Positions 1 through 64,000 of a stretch of DNA of 64,000 nt are shown in pieces (position 1 is the stretch's first letter; every line of letters begins with the position of its first letter). Position numbers and translations under genes: made by a program. The DNA is from Mobula hypostoma (taxonomy: Eukaryota): assembly GCF_963921235.1 (NCBI RefSeq), contig NC_086097.1, positions 112,036,001 through 112,100,000 on the forward strand. The letters are read 5' to 3'. The notes under the pieces are model-generated. The model made no database searches. It had not been told where the DNA came from and saw only the letters and a list, made by a program, of their open reading frames with translations.

Positions 1-60
1 ACTTTAGCACCTTGAAAGATATATAATTCCCTATCCTCAGGAATTGACCATACCACCTTT

Positions 61-450
61 TCTCTCATCATCGTCATTATTATGTGCTGTGTCGTAGGAC
101 GCGAGTGATCAGGGTCCATGACCATGATTGCTTTTGGCAAAGTTTTCTACAGAAGTGATTTGCCATTGCCTTCTTCTTGACAGAGCCTTTGCAAGATGGG
201 TGACCCCAACATTATCAATGCTCTTCAGAAGCTGTCTGCCTGGTGTCAGTGGTCACGTAAGCAGGACTTGTGATATGCATCAACTGATCATGTGACCATC
301 CACCACCTGCTCCCATGGCTTCATGTGACCCTGATCGGGGAGGCTAAGCAGGTGTGACACTTTTCCCCAAGGGTGACCTGCAGGCTAATGGAGGGAAGGA
401 GTGTCTTGCACCTCCTTTGGTAAAGACTTATCTCCACTTTACCACCCAAC
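61..450 (-). mobile_element. Short interspersed repeat (SINE-like, (GAT)n tail)
   Basis: Reverse-complement homolog of the TSD-flanked copy at 27942-28324. Confidence 0.7.
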
Positions 451-682
451 CCTTTCACCCATGCCCTGCTAATAACAAGAGCTAAGTATTATTTTTCAGC
501 AGAGAACAGGACAGCCATAAAGTGGGTATTTCTGTAAGCAATGACAACCAAGTGTTAAAAACATCAGTAACACACAGCAATCGTTCTAGCTGGAGCCTAA
601 GTAAGGGAAGATGGCACACATTGTAACAATTGTCAAATTACATTTGGTTCAGAGCTCATAAACATTGATTGCTTTTCTTATG

Positions 683-2052
683 CAGTCCTCATGCAGGATG
701 ACCTAAAGATTAACTTGCAGGTTGAAACACTGGTGAGGAAGGTAACTGCAATGTTAGCATTCATTTCGAGAGGACTAGTAGAGTTACAAAATACACGTGG
801 ACTAAGATGTTAACTGTCCTGTGCTATCACCAGTGGGATCATCAGTTGATCTGCCACCTGTCTTCAGGAGTTTCGGCCCGCTTATGATCAAGACTCCCTC
901 GAGGTGGTGGGCCAGCAGTGCTAAAGCACCATCTCTCACTGGTGAGCTTAAAAACTTGGCATCTGCCTCTATCAGAGTTGTTGGTTGCTTCCATCCAACA
1001 GGTAGTCTACTCTTCAGGTGTCTATGCAACTACTGAAGGGTTTGCAAGATACGTATACACTGTCTGACTATCTGCCCCTCTGGACATACTTGATCCACAC
1101 CCATGCTGATCCTTTCTCTGCTGCCTCAGCTACAGCCCTGCTGGTTGACTTGATCTCTCTTCTAGCGAAGCCAAGCTCACGCAGCCACTTCTGGAAAGTG
1201 AACGCAATAAACCCACGGTAGCTTACTTCGAATGGATAGCATGAGACCTTCCACCATCTGTCTCTGCACTCTGATCTTAACTCTGCATACTTGGTTAACC
1301 TGCGCTCATGGGCTTCATCGATGTTGTCTTCCCAGGGGACTGTGAGTTCACCAATAACCACTTCTCTACTGGTGTCAGACCATACGATTATATCTGGACG
1401 CAATGTTGTGAAAGCTATTTGCTCTGGGAAACTGCCTTTCCCGTCCAGGTCAGCCTTGACACACCAATCATTGGCAAGTATATAAACACAAGGATGTGAT
1501 GGTGAGGCTGCACTTGGAGTATTGTGAGAAGTTTTGGGCCCCTTATCTAAGAAAGCATATGCTGGCAATGGACGGGGTCCAGAGGAGGTTCAGGAGAATG
1601 ATTCCAGGAATGGACGGATTAACGTAAGAGGAGCATTTGATGGCTCCGTGGATTAACTCGCTGGAGTTTAGAAGACTGGGAGGGTGGAGGAGGGTCTCAT
1701 TGGAACCTATTGAATGTTAAAAGGCCTAGATAGAATGGATGTTTCCTATAGTGGGGAAGTCTAGGACCAGAGAGCACTGCCTCGGAATAGGATGACATCC
1801 ATTTAGAATGGAGAAGAGGAGGAATTTCTTTAGTCAGAGGGTGATGAATCTGTGGAATTTGTTTCCACTGGCGGCTGTGGAGGCCAAGTTATTGGGTATA
1901 TTTAAAGTGGAGGTTGATAGGTTCTTGATTAATAAGGGTATTAAAGGTTACAGGGAGAAGGCAGAAGTATAGCTTTGATATGGATAATAGACATGATGGA
2001 ATAGCGGAGCAGAACCGATAGGCCAAAGGGCCTAATTCTGCTCCTGTGGTCT
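683..2052 (+). mobile_element. CR1 LINE 3' fragment, interrupted at ~780-1477
   Basis: Homologous to the 3' end of the CR1s at 21.4 and 35.5 kb (gcaatgttagcattcatttc; cacttggagtattgtg; cagagggtg.tgaatctgtggaatt). Reads through on both sides of the insert. Confidence 0.85.
780..1477 (-). mobile_element. 5'-truncated R2-group (HERO/NeSL-like) non-LTR retrotransposon with restriction-like endonuclease domain and 3' UTR
   Basis: ORF segment 1068-~1477: LRPDIIVWS...IGELTVPWEDNIDEAHERRLTKY..YPFEVSYRGF (PD-(D/E)xK-type REL motif). Antisense inside the CR1; AGTA at both junctions. Confidence 0.85.
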
Positions 2053-2074
2053 AAAAGAAGAGACATTGAAGAGT

Positions 2075-2395
2075 TTAGCTTTATTTGTCACATGTACATC
2101 AAAATATTTAAACATACAGTGAAATGCGTCATTTGCATCAAATCATATCAGCAAGGCTTGTACTGGGGGCAGCCCGCAAGAGTTGTGACATTTCCGGCGC
2201 CTACATAGCCTGCCCACAGCTTACTAACCCTAACCCACACATTTTTGTGATGTGGGAGGAAATCAGAGCACCTGGTGGGAACCCGCATGGTCACAGGGAG
2301 AATGTACAAACAGCAATGGGAATCCAACCCTGACTGGTGATCGCTGGCACCGTAAGGTGATTGTGCTAACCACTTCACTACTGTGCCACCCCTCA
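2075..2395 (-). mobile_element. tRNA-derived V-SINE (HE1-like)
   Basis: Minus-strand tRNA-like head ggtggcacagtagtgaagtggttagc followed by V-domain-like tgtacattctccctgtgaccatgcgggtt...ggtgctctgatttcctcccaca. Confidence 0.7.
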
Positions 2396-3586
2396 CCAGC
2401 TGCAAATACAATATTATAAAATCCTGTCCCATGTTCTGATGCCATTTAGAAAGCACACTTCAAATGCTAATCTGATGTCTGAAAATATTATTTAACTTGC
2501 AGAAGTGAAATCTTGACAACGGTTTTGTATTTTTAGGGGTTTTTCCTATTTGTTGAGTGCTTTGGTTTTGGCCTGTTTTTTACCTGCATGGTTTTCACTC
2601 TGTACATTTACACAGAGCTTCTGCTTTCTGATAATGGCTCTGACAGGAACCCTGTTTGACAGCATAGATGTGCCTTTTGTAAAAGTTTCATTGGTGCTTT
2701 CCAGCACTTAAAGAAGGTGGCACTGATAATTCAGCACGTACAATATTGAATTAGTGTTCGCACCATATTTGGGCAGATGTCTTTACCAGTTTACTGCAGC
2801 TATTAAATAGGGGTAAAAACACAAGGCCAGTCCACTTTATAGAGAAGAAATTGTTTGGTTCAATTTTCAGCTGGACAGAGGTCACGATATATGTGGGGAG
2901 GTGAGGAGGGTTAACACACTCATTATAGAACTGGTTAGGTGGTTTATAAACATAAGGGATTCTACAAATGCTAGAAATCCAGAGCAACACACACAGAATG
3001 CTGGAGGTCAACAAGTCAACATCTCCCTGATGCTGCTGAACCTGCTGAGTTCCTTCAGCATTTTTTTCTTGTGTGTAGTTTAGGTGGTTTGCAGGTTTTC
3101 CTGAGCAGTTAATAAGCGTGGGAATAATTTGCACATTTCAGTTTTCAACCATTTCTTTCAGGATAATTTGAATCTTCAGCACTGGGAAAAGAAAACAAGG
3201 TGCAAGGCAGACGAGATTATGAGTGAAAGTACGATTTTTACATTATCACCTGTGAAAACAGGAGAAATATGCATAAATCAATAACATCAAATTTACCTCT
3301 TTATATTATTGTCCTCAATATTAAGTTATATTTGCAAGAAGTATATCAAAAATATAAATATGAACTTTTTAGATTTCTTGTTCATTTCAAATGATTTGGC
3401 CTAAGGTCAATTTATTAAAGAATAACTATTACTGGCAATTCAGAAGATATTTTATCAATCTGAGTAGTTTGATAATAAAATTTGCCTTGTGCTATGTCTA
3501 ATTATAATCATTTCTATATATTCACTGATTGAGAGTTTAAATAAGTTATTATTTAATTAAGGCTCTGACCAAGTTTCAATGGAATA

Positions 3587-4030
3587 ATAAGACCATAAGA
3601 CATAGGAGCAGATTAAGGCCATTTGGTCCATCGTGCCTGATCTGCCATTTTATCATGGCTCATCCATTTTCCTTCTCAACCCATTTTCTGGTCTTCTCCC
3701 TATAACCTTTCATGCTCTGACTAATCTAGAACCTATCAACATAAATGCACTGAATGACCCGTTTGGAAAATATTCTACTCCTTTATTCCTTCTACCAAAG
3801 TGCATGATCAAAACTTCCCGGCATTATATTCCCTCTGCCAATTCTTCTCCATTCTCTCAGTCTGTCTAAGTCCTTCTGCAGATTTCCTGCTTCCTCAACA
3901 CTACCAGCCCCTCCACCTATCTTCATAAGGTCCACAAACTTGGCCACAAAGCCATCAATTGCATCATTCAAATGATTGACATATATCCTGAGAAGAAAGA
4001 AACCTTGTGGAACTCCACTAGTCACTGCCA
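3587..4030 (-). mobile_element. CR1 LINE fragment
   Basis: ORF 3792..4037 VTSGVPQG..FVAKFVDLMKIGG..LQKDLDRL; (tcttatgg)-type tail near 3590. Confidence 0.85.
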
Positions 4031-4354
4031 GTGACATTCAAGCAGCCTTGTGATAAAAGCGGAGAACTGCCTTATTTCAGACTTTAAAGTTGCATGCTAC
4101 TTATTGGTTGGATAAGCTTTAAGAGTTAAACAGGGGTAAAATTTAAATCTGATGACACTGCATTGCCCTGTCTTTCATGAGAAAGCTTGGGTCTGTCTTG
4201 TTTATGATATGCTCGCAAGCAGTTGTCCGCAGTAGAGTCTGAAAAGAAAATGAAATGAGCACCAAAACAATAGTCAGATGCAAAGTCAGTCTGACTTGGT
4301 TCCATACTGTCATGGGATGTGTCATTCTAAACATTTTGCACTCTGCTGAGGGCT

Positions 4355-4722
4355 AGAACTCTGGTCGTTAACTCTGGTGACCCAGAGAAACATAAATCCA
4401 TTAAACTTGAACTTGGGAAGGCCATTGTGAGCCTAAAGAAGCAATTTCAGACTAAACTTGAATCACAGATAGATGCTCAATGGCTGCAGCAGGGCTTGTA
4501 TAATACAACTTCCAACAGAGAGACAGCTGGTAACAATGATCCATCACTCCTAGATGATCCCAATGCCTTTTATGCACACTTTGATAGGGAGAACTATGAA
4601 ACCCCTCACATCCACAGATGACCCTGTAATTTCAAGCTCTGAGGGTGATATCTGAGTATCTTTCCACAAGGTTAATCCATGAGAGGCATCTGTCTGGCCA
4701 AGTACAAAAGATCTGTGCAGGC
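4355..4722 (+). mobile_element. Rex1/Babar-like LINE ORF2 fragment
   Basis: ORF 4427..4621 WLQQGL...SLLDDPNAFYAHFD, a typical pre-RT segment of this family. Confidence 0.6.
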
Positions 4723-5316
4723 CTTCAAAGACGTGACGTTACTGCTGATTCTCTAAAGAATTCATGACGAAGGAAGTAAAATGGTTAAAAGGAACTGACC
4801 TTTTTCCTGACGAGTAGACACTGCACAACTTCCCTGCTCTTGCAGGGTTTATCTCAGATACAGGTGTCCACTTCTGAATAAATGCTCAATAAGGTCGATC
4901 CTCTATAAAACCGCTGAACGACTCCAACTTTATTCCGATCCTTCAGGTTCCCGTCCTTTAATAAAGTCTTCGCTCTCCAATGCTACTGTAAAGGTAAATC
5001 AAAGATACACCAACAAAGCTGGCAACGATTTGTGAAACTGCCAGCACAACGATTTTACCTTATAATAGAAAGTAAAACTCCGGTTTAAAGCTAAACTGCA
5101 TCATAAAACGAATACACAACATAACAGAGTAACTAACGAAGCAAACAACAACTCAACTGAAACTAACTGCATCACCAGGGTTTCCCTTTATATACCTGTA
5201 GAGAATAGGTCATCATGTAATCTCACACTGGCGGGAAAATTACATCATGTGACCTCCGCAAGAGCATTACATCAAGCTCATAAGACAGTCACAAGATACC
5301 CACAGGGTATGTAACA
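4723..5316 (-). repeat. 3' LTR of the Gmr1-type element (distal end truncated)
   Basis: Begins TGTTAC (5316) directly after the PPT; colinear with 12973-13858; TATATAAA at 5187-5194. Confidence 0.9.
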
Positions 5317-5429
5317 CCTCCCTCCAAAAAGAAAATTTTGGTCTTTTAGGAGCAAAATTTTAACAACTATTTACACACAAAAAATACAAATGTATAAACT
5401 CTACAACATACACAATATACACAGTATTA

Positions 5430-8400
5430 TCATACAGCATCTTGCAAACTAATTGTCAGTAGGAGTGTTACAAATGTTAAAATACTATTCCATAAAAAAT
5501 TTTTACATTGTACATTTAACATATAGATCACATTCTCTTTACCTTTAATATGAGTTATCAAAATATTATACTCCCGTAACATCGAACTCCAATTTAGTAA
5601 TCTTCTATTTTTGTTTTTCATTTTTCTCAAAAACACTAATGGATTATGATCGGTATAAGCTATGAGTGGTTTCTGAGTAGTACCAACATACACTTCAAAA
5701 TGTTGCAAAGCCAAAACAAGAGATAATAATTCCTTTTCTATAGTTGAATAATTTCTTTGATGGGCATTAAATTTCTTAGAAAAGTAAGCTAACGGACGAT
5801 CAATTTCATCACCCTCATCCCTTTGAAGTAACACTGCTCCTGCAGCTTCATCACTAGCATCTACAGCTGTTGAAAATGGTTTTTCAAAGTCAGGGGAATT
5901 TGAGCACAGGTTGACGATTTCAATTTATCAAAGGCCTCTTGACAAGGCTCTGTCCAAACAAACTTTTCATTTTTCTTCAAGAGGTTAGTTAATGGAAGAG
6001 GAATGTTAGCAAAATTCTTACAAAATTTACAGTAATATCCTACCATTCCCAAGAATCTTCTGAGATTTTTTTTTCCAGTTGGAATGGGTACCTCTAAAAT
6101 TGCCTGAACAGGAGCTAATTTTTCTTGACCCACAACATAACCAAGGTAGGTCACCGAGGCATGACCAAATTCACTTTTAGCTAAGTCAATAGTTAAGTTA
6201 GCTTTTGAAAGTCTTTCAAATAGCTTCTCCACCGCAGTAATATGTGCTTTCCAAGTATAATTTCCTGTAACTAAATCATCAATATAGGCATCTGTATCTT
6301 TTAACCCATGAATCACAGTATTAATCATCCGCTGGAAAGTACCTGGTGCATTCTTCATCCCAAAGGGAAGAACATTGTATTCATACAACCTGGATGGGGT
6401 TACAAATGCAGAAATCTCTCTACCTCTATCTAATAACAATAAGGAACACGCCAATAACCTTTTAACAAATCAATCTTTGTAAGGAACTTTGCTTGTCCAG
6501 CTTTGTCCACACAATCATCTACCCAGTTTTTGTCACAGCATTCACCTTCCTATAATCTGTACAAAACCGAATGTCTGGCTTAGGCCCCATAACACACAGT
6601 GAACTCCAATTCTAATTAGCAGGTCTAATAATATCATTCTCTAACATATACTTAATTTCTTGTTCAGCAAGTTCACATTTTTCCCTGTTCATCCGATGCG
6701 GATGTTATTTTATGGGTTTGGCATCTCCAACATCTACATCATGTGAAGCTACTGTGGTTCTTTTAGGAACGTCTGGAAATAAATCCCTATATTTAAAAAA
6801 TAACTGTTTGATCTGCTCTCTCTGCTCTGGCTGTAAATGAGCTAATTTCTCATCAATATTTTTCAGAATTGTTGAGTTTGGTAATCTGGCAGAAATAATG
6901 TTGGGTTTAAAATGAGTTTCAGATGAATCATCCATTAAGTTCCCAGTGGGATCAGATTCATTATTATTGACCACAACAATCATAGCAGCAGATTGTTTCT
7001 CATAATACCATTTTATCATATTTATTTGACACAGCTGTGTTGGCTTTCTTCGATCTGGAGCTTCTATCACATAATCCACATCATTAACTTTAGATTTAAT
7101 CTCATAAGGACCATGAAATTTAGCTTGTAATGGGTTCGTTTGCACCGGGAAAAGGACCAACACCTCATCTTCAGGCTTAAATTACCTCATTCTAGCTTCC
7201 TTATCATACCAAGTCTTCATTTTCTCCTGCGCCAATTTTAAATTTTCCTCAGCTAAGCTACAAGCTTTATGTAATCTTTCTTTAAATTTTAACACATAAT
7301 CCAACAAATTAGTGTGTACCTCTTTATTAATCCACTGTTCTTTCAACAAGGCCAAAGGTCCTCGAACGCTATGCCGAAACACAAGTTCAAAGGACTATAA
7401 CCTAATGATTCCTGCACTGCCTCCCGTACTGCAAAAAGTAGTAAATGTACGCCTTCATCCCAGTTATTTTCATTTTCCACACCATACGTCCTAATCATAG
7501 TTTTAAGGGTAGAATGGGTAGAATGGAACCTCTCCAAGGCTCCTTGCGATTCTGAATGATATGCAGATGAGGTAATCTGTTTTGCTCCCAGTTTATAAAC
7601 TATCAGCTGAAACAATCCAGACATACAATTACTACCTTGATTAAAATGTTGCCACATCTTTTCTTAAACTGGGCCTGTAAAAATGTTTAAAAACCTTTTT
7701 CATAGTTTTCTTTACACCTTGATGGCCACCCAAAGCAATACTATGAGCCATAGTTAAAATCTCATTTCGATAAACTTTAAGAACTAATATCTGGTGATTA
7801 ACTTCCCATTCCTCGCTTGCAGGAATTATAGGTGATCTCCACTTCCTCATTAACACTCCCTTTTCAAAATAATATCCTACTGGCACCTTCTCAATTTCAC
7901 TATATGGAAGAGCTTGGTCCTTTAATTTGATAATCTCAGGGTCTCTACTCTGCTCTTCATGGTCAGAGTTACTACAATAATCTTGTTCAAACAATGAAGG
8001 TAAGAAAATTTCTGACACATCTCAAAATTTGAATCCTGAGTTGAACTGTCATAGGTAACAGACCCATCCTGCACATCAATCTTTTTAGCCATAGCTTGGA
8101 TTACCACACAGGAGGAATCTGTGTTAGAATCTACATGTGGTTCCTCAGATATGCACTCTATTGTCAAATGCACTTCAGGAAAAACTTGTCCACCTGCTAA
8201 GTCATTCCCTAACAATAGAGAAATACTATTCATGGGTAAACTGGGTAGTAGTCCTACTTTAACAGGCCCTGTACCGAATTTACTTTATGCAAATGTACCG
8301 GCATAAGGGCACTTGCAACTCCTCGTATATAGTTTACCTCAATAATGTCAGACTCATCACTAAACTTTAGAACACTGTCTAATATAAGTGATTGAGAAGC

Positions 8401-8535
8401 TCTGGTATCCCTGAGTATTTTTATTGGCACAGGATTGGATCCCTCTTGCAAAGATACAGATCCCTCGGTTATAAACTGTTCATATCCCCTTTTAATTTGG
8501 TCAGACTCTAACAAAACTTCATTGGTATTTATCGA
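5430..8535 (-). pseudogene. Gmr1-type pol: protease, integrase, RT, RNase H (frameshifted)
   Basis: ILRDTRASQS (PR, ~8400); HSIALGGHQG and AYHSESQGALERFH (IN, 8018-7182; HHCC-to-core segment apparently deleted near 7640); AKFHGPYEI (GPY/F); LPFGMKNAPGTFQR..AYIDDL (RT); RNYSTIEKELL..TDHNPL (RH). Confidence 0.92.
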
Positions 8536-8634
8536 CAAACAACAGGAATTCTGCAGATGCTGGAAATTCAAGCAACATACATCAAAGTTGCTGGTGAACG
8601 CAGCAGGCCAAGCAGCATCCATAGGAAGAGGTGC

Positions 8635-8670
8635 AGTCGACGTTTCAGGCCGAGACCCTTCGTCAGGAGT
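8635..8670 (-). ncRNA. Minimal hammerhead ribozyme, second copy (one stem I mismatch)
   Basis: Minus strand ACTC-CTGACGA-AGG-gtctcgg-CCT-GAAA-CGTC-GACT. Confidence 0.7.
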
Positions 8671-8962
8671 AACTGAAGGAAGAGTGAGTAAGGGATTTGA
8701 AAGTTGGAGGGGGAGGGGGAGATCCAAAATGATAGGAGAAGACAGGAGGGGGAGGGATAGAGCCGAGAGCTGGACAGGTGATAGGCAAAAGGGGATACGA
8801 GAGGATCATGGGACAGGAGGTCCGGGAAGAAAGACAAGGGGGGGGACCCAGAGGATGGGCAAGAGGTATATTCAGAGGGACAGAGGGAGAAAAAGGAGAG
8901 TGAGAGAAAGAATGTGTGCATAAAAATGAGTAACAGATGGGGTACGAGGGGGAGGTGCGGCC

Positions 8963-9289
8963 TTAGCGGAAGTTAGAGAAGTCGATGTTCATGCCATCAG
9001 GTTGGAGGCTACCCAGACGGAATATAAGGTGTTGTTCCTCCAACCTGAGTGTGGCTTCATCTTTACAGTAGAGGAGGCCGTTGATAGACATGTCAGAATG
9101 GGAATGGGATATGGAATTAAAATGTGTGGCCACTGGGAGATCCTGCTTTCTCTGGCGGACAGAGCGTAGATGTTCAGCAAAGCGGTCTCCTAGTCTGCGT
9201 CGGGTCTCGCCAATATATAAAAGGCCATATCGGGAGCACCGGACGCAGTATATCACCCCAGTCGACTCACAGGTGAAGTGATGCCTCAC
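8963..9289 (-). pseudogene. Penelope-like GIY-YIG endonuclease
   Basis: FTCESTGVIYCVRC..GLLYIGETRRRLGDRFAEH...RLEEQHLIFRLGSLQPDGMN. Confidence 0.93.
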
Positions 9290-9432
9290 CTGGAAGGACT
9301 GTTTGGGGCCCTGAATGGTGGTAAGGGAGGAAGTGTAAGGGCATGTGTAGCACTTGTTCCGCTTACACGGATAAGTGCCAGGAGGGAGACCAGTGGGGAG
9401 GGATGGGGGGGACGAATGGACAAGGGAGTTGC

Positions 9433-10323
9433 CTAGGGAGCGATCCCTGCGGAATGCAGAGAGAGGCGGGGAGGGAAAGATGTGCTTAGTGATGGGATCC
9501 TGTTGGAGGTGGCGGAAGTTACGGAGAATATATGTTGGACCCGGAGGCTGGTGGGGTGGTAGGTGAGGACCAGGGGAACCCTATTCCTAGTGGGGTGGCG
9601 GGAGGATGGAGTGAGAGCAGATGTACGTGAAATGGGGGAGATCCGTTTAAGAGCAGAGTTGATAGTGGAGGAAGGGAAGCCCCTTTCTTTAAAAAAGGAA
9701 GACATCTCCCTCGTCCTAGAATGAAAAGCCTCATCCTGAGAGCAGATGCGGCGGAGACGGAGGAATTGCGAGAAGGGGATGGCGTTTTTGCAAGAGACAG
9801 GGTGAGAAGAGGAATAGTCCAGATAGCTGTGAGAGTCAGTAGGCTTATAGTAGACATCAGTGGATAGGCTGTCTCTAGAGACAGAGACAGAAAGATCTAG
9901 AAAGGGGAGGGAGGTGTCAGAAATGGGCCAGGTAAACTTGAGGGCAGGGTGAAAGTTGGAGGCAAAGTTAATAAAGTCAACGAGTTCTGCATGCGTGCAG
10001 GAAGCAGCGCCAATGCAGTCGTCGATGTAGCGAAGGAAAAGTGGGGGACAGATACCAGAATAGGCACGGAACATAGATTGTTTCACAAACCCAACAAAAA
10101 GGCAGGCATAGCTAGGACCCATACGGGTGCCCATAGCTACACCTTTAGTTTGGAGGAAGTGGGAGGAGCCAAAGGAGAAATTATTAAGAGTAAGGACTAA
10201 TTCCGCTAGACGGAGCAGAGTGGTGGTAGAGGGGAACTGATCAGGTCTGGAATCCAAAAAGAAGCGTAGAGCTTTGAGACCTTCCTGAAGGGGGATGGAA
10301 GTATATAGGGACTGGACATCCAT
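9433..10323 (-). pseudogene. Penelope-like reverse transcriptase (partial, frameshifted)
   Basis: MDVQSLYTSIP, GVAMGTRMGPSYA, LRYIDD, LPFLDL, VYYKPTDSHSYL, SQFLRLRRICS. Confidence 0.93.
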
Positions 10324-11062
10324 GGTGAAAATAAAGCGGTGGGGGCCAGGGAACTTAAAATCATCGAAAAGTTTAAGAGCGTGAGAAGTGTCACGAACAT
10401 AGGTAGGAAGGGATTGAACAGGGGGGGGTAAAACCGTGTCGAGGTATGCAGAAATGAGTTTGGTGGGGCAGGAGCAAGCTGAGACAATAGGTCTGCCAGG
10501 ACAGGCAGGTTTGTGGATCTTGGGTAGGAGGTAGAAACGGGAAGTGTGAGGTGTGGGAACTATAAGGTTGGTAGCAGTGGATGGGAGATCCCCTGAGCAG
10601 ATAAAGTCGGTGATGGTGTGGGAGACAATGGCCTGGTGCTCCTTAGTGGGGTCACGATCGAGGGGTAAATAAGAGGAGGTATCCGCGAGTTGTTGAGGAA
10701 CAACACCTTATATTCCGTCTGGGTTGCCTCCAACCTGATGGCATGAACATCGACTTCTCTAACTTCTGCTAAGGCCCCCCTCCCCCTCGTACCCCATCTG
10801 TTACTTATTTTTATACACACATTCTTTCTCTCTGTCTCCTTTTTCTCCCTCTGTCCCTCTGAATATACCCCTTGCTCATCCTCTGGGCCCCCCCCCCCGT
10901 CTCTCTTCCCGGACCTCCTGTCCCATGATCCTCTCGTATCACTTTTGCCTATCACCTGTCCAGCTCTTGGCTCTATCCCTCCCCCTCCTGTCTTCTCCTA
11001 TCATTTTGGATCTCCCCCTCCCCCTCCAACTTTCAAATCCCTTACTCACTCTTCCTTCAGTT

Positions 11063-11098
11063 AGTCCTGACGAAGGGTCTCGGCCTGAAACGTCGACT
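11063..11098 (+). ncRNA. Minimal type I hammerhead ribozyme in the PLE pseudo-LTR
   Basis: AGTC-CTGACGA-AGG-gtctcgg-CCT-GAAA-CGTC-GACT: stem I AGTC/GACT, core CUGANGA and GAAA, stem II AGG/CCT, palindromic ACGT, GUC cleavage triplet. Confidence 0.8.
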
Positions 11099-11161
11099 GC
11101 ACCTCTTCCTACAGATGCTGCCTGTCCTGCTGCGTTCACCAGCAACTTTGGTGTGTGTTGC

Positions 11162-12336
11162 TTGGTATTTATCGAACTCTGTGGATTTACAGCTGTTTCA
11201 ATATGCTGCACACAAGCATCTGGGACTGCTTCCTTCTCTTTCTTTTTCAATAGAAAACAGTTAGCTATTACATGTCCAGGTTTCTTACAATAATTACAAA
11301 TAGGACTAAAATGTCTTTCCTTCACATGTCTCCCCTCATCCTTACCTTTCTGACTAACTTCAGATTTAATTTCAGGTTTACCTTGGCTCTCTGTGCTAAT
11401 TTTCCTTTTAAAAGTTCTACCTGGAGAAAATTTACTCTTATGAATTAAAGCATACTCATCAGCTAATTTAGCAAACTCCTGCAACGTACCAGTGTCCCTC
11501 TCATTTAAGTATGTCCTTACTTCAATAGGAATGTTCCTTTTAAATTCCTCCAATGAAATCAACTCTTTGAATTTATTATATTCCCCATTCACATTTTTAG
11601 AGGAAACCCATCTCTCAAGACACACAGATTTATCGTAGGCAAATTCCACATAAGTTTTGTCCACGGATTTCTTGAAAGTTCTGAATCTTTCTCTATAAGC
11701 TTCTGGAACCAGTTCATACGCTTTCAATATATACTGCTTCACAGTATCATAATCAAGTGCTTGTTCAGCAGTTAAAGCTGTATAAACTTGCTGTGCCTTA
11801 CTTCTAATTATACTTTGTAACAACACTGGCCATTGATTTTTTGGCCACCCTGAAATCAGAGCAACAATTTCAAAATGTTGGAAATATTTGTCTACTTCTG
11901 TTTCATTAAATGGAGGAGCCAAAATAGCTTCTCGACTAGCAACAAACTGTTTCCCAGAACCAGAGGACTGATTTTCCATCCTTAATTTCTCCATCTCTAG
12001 CTCAAATTTCCTCTGGTTCTCTGTTTCTCTTTCCTTAAATTCCCTTATTTTATTTGCCTCTCTTTTGGCCATTTCCACTTTAAATTGTTCAAACTTTATC
12101 TGTTAAATATGTAAATGCATTTCCAGTGTACTCATTGGAAACCTCACTAACACCTCATCATCAAACTTTTCCGAACTTATATAATGTTCTGCTATTTTCC
12201 TCTGAATTACTGGTTTTGTTGTAATTTTCATAATCCCTTTAAGGTCCAACCTTCTAGCAGTCTCGGAAACATCACCATTTTTCACCTTCGCTAATAACTC
12301 CGGGTCTGGCGATTCCATGAAGTCGTCAATATTCAT
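11162..12336 (-). pseudogene. Gmr1-type gag (capsid/SCAN-related region and CCHC zinc knuckle)
   Basis: ORFs 12103..12336 and 10939..12078: PPFNETEVDKYFQHFE, AYELVPEAYRERFR, LISLEEFKRNIP, CNYCKKPGHVIANC. True gag continues at 8535 across the PLE. Confidence 0.9.
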
Positions 12337-12442
12337 TGCTGCTGAATACTACCCACAGTCCAATCAAACAATAGAATTGGGTATTTACCTTTTCCAAATC
12401 AGATTGTTAATTAAACAAGCACCTAAGCTGAAAATTGGAACA

Positions 12443-12460
12443 ATCCCAGACGAGCCCCCA
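12443..12460 (-). promoter_or_regulatory. Primer binding site complementary to the tRNA-Pro 3' end
   Basis: TGGGGGCTCGTCTGGGAT; 17/18 match to the canonical PBS-Pro TGGGGGCTCGTCCGGGAT; 4 nt from the LTR. Confidence 0.92.
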
Positions 12461-12696
12461 ATTTAGTCACATTATCAGCAACAATGAATTATGAATTGAG
12501 GCAGGTTTTATAAACAAACATAAACATTTATTAAACTCTGCTCAATAATAGCGAAAAGTATTCAAACGACTAACATAACTGGAAGTTAACTGCTATACGG
12601 CAACTCTGGAACAGTTCTTAAAAGGGTAAATGTGAAAACAGTTCTTAAAGTGGTAAATTGGAACCCAGTCTTAAAATGGTAAATGAAAGTCCAGGT

Positions 12697-12909
12697 AACA
12701 CACATCAAAGTTGCTGGTGAATGCAGCAGGCCAGGCAGCATCTCTAGGAAGAGGTACAGTCAACGTTTCAGGCCGATTTCAGGCTCGGCCTGAAAAGTCG
12801 ACTGTACCTCTTCCTAGAGATGCTGCCTGGCCTGCTGCGTTCACCAGCAACTTTGATGTGTGTTGCTTGAATTTCCAGCATCTGCAGAATTCCTCGTGTT
12901 TGTGTTTTT
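12697..12909. mobile_element. Tiny PLE-derived fold-back insertion in the Gmr1 5' LTR
   Basis: Arms 12697-12776 and 12785-12864 are reverse complements around an 8-nt loop and match the PLE terminus at 8573-8653. Flanked by an imperfect duplication aaagtcca(g/a)gt. Confidence 0.85.
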
Positions 12910-13243
12910 AAATTCAAAAGTCCAAGTGTTTTACACAGTCAATAAGGAGAGACTTCTCTGGAAATGGATTTCTTCGAAGACGTGATGTTACTGCTGATTC
13001 TCCAAAGGATTCACGATGAAGGAAATAAAACAGCTAAAAGGAACTGACCTTTTTCCTGGCGAGTAGACACTGCACAACTTCCCTGCTCTTGCAGGATTTA
13101 TCTCAGATACAGGTCACCACTTCTGAATAAATGCTCGATAAGGTCGATCCTCTATAAAACCGCTGAACGACTCCAACTTTATTCTGATCCGTCAGGTTCC
13201 CACCCTTTAATAAGGCCTTCACTCTCCGATACTAAAGTAAAGG

Positions 13244-13544
13244 CATCCGTTAGTCTTGCAAGACCATGGATCTGAGCCTCGAAAGTCTTCACTCTCCAGG
13301 ACGCAGGCTTGTACTGGAAGACCAGCAGTTGCCCATGCTGCAAGTCTCCCCTCTCCACGACACCAATGTTGTCCAAGGGAAGGGCATTAGGACCAATACA
13401 GCTTGGCACCAGTGTTATCGCAAAGCAATATGTGATTAAGTGCCTTGCTCAAGGACACAATACGTTCCCTCGGCTGGGGCTCGAACTCACGACCTTCAGG
13501 TCGCTAGTCCAATGCCTTAACCACTGGGCCACGTGCCCACATAC
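13244..13544 (-). mobile_element. Full-length tRNA-derived SINE with 7-bp TSD
   Basis: TSD GTAAAGG (13237-43, 13545-51); absent from the sister LTR; A-box TGGCCCAGTGG, B-box GAGTTCGAGCC; CORE-like tgtgtccttgagcaaggcacttaa. Confidence 0.9.
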
Positions 13545-15339
13545 GTAAAGGTAAATCAAAGATACGCAACAAAGCTGGCAGCGATTTGTGAAACTGCTGG
13601 CACAACGATTTTACCATACAATAAAAAGTAAAACTCCGTTTTAAAACGAAACTGCATCATAAATCGAATACACAACATAATGGAGTAACTAACGAATCAA
13701 ACAACAACTCAGCTGAAACTAACTGCGTCACCAGGGTTTCCCTTTTTATACCTGTAGAGAACAGGTCATCAGGTGACCTCATACTGGCGGGAAAATTACA
13801 TCATGTGACCTCCGCAAGACCATTACATCATGCTCATAAGACAGTCACAAGATACCCAAGAACTGGGTGGGAGGAGGTTGATTCTTTGCTGAGGCTTGTG
13901 CAAGGAGACGGGAGAGGAGGTTTTGGGGTTCTAACATTGTTCTGTCATTCATTCTTTTGGGGTTCTTCTGTTTTTCCTGGGTGTCTGTGGAGAGTAAGAA
14001 TTTCAGGTTGTATATTGTATATATTTTCTGATAATAAATGGATCCATTTGAACCATTTGAAACAATCATTTGTTTTCGCTATGGGGACGTGTTTCTCACT
14101 ATCTATCCTACCTATACCGCTCAGAGTTTTGTGTCTGTCAATCAGTTTCCGCTTTCTATCCTTTGATAAAAAGAAACTCGGTTTCTCCGGTCTCTGCTCA
14201 TAATTGAAACATTCTTGCTTAAGTAATATCCTGGTAAATTTCCCATGCAATCACATGGTTTCTAAATGAGGCAGCCAGAACTACATATGATATTCCAGTT
14301 GTGGCCAAACTAATGTTTCAGAACAACCACTCTAATATTTATTCTATGCCCAGATCTATGAAAGAAAGTGTACAATATTAAGACAACCTGCTGGAGGAAC
14401 TCAGTGGGTCAAGCAATATGTGTAGAGGAAAAGGGACAGTTTAGTCCTGATACAGAGTTGCAACCTCACATGTCAACCATCCCTCTGCCTTCACAGATAC
14501 TGCCTGTCTCAATGAGTTCCTTCATCATTGTTGTTTCAAATTCCAGCATCTGCAGTCTCTTCTGTCTCAAAGTATCCTGTATACCTTCTTCACCAACTTA
14601 TCTGCCCATGCTGCCATCTCCAGGAACTCTTGAACTTGTACACTAAAGTCCCTCTATCCATTAATACCTATCGCCCCATGCCACCTGGGCTCAAACATTC
14701 ATTATACATGTGCTCATCCCAATAGTCCTTCCAAAATGCTTCACGTCACACTTTGTAGGATTATGTTCCACTTACCATTCCTCTCCCATTTCCCCATTTT
14801 ACCAGATGATCAATACTGTACTGTGGCCTTCAACAATAACTCACACTATTAACATCACAAACTTTGTTGCAGGATTTCAACCCCAGATGCTGAAGAATCC
14901 TTTCTGGTCACAGATACTGCTAGAACCATTGAGTTGCTCCAGCAGGTTTTTTGTTGATCTAGATTCCAGCATCTGCAGTCTCCATGTCACCAATTTACAG
15001 TATGTATCATCTGTGACTGTGTTAATCATGTCATCTGCATACACATCCAAGTAGTTAGTGCGTGTTACAAGTAGTATAGGGCACTGCATTAATCCTGTGG
15101 TAAACTACTGGTCACTAGCTTCCAATCATGAGAACAAAACTACTGCCTCCTTTTATCAACCAATGTTTTGGATCCAATTTGCCAATTTTTCTTGGATATC
15201 ACAGCCTCTAATTATTGGGACGCACTTCTCATCAACAGCTTTACTTAAGCCCATATCAAACACACTACCTTATCAATGCATTCACAGTAGTTACCTCTTA
15301 AAGTACTAATCTTGTACCACTCCTCTTCACTGCTTCTCT

Positions 15340-16700
15340 ATAGCTTTCTTGCAGATATCACTGCCCTTCCTTTGCCAAGTGGCACAATAAGCTCTTGAAA
15401 GATCATTATTAATGCTTCCACAACCTTTTCAGCCACCTCTTTCAGATCTCTGGGGTGTACACCATATGGTCCAGGTGACTTATTCACCTTCACACCTCTC
15501 AGTTTCCCAAGAACCTTCTCCCTAGTAATGGTAACTTCATGGCTCCTCACACCTGGAATTTCCATCACACTGCTAGTGTCTTCCACAGTGAAGACTGATG
15601 CAAAATATTTATTCAATTCATCCGCTATTTTGTTGTCCCCCATTACTACCTCTCCAGCATCATTTTCCAGTGGTCTGATATCCACTCTCACTTTGCTTTT
15701 ACACTCTACGTATCTGAAGAAACTTCTGGTATTCTCTTTAATATTATTGGCCAGCTTACTTCCATATTCCATCTTTACCTTCTTAATGACTTTTTTAGTT
15801 GCTTTCTGTTGGTTTTTAAAAGCTTCCCAATCCTCTAACTTCCCACTATTTTTTGCTCTATTATATGCCCTCTCTTTGGCTTTTATGTTGGCTTTGACTT
15901 CTCTTGTTAGCCACGGTTGTGTCATCTTGCCTTTAGAATACTTTGTTATTCTTTTTACTCCACTATAATACTGATACATCTGACTTTAGCTTTTCCTTCT
16001 CAAATTTCAGGGTGAATTTGATCATATCATGATCACTTTCCCCTTAGGGTTCTTTTACATTAAGCTCTCTGATCAATTCCAGTTCATTGCACAACACCCA
16101 ATCCAGAATTGCTGATCCCTTAGTGAGCTCAACCACGAGCTGCTCTAAAAAAACCATTTCATAGGCATTCTAGAAATTCCTCCTCTTGGGATCCAGCACC
16201 AACCTGGTTTTCCCAATCTATTGCATATTGAAATCCCCCATGACTATTGTAACATTGCCCTTTTTTCCCATCTCCCATTGTAACTTATAGACCACATCCT
16301 TACTACTGTTTGAGAGTCTGCATACAATTCACATTAGGGTATTTTAACCCTTGTAGTTCTTTAGCTCCATGCACAATGATTCAATGCCTTCTGACCCTAA
16401 GTCATCTTTTTCTAATGATTTGATGTCATTTTCTTTTACCAACAGAGCAACACCACCCCCTCTACCTTCCTGCCTTTCCTTTCAATGCAATGTGTATCCA
16501 TGGACTTGAAGCTTCCAGCCATGATTCAGCATCATACATGCCAATCTGTAACTGTTCTACAAGTTCATCTACCCTATTCTGTATACTGCGCGCATTCACA
16601 TATAACACCTTGAGTCCTGTATTCACCCTTCTCAATTTTGTTTATCTTTTACATTGAAACTTATCCTGTTGACTGAAATTTTGCCCTATCATTAGCCTCT
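15340..16700 (-). mobile_element. CR1 LINE ORF2 5' half (APE/linker), decayed
   Basis: ORF 15338..15979 QPWLTREVK..LNKYFASVFT..KSPGPYGVHPR. Confidence 0.9.
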
Positions 16701-16756
16701 CCTTACAAACCAGATTTTATCTTAAATGTTGAGCAATGGGTAGGTAGGTTTGTAAA

Positions 16757-17350
16757 GTGAACTTTTGGCACATTGGCCTTCATAATCAAAGTCCTGAGTA
16801 CAGGAGATGGGATGTTATGTTGAAGTTGTATAAATCATTAGTGAGGCCTAATTTGGAGTATTCTGTGCAGTTTTGGTCTTCAACCTACAGGGAAAATATC
16901 AATAAAATTGAAAGAATGCAGAGAAAATTTACAAGGATTTTGCAGGGACTTGAGGAATTGAGTTATAGAGAAAGGTTAATTACGTCATTATTCCCTGGAG
17001 CATAGGGGAATGAGGGGAGATATAGATATACAGAATTATGAGGAGAATAGACGGGGTAAATGCAAGCAGGCTTTTTACACTGAGTTTGAGTGAAACTAGA
17101 ACTAGACCACTTGAGTTAAGCATAAAAGGTAAACTGTTTAAGGGAAACATGAGGAGAAACATCTTCACTCGGAAAGTGGTGAGAGTGTGGAACGAGCATC
17201 CAGTGGAAGTGGTAAATGGGGGTTTGCTTTCAACATTTAAGAGAAATTTGAATAGGTATATGGATGGGAGGGCTATGGTCCAGGTGTAAGTGGATGGGAC
17301 TAGGCAGAGTAATATTTTGGCTTGATATATATGTTTCTGTGTTGTAGTGT
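16757..17350 (+). mobile_element. CR1 LINE 3' fragment
   Basis: LYKSLVRPNLEYSVQFWS; RRNIFTRKVVRVWN. Confidence 0.88.
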
Positions 17351-18019
17351 GACTAAAAACAGAGTTAATGATTCAGGTTAACAACTATTTTTTAGAAAGG
17401 TCTTCAGCCCCCTCTATTAAACGTGTAAAAGAACTAAGAACAATATTCTGTGCCACCATCATTATTGCAAAGCAATATAGATGCCATAAAGAAAGTTTTG
17501 GAAGTTCTTGAGCACTCTGCAGTATTTTGCAATATGCTGGCAGTTGTCTTATTGAAAAAAACATACAAAATTATTTGGTATCAATTATCTATATTAATCT
17601 ACAAATCACGTAAAAATCATGATTCACTACAATGGTGACAAGATCTTATTGCTAAGATATGCTTACTCTCATCAAGGAGCTATCTGGTGCTATCATTCAG
17701 CGAGGACAATTTATAACAGTGACAAAGTTAAGCATCTGGAAATTAAACATATTTTTCATGGAGTGTCCAATGTAGTGAAAGTTCAGTTACTGACTCTACA
17801 TTACTGGCATGAGGGCTTTTCACAAAATATGAATTATCTTCTTTAAAATTTGCAGTCCTCAGAACACAGCACATCTGTTGAAGATTTCTTATCACAAGAA
17901 AATAAGTTCAAAATTGCCTTGTTTTTGATTTTTTTTGCATTTACATTTTATTTGTTAGATTTTGCATCCTGTTTGTAGATTTTGTTGGTTTAAGCAGTGG
18001 ACTACAATTTTGGTTTTCG

Positions 18020-18405
18020 TTCCAGAGATTTGATAGATGTACTGTATGCAAAATTTATGAGGGACATAGGTAAGATAAATGCAATCAGGCGTTTTCCGCT
18101 GAGGTTGGGAGGGACTACAACTAGAGGTCATGGGTTAATGGTGAAAGGTGAAAAGTTTAAAGAGCACATGAGGGGAAACTTCTTCACTCAGAGGGTTGTG
18201 AAAGTTGGAATGAGCTGCCAGCACAAGTGGTTCATGTGAGTTCAGTGACAATGTTTAAGTGGTTTGGATAGTTAAGTGGAAAATAGGGGTATGGAAGTCT
18301 AGGGTCCTGGTGCAGGTTGAAGGGAATAGGCAGTTTAAATATTTTGGAATGGATTAGGCGGGCAGAAGGGCCTGTTTCTATGCTGTACATTTCCATGACT
18401 ATGAC
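18020..18405 (+). mobile_element. CR1 LINE 3' end
   Basis: TTTRGHGL..RGNFFTQRVV; 3' UTR gaagggcctgtttc. Confidence 0.8.
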
Positions 18406-18539
18406 TCTATTTGTAATTGTGCTGGTTTAGAAGTCATACACACAGAAAAGGAATTTGTTATATTTTTGGATTCTCCATTCCTCACAAGTATCTCTTTATC
18501 CCTTGTTCGTAGTCTAGCTTCAATATCTGACATGGTTGA

Positions 18540-20370
18540 CCAAAGGGCATTCGTGCAGTACCAGATGACTGGACGGTGGCAAAGGATATTCCTTTGGTCA
18601 AAAAAGGGTGTAGGGATAACCCTGTGCATTGTAGACCAGTGATTCTTACTTCAGAAAACTATTGGAGATGATTCATAGCAACTGGATTTACAATAACTAT
18701 ACAGGGATCCGGAATCAGAGACTTCAGGAATAATGAGCCATCTAACTGGTAGCTGAAAAATCATGAAGGCTGGAAGGGCTACCAGATAGTGGATACTTTG
18801 CTGCTAAGATGTGGACAGTATCCAACACGGTGTACAAGGAATAAAGGGGACAAACAAGTGAAAACCTGTAGGAGATGTGGTGTGGCCAATGAGACCCTGG
18901 CCCACATCTCCGGACTTGGATGCTGTCCAAGTCGCATGCCATCCTTGGTCAATGTCTCCCATCCACTACATAATGTACTGGTTGGGCACAGGAGTACATT
19001 CAGCCAGAAACTCATTCCACCGAGATGCAACACAGAGCGTCATAGGAAGTCATTCCTGCCTGTGGCCATCAAACTTTACAATTCCTCCCTTGGAGGGTCA
19101 GACACCCTGAGCCAATAGGCTGGTCCTGGACTTATTTCCTTGCATAATTTACATATTACTATTTAATTATTATGGTTTTATTACTATTTAATTATTTATG
19201 GTGCAACTGTAACGAAAACCAATTTCTCCCGGGATCAATAAAGTATGACTATGTCTATGACTATGACTATTTTGGAGAAGCATAGTCTGATTATGAATAG
19301 TCAGCATGGCTTTGTGAGGAGTAGGTTATACCTCACAAGCCTGATTGAATTCTACAAGGATGTGACAAAACAAATTGATGAAAGTAGAGCAGTGGATGTG
19401 GCATGTATGGATTTTAGTAAAGTGTTCAATAAGATTCTCTATGATAGACTCATTCAGAAAGTCCAGATGCATGGAATACAGGGGACCATGGCTATGTGGA
19501 TTCAGAACTGGCTTGCCCAAAGAAGGCAGAGCATGGTAGTAGATGGATTATATTCTGCCTAGAAGTTGGTGACCAGTGGTGCTCTGCAAAGATCTGTTCT
19601 GGGATCCTTGCTTTTTGGAATTCTTACAAATGTCTTGATGGAGGAAATGGAAAGTTGTGTTAGTAAGTTTTCAGATGACACAAAGGTTGTTGGCGTTGTG
19701 GACAGTACAGAAGATTATCATAGGTTACAACAGGACATTGACAAGATGCAAAGCTGGACTGAGAAGTAGCAGATGGAGTTCAACCTGGGAAAGTGTGAAG
19801 TGATTCACTTTGGAAGGTTGAATTTGAAGACAGAATACAGAGTTAATGGCATTATTCTTAACAGTGTGGAGAAACAAGGAATCTTGGAATCTACATCCAT
19901 AGACTCCTCAAAGTTGCTGTGCAGTTTCATAGGGCAGCTAAGAAGGTGAATGGTGTGTGGACTTCCTTAGTTGGGGGATTGAGCTTAAGAGCCATGACAC
20001 AATGTTGCAGCTCTATGAATCCATGGTTAGACCTCACTTGGAATGTTGTGTTCAGTTCTGGTCACCATATACAGGAAGAATGTAGACGCTTTATAGGGGG
20101 TGCAGTGGACATTTACCCAGATGCTGTCTGAATTAGAGAGCATGTCTTATGAGGATAGGTTGAGTAAACTAGAACTTGTCTATTTGGAGCAAAGGAAGAT
20201 TACAAGTGATTTGATGGAGAGGCATAGAGTAGATTGAGTGAATAGCCAGAGACCTTATCTCAGGGAAGAAATGGGAAATACCACAGGGCATAATTTTAAG
20301 GTGATTAGAGAAAAATTTAGGGGGAATTTTTTTTTACAGAGTGAGGTGAGTGTGTAGAACACCCAGCCAG
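18540..20370 (+). mobile_element. CR1 LINE RT region, interrupted at 18701-19270
   Basis: SQHGFV..LTSLIEF..DFSKVFNK; VSKFSDDTKV; reads across the insert. Confidence 0.85.
18701..19270 (+). mobile_element. Composite insert: R2-group zinc-knuckle fragment joined to a Rex1-like 3' end with (ATGACT)n tail
   Basis: LRCGQYPTR..CRRCGVANETLAHISG then HPLH..RHRKSFLPVAIKLYN, AATAAA and microsatellite tail; ACTAT at both junctions. Confidence 0.65.
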
Positions 20371-20589
20371 GAGTGGTGGTAGATATATAGAGTAACATAA
20401 TTTGGAGAAATGTACACAATTCATAACCACCGCCATTGAGTTGGGGTTTTGCTTTGAGAGGCTGGTCTGATGTGATGTTGTTACATAAGGATTTATAGCA
20501 TACCTTTGTATATAGGTTATGGAGTTCAGTAAAATGTGTTACAGATTTCATTATACATAAAATGCCTCACTTTGTTTTACTTGTGGAAA

Positions 20590-23500
20590 CCTACATTGAT
20601 GACCCTGATGCTCTAGGATGATTCTGGAGTTATTGAACTTGTTGGTCAGCGCTGTTGCTTTGAAACTATTTAGATGTGGTAGTGTCGCTCAGCATTTCCA
20701 CAGCTGCGAGAGAGGTGAGCCTGCTTGAATATTTGCCTGAACGTGGTAAATACTGCTTGCTGAAAACTCACCTTTTACAGGCTTTTGCCCAACAGTTGCT
20801 CTCCTTGCCCAGCCTCAACGATGGTAAGCCGTCAGAGCTAATGGACCACATGCTGTCTCTCCTGATGAATTACCATCTTTGTTTTATTTTTAAAGAACTC
20901 TTTCATGCAGCAAGTGCCTGATCTAGCTCGCATAGTCCTCACTAATGCATCCGTGATGGACTATAGGGAACTTGCTAAAATATTGATCGTCACACTCAGT
21001 GATGCATCACCTGTCCTCCTTTCTGTACCTTAATAAGCCTGGTCAGCAAGGCCCCTAACAGAAGGACACCAGCAGCTGCGAAACAGACAACACTGGACCT
21101 GTGCTTTTACCATGCTTGCTTTGGTAGGAACGCTAGGAAGTGCCGACAGTCTTGCAGCTTCGACGGTGCCAGCTCATCGGGACATCAGAGGCCTGTTCTA
21201 GCTGCCAGGGTGGCTTGTTCATCACAGACACCCTTTCATGACGACGCTTCCTGTGTGTCACAGCTGCTCAAGTGAGTGTGCTGCTGGCATTGATCAGAAG
21301 GCAAAGACCTAGAAAAGCTGGCAACTGCAAAGGCTGAGTTTGCCAACATGGAAAGACTTGGAATTGTACACTGAATGAATAGCCTTGGGCTTCACCCCTC
21401 CTTGTCGTACAGCTACAGATTGGTAAGTATGATATTGTGGCCATCACTGAGACGTGGCTAAAGGATGCATGTCTCTGGGAGCTGAACGTCCAAGGATACA
21501 CGGTGTATTGTAAGGATAGGAAGGTAGGCAGAGGGGGAGGCGTGGCTTCATTAGAAAGAGGTGATATAGGATCGGAAGGTGCAGAATCTTTATGGGTTGA
21601 GCTAAGAAATAGCAGGGGTAAAAGGACCCTGATGGCAGTTATTTATAGGCCTCCAAACAGCTGCAGTGATGTGGACTACAAATTACAACAGGAAATAGAA
21701 AAGGCTTGTCAGAAGGCCAGTGTTATGATAATTGTGGGGGATTTTAACATGCGAGTGGATTGGGAAAATCAGGTCGGCACTGGATCTCAAGAGAGAGAAT
21801 TTGTAGAATGTCTGTGAGATGGCTTTTTAGAACAACTTGTTGTTGAGCCCACTAGGGGATCGGCTGTACTGGATTGGGTATTGTGTAATGAACTGGAGGT
21901 GATTAGAGAGATTGAGGTGAAGGAACCCTTAGGAGGCAGTGACCATAACATGATTGAGTTCACTGTGAAATTTGAAAAAGAGAAGCCGAAATCTGATGTG
22001 TCAGTATTTCAGTGGATTAAAGGAAATTACAGTGGCATGAGAGAGGAACTGGCCAAAGTTGACTGGAAAGGGACACTGGCGGGAAAGACAGCAGAGCAGC
22101 TGTGGCTGGAGTTTATGCAAGAAGTGAGGAAGGTGCAAGACAGGTATATTCCAAAAAAGAAGAAATTTTCTAATGGAAAAAGGATGCAACCATGGTTGAC
22201 AAGAGAAATCAAAGCCAAAGTTAAAGAAAAAGGGAGGGCATACAAGGAAGCAAAAATTAGTGGGAAGACAGAGGATTGGGAAGTTTTTAAAAGCTTACAA
22301 AAGGAAACTAAGAAGGTCATTAAGAAGGAAAAGGTTAACTATGAAAGGAAGCTAGGAAATAATATCAAAGAGGATACTAAAAGCTTTTTCAAGTATATAA
22401 AGAGTAAAAGACAGGTGAGAGTAGATATAGGACCGATAGAAAATGATGCTGGAGAAATTATAATGGGAGATAAGGAGATGGCGGAGGAACTGAATGAGTA
22501 TTTTGCATCTGTCTTCACTGAGGAAGACATTAGCAGTATACCGGACACTCAAGGGCGGCAGGGAAGAGAAGTGTGCGCAGTCACAATTACGACAGAGAAA
22601 GTACTCAGGAAGCTGAATAGTATAAAGGTAGATAAATCTCCCGGACCAGGTGGAATGCACCCTCGTGTTCTGAAGGAAGTAGCTATGGAGATTGTGGAGG
22701 CATTAGCGATGATCCTTCAAAAGTCGATAGATTCTGGCATGGTTCCGGAGGACTGGAAGATTGCAAATGTCACTGTGCTATTTAAGAAGGGGGCAAGGAA
22801 GCAAAAAGGAAATGTTAGACCTGTTAGCTTGACATTGGTGGTTGGGAAGTTGTTGGAGTCTATTGTCAAGGATGAGATTACAGAGTACCTGGAGGCATAT
22901 GACAAGATAGGCAGAACTCAGCATGGATTCCTTAAAGGAAAATCCTGCCAGACAAACCTATTACAATTCTTTGAGGAAATTGCAGGTAGACTAGACAAGG
23001 GAGATGATGTTGTATATTTGGATTTTCAGAAGGCCTTTGACAAGGTGCCACACATGAGGCTACTTAACAAGATAAGAGCCCATGGAATTACGGGAAAGTT
23101 ACATACGTGGATAGAGCGTTGGCTGATTGGCAGGAAACAGAGAATGGGAATAAAGGGATCCTATTCTGGTTGGCTGCCAGTTACCAGTGGTGTTCCACAG
23201 GGGTCCGTGTTGGGACCGCTTCTTTTTACATTGTACATCAACGATTTGGATTATGGAATAGATGGCTTTGTGGCTAAGTTTGCTGGCGATACGAAGATAG
23301 GTGGAGGGGCCGGTAGTGCTGAGGAGACGGAGAGTCTGCAGACAGACTTGGATAGATTGGAAGAATGGGCAAAGAAGTGGCAAATTAAATACAATGTTGG
23401 AAAGTGCATGGTTATGCACTTTGGCAGAAGAAATAAGCGGGCAGACTATTATTTAAATGGGGAAAGAATTCAAAGTTCTGAGATGCAATGGGACTTGGGA

Positions 23501-26010
23501 GTCCTCGTACAGGATACCCTTAAGGTTAACCTCCAGGTTGAGTCGGTGGTGAAGAAGGCGAATGCAATGTTGACATTCATTTCTAGAGGAATAGAGTATA
23601 GGAGCAGGGATGTGATGTTGAGGCTCTATAAGGCACGTGAGACCTCACCTGGAATACTGTGCGCAGTTTTGGTCTCCTTATTTAAGAAAGGATGTGCTGA
23701 CGTTGGAAAGGGTACAGATAAGATTCACTAGAATGATTCCAGGAATGAGAGGGTTCACATATGAGGAACGTTTGTCTGCTCTTGGACTGTATTCCTTGGA
23801 GTTTAGAAGAATGAGGGGAGACCTCATAGAAACATTTTGAATGTTGAAAGGCATGGACAGAGTGGATGTGGCAAAGTTGTTTCCCGTTATGGAGGAGTCT
23901 AGTACGGGAGGGCATGACTTAAGGATTGAAGGGCACCATTCAGAACAGAAATGCGAAGAAATTTTTTTAGTCAGAGGGTGGTGAATCTATGGAATTTGTT
24001 GCCATGGGCAGCAGTGGAGGCCAAGTCATTGGGTGTACTTAAGGCAGAGATTAATAGGTATCTGAGTAGCCAGGGCATCAAAGGTTATGGTGAGAAGACA
24101 GGGGAGTGGGACTAAATGGGAGAATGTATCAGCTCATGATAAAATGGCAGAGCAGACTGAATGGGCCGAATGGCCGACTTCTGCTCCTTTGTCTTATGGT
24201 CTTATGGTCCATCTGGTCTCTAAGTGTGATAGTGGTTGCCGCCCATGTGGTGATTACTGATGCCTTAAAGATGCCAGCTGGTGCCACACATTCAAGACTT
24301 CTCAGTGTGTTTAGTTGGAAAGTTCTTTTTTTCCAAAGTTGATCTAGTTAGTGGCTGTGTGCTGGGAGGAAATTCCCAAAGTGGCTGTGATAACTCTGTT
24401 TGGCCTTTTTGAGTTTCTGCATATGCAATTTGGACTGAAAAATGCAGCACAGACTTTCAAATGGCTGATTGATTCTGTATTAAAAGATTTTCTTATTGTT
24501 TACCAGGATTACATACCTATCTACAGTGCATCCAAATCTGAACACATATCTAATCTCTGCACACTTTTTGAGTGCTTAAGCCAATATGAGTTGATTATCA
24601 ACCCTGCTAAATGCAGTTTGTTTTGTCAACCATTGACTTTCTCGGTCATAGCAGCTCCACAGAAGATGCGCAACCCCTCTTCTCAAAACTAGCTGTTTTT
24701 TTGGATTTCCCTCCGCCCACACTACTAAAAAGCTACAGGACTTTTTAGGCATGGTGAATTTCTATCACCACTTCATTCTGCGAGCTGCTGAACCTTTGCT
24801 CCTCCTGACCAGTTCATTTGATGATACCAAACGAGCTCTTTCTAACAGGACCCTACTGGTGCACCCTCTCTCAATGCACCCATAGCCATTACAATTGACG
24901 CCGCAGACTATGCTGTGGGTGCTGTGAATGAACAGCTGGCTGGAGACGTGTGGCAGCTGCTTGCCTTCTTCATTCGGCAGCTCTGTCCCCCTTAAGGAAG
25001 AGCCTGGTCTGTGAGCTTCTCGGTCTCTATCTCGCTGTCCGCCATTTTTGTTTTCTTCTAGTGGGTTGGCATTTCACAATATTCGTTGACCACAAACCCC
25101 TCGTGCACGCCATGGCCAAAATATCAGACCCTTGGTCTGCATGGCAGCAACACCAACTAGCCTACGCATCAGAGTTCACAACTGATACACAACATTTCAA
25201 GGGGAAGAATAATGCTGTGGCTGATTGCCTCTCCATTGAAGCTGTACACATAGGGGTTGATCATGCTGGCGTGGCAGCCAACCAAGTTACTGATCCAGAG
25301 GGCCAGGCTTAAAGAACAGCAGTTGCGGGCCTGAATTGGCTGATATTAAGTTTGAGGAGGCTGGGGTTTCTCTCCTGAGGGGTGTCACAACTGGTTGCCC
25401 ATGCCCCCTTGTGCCCACAAACTGGAGATGGACTGTTTTCGGTTCCATATGTGGCCTCTCCCATCTGGGCCAGAAGGCCTCCCAGAAACTGGTTGCATTA
25501 AAGTTTGTTTGACATGACCTCAGAAAGGATGTGCACGATTGGACTGAGCCTGTGTGGAGTGCAAACAGGAAAAAATTAACCATCATGTTCAGGTCCCATT
25601 GGTACCTTTTGAGGTCCCTGAGCGATGGTTTGACCATCTCAATGTGGACATTGTTGATCTTCTTCCCCCATCCTATGGTTTCTTGCACCTTCCTATTATG
25701 GTGGACCATACTACCCAGTGGCCAGAGGTCATTCCTCTAGCATCGACAATGGTTGCAGTTGTGGCTCAGGTGTTCATCAGCACCTGGGTTACTCAGTCTG
25801 ATACCCCTTCTGATATTTCCTCTGACCGAGGTCCCCAATTCATTTCAGGCCTCTCGGCTGCAATGGCCGAGAACCTCTATGTTAGGATACATCACACCAT
25901 GGTGTATCACCCACAGACCAGTGGCCTATGTACGTGTTTTCTCCACTCCTTAAAGACTGCTCTGAGGGCTTCCCTGACCAATGAGTGCTGCTATGATTGG
26001 TTCCCATGTT
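20590..26010 (+). mobile_element. Heavily decayed Ty3/gypsy internal region (gag-RT-RH-IN), split by a CR1; no LTRs recognised
   Basis: DGKPSELMDHML (gag); SPWASPL|HLVSK; MQFGLKNAAQTF; VDHKPL; integrase FDHLNVDIV..SDRGPQF..YHPQTSGL. Confidence 0.85.
21401..24209 (+). mobile_element. CR1 LINE, near-complete ORF2 (APE + RT) with stops and frameshifts
   Basis: AITETWL, IYRPPN, GDFN, SDHN (APE); 616-aa ORF 21881..23731 with YLDFQKAFDKVPH, GVPQGSVLGP and FAGDTK (catalytic D lost); (TCTTATGG)2 tail. Confidence 0.95.
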
Positions 26011-27009
26011 GCCAAGTAATCCTCCACCCTCCATTATCAATAACTTGAGGATCACCATTGATGAATTATGTACTTAGGCTACTCACACAGTAGTTTGTGT
26101 ACAGAAGCAGTTTGGAGGCTTGGTATCATGTCGTGATTGACTCATTTCTTTGCACACCAAAGACTTTTCACCATCTTCAAGACAATACTCTGGAACATGG
26201 TGAATAACTCTCCATTTGCCTAGTTGTGTGTAGCTCCAACAGTACTCTAGAATCTTAACAACATTCAGGAGCCTGCTTAGCTGGAACTCCAACCATCCTT
26301 AAAACATTCACTCCCCCCATCAAGGCTGCACAGTTGCATTGTGTGTAAGCCTCAAATTGTGCTTTTTGAGCCCAAACCTACATCATCAAGAACAATGGAA
26401 TCAGGGCAGGGGAATACAGGCCTTTGTACTTTACTTTCCATTACAAATCTTTCTTACTTGGAAATATATTGCTGTTCTTACATCTTCAATGATTCTACAT
26501 TTCAGACTTCCCTACCCTAAAAACATGAGACAACTTTTGCCTGAATGGTTCAAGAAAGTGGCTCACTTTTATCTTCTCAGGAAAAATTCTCAAGTACCTT
26601 CTCAAGAACAATGCCACTGTGCCCAGAGAACGTTGGTGAAGTTTTCTGCATTTTGGATGTAGACTTGGACCACAGACTTTTTCAGACTTGTAGTTTTTTT
26701 GTATTCTGTGTTTTTCGGCCAATCTTTCTCATTTTTTTTACGTGTGAGGGGAATTTGGGGGTTGATGTGCCTGTTCCTTTTTAGTTTGTTTTTTTGTGCA
26801 GGGAAGGGGGGATTTGGGGGTAGATGATAATGCTGCCATTCTTTTCTTTTCATTCTTGGTTTCATGGCTACCCAGAAAAGAAGAATTTCGGAATTGTATA
26901 ATTTGATAATAAATGAACTTTTAAACGTTAGATTTAGGATTGGACTGAATCAAGTCGGCTTCAGTGATGAAGGTCTCAAGAGAGAACATGCACTTGGCAT
27001 TTCTTTCTT

Positions 27010-27550
27010 TTCTTTCTTTTTCAATCTTTTTATTAATTTCATAAAATATAAACATAACATAGCAATAATACAAACTTGTTGGAAATACATTGTTATACTT
27101 AAGATGAGTAATTATAAAACCAAATAGTATAAATTGACAAAACTCCCAATCATATAGGATCACAATGAATAATGCAGGACAAAAAAAAATAACTGGAGAA
27201 AAATCATGAAAAAGAAAAAAAATTAAAAAAAACAAACCCCACCCCCCAAAAAAATCTAATCTATACAGAATTAGTCAACTAAACTAAAAAGACTTGGGCA
27301 ATTTTAACAACGTAAAAATGGAAGAAAAGAAAACCTTAGTGTCAACGACTCCATTCCTCTCAACCAACACTACAGAGAAGTAAAATAAGTTTGGAAATGG
27401 TCGAATTACATCATATGAAAATGCTGAATAAATGGCCTCCAAGTTTTTTCAAATTTAATGGAAGGGTCATAAACCACACTTCTAATTTTTTTCCAAATTC
27501 AAACACAACATAGTTTGTGAAAACCAGTGAAATACAGTAGGAGGGGGCAT
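27010..27550 (-). mobile_element. Probable L1/Tx1-like LINE 3' end
   Basis: Minus-strand AATAAA and A-rich tail at ~27010-27035, T-rich 3' UTR, ORF2 C-terminus-like remnant. Family call tentative. Confidence 0.45.
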
Positions 27551-27597
27551 TTCTAACTATATCTCTAACTATATTAACTATATTTCTAACTATATTC

Positions 27598-28515
27598 ATT
27601 CACTTTATTAGGTATATCTACATATCTGTTTGTAAATTCAACTACCTAATCATCAAATCATGCGGCATCAACTCAATGCATAAAAGGATGTAGACATGGT
27701 CAAGAGGTTCAATTGTCATCCAGACGAACATCAGAATGGGGAAGAAATCTGATCTAAGTGACTTTGACCATGGAATGATTGTTGGTGGCAGACGGTGTTT
27801 TGACTATCTCAGAAACTGTTGATCTCCGGGATTTTCATGCACAGAGTTTACAGAGAATAGTGTGAGAAACAAAAAAATGTGCAATGAACAGCAGTTTTTT
27901 TGGTGGAAATCGCCTTTTTAATGAGAGAGGTAAGAGGAGAATAGAGTGGTGGGGTGGAAATAGGCCTCTACCAAATAAGGTGTAAGGCACTCTTTCCCTC
28001 TGCTAGCCTGCAGTTTACCCTTGGGCAAGATGTAGCTCCTGCCCTGCCTCACGATCAGGGTCATGTGAAACCATGGGAACAGGTGGTGGATGGTCGTATG
28101 AGCAGCTGGTGTTATATCACAAGTGCTGGTTATGTGACCACTGACACCAAGCACACTCTCTGAAGAGTATTGATAATGGCTGGGGTCACCCATCTTGTAA
28201 AGACACTGCCCAGAGGAAAGCAATGGCAAACCACTTCTCTAGAAAAATTTGCCAAGAACAATCATGGTCATGAGACTGTGTTCACCTCCGTCATACAACA
28301 GGGCACATAATAATGATGATGATGAAGAGGAGAACGTCAGATTGGTTCAAACTGACAGGAAGGCAACTGTCACTCAAATAACCATATGTTACAACAGTGA
28401 TCTGCAAAAGAGCATCTCTGAATGCACAACACATAGAATCTTGAAGTGGATGGGCTACAGCAGCAAAAGAACACAAACAGACACTAGTGGCCACTTTATT
28501 AGATGCATGAGGCAT
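27598..28515 (+). mobile_element. Tc1-like DNA transposon relic (non-autonomous), interrupted by a SINE
   Basis: MGKKSDLSDFDHGMIVGGRR-type transposase N-terminus at 27737; terminal motif gtggccactttattag; homologous to 54415-54945. Confidence 0.75.
27942..28324 (+). mobile_element. SINE-like retroposon with (GAT)n tail and 10-bp TSD
   Basis: TSD AAGAGGAGAA at 27932-41 and 28325-34; second copy at 61-450. Confidence 0.85.
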
Positions 28516-29148
28516 ATATATTTCAAATAGTGTGATTTGAAGTGGAAGATGTGGTGTGTTTGGAGAATTCAACTACTGCTCAGGGGTCGTAAAAAATGAT
28601 TGATCTTGAGATGGAGGCAGGGTCAGTGGATCTGGGCTCCTGTCATCAATTAGGTTGATCAGCATAACAGACAACAAGTGGGGGTATTTGATTTAGTTGA
28701 AAATGAGGCACAGTAAGTGAAGAAAAATTGGAGAAGAATAGATACTAATGACAAGAAATGGACTTAATGGAAAACATTTCAGAAAGAGTTCAGTCTATCT
28801 GTTGTGCCTACCATGTCTTTCTGCTACAGTTTTCAACAATGTGTGCAACCACTTTCTTCCCGTTTTACCTTAAAAACCTTTCTGTTGCAAACATTTATCT
28901 AAATCTTCCCCTTTGAAAGAAACTAAGAGAACTTCTCAGATTGTGATTAAGATCATAACAATGTGTAAAGTTGTGTCATTTAGTTTAAGATTCTGTTTTA
29001 TGATGCTCAGCCACACAGTCTCAAGAAGTTGTTTTCTTCCTTTATGCAACATCTACGATTTTAAATACATTACCTTAATCTTTGCTCTAAGAACAATTCC
29101 AGCTCCACTTTGCTGTGCATAACTGAAACTCTTTGTTCTTGATAAAAG

Positions 29149-29154
29149 TTTATT
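29149..29154 (-). terminator. Probable DCSTAMP polyadenylation signal AATAAA
   Basis: tttatt on + strand, about 280 nt past the stop codon in non-repetitive AT-rich sequence. Confidence 0.6.
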
Positions 29155-29434
29155 CATGGGGCAGAAGAGAGTGTGAGGCAAACTTTTCCTGCACCATCAG
29201 TGAATAATTAAACAACATTATGGAACAGAATTCATTTCAAGCCAAGTTACTTAACAAATTCTACTGGTAACATAAATATGATATAAAATAATAGAAAATC
29301 ACATAAAATACAGCAAGATCTCTACAATTGGCTGCAAAGCATATTTATAATAATCGATAAAAGTCAACCACTTCAAGTTATAACCACCCATGAACTAATG
29401 TTTGACCTTTCCTTAACATTTGATCCATCATCAG

Positions 29435-29548
29435 TCAGAGCTCAATGTGGACTTCATCAGAGCTCTGGTAATATATGATCATATTATTCTGCTTCTGTAG
29501 TTCATTTTTTTGTTGCTTCATTTTAAAGATGGGAAACCAGAAGGAAAT
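29435..29548 (-). CDS. DCSTAMP: DC-STAMP terminal coding exon (37 codons + TGA); not in ORF track
   Basis: Acceptor ttttgtaatccctacag| at 29549. Phase-0 translation ISFWFPIFKMKQQKNELQKQNNMIIYYQSSDEVHIEL*, matching the recalled mammalian last exon IHFWLPVLKM. Spliced product 341+111+37 = 489 aa. Confidence 0.9.
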   Translation of the reverse strand: MSFWFPIFKMKQQKNELQKQNNMIIYYQSSDEVHIEL

Positions 29549-29909
29549 CTGTAGGGATTACAAAATAGAAAAAATGAAGCTTAGAATATTTGCATTTACT
29601 CAAATATTTATTTTTAAAAAACTAATAATTTCAGAAATCTGGCTGTTCAGACATTCTTACGTTATAACTTTGTAGGATGAATGATGGGAGAGAATGAAAC
29701 CCCGGCTAGAAAACGCAGAGACAAAAACAGTATTCTGAAATAATTTTTTTTTAGTATTCTCAGTTTCATTTTGATTTGGCTTTTCAACATCTGCATTCCT
29801 TTGTTCCATTAAAATCAGAGAGGCCAGGGGTGGGAGATTCCATGTCACTCATTGATGGTAGCCTCTTAATAAACTTATCCATGGAACGTCAATTCACGAA
29901 TTAAGAGAA

Positions 29910-30260
29910 TTAAAGTCATGGAGCACTACAGCACAGAATCTTTGGCCCATCTAGTCCATGTTGAACTATTGTTCTGTCTAGTCCTATCAATCTACACCTG
30001 GGCTACAGCACTCCATACCCCTTCCATCCATGTACTTAACCTAACTTCTCTTCAATTTTGAAATCAAACCTCTATCCACCACTTCTGCTGGGAGCTTGCT
30101 CCACACTCTCACCACCCTTTGAGTGAAGAAGTTCTCCCCTCAGGTTTGCAGAAACATTTCACCTTTCACCCTTAACCCATGACCTCTAGTTGTAGTCTTA
30201 CTCAACCCCAGTGGAAAAAGCCTGATAGCATTTACTCTATCTATACCCCTCTTAATTGTA
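29910..30260 (-). mobile_element. CR1 LINE 3' end
   Basis: Reverse complement resembles 18020-18405. Confidence 0.75.
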
Positions 30261-30779
30261 TTATCTGAGCTTCCAAGAAACGTAGGGAGAGAAATTCATG
30301 CATGGTTTGATTGTGTTATGCACACATCTTAGTTACTTTAAGAATTAAGTTCCACAGGATTCAATCCAAAATCAAATTTCTAGATGAGAACTTAATGGTA
30401 CTATTTATACCATTCTAGACATGTCTATGAAACTACAGAATGTAATCTGATTAAACCAGTGACCATCTGCAAGGGCAGATGGAGCTTTGGAAAAGGCAAT
30501 TGATTCTCTTTTCAAAGTTAGGTGGATGCCTTACTAGATATAAAGAACTTGGCTTCAGTCTCGCATTCTGATAGATTTTTTTGCCCAGTGGAAGGAGTTA
30601 AAAATGTCACACCCCTCAATACTGTTAATCTTTGACCAACATTTTACAGCGCTCTTTTATTTCTCATTTACATTTTTATTGACTTTTCATTTTTATGTGG
30701 ATTTTCCACATTGTACCCAGCTGATGGTCTGAGGGAAGAAAAAGATGTGAGAAGAAACAGTGAGCTAAAATGGAGGAAA

Positions 30780-31165
30780 GTGGACGTTAGATACAACACC
30801 AAGTCATGTCATCTGCAGAAATTCTCTGATGACTCCGCAATAGTTGGGTGTATAAAGGGAGGACAGGAGCATGAATACAAGGCCCTGGTGAAGGACTTCG
30901 TCAAATGGTGCAATCTCAATCAACTGCAGCTCAATATTAGTAAGACAAAGGAGACTTTAGGAAGTCTCAGCCTACATTGCTCCCTGTTACTATTGATGGT
31001 GAGGATGTGGTTGAAGTGATGACTCCCTCCTGTTAGACTGTTTGTGGTAACTTATTTTTTATTCTTTCTACTTTTCTTTTAATATCTTTCTCTGTGCACT
31101 TGTAATGCTACTGTGATACTATAATTTCCTTTGGGATCAATAAAGTATCTATCCATCCATCTATT
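30780..31165 (+). mobile_element. Rex1/Babar-like LINE fragment
   Basis: CHLQKFSDDSAIVG..LQLNISKTKE; ggatcaataaagt + (ATCY)n tail. Confidence 0.8.
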
Positions 31166-31429
31166 AGAACTGCATGAATCATGGATTTGACACAACAGGT
31201 ACAAGATGTTGTTGTGCAGGACTGCACATGGGTAATAAAGTTGACTGCTAGGTTAACTATCAGGCTAAGATTATGAATGCTCCATTTCAACCTGAGACAA
31301 TAGCTAGGGAGAGTGCTGAACTCTCCGCAACAGCCTGCATTGAGGACATTTTTTGTTTTTTATTTGTAGTGTTAGGCTGGCCAATTTCCTATCCATGTTC
31401 ATCAAAAAATCCTTCAAGTTCTGCTTTAT

Positions 31430-33360
31430 GTCACAAAGAGAAAATATGAGATAGATCTGGCAAATAAGATTATGGAAAATCTAAGGGGCTCTAAATCTAT
31501 ATTAAGAGTAAAAGAGTGGCTAGTGAGAGAATAGGTCCTCTTAGAGAGCACCATGGTTGCCTATGTCTTGAACCACAGGAAATGGATGGGATTTTTAATG
31601 AATATATCCCCTCATTGCTTACTGAGAAGGAAATTGTAGTTGCTCAAGAGGAAAAGGAAACAAGTGGTGATGTTTTGGAGGACATTCATATTATCAGGAA
31701 AGAGATATTTGTAGCCTTACCGCACATTAAGATGGATAAACCCTGGGGCTTGATTGAGTGCATCCTGAGACTTTGTGGAGGCTAGAGAGGAAATTGCAGA
31801 GGTCCTAATGGAGATAGTTGCTTCATCATTAGCTACTGGTGAAGTTCCTGAAGACTGGAAGGTGACTAATGTTGTCCTGTTGTCTAATGGAATGGCATTT
31901 TGGATGGACATAGTCTGATTAGGAGGAGAGGTAATAATAAAGCTAGATGAGTGTAGGGCAGTGGATGTTTGGACTTTAACAAGGCCTTCAACAAGGACCC
32001 ACATGGTAGGGTGGCCTGGAGGGTTGGGTTCCATGGATCCCAGAGAGGGCTTGTTAGGTGGAATCAAAATTGGCTTGAAAGTAGGAAGCTGAGGTGGTGG
32101 TTCAAGGTTGTTTCTTGGAACGGAACTAGAGGTATACTGCAAGGGTTGATGTTGGGATCGTTTTCATTCATTATTTATATAAATGATTTGGATGCAAATG
32201 CATGAGGCTTAGTCAATGTGTTTGTGGATGACACAAAATTAGGAGATGTTGTTAGTAATAAAGAAAGTTATTGTAGATTACAGGGGAATCGTGATCTTTT
32301 AGGGAAGTGGGCTCAAGAGTGGAAAATGGATTTCAGTACAGATAACTGAGACATGATGCGTATTGAAAAGTCAAACCAGCATAGGATTTTCACTACGAAT
32401 GGTAATTCAGTGAGCAGTCAGTGGTGGGAAGGATGAGTAGTTTTAAATTCCAGGGTGTCAACATCTCAGAGGAACTACCTTGAGCTCAATGTATTGATGC
32501 AATAACAAAGAAGGCACACCAATGGCTCTACTTCATTAAGAGTTTGAGGTGATTTGATATGTCACCAAAGACTAGCAATTTTCTAGAAATGTACAGTGGG
32601 GAGCTTATGACTAGTTGCATCAAAGTTTGGTATAGAGGCTCCAATGCACAGGATCACAAAAGGCTGCGGAGAGTTGTAAACTACACCAACTCCATCATAG
32701 GCACAATCCTCTGCACCTCTAGGACATCTTCAAGAGGACATCATAACTAAACCCCCTCACCATCCAGGACGTACCATCTTCATGTGGCTACCATCAGGGA
32801 AGAAGTACAGGAGCCTGAAGACCCACTCACAATGTTTTAAGAACAACTTCTTCCATCCACCATGAGATTTCTAAATGAGTGCATGAGCCCACAAGCACTA
32901 CCTTGTTATCCATCTTTTGCCCATTTTTATACTTTGCATGCATATATTTTTGTAACTTGTAATAATTGTATTATCTTGACTGTATTGCTGCCACAAAACA
33001 AATTTCACGACATACTGTATGTAATGATAAACTATTACCAATAATATGTAAGAGTAATAATAAACCTAATTTTCTGATTCTTTGGCAATAGGACAGCAAT
33101 GGAACAGAGGGAGCTAGGAGTATAACTGCATAGTTCATTGAAAGTTGGTGTCACAGGTGAAAAAGGCATCTGGTTTACTGGCCTTCATCAGTTATGGCAT
33201 TGAGTATAGGAGTTAGGACATTATGTGAATGATGAGGCCACATTTGGAGAACTGTGCACAGTTTTGGACACTCTTCTATAGGGAATGTGTAGATAAACTG
33301 GAAAGAGTGCAGAAAAGATTTATGAGGATGTGGCCAGGACTATAGGTTCTGAGTTATATC
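31430..33360 (+). mobile_element. Old CR1 LINE with a nested Rex-like fragment (~32405-33080)
   Basis: DFNKAFNKDPH, YINDLD; Rex-like KRLRRVVN..LPSGKKYRSL segment inside. Confidence 0.75.
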
Positions 33361-34229
33361 TTGGCCTTAAACCATGCCCCCTAGTTTGATAATTCTCCAT
33401 TCAGGGGAAGCTATCTCTCACCATCTACTCTCCCTCAGAATGATTCATGTTTCACTTTGACCACTGCTCATTCTTCTGAAATTGAGAAAATACAGTCTTA
33501 TCAACTCAACATTTCCCCATAGGAGTATCTCTCCTTCCTAGGAAGCAACCTAAAGAACCTTCTTAGAACTGCCTTTGAGTAGAGTCCTATACAGTTGTAG
33601 CAAAACTTCACTACAGTCCTGCAGTATTCCCCTTACACCAAAGGCTGACACTACATTTACCTTCTTAATTACACAGTGTATCGGTATCCTAACTTCCTGA
33701 AATTTGTTTTACAAGTACACACAGGTCTCTCTGCGCACTGGCAAGATAGTCTCACAATATTAAGGTAGTATTCAGTTTTTCTATTCTTCCAGCTAAGGTG
33801 GATAATCTCACTGTCATGGTCCGGTCCGGTTCACAGTCTGGTCCATCAACCCTTGCTCCAGGTTTTCCTGTCTACCCTGTTTCTGTCCTTGTTGAGCTCT
33901 AATTGAGGCAGCTGATGCTCGTTGGGGCTGGCTGCATAAATAACTTCAGAGACCAGGGCGTGGCTGCTGGATTGTTCTTGTCCTTACTCCTTGTATCCCT
34001 TCCTCTGCCTTCTGTTTCCTCGCCTGAAGCCCTGCCTTGTCTTGCCGGTAACTCTCACCTCACTTGAAGTTCTCGTCTCGCCTTGCTTTGCCAGAAGCCT
34101 TGCCTTGTCTTGCCGGTAACTTTCACCTCACCTGAAGTTCTCGTCTCACCTTGCATTGCCTGAAGCCTTGCCTTGTCTTGCTGGTAACTCTCGCCTCATC
34201 TCGCCTGCAGTCTTGTCCTGGAGCCACCC

Positions 34230-34810
34230 TGTACCTAGCTCTCTTCCTGTCCCTTGCCTTCGCCCAGGTAAGCCAGGCTGTCTTGCCATTACCCTGCGGC
34301 TGGTTCTGTCCCTTCCTGTCCCTTGCCTCCATCGGGTAAGCCAGGCCGTCTTGCCGTACCTACGGTTGGTTCTGTCCCTTCCTGTCCCATGCCTCCGTCG
34401 GGTGGTGATCCACGCCCTGCCCAGGAGTACCGCGCCCTGCCCAGGAGGAGCCTGCCTAGCCTCAAGCCTGAAGACTCCAGCCTCCTGCCTCCTGCCAAGC
34501 CTCACCTCAAGTCTCTAGCCTCTAGCCTCAAGCCTGAAGACTCCAGCCTCCTGCCTCCTGCCAAGCCGCGCCTCGTCTCTAGTCTCTAGCCCCAAGCCTG
34601 AAGACCCCAGCCTCCTGCCTCCTGCCATGCCTCGTCTCTAGCCTCTAGCCCCAAGCCTGAAGACCCCAGCCTCCTGCCTCCTGCCACGCCTCGTCTCTAG
34701 CCTCTAGCCTGAAGCCTGAAGACTCCAGCCTCCTGCCTCCTGCCAAGCCTCGTCTCTAGCCTCAAGCCTGAAGACTCCAGCCTCATCCTGCCTGCCTGCC
34801 AAGCCTCGTC
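34230..34810 (+). repeat. Two tandem minisatellite arrays within LTR1
   Basis: ~57-bp unit ggtaagccagg..gttctgtcccttcctgtccc (x2) and ~45-60-bp unit ctagcc(t/c)caagcctgaagac(t/c)ccagcctcctgcc (x6). Confidence 0.9.
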
Positions 34811-35041
34811 CTTGCCTAGTTCTGGTGTCCGAGCCAGAGGAAAGACCCAGGTACTGGTTCCTTGTCCAATCTCTGGCTCGGAGTCCAAGCCCGGGCTCCT
34901 AGCTCTCTTGTCCAGTCCTGTTCTGGGTTCCCGGTTTTCGTGTCCATGTCCTTGCCCTCACCTTGTATCCTAGTCCTGTCCCTAGTATTTCAGTGTCTGT
35001 GTCTTGCACTTGGGTCCATTCCCAGCCATCTCCTTGCGTCA

Positions 35042-35053
35042 GAACAATCCAGC
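35042..35053 (+). promoter_or_regulatory. Self-priming primer binding site
   Basis: GAACAATCCAGC is the exact reverse complement of GCTGGATTGTTC at 33966-33977 (and 35371-35382), ~30 nt downstream of the TATA-like CATAAATA (33935-42). Confidence 0.85.
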
Positions 35054-35524
35054 CACCCATGGACCCAACAACACAGACACCGTTATTTTCCTCTTGCCAC
35101 CTGGAGTTCCTTTCTGTTAAGTACCCTCCCACCTGCCCAGGTCATCCATTGTCCGGATACCCTGTTTGGTTGCCAGGAGGCTCCCGTAGAGGGGGGGTAC
35201 TGTCATGGTCCAGTCTGTGAAGTCCGTATTCTGGTTCACGGTCCGGTCCATCGACCCTTGCTCCAGGTTTTCCTGTCTACCCTGTTTCTGTCCTTGTTGA
35301 GCTCCAATTGAGGCAGTTGATGCTCGTTGGGGCTGGCTGCATAAATACCTCCAGAGACCAGGGTGTGCCTGCTGGATTGTTCTTGTCCTTACTCCTTGTA
35401 TCTCTTCCTCTGCCTTCTGTTTCCTCGCCTGAAGCCTTGCCTTTTCTTGCCGGTAACTCTCGCCTCGCCTGAGGTTCTCGTTTTGCCTTGCATTGCCTGA
35501 TGCCTGCTGGTCTTGCTGGTAACT

Positions 35525-37698
35525 GGCAAATGACACTTAAAGGATTGACGGTGGATATGCAATGGTAAGCATTTAAAGGTTGCATGGATGAACTACAACA
35601 ATTGTTCATCCCAGTTTGGCAAAAGAATAAATCAAGGAAGGTAGTGCACCCGTGGCTGACAAGAGAAATTAGGGATAGTATCAATTCCAAAGAAGCAGCA
35701 TACAAATTAGCCAGAGAAAGTGGCTCACCTGAGGACTGGGAGAAATTCAGAGTTCAGCAGAGGAAGACAAAGGGCTTAATTAGGAAGGGGAAAAAAGATT
35801 ATGAGAGAAAACTGGCAGGGAACATAAAAACGGACTGTAAAAGTTTTTATAGATATGTAAAAAGGAAAAGACTGGTAAAGACAAATGTAGGTCCCTTGCA
35901 GACAGAAACAGGTGAATTGATTATGGGGAGCAAGGACATGGCAGACCAATTGAATAATTACTTTGGTTCTGTCTTCACTAAGGAGGACATAAATAATCTT
36001 CCAGAAATAGTAAGGGACAGAGGGTCCAGTGAGATGGAGGAACTGAGCGAAATACATGTTAGTAGGGAAGTGGTGTTAGGTAAATTGAAGGGATTGAAGG
36101 CAGATAAATCCCCAGGGCCAGATGGTCTGCATCCTAGAGTACTTAAGGAAGTAGCCCAAGAAATAGTGGATGCATTAGTGATAATTTTTCAAAACTCGTT
36201 ATATTCTGGACTGGTTCCTGAGGATTGGAGGGTGGCTAATGTAACTCCACTTTTTAAAAAAGGAGGGAGAGAGAAACCGGGGAATTACAGACCGGTTAGC
36301 CTAACGTCGGTGGTGGGGAAACTGCTGGAGTCAGTTATCAAGGATGTGATAACAGCACATTTGGAAAGCGGTGAAATGATCGGACAAAGTCAGCATGGAT
36401 TTGTGAAAGGAAAATCATGTCTGACGAATCTCATAGAATTTTTTGAGGATGTAACTAGTAGAGTGGATAGGGGAGAACCAGTGGATGTGGTATATTTGGA
36501 TTTTCAAAAGGCTTTTGACAAGGTCCCACACAGGAGATTAGTGTGCAAACTTAAAGCACATGGTATTGGGGGTAAGGTATTGGTGTGGGTGGAGAATTGG
36601 TTAGCAGACAGGAAGCAAAGAGTAGGAATAAACGGGACCTTTCCAGAATGGCAGGCGGTGACTAGTGGGGTACTGCAAGGCTCAGTGCTGGGACCACAGT
36701 TGTTTACAATATATATTAATGACTTGGATGAGGGAATTAAGTGCAGCATCTCCAAGTTTGCGGATGACACGAAGCTGGGTGGCAGTGTTAGCCGTGAGGA
36801 GGATGCTAAGAGGATGCAGGGTGACTTGGATAGGTTGGGTGAGTGGGCAAATTCATGGCAGATGCAATTTAATGTGGATAAATGTGAAGTTATCCACTTT
36901 GGTGGCAAAAGTAGGAAAACAGATTATTATCTGAATGGTGGCCGATTAGGAAAGGGGGAGGTGCAACGAGACCTGGGTGTCATTATACACCAGTCATTGA
37001 AAGTGGGCATGCAGGTACAGCAGGTGGTGAAAAAGGCGAATGGTATGCTGGCATTTATAGCGAGAGGATTCGAGTACAGGAGCAGAGAGGTACTACTGCA
37101 GTTGTACAAGGCCTTAGTGAGACCACACCTGGAGTATTGTGCGCAGTTTTGGTCCCCTAATCTGAGGAAAGACATCTTTTCCATAGAGGGAGTACAAAGA
37201 AGGTTCACCAGATTGATTCCTGGGATGGCAGGACTTTCATATGAAGAAAGACTGGATGAACTGGGCTTGTACTCGTTGGAATTTAGAAGATTGAGGGGGG
37301 ATCTGATTGAAACGTATAAGATCCTAAAGGGATTGGACAGGCTAGATGCAGGAAGATTGTTCCCGATGTTGGGGAAGTCCAGAACGAGGGGCCACAGTTT
37401 GAGGATAGAGGGGAAGCCTTTTAGGACCGAGATTAGGAAAAACTTCTTCACACAGAGAGTGGTGAATCTGTGGAATTCTCTGCCACAGGAAACAGTTGAG
37501 GCCAGTTCATTGGCTATATTTAAGAGGGAGTTAGATATGGCCCTTGTGGCTACGGGGGTCAGGGGGTATGGAGGGAAGGCTGGGGCGGGGTTCTGAGTTG
37601 GATGATCAGCCATGATTATAATAAATGGCGGTGCAGGCTCGAAGGGCCGAATGGCCTACTCCTGCACCTATTTTCTATGTTTCTATGTTTCTATGTTT
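35525..37698 (+). mobile_element. Young 5'-truncated CR1 LINE inserted in LTR2
   Basis: LTR2 breaks at ggtaact| and resumes at |cttgcctcg; (TTCTATGT)n tail; no TSD, ACT microhomology. Confidence 0.96.
35584..37596 (+). CDS. CR1 ORF2 RT and C-terminal domain, uninterrupted 670 codons (no endonuclease; not autonomous)
   Basis: NYRPVSLTS, YLDFQKAFDKVPH, QGSVLGP, FADDTK, LYKALVRPHLEY. Confidence 0.85.
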   Translation: MDELQQLFIPVWQKNKSRKVVHPWLTREIRDSINSKEAAYKLARESGSPEDWEKFRVQQRKTKGLIRKGKKDYERKLAGNIKTDCKSFYRYVKRKRLVKTNVGPLQTETGELIMGSKDMADQLNNYFGSVFTKEDINNLPEIVRDRGSSEMEELSEIHVSREVVLGKLKGLKADKSPGPDGLHPRVLKEVAQEIVDALVIIFQNSLYSGLVPEDWRVANVTPLFKKGGREKPGNYRPVSLTSVVGKLLESVIKDVITAHLESGEMIGQSQHGFVKGKSCLTNLIEFFEDVTSRVDRGEPVDVVYLDFQKAFDKVPHRRLVCKLKAHGIGGKVLVWVENWLADRKQRVGINGTFPEWQAVTSGVLQGSVLGPQLFTIYINDLDEGIKCSISKFADDTKLGGSVSREEDAKRMQGDLDRLGEWANSWQMQFNVDKCEVIHFGGKSRKTDYYLNGGRLGKGEVQRDLGVIIHQSLKVGMQVQQVVKKANGMLAFIARGFEYRSREVLLQLYKALVRPHLEYCAQFWSPNLRKDIFSIEGVQRRFTRLIPGMAGLSYEERLDELGLYSLEFRRLRGDLIETYKILKGLDRLDAGRLFPMLGKSRTRGHSLRIEGKPFRTEIRKNFFTQRVVNLWNSLPQETVEASSLAIFKRELDMALVATGVRGYGGKAGAGF

Positions 37699-37749
37699 CT
37701 TGCCTCGTCTCGCCTTCAGTCTTGTCCTGGAGCCAACCCGTACCTAGCT

Positions 37750-38227
37750 CCATTCCTGTCCCTTGCCTCCGTCAGGTAAGTCAGGCTGTCTTGCCATTAC
37801 CCTGCGGCTGGTTCTGTCCCTTCCTGTCCCTTGCCTCCGTTGGGTAAGCCAGGTCTTCTTGCCGTTACCTGCAGTTGGTTCTGTCCCTTCCTGTCCCTTG
37901 CCTCCGTTGGGTAAGCCAGGTTATCTTGCCGTTACCTGCGGCTGGTTCTGTCCCTTCCTGTCCCTTGCCTCCGTTGGGTAAGCCAGGCCGTCTTGCCGTT
38001 ACCTGTGGTTGGTTCTGTCCCTTCCTGTCCCATGCCTCTGTCGGGTGGTGATCCGCGCCCTGCCCAGGAGGAGCCTGCCTAGCCTCAAGCCTGAAGACTC
38101 CAGCCTCCTGCCTAGCCTCAAGTCTGAAGACTCCAGCCTCCTGCCTCCTGCCAAGCCTCATCTCTAGCCTCTAGCCTCAAGCCTGAAGACTCCAGCCTCA
38201 TCCTGCCTGCCTGCCAAGCCTCGTCTT
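37750..38227 (+). repeat. Same two minisatellite arrays within LTR2, different copy numbers
   Basis: ~57-bp unit x5; second unit x3. Confidence 0.9.
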
Positions 38228-39473
38228 TGCCTAGTTCTGGTGGCTGAGCCAGAGGCAATACCCAGCTACTGGGTCCTTGTCCAGTCTCAGGCTTGGAGTC
38301 CAAGCCCGGGCTCCTTGCTCTCTTGTCCAGTTCTGCTCCGGGTTCCCGGTTTTCGTGTCCATGTCCTTGCCCTCACCCTGTATCCTAGTCCTGTCCCTAG
38401 TCCTTCAGTGTCTGTGTCTTGCAGTTGGGTCCGTTCCCAGCCACCTCCTTGTGTCACTCACATTTTTACAAGATATACTATATTTTTCCATTTAGCTGAC
38501 CTATCTATTATTCCCTTGTGGAATATTTTTTGTCATTCTTAAAATGACTTTGTCTGCTATATTTGCATCATTAGCAAATATGTATGCTACATGCTTGGTC
38601 ATATCCATAAGATCATAAGATGTCGGTGCAGATCTAGGCCACCAAGTCTGCTCCGCCATTCAATCATGGCTGATGTTTCTTTCAGCCCCATTCTCCTGCC
38701 TTCTCCCTGCAACCTTTAACTCCTTTAACAATTAAGAACTTACGAGATTCTACCTTAAATACACCTAATGACTTGGTCTTCTCAGCCTTCCGTGACAGTA
38801 ACTTCAACAGATTCACCACCCTTTGGCTGAAGAAATTCCTCCTCGTGTCCTTAATGTAAGTTTTAAACAGTTGAAGCAGAAATCACCATAGTACTTCAAT
38901 ATTACCTTTCTATCAATATCACAGCTTTTGACTTGTTGCATGTATTTTTTGTGGCTCTTTGTCAACTGCCTTTTAGAAATCCAACTATACCATAGCAACG
39001 ATTTTCTCGTTATCCACACTGAAAGCTACATCCCCAAATATCTCTAACATACGTGTCAAATATACTGTCCCATTCTGTCAAGCATGTTGACTGCCTAATC
39101 TTCTTACTATTTTCTCAGAGTCCTGTTCCATAATAATAAACTACAGAATATCTCAATCGCAGATGTTACACTAACTCGCGTATTTCCCTCCTTATTTTCT
39201 CTCTAGCTCCTTTCTATAATAGAACAGTTACATTTATGGTGTTCCAATTATTGGGATTCTTTCAGAATCCCAGGAATTCACAGCCTACACATTACTTATC
39301 TCCACTAGGAAGGAGGTCAGGTCAGCTTTCATGCCTATTGGTTTACCCAATTGTATTTCTCCAGTGACAATGTCTTCCCTCCATTTTGCCTCTTATTTTC
39401 ATCATATGGTGGGTGTTTTGGTACCTTCTACAGTGAAGTCATCTACAAAATGCTTGTTTAACATCTTGTCATT

Positions 39474-40035
39474 TAATAGACAATAGACAATAGGCGCAGT
39501 AGTAGGCCATTCAGCCCTTTGAGCCAGCACCACCACTCACTGTGATCATGGCTGATCATCCACAATCAGTACCCTTTTCCTGCCTTCTCCCCATATCCCT
39601 TCACACTACTATCTTTAAGAGTTCTATCTAACTCTTTTTTTGAAAGAATTCAGAGAATTGGCCTCCACTGCCTTCTGAAGCAGAGCATTCCACAGAACCA
39701 CAACGCTCTGTGTGTAAAAGTTTTTTCCTCAATTCCTAAATGGTCTAAATTGTCTACCCCTTATTCTTAAACTGTGGCCTCTGGTTCTGGACTCCCCCAA
39801 CATCGGGAACATGTTTCCAGCCTCTAGCATGTCCAATCCCTTAACAATCTTATATGTTTCAATCAGATCCCCTCTCATTCTTCTAAATTCCAGTGTATAC
39901 AACCCCAGTTGCTCCAATCTTTCAACATATGACAGTCCCGCCATATTGGGAATTAACCTCGTGAACCTACGCTGCACTCCCTCAATAGCTAGAATGTCCT
40001 TCCTCAAATTTGGCGACCAAAACTGCACACAATAT
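39474..40035 (-). mobile_element. CR1 LINE 3' end
   Basis: ORF 39729..40028 QFWSPNLRKDILAIEGVQRRF; (AATAGAC)n tail on + strand. Confidence 0.9.
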
Positions 40036-40974
40036 TCAATATTTACTTATAGATTTTCCTTCCTCAACTTCTAATTGTGGTATTCTTCCTTCTCGTGTAC
40101 TCATAGGTCTTCCTGTTCCTTAAAAAGATACTTCCATATTTCAGCTTCTTCTGCTTTATCGTTTTTTTAGTGTAAATGATTGACTTGTTGTCCTTCTCTA
40201 AAGTGTTTTCAAATTCTTGGAAGGTTTTACTGCTTCAGAGCCATTATACAAATATCAGTTGTTGGTGCATGTTTCCAATCAGACATGAGGAATCTCTTAT
40301 ATCACTGCTAGTTAAGGTTCTTTGATGTTGTGGTGTTCTCCGAGCTTGGCAATTAGCTTGTAGACATTTCATATATTAAGGTACTCTTCCAATATGGTTT
40401 GGAATGAAATTCAAGGATCTGGACCAAATAACAATAAGAATACAGCAATAGATTTCTACATTAAGATAGTACATAACAGGAAGAAAATCAGAATTTGAAG
40501 GTGTTCCCATGTGGTTGCTGCCACTCTCTTTTCTAATTAAATAGATTGTTGGTTTGTGGAACTTCAATATGTCAAACAGCATCTATGGAGGGAATTAGAT
40601 AGTTAACGTTTTTGGGTTGAGACTCTTCATCTGAATTCTCCAGCTGAAGGGTTTCGACTTGAAATGTTGGCTGTCTATTTCCCTCCACAGCTGCTGCCGG
40701 AGACCATTGACTTTCTCCAGCAGTTTAGGTTTTTATTGTTCATTGAGGAGTTTGGGGGGTTGCTGTCAGAGTCTAGGAAGGAAGGGCAGTTATGTACTTA
40801 TGTACTTCACAGTTAATCAACATGAGGATAATTTGGCCACAAAGGCAGGTGTCCATTTTGATAGAAGATTCATAACTAGAATGATATCTCAGTAAGTGAC
40901 AATGGAAGTAACGTTTCTCATCACTTGTCCAACTAAATGGGCAAAACTCACTAAAAACACGAGAGAGCCGATGA

Positions 40975-41330
40975 TGGAAATCCAAAGCAACGTATACAGA
41001 ATGCTGGGGGAGCTCTGTGGGTCAGGCCACTCCTATGGAAAAGAGTAAACAATCGACGTTTCAGCCAAGAACTTCCTTCAGGACTGAAAAAGAAGGTGGA
41101 AGGCACCAGAATAAAAAGGTGGGGGAGGGAAAGGAGGACAACTAGAAGGTGATAGGTGAAGCCAGGTGGGTGGGAAAGGTCAAGGGCTGGAGAAGCAGGA
41201 ACCTAATGGGAGAGGAGAGTGGACCACAGGGGAAAAGGGAGGATGAGGGACTCAGAGGGTAATGATAGGTAGGTGAGAAGAGGTAAGAGGTCAGAGTTGG
41301 GAATAGAAGAAGAGGGGAGTGGGAGCAATA
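40975..41330 (-). mobile_element. Old PLE pseudo-LTR relic
   Basis: Similar to 8560-8950; degenerate hammerhead at 41051-41086 (CTGAAGG). Confidence 0.7.
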
Positions 41331-41524
41331 CACCAACAGTCTATTTTACGTACTTGACAATAACTTTAAGGGAACACTGTTCTTTGGGAGAAAAGGAAAT
41401 TCAAAAGAAAGCATTGTAAATATATAAAAAAGGTCTAGATGAAACTAATGTTTATAAAATGTATGTGAGCATATTAATTTCTGATAATATAATATATAGA
41501 TTTATGTTATCATTTGCTTCTTAC

Positions 41525-41857
41525 CATGTTAGCTGCAGGATTCTGTACCTCCTCTATATTGAATAATTTGGCCCAGCGTCTTTTCTGTAAAATTTTTTCA
41601 TGCAAAAATCGCACACGGTTCTCCTCAGTCTTTTTATAAAATGATGTTAAAACTAAAATTTTCAAAATTGTAAGTTTTGCTGAAAGTAAAGCGAGTAATA
41701 ATAAGATGGCTAATAGTACAACAAGTGGAATCCATATCTTGCTTATTGATAGCGTTGGTTCAAGGATGCAGGCATCTTTAGATAAGTTAATGTCAGATGA
41801 GAAGTTCTCTTCATCTGTCTCACTGGTTTCAAAAATAGAGAAGATTCTGGTATGTTC
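41525..41857 (-). CDS. DCSTAMP: DC-STAMP second coding exon (111 codons; last TM and cytosolic tail); not in ORF track
   Basis: Acceptor ttttttaacag| at 41858. Manual translation: EHTRIFSIFETSETDEENFSSDINLSKDACILEPTLSISKIWIPLVVLLAILLLLALLSAKLTILKILVLTSFYKKTEENRVRFLHEKILQKRRWAKLFNIEEVQNPAANM. Donor ATG|gtaaga at 41525/41524. Matches the recalled mammalian CIPKP..WVPL..LKILVSASFYP..RIQYLHAKLL region. Confidence 0.93.
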
Positions 41858-42254
41858 CTGTTAAAAAAACAACAAGGTAACTACTTAATGCCAAAAGAAG
41901 ATGGTCCAGGAACTGATAGGTTGAGATTAAGGTGTGTTAGAATGTGGCAGGCCAATGCAAAATTTCTTTGGATTTCCATTATTTTAAACTTCAATAGTAC
42001 ATGTTGCCCAAGGCATCAATGAACAAATGTTTTGATGAAGGCGATCTTACAAGGAAAGTCAGCTAAGTGTTGGTCTGCAGCAATGTGATTCAGGATGATG
42101 GGTGTCACAGGATGATGGGATAGGTGGGAGGGTTGGAAGTCTAGAGCAGACCTAAGTCTGAAATCTCAGTTCTTTTCTTTCAATCTTTGAAATCTGTTGT
42201 GAACAGTTGATCCCCAGGACACCCATTACACACAGTGCCCCAACCCAAAGATGC

Positions 42255-42990
42255 TCAGGGGATTGGAAAATCAGGTTGATGTCAGATTGCAAGAGAGGGA
42301 ATTTGTTGAATGCCTATGAGATGGCTTTTTAGAGCAGCTTGTGCTTGAGCCTACTCGGGGAAAGGTTATCTTGGATTGGGTGTTGTGTAGTAACCCAGAT
42401 CTTATTAGGGAACTTAATGTGAAGGAACCCTGAGGAGACAGTAATCATAATATGATTGAATTCGTACTGTAATTTTTAGAAGAAGGAGCGTAAGTCACAT
42501 GTATCAGTATTGCAATGGAATAAAGGGAATTACAGAGGCAAGAGAGAGGAGGTTACCTTGGTGAATTGGAGGAGGATGCTGGCGGGGATGACAGCAGAGT
42601 AGAGATGGCTGAAGTTTCTGGGAATAGTTTACAAGGCACAGGATAGACACGTCCCACAGAGTAAGAAGTTCTCAAATAGCAGGGGTAGGCAACCGTAGCA
42701 GACAAAGGAAGTTAAGGACTGCATAAAAGCCAATAAAAGGGCATAAAAGGTAGCAACAGTGAGTGGGAAGTTGGATGACTGGGAAGCTTTTAAAATTCAA
42801 CAAAAGGTAACCAAAAGAGCTATAAGAAGGGGAAAGATGAAATATGAGGGCAGACTAGCCAATAATATAAAGCAGGATACTAAAAGTTTTTTTAGTTATG
42901 TAAACAGTAAAAGGGAGGTGAGAGTTGATATTGAGCCACCGGAAAATGATGCTGGTGAGGCAGTATGTCGTATGGTCTTATGGACTTAAT
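42255..42990 (+). mobile_element. CR1 LINE APE/linker fragment
   Basis: Colinear with 21755-22455; SGKLDDWEAFK..DTKSFF. Confidence 0.85.
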
Positions 42991-44368
42991 TATTTCCTGC
43001 TTTCAGTTCACTAATGAAACCTCAATTCTCATCACTATATAGCACCCCAAAATCCCATGTGCCCTACTTTTGTTTAATAACCTTATTTTCCACAACTTAT
43101 TAAGTGTTCTGACAGTCCAAATGCATCATTTCTCCTTTATTCTGCTGGTTACGACTTCAAAAAAAATCCAATAGATTTGTTAAATGTGTCTTCATTGATA
43201 AATCCTAATTAACTCTGTCCAAATATTTTACCATTTTTCAAAGGTCCCAGTTGCCGTTTCCTTAATTATATATTTTAGCATTTTATACCCTGTCAGTGAT
43301 GTTCAAGATTCAGGATTCAAACTACTTTTATTATCAAAGTATGTATAAATTATACAACCTGCTTATAGGCAGCTGCAAAGCAAGAAACCCAAAAGAAATT
43401 AAAGAAAAGACCAACCCCCAATGCGCAGAGAAAGGGAGAAAAAAACACAAGTCATACAAACAATAGGAGCGAGCAACAACAGCAGCATTCTGAACCAAAT
43501 CGAATCCTTAGATCCAAATTCCTGGAGCAGCCCAACGTAAGCCCAAAGCCTCGATATTCAGTTCATCATATTAGTGGGGCAAATCACTGCAGCCAGGGCA
43601 GTCTCACACCCTCAGCGTCGTGGAGAAAGTGTTCCCCAGTCTATCTGGGCTGGTGTTTAAATTGTCTGAACAGCGGATCGTACCTCACATTAGGACCTGG
43701 GCTCTACTGCAATGAATTGCTCTGGGTTAGAACACACTGCCCAGCAATTTGCTTCATGCCTAGATTTTGCTGCTGAAGAAGCTGTTGTCAACCTCTCCAA
43801 ATCGGCTCAGCACTTAGAGCCATCCAACCTCGCACCCGGGTTAGTTGGACAGGCAACTGAATTCTTCTGCCTTGGCTTCTCTCCGAGTCGTTCACTCCAA
43901 CTCCAAGCACGTCGATTTCGCAGTGTACCTGCATAGCTCCTCTCTCAAAATCACTTCACCTTCGCTCGCCTCTTCATTTATCTGGCCAACTGGTCTGACT
44001 GATTTCTTCTTCCTTTCTTAAATAGCAGGATTACATGAACTACTTTCCAATCTGTGGCAACGGTTTATACAAAAATGCTAAATTGAATACATGGAGAGGA
44101 AATAAAAATGCGCCAATAAAGGGTCTCAGCCCAAAACAATGGCTCTTCATTCCTCCTCCATAACTGCTACCTGACCTGCTGAGTTCCTCTTCTCATTGCT
44201 ACAAGGAGGAGGTACGGGAGCCAGAACACACACACTTAATGTTTTAAGAATAGCTTCTTCCCCACCGCCATCAGATTTCTGAAGGGATAATCAACCCAAG
44301 TATACTATCTCACTATTTATTTTTTTCTTCTTCTCCTTTTGCACTACTTATTTAATTTCTATAAAATA

Positions 44369-44392
<24 letters not shown>
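44369..44392 (+). repeat. (TG)12 microsatellite
   Basis: Direct observation. Confidence 0.95.
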
Positions 44393-44399
<7 letters not shown>

Positions 44400-44836
44400 A
44401 CATGTGTGTATTGTAATTTATAGGTTTTTATTGTGTATTGCCTTGTACTGCTGCCACAAAACAATGTATTTAATGACATACTGTGTGCCAGTGATATTAA
44501 ACCTCATTCTGATTCCTCCAAGAGGATAACTACTATGTCGTAGGGTTTAGAGGTTTGTGTGCCTCAGTGACCTGGGGAGCTATGTTGGCTGGAGTCAGAG
44601 CCTTTTACTTTCGCTCTTGGTCGGGTAACCCATGCCAAACAGGTCAAAAGGTAGAGGCCAGACTAATAGTAGGCCACCGGTCCTCCAGTTTCAGGGGTTC
44701 ATCTCCTCTCTATGAATGAATCCTTCTATATCTATATGCAATGGTATGGACAGACAGATGGAGAACCATCATTTTCGCCCTACATGCCAAAGACAAATTA
44801 AGTAATTAAGTCAGTGATTCTGATTCCTCCAGCATT

Positions 44837-45745
44837 TTCAGAATCAGAATCAGGCTTCTTATTGCTGGCATGGGTCATGAAATTTGTTAACTTAGCAGCA
44901 GCAGTTCAATGCAATACACAATATAGAAGAAAAATCAAATAAATAAATTAATTAATTAAAGTATATGTATATTGAATAGATTAAGAATCGTGCAAAAACA
45001 GAAATAATATGTTTATAAAGTGAGGTAGCGTTCATGGGTTCAATGTCCATTTAGGAATCAGGTGGCAGAGGGGAAGAGCTGTTCCTGAATCGCTGAGTAT
45101 GTGCCTTCAGGCTTCTATACCTCCTACCTGATGGGAACAATGAGAAAAGGGTATGCCCTATGTGCTGGGTGTCCTTAATAATAAACGCTGCCTTTCTGAG
45201 ACGTTGCTCCTTGAAGACGTCCTGGGTACATTGTAGGCTGGTACCCAAGATGGAGCCGACTAAATTTATGACCCTCTGCAGTTTCTTTCCGTCCTGTTCT
45301 TTCCGTGCCTCCCTCCCTCCCTCCATATCCGACAGTGATGCAATCTGTCAGAATGCTCTCCATGGTACATCTATAGAAGTTTTTGAGTGTTTTTGTTGAC
45401 ATACCAAATCTTTTCAAACTCCTAATGAAGTATAGTTGCTGTCTTGCCTTCTTTATAGCTGTATCGATGTGTTGGGACCAAGTTAGATCCTCAGAGACCT
45501 TGACACCCAGCAACCTGAAACTGCTCACTGTCTCCACTTCTGATCCCTCTATGAGGATTGGTATGTGTTCCTTCACCTTACCCTTCCTGAAGTCCACAAT
45601 CAGCTCTTTCGTCTTACTGACGTTGAGTGCCAGGTTGTTTCTGAGACACCACTGCACTAAATGGTATTTCTCGCTCCTGTACGCCCTCTCGTCTCCATCT
45701 GAGATTCTACTAGTGATGGTTGTATCATTAGCAAATTTGCAGATG
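44837..45745 (-). mobile_element. Rex1/Babar-like LINE 3' part
   Basis: ICKFANDTTI..LNVSKTKELIVDFRK..FYRCTMESIL; PSGRRYRSL; (TGATTC)n tail. Confidence 0.88.
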
Positions 45746-46489
45746 ACAAAGAGTGCATGCTTCCCTCCATTTTCAGCATCTGCAGAATGTTTTGAATTTA
45801 TAAATTGCATCCATTACCTCCACAGCTACCTCTTCGGAAGCTTCAGTGTTCAGACCATCAGATGCAAAGGATTTACTAACATTCAGGCCCATTGATTTCC
45901 CTGATTTTTAAAAAAAAATTTTGCTCATGCCATCATCTCGACCACTTTTAAGAGGGTTTATGTGTAATCTTAAAAACAGTCACAAATTATTTGTTTAATT
46001 TTACTGCCATTTCCTTATATTTCAATTATTTTTGGCATTGTAGTTTATGCATCTTTTTGTAATTCTTTTATAAATTTGCTTCTCTTTCTACATCTTGTTA
46101 TATCTTATTATTCTACAGTCCTAAGGAGATCTTAGGATCTCAGCCATCAATTACGTTATAGTTGCTGTTGAAAATCAATATTAGTAGTATAGAAAAGCCT
46201 TATATAACCAAAATTTAAACTGTAACTACTATTCCAACTCACATCTTTAAAATATGAATGATATAGAACTGATGACTGATACACTCTGCACTTGTAAACG
46301 TGCAATTTTTTACAAAATAAAATCAATTTTGGCATGTAGGATTGTGGGCAAATTTCCATCCAAATATGCCCTTGAGGAAATCTTGGTGTACCAGTTGCTA
46401 ATTTTCCATGGAGTGGAACCAGCAGGTGGTCCTGGTCTCATGCACCGTCCTCTCTTGTCTTTATAGTGGTAGAGCTCAGAGATTTTGGG

Positions 46490-47000
46490 ATGGCAGAACT
46501 TAGTCACACTCTAGGAAGGATGTTGAGACTTTGGAGAGGGTGCAGAAGAGGTTTACCAACATGCTGCCTTCTTTAGAGGGCATGGGCTATTATGAGGGAC
46601 TGGAGTGGTGGAGGCTGAGGGGAGAGGTTTACAAGACTATGAGAGGCATAGATAGTGTGGACCGGGAGTATTTGTTTTCCAGGGTAGAAGTGTCTAATAC
46701 CAGAGGACGTGCATTAGAAGTGAGAGGGGGCAGGTTCACAGGGGATGTGAGGAATAAGTGTTTTACTTAGAGAGTTGTGGATGTCTGGAATGCGCTGCTT
46801 GGTATGGTGGTAGAGGCAAATATATTAGAGGCTGTTAAGAGACTTTTAGATAGGCACACAAATGTGAGGAAGGTGGAGGGATATGAACATTATGTAGGTT
46901 GGAGAGTTCAGTGTTTGGGTGTTTTGATTTGTGTTTTAGCTGGTTCAGCACAATATTGTGGGCTGAAGGGCCTGTTTCTGTGCTGTCTTGTCCTATGCTG
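46490..47000 (+). mobile_element. CR1 LINE 3' end
   Basis: ERVQKRFTNMLP..NTRGRALEV; 3' UTR gggctgaagggcctgtttctgtgctgt. Confidence 0.85.
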
Positions 47001-48264
47001 TATGTGGGTGGAGAAGCCTTGGAAAGTAACTGCTATACATTTTACAGGTGGCAGGCACTGCAGCCACAGTTGAAAAGGGAATAAATGCTTAGGGTGGCTC
47101 ACATGTACCATCTTGCAGGTTGCTTTGTCCTGGATTGCCAAGCTATTCAGTAATGTTGCTGAACATCCATCTCAACAAGTGGTGAGTATTCTATCGTTCT
47201 CCTGTTTTGTAGATCATAGAAAGGTTTTGGGGATGGCACAGTACCTGACCTTTGAACAACACTGAGAATCATGTGCTTTGTCCAGCTGAGTTTCTGTTCA
47301 ATGATGGGTGGTAATGGTGGTAAAATTTTGCAATGGTTTATGCCACTAAATGTCAAGGAAAGGTTGTTAGAGATCATCATCATTTGGTAACACATACAAC
47401 ATGCTGGAGGAACTCAGCAGCTCAGGCAGCATCCATAGAGAGGAATGAACTGTCAACATTCATGCTGAGACACTTCATTGGGACTGGAAAGGAAGGGAAA
47501 AGAAGGCAGAATCTGGGGGAAGGGGAAGGGTACAAACTGGTAAGCAATAGGTGAAAGCAGGTGAGCGGAAGGTAGGTGGGTAGGGAGGGGGGAATGAAGT
47601 GAGGAGCTGGGAGGTATTGTTGAAAGAGATAAAGTGCAGGTATTTGTATATTACTTGCCACTTATTAGCCTATGTCTGAATCTTGACTTGGCTTTGTTTT
47701 AAGTGAAATAGATAGTTTCATATTCTGTTGTTATACATGGAATTGAATGTTGTGCATTCTTAAGCAAACATCTCCATTCTGACCTTATGGTGGAAGAAAG
47801 GCCATTAATGAAACAATGATGACAGTTGTGCCTAGGAGCCCCTGAAAAGTCACCTGCAGCTAGAATGATTCTCCTCCAACAACTGCTACTATCTTGGTTT
47901 GTGCAAGGTATGCCACCTGACTACTTGAGCATTGTCCTCTCAATATCTTTTAGCTCTACATAATTCTTTGATGCTTGATTTAGTCAAGAACTGACTTTTT
48001 GTCAAAGGCAATTACTTTCACCTCAGCCCTGCAATTCAGCCATCTAGTCCATGTTAGACCATAACTGTGATGTGGGTTGGAAACAAGTGATTCTTAGGAA
48101 GCCAAAACTAAGTTTTGATGAGCTGGCTGTTGGTGAATAAGTACCAATTGGTATTGCAATCAAGGATATCTTCCATCGTCAGGGTTGAATTGCTGCGCTT
48201 ATATTGTGCCACGTTTGTGCAGCTGATAATTTCTACATTGCCAGATAGAAGCTGAGGTTGCAGC

Positions 48265-51200
48265 TCTGTTTAGAAAATAGTCCATGCCTTTATTCTTTCT
48301 GCAAAAGTGCATGACTATGCACTTCTTTACACTACTATATTTCAGCTGCCACTTCCTTGCCCGTTCCTCCAGTCTGTCCAAGTCCTTCTGTAGACACCCT
48401 GCTTCCTCAACACTACCTGCCCCTCTACCTAGCTTCATATTGTCTGCAAACTTGGCCACAAAGCCATCTATTCCTTTATCTAAATCATTGACATACAGTT
48501 AAATAATTTGTGAAAAGAAACAGTCCCAACATGACCCCTGTGACACCCACTAGTCACTAGCAGCTAACCAGAGCAGCCCCCTTAATTCTCATTCTCTGCC
48601 TCCCGCCAGTCAGCCAGTCTTCTGTCCATGCTAGTACCTTACCTGTAATACTATGAGCATTTATCTTAAGCGAATCATGTGAGCAGCTAGCAAAGCCCTC
48701 CTGAAATTCCAAATAAACAACATCCACTGAGTCTCCTTTGTCAATCCCCCCTGTTATTTCCTCAAAGAATTCCAACAGGTTTGTAAGACAAGATTTCCTC
48801 TTTAGAAAACCATGCTGATTTTGGCCTATTTTATTATGTGCCTCCAGGTACTCTAAAACCTCATTCTGAATAATAGACTCCACCATCTTTCCAATTAAAG
48901 TCAAACTAACTGGCCTATCATTTCCTTTCTCCAATCTCCCTTCCTTCTTAAAGAGTAGAGTGATATTTGCAATTTTCTAGTCCTCCAGAACCATTCCAGA
49001 ATCTAGTAATTCTTGAAAGATCATTACTAATGCCTCCACAATCTCTTCAGCTACCTCCTTTTGATCTCTGGGGTGTAGTCCATATGATCCAGGTGATCTA
49101 TCGACCTTCAGAATTTTCAGCTTCCCAAGCATCTTCTCCTTAGTAAGAGCAACAACACTCACTTTTGCCCCCTGACACTTGCATTCATGTCACTTTGCTG
49201 TGGTCTTCCACAGAATAATGCAAAATACTTAGAGTATTCAGTTCATCTGCATCTTCTTTGCTCCCTCTCCTATTACTATCTCTCCAGTGGCCTGATATGC
49301 ACTCTCATCTCTCTTTTACACACACACACACACACATATATGTATATATCTGAAAAAACTTTCTGAGTCCTCTTTTATATTATTGGCTGGCTTACCTTCA
49401 TATTTCATCTTTTCTCTATAGCATTTCAGTTACTTCTGTTGGTTTTTCAAAGCTTGTCAATCCTCTACTTTCCCACTCCTTTTGGCTATATTACATGGCC
49501 TTTATTTTGCTTTCATGCTATCTTTGACTTCTCTTGTTAGCCATGGTTGTATCATCTTCACTCTTAAAATATTTCTTCATCTTTGGGATGTACATTTCCT
49601 GTGCCTTCCAAATATCCTCCAGAAACACCAGCCATTGGTGTTCTGGCATCATTCAGACTAGTCTCCTCTTTCTAAACAGCTTTGGCCAGCTCCTCTCTCA
49701 AGCCTCTGTAATTCCCTTTACTCCACTGCAATACTGATACGACTGATTTTAGCTTCTCCTTCTCAAATTTCTGGGTGAATTCTACCATATTATGATCACA
49801 CCTCCTAAAGGTTCCTTTACCTTAAGTTCCCCAATCAAACCTGGTTCATTACATTACACCCAATGCAGAATTGCTCTGGGCTAGTGGGCTCAACAACAAG
49901 CTGTCATAGGCATTCTAAAAATTCCCTTTCTAGTGATCCAACATCAAACTGATTTTCCCAATCTACCTGCATATTAAAATCTCCCATTATTGCAACATTG
50001 CCCTTTTTACATGCCCTCATTGAAATTTATAGCCCACATTGTGGCAACTGTTTGGAGGACAGTATATAATTCGCATCAGGATCTTTCTGCTCTTGCAGAT
50101 AACTCTACCCACAAAGATTCTACATCCTCTGATCATATGTCACCTCTTTTTAAGGATCTGATTTAACTTTTTTTTACTAACAGAGTCATTCCCTCTGCCT
50201 ACCTTTTTGATACATCCTTGGATGCTAAGCTCCTAACTATGATCTTTCAGCTACAACTCAGAGATGCCCACAACATCATACCTCCCAATCCCTAACTCCA
50301 TTAGAGGATCATCTACCTTATTCTGTATACTGTGTGCATCCAAATATAGCACCTTCAATTGTGTATTCATCACCATTTTTGATTTTGAACCCCTGTTGCA
50401 CTTTAATTCATCCCACTGACTGCAATTTTGCTCTATCATCTGCCTGTCCATCCTCATAGTCTCACTGCACACTGCATTGACTTGTATACCCAACTGTCCT
50501 ATCCTCAGCTCTATTAGTCAGGGTCCCATCCCCCTGCCAAATTAGTTTAAACCCTCTCTAACTGCTCTAGCAAACATCCCAACAAAGGTATTTTCCCCCT
50601 TGGGTTCAGTGTAACCCGTACTTTTTGTACAGGTCATACCTTCCCCAGAAGAGATCCCAATGATCCAGAAATCTGAAGCCCTGCCCCCTGCACCAGTTCC
50701 TTAGCAACATATGCATGTGCCAAACCATCCTATTCTTACCCTTGTGGCAGAGGGAACAATCCTGAGATTATTATCCTGGAGGTCTTGCTTTTCGGCTTTC
50801 TGCTAACTCCCTATATTCTCTCGTCAGGAGCTCCTCCCTTTTCCGACACATGTATGTCATTGGTACCAATGTGTACCACGACTTCCAGCAGTTTACCCTC
50901 CTGCTTTAGAATGCCATGAACCCAATCCGAGACGTCCTTGACCCTGGCACCTGGGAGGCAACATCCCATCTGGGTCTCTTTCATGTCTACAGAATCTGCT
51001 TCCTGCTCCTCTAATGATAGATCTCCTATAACTACTGCACTCCTCTTCTCTCCCATCCCTTCTGAGCCACAAATCCAGACTCAGTGCCAGAGAATTGTTT
51101 GGTGTGGCTTTCTCCTGGTAGCTCATACCCTCCTCCCCCAGCAGTATACAAAATGGTATACTTACTATTGAGGGGAATGGCCACAGGGGTTCTCAGCACT

Positions 51201-51470
51201 GGCTGCCTATTCCCTTTTGCTCTCCTGACAGACCCAGGGTCCTGCCTCCTGCAACTTAGGGGTAACCACCTCCCTGTAGCTCGATCTATCGCCTCCTCAT
51301 TTTCCCATATGAGGCAAAGGGCATCTGCACAAAGAGCTGCATCTGCATGAAGTGCATTGAGCTGCAGCTGTAGTTTGTTAGCAGTCTCTTAGGAGCTGCA
51401 ACTCAATGCATTTTGTGCAGATGCAGTTATGAGGGAGACTGGAGGCCTCTCAGATTTCCCATAGCTCTAG
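48265..51470 (-). mobile_element. Old CR1 LINE retaining ORF1 esterase region, APE and RT
   Basis: VVIGD..CCLPGARVKDVSD..VVVHIGTND (SGNH esterase-like ORF1); YLDAHSIQNK; QHGFLKRKSCLTNLLEFF; KFADNMKLG. Confidence 0.88.
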
Positions 51471-52614
51471 TTATGTACTAACAGAATAAAAAGCTTACTA
51501 GAAACTTACTTGTAACCTCTATCTGTTCTCTCTTAAGCCTGTTGAGTCAAGGTTGGACCAATCTAACACTGTCTCACTCACACAATGGCCACACTGCTTA
51601 CACCTTTTGTTTATTATTGTCCATGAACTATTATACAAACCTGAATTCTATTGTCTCCCCAGACGCTGAATCAGTCAGATTTATTATCACTGACATATGT
51701 AGCGAAATTTGTTGTTTTGCAGCAGAAATACAGTGCAATATGTAAAATATGCTATAAATTCTAATAAGAAATGCACAGTATTAATAAAAGATAAATATGT
51801 AGTGCAAAAAGAGAGTGAAAATACTAAGGTACAGTGGTGTTCGTAGTTCATTGTCCGTTCTGAAATATGGTGCTGGAGGATAAGAAGCTGTTCCTAAAAT
51901 GTTAGGTGTTTGTCTTCAGGCTCGTGTATCTTCTCTCTGTAACAATGAAAAGGGTGCATTCCTGGGTGGTGAGGGTTCTTAATGATCGATGCTGCTTTTT
52001 TGAGGTATTGCCTTTTGAAGATACGATGCTGGTGAAATGCAAAGTATTTCTAGCATTCACTGTTTTTATTTCATGTGCAGACTTTGCTTTTTGAATGACC
52101 GGATGAGGGAGGATGAAGAGCTTTGACCTGACCTGCTGGTTTCAAGACTGCTTAGATCTGCACACCTCATATAACAGGGCTGAATTTCAGATTAGATGGT
52201 AACGATAGATTGAGAGATATAAGGAGTCGCAAGATTACAGATTATGGTGGTGTACCTATCTACTGCTGCTTTTGGTTTACAGTGCCTCATGGATGCATGG
52301 CTTTGAGCTGCCGGATTTGTTCTGATTCTATCCCATTTAGCATGATAATAATGCTACATAACACAAGCATAAGGTGTTTTTTTTTGTATGAAAACCGGAA
52401 CTTGTCTCCACACAGAGTATGAAGTGATCATTCTGGCCAGTGTTGTCATGGTTCACCCACTATTTGCCACAGACCCTGTGAAAAAGTTATGTCCTTCCAA
52501 GCTCACTTTAATGAATGGATAGACTAATGACAGTAGGGGAACAGAATCTCGCCTTTCCATCTTGCAATGCCCATTTAAAAAATGCTTTCACAGTTTAAAA
52601 TAGTTTATAGGTAT

Positions 52615-52985
52615 CCCCCAACCTGATGGCATGAATATCGATTTCTCCTTCCAGCAAGCAAAACCACCCCCTACGTCCTCTATTCCCCACTCTGATATTT
52701 TACTTCTCCTCACCTACCGATCACTCCCCCCTGGGTCCTTTCCTCCTTCCCATTCTCCTATGGTCCACTCTCCTCTCCTATCAGATTCTTTCTTCTCCAG
52801 CCTTTCCCACCCACCTGGCTTCACCTATCATCTTCCAGCTAGCCCCTTTTCTCTGCCCCTGGCATCTTCCCCCCCTTCCTTCTCGGTCCTGAAGAAGGAT
52901 CTTTACCTGAAACATCGACCGTTTATTCTTTTCCATAGATGCTGTCTGACCTGCTGAGTTCCTCCAGCATATTGTGTGTGGTGCT
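52615..52985 (+). mobile_element. Old PLE pseudo-LTR relic
   Basis: caacctgatggcatgaatatcgatttctc (QPDGMNIDFS) matches 10731-10760; ends ctgctgagttcctccagcatattgtgtgtg. Confidence 0.8.
52884..52921 (+). ncRNA. Minimal hammerhead ribozyme in an old PLE relic
   Basis: CGGTC-CTGAAGA-AGG-atcttta-CCT-GAAA-CATC-GACCG: core intact, 5-bp stem I, AUC triplet. Confidence 0.6.
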
Positions 52986-53062
52986 TAAAATACCTTAGTA
53001 CAATCTACCATGCAAAAGTTAACCACAAATTGTTCTGTGTTAAGGAAAGTATGTATACTTAC

Positions 53063-54085
53063 AGAAAATTTTGCTTTCATTGTAATGTTTATTGTAGGCA
53101 GATGGTCCATGTGATGTCGTATTGAATCTGTAAGTAAAAATACTCCACAATCTAGCATTATGAGTATTGTCCAGATACACAGGTGACTCAAGACAGGAAC
53201 CAAGAATCTTGCCATGCTGCTTAGTTCCATTTTGGATAAACATAGTGCTGGGATTCTAATGAAGCTTTTATTCTCTTTTTTAGTTAGTTGGCACAAATGC
53301 GGTTTTCCTGCTTCTTTCTGCTTTTCATCAAATTTCAGGAATTGATTTGTAATAAATACATTTTCAAACTTGATATCAGTTAAAAATTTTCTGATGTAGA
53401 ACCAGGTGAATGACAGAACCAGCAAAAGACAAATGAGAGCTATTGAATGTTTACAAACTCTGGAAAATGAGCTTAACATTGAAATGATGTTCTTAGCCTG
53501 GATCTCTAAGTTTATTGTAGTTTCATTGAGCTTTATTCTTATAGCATCATCATTAACTGTTGAATAAATCTTAAGATCATTTGAAAAATGTACAATAATG
53601 GTTCCTAATGGTTTATATTTGCCGATCCATTCCAAGGCTTCTTTGTACTTTGACAAAAGATATCTGATGGATGATAGCATTCCAACCAAGAAACAATTTA
53701 AGTTATCTACTAATTCCATTAAATTGTGAAAGCTATTTTTGGCACAGTTAAAGAGCACTATGCTGGTACCAGCTGTTATCAGGGCATTGCGGCCTTTCTT
53801 GGTTCCACATGAAATAAGGAATATCAGGACAAAGCATCTGAAATACTTGGAAAGAAACAGAGCTCCAGGAATAACCACAGAAAGGGTTCCAAACACTGCT
53901 AGGGCCACTGAGAGATTGCACTCTAGTTTCTGCAGGCAAATATAAACAATTCCACTAGCTCCTATGCCTAACACAAGACAAAGTGAGATCAGGTACAGAA
54001 TGTTCTTCAAACCAGATTTCCTTTCTGATGCATACACTTCAAAGAGATCTCCAAAAAACTGAGCAGCCATCTTGAGAACAGCCAT
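53063..54085 (-). CDS. DCSTAMP: DC-STAMP (dendrocyte expressed seven transmembrane protein), first coding exon (341 codons)
   Basis: ORF 52985..54085 encodes a multi-TM protein with DC-STAMP-like segments (RCFVLIFLISCG..GRNALITAG, FENVFITNQFLKFDEKQK..GKPHL). Acceptor tttccattgcag lies at 54109-54120, 23 nt upstream of the ATG. Phase-0 donor TCT|gtaagt at 53063/53062 (1023 nt). Confidence 0.95.
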
Positions 54086-54414
54086 TTTATTGATGAGGGA
54101 TATTGTTCCTGCAATGGAAAAATTGAGATCAAATAAAATATCAAGAAATTAAGTATCAATTAAAAAGCACAGCTGAATGTATTAATATCTTGTCAAGGGG
54201 TGTGATAACTTAGCATAAAAAACAGCAGAAATACAAAGACATTCTCCCCAGCTTGCATTCAGCTACCAGTTAGTTGAAAGAGGATTTTTGAATTAACATG
54301 CAGGGAAAGGGTATGTATTTTTTGTGTTCATCCTTTCATAATGAGTTATTACCAAAAACACTAGCAATGGAATAAAAGTAGTGATTGCAATAAATATAAC
54401 CAATACTTAGATGT

Positions 54415-54945
54415 AAAGTCAATGGCTACTTTATTAGTTACCTCCTGTACATAATGAAGTGGCCACTAAATGTATGCGCACGGTTTTCTGCTGCTGAATC
54501 CCATTCAAGGTTCAATGTGTTGTGTGTTCAAAGTTGTTCTTCTGCACACCACTGTTGTAATGTATAGTTGTGTGAGCTACTGTTACCTTTCAGTCAGCTT
54601 GAACAAGTCTGGCCATTCTCCTCTGATATCTCTCTTTAACAAGGCATTTTTGCCTACAGAGCTGCCACTCGCTGGATGTCTTCTTGTTTTTCACACCATT
54701 CTCTGTAATGTCTAGGAGGAAATCCCAGGAGAAAAGCAGCTTCTGAGATGCTCAAACCACCCTGTCTGGCACTAACAATCATTCCACAAAGTCACTTAGA
54801 TCACATTTCTTCCCCATTGTGATGTTTGGTTTAAACAACAGCTGAAGCTCTTCACCATGCTTTTATGTATTGAGTTGCTGCCACATGACTGGCTGATTAG
54901 ATATTTGCATTAAAAAGCAGGTGTACAGATGGCCACCAAGTGTAA
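54415..54945 (-). mobile_element. Tc1-like DNA transposon relic
   Basis: Reverse-complement homolog of 27598-28515 without the SINE. Confidence 0.75.
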
Positions 54946-56539
54946 AAAAACACAACAATCTTGAGCCTTGGATTAATCATCCCACTCCCAGGTGATTGCT
55001 ACAGAACTTCCTTAAAACAGTGAGTTCAGCTACTCTGCCCATGGACCTTCTCCATTATAAGGTCAGTGTGCTGAAGCTTGTTGGTGACACAACACCATTC
55101 ATTTCCATTGGCAATGCCTTGGTAAGTGAAGCACTCACTTTAGCGTGCACAGACTATGCCAACATTTAGTGAAAGTCTGACAAATGTCAATAAATAACTA
55201 AACTGCATAGAGTCATGCTAGCCTGCTCCTTTTTATATTTAATGGTATTACTATAATCTTGTTTCCTTTCATCAACATTCAAGGAATTACTGAAAAATGG
55301 AAATCTAACTGGACCAGCTGCATCAGTATGATACTCCACAGACTTCCCAGGATCTGCAAGATCAGGTTTGGGATATCCATGGATGAGTGTAGCTCTAGCA
55401 ACACCCTAGAAGGTCATACTGGGACAAATTAGATCAGTTTCTTTGAAAATCATTCATTACCATGAGCAAGCACTTCCTTCTTCACTTATATTCACCAAAA
55501 TATGTAGATATTGCCTATAAATTACATAAAGACAAACTCTCTCACAGAATCTCTCTTACAGTCTCTTACAGAACCTTAAAATCCATAACTGTTAACATCC
55601 AGAATGTAAAAGTCATCATAAGATTGCACAGGAAAACCACCATCAACAGGTGTCCTTCCATCTTATGCATGGTCATGATCATGGCCAGTCTAAAATTGGA
55701 CAGGCCATATGCAGTTCCCATTTCCTAAACTTACTTTCAGAGATGCTTATAAATTGTACCAATGGGATAAATAGCCTTGGATTTTGAGGAAGGCATCGTA
55801 TTTTAAATTTACAAATGTTCAGTTGAAGAAACTCAACAAGTAGAGCAGCATTCCTGGAATAAAAGGAATTGCAGCATTTCAAGGCAAAACATCCATATTT
55901 TCTTTCCTTTCACAGACCCTGCAGATTATTCGTTGTTCCACATTCCAGCATCTGCAGTTGCTAGTGTCTAAATAGTTTTGAAATTGATGAGCTGTTTTAT
56001 ACTTTGGATTAAGAATTGCTTGAGGTAAGTTGAATTCATGCATTTCAATTTGAGGGAAACAGGAAACAGAGATGAACATCGCAATCAGATCACTAGTCCT
56101 AACACAGTTACAAAAGCCATCTTGTAGTTATGATGGAGCAGGTTGACTAGCATGCAGAATAGAGCATCAGCAAACCTAACATCCATTGATAATATGATTA
56201 ATCCAGGAAAGCATTAAGGAACATCACAACAAATGAACGATGCTATTGAACTGGAGAAATTAGGGAAGGAGCAGAGGCCATATAGCTGAATGCGCAATCG
56301 ACAAAGTGGAACAATTAAAATTAGGGATATATGAAAGGCCAGAATTGGAAAAGAAGAGGAACCCAGCAGGGTTTGAGATTTAGATGTGAATGGATTTCTG
56401 ACTGCAAATTATTGGCCTTCATCTTTCAGAAATGATAGGTAATTGTGCCATTGATTTCTTGGATTGAATTTGTGCAGAGTTTCAGCAGGTTTCTGAATTG
56501 ATGTATTAGTGTTCAACAATGAAATGTACTGTAACTTAT

Positions 56540-57030
56540 TGACTGCCTGTTCGGCCGTGGCGTTTAGGGCAGGAACGAAGGTCCTCCATCCCTTAGGGTA
56601 CTTCATCATGTCAGTAGCTTTCTTATGGTTTTCACTACTGTCAGTCATGCAAGTCCCAGGTGAAGAGTCAGGAGTACCGTCACACTCAGATGTCAAAGGA
56701 TTCTTCATTGCTGTTTCCGTAGGGTCACCCATGCCAAACAGGTCAAAGGGTAGAGGCCAGACTAAGAGTGGTCCACTGGTCCTCCAGGTTCTGGGTTCAG
56801 CTCGGGGATAACAACCCTGACTTGTAAAACAAAACTGTTATGGAAACAGCAATGAAGATTCCTTCTACATCTCAGTGCAATGGTATTCCTGAGTCTCCAC
56901 CTGGGACTTGCATGACGGTCAGTAGTGAAAACTGAGTAGAAGCTATTGACACAATGAAGGAAGTCCCAAACACCACCAGAGTTGGATGGCCTTCATTGCT
57001 GCCCTAAATGCCAGCAGCAGAACGAGCAGT
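56540..57030. mobile_element. Head-to-head pair of a SINE-like repeat
   Basis: 56540-56721 is the diverged reverse complement of 56840-57030; family copies at ~44530-44705 and ~61885-62275. Confidence 0.75.
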
Positions 57031-57084
57031 GGAGAAATGGGGGGGAGGGGGCAGGGAACATCAACAGTTGAAACCAAATCATCA

Positions 57085-58065
57085 GGTTTACTGATGACAG
57101 AACGGTGGTTGGCCTCATCAACAACGACGACTAGATTGTGTACAGGGAGGAGGTAGAGGGCTAGTAGAATGGCGTAAACACAACAACTTGAGTTTCAATG
57201 TGGACAACACCAAAGAGATAGATGGATCGTGGACTTTAGGAAGGTGCAAGCTGACCGCTCCTCACTGCACATACATGACTCCTCCGTGTAGAGAGTTAAG
57301 AGCACCAACTTTTGGGGAGTGCGCATAACGGACAATCTCACCTGGTTGGTCCCTCAACATTACCTTTTTGGTCAAGAAAACACAGTAGTGTCTTCACTTC
57401 CTAAGAATTTTGAGGAAAATGACGCTTCCTTCCCCCACCAATCCCGATTTTAACCAACTTTTTACAGGAGCACCTCAAGAGTGTCCTGTCCAGCTGTATC
57501 ACTGTATGCTATGAGAAATGCAAGGGATCTGACAGAAAGACCTTACCAAGGATTGCGAGGACTGCTGGGAGGATCATCAGGGTCTCTTTTCCTCCCATGA
57601 GAGATATTTATTTATCAGTAATGCTGTGTATGCAGGGCCCTTAGCGTTGTCAATGATCCCTCCCATCCATCCAAAAATCTCTTTGACTCCCCCCCCCCAC
57701 CCCAAATCCCACCACCATCAGGCGGGAGGTACCGTAATTATCATGAGAACTGTTAGGAAGGGAAACAGCTTCTTCCCCCAGGTCATAAGACTACTAAACT
57801 CCTTGCCACCACATAAGAGATTCATCATGTATGATCATATTGTCTCATCATGTATGAAGTACCAGGAGCTTTATACTGTTTACATTTTAACTTATATAAT
57901 ATATGCACCTTATTATTTGTTAATTTATTTTTGGTTATATTACTTTATGTGTTATGTGTGAGTTATATGAATTATGTTGTGCACCTTGGTCCAGAGGGCC
58001 ACTGTTTCATTTAGTGGTATACATGTGTCTGTTGAATGACTATAAACTGAAATTTATCTTGAACT
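57085..58065 (+). mobile_element. Rex1/Babar-like LINE 3' part, decayed
   Basis: Homologous to 44837-45745; NSFFPQVIRLLN; (AACTTG)n tail. Confidence 0.75.
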
Positions 58066-58880
58066 TGAGAGGGTGTGGAGGAGATTTACCAGGATGCTGC
58101 CTGGCCTAGAGAGCATGGCCTATAAAGATCGGTCCAGCAAGCTAGGACTTCTCTCTTTGGAGCATAGGGGGATGAGAGGTAACTTGATAGAGATGTACAA
58201 AATGCTAAGAAGTGAATAGCCAGAGTCTTTTTCCAGGGTGGAAATAGCTAATTAAAGGGGGCGTAATTTTATCATGGAGTAATGTTCTATGTTCTGTGTT
58301 CTAAGTAGGTTATTGGTTCAGTCATTATTTTCCATAATCTCATCTTTCCCTATTTCTTCAACCTCTTTCAACTCTACGGGCACCCAGTCCTCTTTCATCT
58401 GTTGATTGACCTTATTCAAGCCTCTCTTGCATCACTAATTTTAGTCACCCTACTCATGATGACAATGCCCACCCCCAACCTCTGGAATGAATTCTATGAA
58501 TCACAACTCTTTCCTTCTTTAAGTAACATAAAATCAAGCTTTGGATAATTTATCCAATATTTCCTTATTTAGCTTGGCATCAATTTTTGTTTCATAAGGT
58601 AAAGGATTTTTCCTATGATAAGGGGAAGTTGTTGATTTTGTTGCTCAATTTCCTTTGCTTAACAGAGCAATTCAAGCTGCTTGCAAGATCTCTCTGAGAA
58701 AAGTAAATTAGTCATACCAATTTGTTCACCACAGACATTTAATAAAATTGCTTAAATTGTTTTTACTTCTGCTTTTTCCTTGTTTGTCTTTTTTTTTCCT
58801 TGACCTGTTTCCTTTTAAGGCCTTAGCGATATTGGATTAAAACTAGCAAGCCATCAGCTGATCTTCATATGTAGTCTTAC

Positions 58881-58953
58881 TCCATCAATGTGAATCAATC
58901 AGTAACTGAGGTAACCAACAAGAACACAGGATCATGAGTAAATATGAAAACTT
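58881..58953 (-). other. DCSTAMP: Candidate non-coding exon 1 of DCSTAMP
   Basis: Begins ~30 nt below the TATA-like box and ends at donor GGA|gtaaga (58881/58880). The first coding exon has an acceptor before its ATG, so an upstream exon is required. TSS is estimated. Confidence 0.4.
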
Positions 58954-58975
58954 TTTTGCCTTTCTCTGAGGCTAC

Positions 58976-59081
58976 TTTTTAATACTAGAGCATATTAGAG
59001 ATTGTTCCCAATATGTACCACATGAAAGCTACCCTTGAGGCCATCAGGTGAATCATTCAACTTTAAAGCCAGTTTCCTTTT
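58976..59081 (-). promoter_or_regulatory. Candidate DCSTAMP core promoter
   Basis: On the minus strand within ~105 bp of unique DNA: GGAAA (59073-77), AP-1-like TGATTCA (59049-55) overlapping E-box CACCTG (59045-50), M-box TCATGTG (59019-25) and TATA-like TATTAAAAA (58976-84). Confidence 0.5.
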
Positions 59082-60244
59082 AATTTTTCACCTATCTTCA
59101 CCTTTATTGGTAACCTATGACTTTTAATTTTTCATGCTATCCTGAAAATTGCTACATGTATTTTTGTTGGGGAAGAAATAGCATTGTGTGTTCCTCTAGC
59201 ACTATGAAAGTATCAAAAGGAAAATGAACTTCAATTGTGAGATTCACAGGCTTCCTCGTAAAAGGCTCCTGGTATAAATCTGTATTAAAACTGACATTGG
59301 CATTCCCTGTTAATGTACAGCAAGTTCTTGCTGTTGGCACAATGAAACATAGCAGGTGTGATTTTTGCAGACAGATTTTAAAGGGATATTCCACAATTTT
59401 TTGACATGAAACCTGTATAAGTGCAATACTTTACTCAGTGTAGATTTTGGTGAGAAAGGGGATGATTTCACCATTCCATCATTTAACGGTTTAGTTTAGT
59501 CTCACTTTGATTTTCTTAGCATGTACCAAGCCTGTATCAGCAACTGATTAGCAGTGCCCATGAGATAATCAACTAGAACTGGTTAGTTACTGTCACCCAC
59601 CTCACAACTTGCAGAATCTGGGAATAGAAAACTGTGGGTCCCACGAAAGCATGGTATCTTTCATCATATCGCAGAGTGTGGATATTGATGGGTGATAAGT
59701 GATGATGAGTGATCTATAATAGGCGAGGAACTACGGTGAGATAAGGACAGAAGTATAGCATTATATTTAAAGCAAATGGAAAACGATTTTAAAATGTCTT
59801 GTTTTTTTGACTCCATGAATTAATCTGATGGTGAGTCTACATTAATCTGACTGGTGAGATGGCAAACCAACAATAAAAACATTAATCAAATTCATGTATA
59901 TTTAGTGAGTCATGTTAACATTATTTCTGAGGTACACATGGATCTGATGTGGTCATCCTCTTCTGTTATTAATGCTCTCTAACCTGTAAGTATTGATGGT
60001 CTCATATGTATTACCATGAGATGCAGCTAGATTGGAATAGAAACATAGAAACATAGAAACATAGAATGCAAGTCTTGAAACACTTCATGGAGATACAATC
60101 AATGTATATACACTATCTTATGTATTTGCATTTATTGTGTTTTTTTGTTATTGTGTTTTTTTGTGCTGCATTGGATCTGAAGTAACAATTATTTCATTCT
60201 CCTTACAATTGTATACAGGAAATGACATTAAGCAAACTTGAATC

Positions 60245-61650
60245 TTGGAAGTTGTATTTGTTCTCTCTGGCAGCTTGGCCCACATATTCACCACCCTCTG
60301 TGTGAAAAACATACCCATCAGATCTCCTTTAAGTTTCTCCCTTTCTACTTTAAACCTATGGCCACTAGTTCTAGACTCCCCTGACTTGGGAAAAGAGATT
60401 CTGACTATTTATTCTATGCATGACTAACATAATTTTATAAACCTTTATAAATTGAACTTTCAGTCTCCTACATTGCAGTGGGATTAAACCCAGTCTGATC
60501 AATATGTTCTGCAGGCAATATTCTGCTGAATCTCTTCTGCACTCTCCTTTGCTACCATATTCTTCTTATAGTGTGACAACCAAAAATATACACAAAAATC
60601 TAAATGCAGTCTAAGCAATGTTTCATAGAGCTGCAACATACTGTGATGAAAGAGGGTTACAAAAGTACACCTAGAATAAGATGTTAACTGTCCTGTCCCA
60701 GTGGGATCAACAGTTGATCTGCCACCTGTCTTCAGGAGAGAGAGATAAGTAAGACAATGGAGCAGCATTTGGAAATGTTAATGAAGAGACGAGAGAGTTT
60801 AACGGAAGGACACACTGGTCTGAATATTGTCAAGACCGGCTCCTTTTGAACCCTGAACTGTTTGAAGTGTGATGGACAGGCGATACCCCAGCAGGGGGAT
60901 AAAAAGGGACAGGTTCGCTAAGGCAATTGACACACGACTCCACGAGGTAACGAGACTCTGAAAGCGGTGTGCCGCCCCCCCCCCACTATTTGGTGGGAGT
61001 TGTTGGAGGTCTGATCGTGGGACCAGCCATAGACGCACAGGGTAGAAAGGTACAGATCGGCGGGAACCTGGTGTGTGTGTCCACCCTTGCCTGGGTGCTG
61101 GGTTCACCGCAGAAGAACGATCGTATCTGGAACGGAGGGGTCACAGTCGATTACCTCAGAAGACATTACCAAGGACTCGTCCGAAAGCTAACTGCGAGGA
61201 ATATCGAAGGTCTGTGTGGAATCCGTTTTGAATATTCATTCGCTTTCGCTCTCTCTCCTTTTCCCCGCCCAACGGCACAACAGTGATTACTGCGAACTGA
61301 ACTAAACTCAATTGAACTGAACTTTGTGTCACTTGAAACTGGTCATTTACCCCTAGACTGCGATAGAGCTTGATTGATCCTATTATCCTAGTTCTGTGTA
61401 CATGTGTGTTTATTCATTGCTAACCTGTTGCATTTATATCCTTACTATTAGAGTACTGTGTTGCTTATTTCTTTAATAAAACTTTCTTAGTTCCAGTAAT
61501 CCAGACTCCAACTAAGTGGTCCATTTCTGCTGGTTTGGCAAACTAGTTACGGGGTATGTAACAATACCATCCCAACTATTATGCTCTATATCTCAGTCTA
61601 CGAAGGTAAGCATATCAGATGTCTTCTTCACAACCCCTATCTACCTTTGT
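60245..61650 (-). mobile_element. CR1 LINE 3' fragment split by the solo LTR
   Basis: MLQLYETLLRLHLDFCVYFW; continuity across the TSD. Confidence 0.8.
60642..61563 (+). mobile_element. Solo LTR (922 bp) inserted into a CR1
   Basis: TGTGA...TAACA ends; TSD ATAC (60638-41, 61564-67); flanks rejoin as a minus-strand CR1 (..gggatggtat|gttgcagctctat..); AATAAA at 61475-80. Orientation tentative. Confidence 0.88.
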
Positions 61651-61884
61651 TTTCATTTTCAGCAAGATATGAATGGGCTCAGCCTGTTAGATCATGGGCA
61701 AATTCATCCCCACCATTGGTAACATCTACACGAGTAGATGCCTCAAGAAGGCAACATCCATCATCGAAGATCTCCACATCACCACATTTTAGAACGGCAA
61801 CTTCCTTTCAATCATTTGGTCTTGAACCAACCTGCACAACCCTAGTCACTACAGTATAGCAACACTATAATTACTTTGCCTCCA

Positions 61885-62275
61885 AGAGCATTACTACCTT
61901 GTCATGGTCTGGAGCTTGTATGCTTCAATGACTTAGAGAGCTATGTTGGCTGGAGTCAGGGCTTTATGCTTTGGATTTTGATAGGGTCACCCATGGCAAA
62001 TAAGTCAAAGGCCAGACTGAGAGTGGTCCATTGGTCCTCACGTTGGGTGTACAGCTCAGGCTAACATTCCTGACTAGTAAAACAAAATCGTTATGGAAAC
62101 AATTCTTTCTACATCTGAGTGCAATGATATTCCTGGGTTTCCACCTGGGACTTTCAAGACTGACAGTAGTGAAAACCAAGAGGAAACTACTGACACGATG
62201 AAGGAAGCCCTGAAAACCCTCAGAGATGAAGGACCTTCATTGCTGCTCTAAATGGCAGCGAAGTAACAGGCAGTC
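61885..62275 (+). mobile_element. SINE-like interspersed repeat
   Basis: Homologous to 44530-44705 and 56720-57030. Confidence 0.7.
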
Positions 62276-62499
62276 TCCTCCTCCTCCATGACTACTTTGA
62301 CCACTTTGCATTAAATGGACCTTTTTTGTCAAAGTTGTATATAATTTATGCTTTTCTTGTGAATGTTGTCTGATTCTATGTGACTGTGGTGCTGTTGCAA
62401 GTAATATTTTCATTGCACCTTGCATACATGAACTTGCACATATGACAATAAACCCAACTTTGACTTTGACGTACATACTTTCACCAATATTTTCTCTTA

Positions 62500-63010
62500 C
62501 ATCGGCATTCCTAAGATCCTTGCCATTAACACCCTGGTAGAATTTGAGCAAAGTGTATTACCTCATACTTGTCTGGATTAAATTCCATCTCCCACTGCTC
62601 CACTGTTCCAGTTGATCTACATCCAACATTCACCATCTATTAGTTCAACAATTTTATTGTTGTCTGCAGATTTACTAATCAGACCACCTACAGTATATTC
62701 AATCCAAGTCACTTACGTTTCTCAAACAAAAGTTCCACATTCAATCCTTAATGTACATTTGTTATATTTGTCAGAAATAAACACCAATCCACCACAATGC
62801 TCTACCTTCTACCAGCCAGTCAACTTTGGATCCAGTTTGCGAACATATTGAATCACAAACCCGTGTGGCTTAACCTTCTGGATCAGTCTGCCATGCGGAA
62901 TATTGTCAAACACCTTACTGAAATCCTTGTAAACTGCCTCTGCCACTTTGCTGTCATCAATTTTCTTAGCTATCTCCTCAAAAAACTCGATCAAAATACT
63001 CACTAGCAAA
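62500..63010 (-). mobile_element. CR1 LINE RT fragment
   Basis: LIEFFEE..DFSKVFDNIPHGRLIQK. Confidence 0.8.
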
Positions 63011-64000
63011 TGACATAAGGAGCAATACTGAAATTACAACTCTTGAGATCCTGTTTTTCAACTTCCTATTTGACTCACTAAATCCCTTTTGTTATTCACT
63101 TTCTGCCTTTGTTTAAACCAACATGAACATCAACCTCTGGTTGCTCACCCTGCCCTTTTAGAATGGTCTCCATCCATTCGGAGACATCCCGGAATCTTTC
63201 TCACAGACATGAAAACATTTATCTGTCTCTTCGACTATCAAGTACCTCTTTGCTGCTTTGTCCTACCTTGCTCTTTCACTGCTTTTCCCTGCCCTGTTAA
63301 TAGCAGAGTCAATCATTATGTCACTGATTTGACTACTGCAGTTGTCCTTGACAGAAGTTCCTAAGTGGTATATCTGTTGGAAAACATTTCCACCATAGTT
63401 TGTGTAGGTAATGTTGGGAAGTAAACAAAGTCTGACAGGAAGGAACACAGAGAAAATAAATAGATTTTTAAACAAAAGCCAATATATGCTGGAGTTTCTT
63501 CATCACAATTGGTCATTGGGGTTGACACTAAAAAGATATTTATAAAAGATTTATAAATAAGAAAAAATTAAGAAGCTAATTTGAGTGTGGTATATTCACA
63601 CTTCAATGACCTCCACTCTATCCTTAAGACTTCCCGATTACAAATGGTACAATCACAATACTACACAAAAATATTCAGCTTTTCATCTACCAGAATCAAA
63701 AACTTGTGTCCTGAAAATATTTTGTTTAGTTTATTTTCATTGGAGTACATAGAAGTATGTTTTTAACATAACATTATTAACATAACATAACATTAACATA
63801 ACAGCATCACATTATTACACACTTAATCTCCTACGATTTACACTACTTACAAACAATAGTTTCAAAGCATAGCCCAGTCATCTCTATCCAGAACACGCTC
63901 AAGCCCACGTGGAGCTCATCAGCCCCAGCGGCTGTATTTCATTAGGAGTTTGAGGAGGTTTGGTATGTCATCAAAACACTTGCAAATTTCTAAGATGTAC

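Follow-up and report, generated by a model that had tools for sequence, protein, structure and literature searches.

Structure of the element and its insertion site

A 64-kb stretch of Mobula hypostoma DNA (contig NC_086097.1, positions 112,036,001 to 112,100,000), called the window here and numbered from its first base, contains a long terminal repeat (LTR) element within DCSTAMP (Table 1). Two DCSTAMP exon frames on the minus strand, 52985-54148 and 41513-41860, both match Pfam DC_STAMP. The last exon presumably starts near 29548, judging from a splice site and a motif that we take to be ISFWFP-like. The original prediction placed the element in intron 3 of the gene; by the exon frames and the splice site it is indeed intronic and in the last coding intron, whereas the number 3 holds on our assumption that the first DCSTAMP exon is non-coding. 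Nothing points to an effect on DCSTAMP, given a decayed intronic copy in antisense orientation.

Table 1. Features of the DCSTAMP-intron element and its surroundings (window coordinates)
Feature	Position	Strand	Remarks
Last coding intron of DCSTAMP	29549..41524	-	Element antisense to host gene
Left target-site duplication (TSD), CTCAC	33807..33811	.	Perfect 5-bp match to right TSD
5' LTR	33812..35041	+	1,230 bp, TG...CA; three tandem arrays flanked by unique sequence (~210 bp and ~230 bp)
TATA-like box, CATAAATA	33935..33942 (copy 35340-35347)	+	Promoter function inferred
Predicted self-primer (RNA 5' end)	33966..33978 (copy 35371-35383)	+	Start site predicted from sequence
68-bp tandem array	34022..34198	+	2.6 copies, 5' LTR
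66-67-bp tandem array	34243..34403	+	2.4 copies, 5' LTR
59-bp tandem array	34456..34810	+	5.9 copies, 5' LTR
U5 arm, outer helix	34993..35002	+	Pairs with 35071-35080, 10/10 Watson-Crick
U5 arm, inner helix	35010..35019	+	Pairs with 35059-35068, 10/10 Watson-Crick
Interior	35042..35200	+	159 bp, without recognisable gene
Non-tRNA primer-binding site (PBS)	35042..35053	+	12 nt; 13 nt with last LTR base 35041
Leader arms of U5-leader stem	35059..35080	+	Include ATG of the MDP frame
Polypurine tract (PPT) and spacer	35188..35200	+	PPT 35188-35197, then TAC before the 3' LTR; chromovirus-type boundary
3' LTR	35201..38456	+	1,084 bp net of LINE
5'-truncated CR1-type LINE	~35527..37698	+	2.2 kb; later insertion inside 3' LTR, outside the family
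Right TSD, CTCAC	38457..38461	.	Perfect 5-bp match to left TSD

The predicted outline of two LTRs of about 1.1-1.2 kb, a perfect 5-bp TSD and a 159-bp interior proved correct, with LTRs of 1,230 and 1,084 bp and CTCAC on both sides; the net length, with the LINE subtracted, is 2,473 bp. In the 3' LTR, the 66-67-bp array has 4.4 copies (37749-38046) and the 59-bp array is shorter (38074-38199). The LTRs start with TGTCA, which fits the published Sushi 5' motif TGTYANR, but their 3' ends do not fit the Sushi motif CNTNACA, as most relatives' ends do. AATAAA and ATTAAA are absent from both LTRs, where only CATAAA occurs, within the TATA-like box. No second copy of the LTR or interior is found elsewhere in the window, so that the copy is solitary there.

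The LINE carries a 675-aa reverse transcriptase (RT) frame (Pfam RVT_1, E 3.8e-32) and ends in the tail CTATGTTT. Outside the arrays, the two LTRs differ at 33 of 441 sites (7.5%; K2P 0.079). An absolute age was abandoned: the mutation rate of 7e-10 per generation given for another shark in PMC10587355 yields ~5e7 generations, which is implausibly many. The insertion is described here only as old.

A primer-binding site complementary to the LTR

The element had been proposed to carry a PBS that is the 12-13 nt complement of LTR sequence about 30 nt below the TATA box, and this is what the sequence contains. Positions 35041-35053 are the exact 13-nt reverse complement of the putative primer in both LTRs (33966-33978 and 35371-35383), each primer copy lying 31 nt downstream of where CATAAATA begins. 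None of 2,000 simulated LTRs with the same dinucleotide make-up had a complement longer than 10 nt, and neither the PBS 12-mer nor its complement recurs in the window. A host tRNA 3' end at the PBS had been named as evidence against self-priming; a whole one is incompatible with the sequence, in which TGG does not occur within 5 nt of the LTR end.

Predicted folding of the RNA

In the predicted fold, two perfect 10-bp helices join the end of U5 to the "MDP" leader and leave the PBS unpaired in a 39-nt loop. A nested pair of 10-bp helices arose in 1 of 20,000 simulations, and the local fold has a z score of -3.8 (1 of 200 shuffles). The helices do not figure in the original prediction. Since the PBS is open in this loop, a primer/PBS duplex would form a pseudoknot. 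The Tf1/sushi "pretzel" comprises three duplexes, of which the modelled U5-leader stem and the primer/PBS pairing represent two. The third, between the LTR and the sequence before the PBS, reaches at best 6-7 bp, a chance level, in the DCSTAMP-intron copy, to which the search was confined; both LTR ends of this copy deviate from most relatives at that site.

When the leader is included, ViennaRNA retains the U5-leader stem and drops the primer/PBS pairing, a pseudoknot being beyond the model. The primer/PBS pairing has a probability of 0.98-1.0 with all four shuffled loops, with the reverse complement and with all nine unrelated window segments in place of the loop. The idea that the C/T-rich arrays are needed for the ends to meet was thus rejected, as any loop gives this probability in the model. 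Of the prediction that the primer-PBS loop would be unusually long (~1.07 kb) and filled with tandem repeats, the length and the arrays stand, but the loop is neither a thermodynamic oddity nor an obstacle to folding. A hairpin over the PPT is within chance (z -0.8 and -1.5). The proposal of a self-priming element that keeps its cis signals without coding capacity is supported, and the 10+10-bp stem adds to that support: a folded RNA structure probably allows reverse transcription to be primed by the element itself, with no tRNA involved.

The interior frame and the 3' boundary

The interior had been described as a gag start fused to a pol end. The frame MDP...PGGSRRGG exists (35059-35217, 53 aa) and the 3' boundary is supported; however, neither a protein relative of the frame nor a deletion junction was found. 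In a metagenome scan for the PPT/LTR-start pattern, six of the eight matches read as chromovirus integrase/chromodomain ends, with Pfam Chromo confirmed in all three tested, and the other two (L120, L122) are not retroelement ends. The chromovirus ends look fungal, and no match is vertebrate or from the family of this element. Pattern scans of IMG/VR gave 28 and 89 matches that were taken as chance, and at E 1e-3 neither the LTR nor the interior aligned with any of 125 loci.

Protein searches with the 53-aa frame returned no homologue, no usable Atlas match and no Pfam family, and neither they nor Pfam revealed a helper element or protein relative. Two matches among 1.84 billion proteins are internally repetitive proteins with no bearing on the frame. 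Rfam gave two weak matches, far below gathering scores, and ARAGORN found no tRNA in the window. As the MDP codons are located inside the RNA stem, they may be conserved for RNA structure.

Copies in related organisms

Evidence for further copies comes from three related organisms (A, B and C), from whose contigs 17,706 pieces were aligned to the element and 32 listed. Thirteen of the listed pieces, from all three organisms, match the 159-bp interior over 105-153 bases, with ~81-90% identity and 0-3 gaps. None of the listed pieces represents the orthologous locus in A or B. At 14 interior sites, the commonest differing letter is carried by 18-54 contigs in one run (X1) and 16-59 in another (X5). 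Summed depth at the listed interior sites from 35056 on is at least ~700 (X1) and at least ~550 (X5), compared with mostly 6-25 for a single long contig, and LTR depth is ~100 times interior depth. Run X10, presumed to be RNA, has a contig across the interior that is not counted towards transcription, and the small-share runs X11-X20 are left out. No loose ends fall inside 35042-35197 among the 18 listed of 669. The short interior is therefore multi-copy and collinear and exists in many versions in three related organisms; it is no one-off deletion, and the earlier caveat that the deletion might be unique to this locus does not hold.

Sixteen listed LTR sites differ from most relatives, 13 of them private to one LTR and three common to both. 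These variants, together with the perfect TSD, indicate that the DCSTAMP-intron copy had its own reverse transcription and integration event. Within the interior, cis sites differ from most relatives at 1 of 47 positions versus 13 of 112 other sites (p 0.04, with 40 of 166 rows listed), and the one deviant cis site still pairs, as G-U. In one loose end among the related organisms' contigs, the end of a sister LTR runs into another PBS-like word, and a subfamily that uses a primer of its own may lie behind it.

Proposed mechanism and alternatives

The DCSTAMP-intron copy is an old, dead and decayed member, in a cartilaginous-fish genome, of a gene-less family that has retained only its copying signals. 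With a probability of roughly 0.7, it is a decayed copy of a multi-copy, non-autonomous, self-priming family of the Tf1/sushi chromovirus type that was moved by a helper. RNA polymerase II would start ~31 nt below the TATA-like box, at ~33966. The U5 end would then pair with the leader behind the PBS, in a 10+10-bp stem, predicted beyond chance, that would hold the PBS open, and the first 12-13 nt of the RNA, whose complementarity is exact, would pair with the PBS as a pseudoknot. By analogy with Tf1, the 5' end would be freed and extended as minus-strand primer by RT/RNase H from a helper of sushi type expressed alongside, giving an unusually long minus-strand strong-stop DNA of ~1.06 kb. The PPT would prime the plus strand, and the integrase of the putative helper would insert the DNA with the observed 5-bp TSD. 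On this model, the 159-bp interior would be a remnant of a helper-type interior pared to cis signals, in which the MDP frame is preserved probably as RNA structure and not as protein. After insertion, the copy would have aged in place (7.5% LTR-LTR difference) while its arrays changed in length and the CR1 element landed in the 3' LTR.

The alternative with most weight, though still unlikely, retains the non-autonomous family but takes the primer from elsewhere: a co-packaged RNA of the helper or a second copy, a tRNA half or a small RNA, the LTR complement being inherited from the helper. By depth, the primer sequence is common to thousands of LTR copies, any co-packaged family RNA could donate it, and the missing third duplex in the DCSTAMP-intron copy points the same way; yet the two ends meet in the modelled fold with a probability near 1 for every loop tried, PMC10085805 describes a structure within one RNA for Tf1-type priming, and the PBS lacks a TGG. 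It is more doubtful that these pairings serve packaging, dimerisation or the masking of the ATG or a poly(A) signal while something else primes the minus strand. The complement begins at the last LTR base, the very point at which a minus-strand primer has to act, and in both LTRs its partner lies at TATA-to-start distance, even though the stem does bury the ATG, no canonical poly(A) signal is present and the literature search gave no priming experiment on a vertebrate element.

Two further readings concern how the short interior became numerous. One ancient deletion derivative could have been amplified at the DNA level by segmental duplication, LTR-interior tandem arrays or gene conversion. 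Tandem TRIM arrays are reported as common in PMC13570524 and PMC6934838, and the relatives' contigs, which break inside the LTRs, are too short to reach the flanks and TSDs of other copies. Against this improbable course stand the solitary DCSTAMP-intron copy with its own perfect TSD, the three of 16 listed LTR variants common to both LTRs but not to most relatives, and the sparing of the cis signals (p 0.04). A one-time deletion within a full-length element after its insertion at the DCSTAMP locus would agree with a copy count drawn from related organisms only, but it is the least credible of all, because many different contigs from three organisms run collinear through the interior and depth is nowhere single-copy.

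Comparison with known systems

The Tf1/sushi group of chromoviral Ty3/Gypsy elements includes Tf1, Tf2, Tj1, Tosmo1-3 and Tcry1, as well as the vertebrate V-clade sushi-ichi and Amn-ichi/ni/san (PMC10085805, PMC4600332, PMC6317226 and PMC3601003). Self-priming is demonstrated for yeast Tf1 but only "implicated" for vertebrate sushi elements in PMC4600332. Like members of this group, the element has a non-tRNA PBS whose complement lies in the LTR shortly after the TATA box, a TGTCA start, a G-rich PPT with a short spacer, a 5-bp TSD and a T-rich LTR with an early TATA; its predicted U5-leader duplex beside the PBS corresponds to the pretzel duplex behind the PBS (PMC10085805). Unlike them, it lacks gag, pol and a chromodomain, has an interior of just 159 bp and shows no third duplex in the DCSTAMP-intron copy. 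According to PMC3601003, Sushi LTRs generally combine an early TATA and a long R, their training-set mean is 572 bp and AATAAA typically lies near the 3' end; the LTRs of the element are about twice that length, because three tandem arrays lie between primer and PBS, and lack AATAAA.

With TRIM, SMART, LARD and long-TRIM elements it shares two LTRs, a PBS, a PPT, a TSD, the absence of coding sequence, many copies and a large excess of other or solo LTRs, the copies of the reduced interior having been counted in three related organisms. The original label, TRIM/LARD-like, holds for a non-autonomous LTR element that is a TRIM in the wide sense of PMC13570524, but by size the element is neither: classic TRIMs are <1 kb with terminal repeats of 100-250 bp, against 2,473 bp and LTRs of 1,230 and 1,084 bp here, and LARDs are >4 kb with a long non-coding interior, against 159 bp. 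Among 115 sugar-beet families, a short interior between long LTRs is described as common (PMC13570524). The TRIM PBS is by description tRNA-complementary (PMC13570524 and PMC6934838), whereas that of the element is self-complementary, and the host is a vertebrate.

Vertebrate TRIMs of the Helenus group comprise LTR-11_DR of zebrafish and LTR1_LCh and LTR2_LCh of coelacanth (PMC10886601, also for what follows). These fish elements likewise consist of two LTRs without coding sequence, rely on mobilisation in trans and, in animal families, are tied to Gypsy helpers. However, they are 0.3-1.3 kb long, have tRNA-derived LTR sequence, are described as tRNA-primed and make 4-bp TSDs in animals, unlike the element, with its TATA-type promoter, self-complementary PBS and 5-bp TSD.

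Implications

Self-priming in the Tf1/sushi group and families with long LTRs and a short interior are each already known. A search of openly available papers found none on self-priming combined with a gene-less element, although Repbase or Dfam may already list the family. The chances seem evenly balanced that these LTR parasites, gene-less and self-priming, form a vertebrate family not described before, in which a Tf1-type pretzel within 159 bp, free of any coding role, would function across a ~1-kb repeat-filled loop and be cut and extended in trans by a helper RT.

In autonomous elements, the leader doubles as the gag start, and selection acting on the RNA fold is thereby confounded with selection on the protein. 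A family that codes for nothing and has tens to hundreds of diverged interiors avoids this, its primer/PBS and U5/leader covariation being readable from one genome. Such elements also escape annotation tools whose criteria include a tRNA PBS or coding domains, despite a very abundant LTR in related genomes. If the family is real, an RNA need not encode an RT to be self-primed, and the natural variation among so many copies would serve as a mutation scan of the cis features that the process needs.

Anatomy of the element

Inserted antisense to DCSTAMP, the element occupies the last coding intron of that gene, and the repeats near it point to a cartilaginous fish. The element's anatomy agrees with the original prediction of a TSD, LTRs of about 1.1-1.2 kb and an interior of only 159 bp, which had made no mention of the CR1-type LINE inserted in the 3' LTR. 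Each LTR consists of about 440 bp of unique sequence surrounding three tandem arrays (units of 68, 66-67, and 59 bp), whose copy numbers are unequal between the two LTRs. In the array-free sequence, 33 of 441 sites are unlike between the LTRs (K2P 0.079), which marks the copy as old.

Features of the element, its site, and other elements in the window
Feature	Position	Strand	Remarks
Element	33812-38456	+	CTCAC copies on both sides
5' LTR	33812-35041	+	1,230 bp
Primer	33966-33978		predicted RNA 5' end
Outer U5-leader helix	34993-35002 with 35071-35080		10 bp, perfect
Inner U5-leader helix	35010-35019 with 35059-35068		10 bp, perfect
PBS	35041-35053		includes last LTR base
Interior	35042-35200		159 bp
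PPT	35188-35197
Primer copy in 3' LTR	35371-35383
3' LTR			1,084 bp net of CR1 insertion
CR1-type LINE in 3' LTR	about 35527-37698	+	2.17 kb; RVT_1 E 3.8e-32 (Pfam); CTATGTTT tail; looks young; open 675-aa RT frame; no clear TSD
Older CR1 piece	39476-40037	-	1.8-2.3 kb from the CR1 in the 3' LTR; 79-85% inverted repeat with it
DCSTAMP	41524-29549	-	last coding intron
Decayed Gypsy	5430-12102	-	SCAN domain (Pfam); RT and RNase H preceded by apparent integrase pieces, an order we take to be Gmr1-like
RT-bearing element	about 8963-10707		interrupts the decayed Gypsy; looks Penelope-like
Long CR1 copy	21383-24206	+	endonuclease-like frame and 637-aa RT frame
Gypsy pol fragment	24932-26048	+	RNase H-like and integrase core matches, sub-threshold in Pfam
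173-aa frame	1068-1589	-	resembles the end of an early-branching non-LTR element that bears the restriction-like endonuclease

Priming signals and RNA structure

As predicted, the PBS is the complement of LTR sequence about 30 nt below the TATA box: all 13 nt are exactly complementary to the primer in both LTRs, 31 nt below CATAAATA in each. None of 2,000 simulated LTRs contained a complement longer than 10 nt, and the pairing probability was about 1 when the leader was left out (ViennaRNA).

Overlooked in the original prediction, the end of U5 and the leader behind the PBS form two nested perfect helices, a pair that arose once in 20,000 simulations; the local fold of this region has a z of -3.8 (1 of 200 shuffles). 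Within a 1.2-kb RNA, the stem is predicted to pair with probabilities of 0.76-1.0 and to leave the PBS largely unpaired in a 39-nt loop. Because the primer/PBS duplex and the stem cross, they would jointly form a pseudoknot, which ViennaRNA cannot hold at once. The Tf1/sushi "pretzel" fold is described as comprising a central primer/PBS duplex and two further duplexes of PBS-adjacent with LTR sequence (PMC10085805); the primer/PBS complement and modelled stem of the element would match two of these three duplexes. The third, upstream of the PBS, was not found in this copy, where pairing there reaches 6-7 bp at best (chance level), and both LTR ends are unlike most relatives at 2 of their last 6 bases. 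Among 40 listed rows of 166, such deviating sites number 1 of 47 in the PBS, stem, and PPT versus 13 of 112 elsewhere (p 0.04), the single one retaining its pairing as G-U, which hints that the cis signals deviate less than the rest of the interior.

The primer-to-PBS loop had been considered unusually long. Its length (1,075 nt, measured on the 5' LTR) and its arrays stand, but not the oddity: in the folding model, four shuffled loops, the reverse complement, and nine unrelated window segments all gave primer/PBS probabilities of 0.98-1.0, so that neither loop length nor arrays are special in this test. Sushi LTRs (a set of 24, mean 572 bp) are described as having their AT-rich promoter early and an AATAAA towards the 3' end (PMC3601003). 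A long start-to-PBS stretch is thus a clade trait, about doubled here by the arrays. In contrast to the Sushi LTRs so described, both LTRs of the element lack AATAAA and ATTAAA. The only listed poly(A) variant in them, CATAAA, is part of the TATA-like box and lies so far upstream that it would yield no R region past the primer.

Lineage and a putative helper

The interior had been read as a gag start fused to a pol end. A 3' boundary of the chromodomain-integrase type agrees with the latter: the PPT/LTR-boundary pattern matched eight metagenome contigs, six of which read as chromodomain integrase ends running into an LTR, with Chromo confirmed by Pfam in all three tested. Contigs L118, L119, L121, L123, L124, and L125, apparently fungal chromovirus 3' ends, carry the G-run/TAC/TGTCA boundary almost letter-for-letter as in the fish element; none of the eight matches is a vertebrate element. 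Sushi gag genes begin with MDP. Protein searches and Pfam detected no relatives of the 53-aa MDP frame, whose ATG and first codons, those read as a gag start, sit within the U5-leader stem. The helper is therefore deduced from cis signals only.

Distribution of the short interior

The 64-kb window holds no second copy. Sequencing runs from five coded organisms contain parts of the stretch, and four runs, X1 and X10 (organism A), X5 (B), and X9 (C), were aligned to 34811-35440 at 80% likeness. Among the longest 32 of 17,706 pieces, 13 extend over 105-153 bases of the 159-bp interior; they are about 81-90% identical to it and have 0-3 gaps. By run, these are 6 of 8 listed pieces in X1, 4 of 8 in X5, 2 of 8 in X9, and 1 of 8 in X10. 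Six X1 contigs overlap across 35096-35174 as distinct versions (depth 9-17), and at 14 interior sites where this copy is unlike most relatives the other letter occurs in 18-54 (X1) or 16-59 (X5) contigs. One joint inside the interior, a shorter variant in one contig, appears among 15 of 23 listed. Since no loose end falls inside 35042-35197 among 18 listed rows of 669, no point is seen there at which a longer, parental interior would join; the loose ends at the LTR termini agree poorly, as expected with many different flanks. The reduced interior is thus shared by a whole family in three or more related organisms, the ones in which the copies were counted.

Summed depth in X1, which is not a copy number, amounts to 1,600-6,800 in interior bins versus 45,000-440,000 in LTR bins and is taken to mean that interiors number in the tens to a few hundred and that LTRs greatly outnumber them. 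In three organisms, the LTR reaches about 100 times the interior's depth; it is very abundant, mostly solo or joined to other interiors. Behind 35024, two X10 contigs continue from a sister LTR end into a PBS-like word that agrees with the element's PBS in no more than the first 5 bases and resembles the outer leader arm, representing either a subfamily with another primer or a short deletion from the PBS start to that arm. Related LTR-end variants occur behind 35026 in X1, X5, and X9.

Proposed mechanism and alternatives

The anatomy, the beyond-chance complementarities, and the multi-copy interior are observed; the overall mechanism, to which we assign a probability of roughly 0.72, is that of a non-autonomous, self-priming family of Tf1/sushi type mobilised by a helper. 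Transcription would start near 33966, and the RNA would fold into the U5-leader stem and primer/PBS pseudoknot. The helper's RT/RNase H may then cleave and extend the RNA 5' end, as is reported for Tf1 (PMC4600332), yielding a strong-stop DNA of about 1.06 kb; the PPT would prime the plus strand, and the helper's integrase would integrate the DNA.

It is unlikely that the primer is a co-packaged RNA or some other one. A host tRNA 3' end matching the PBS had been named as a refuting result; the LTR end has no TGG close by, which prevents the binding of a whole tRNA 3' end. That the family multiplied at the DNA level is still less probable: at 13 of 16 listed LTR sites only one LTR deviates while its partner agrees with most relatives, and at 3 both deviate alike, a pattern that, with the TSD, fits a copy that underwent its own reverse transcription. 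It is very improbable that the pairings serve a purpose other than priming. Least credible is a one-off deletion at this locus: collinear contigs in A, B, and C, too short for the TSDs of other copies, carry the same short interior in many different versions.

Comparison with known systems

By its cis signals, the element is likened to Tf1/sushi and would work alike, though it has no RT or chromodomain of its own. It lies outside the size limits of both classic TRIMs and LARDs but would be a "TRIM" in the broad sense, which takes in every LTR element that is non-coding; a study with this usage reports long LTRs with short interiors as common in sugar beet (PMC13570524). The vertebrate TRIMs LTR-11_DR and LTR1/2_LCh are described as tRNA-primed (PMC10886601), whereas the PBS here is self-complementary and non-tRNA; for bivalve TRIMs, the authors could not give a priming mechanism (PMC6934838). 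Self-priming is not rare, as it is predicted for 12% of surveyed plant LTR elements (PMC6317226). No self-priming non-coding LTR family was found in a search of the main text of open-access papers. Self-priming elements and non-coding elements with long LTRs and short interiors are each known, and the element is real; it is valuable as a vertebrate case in which self-priming can be tested free of coding sequence.
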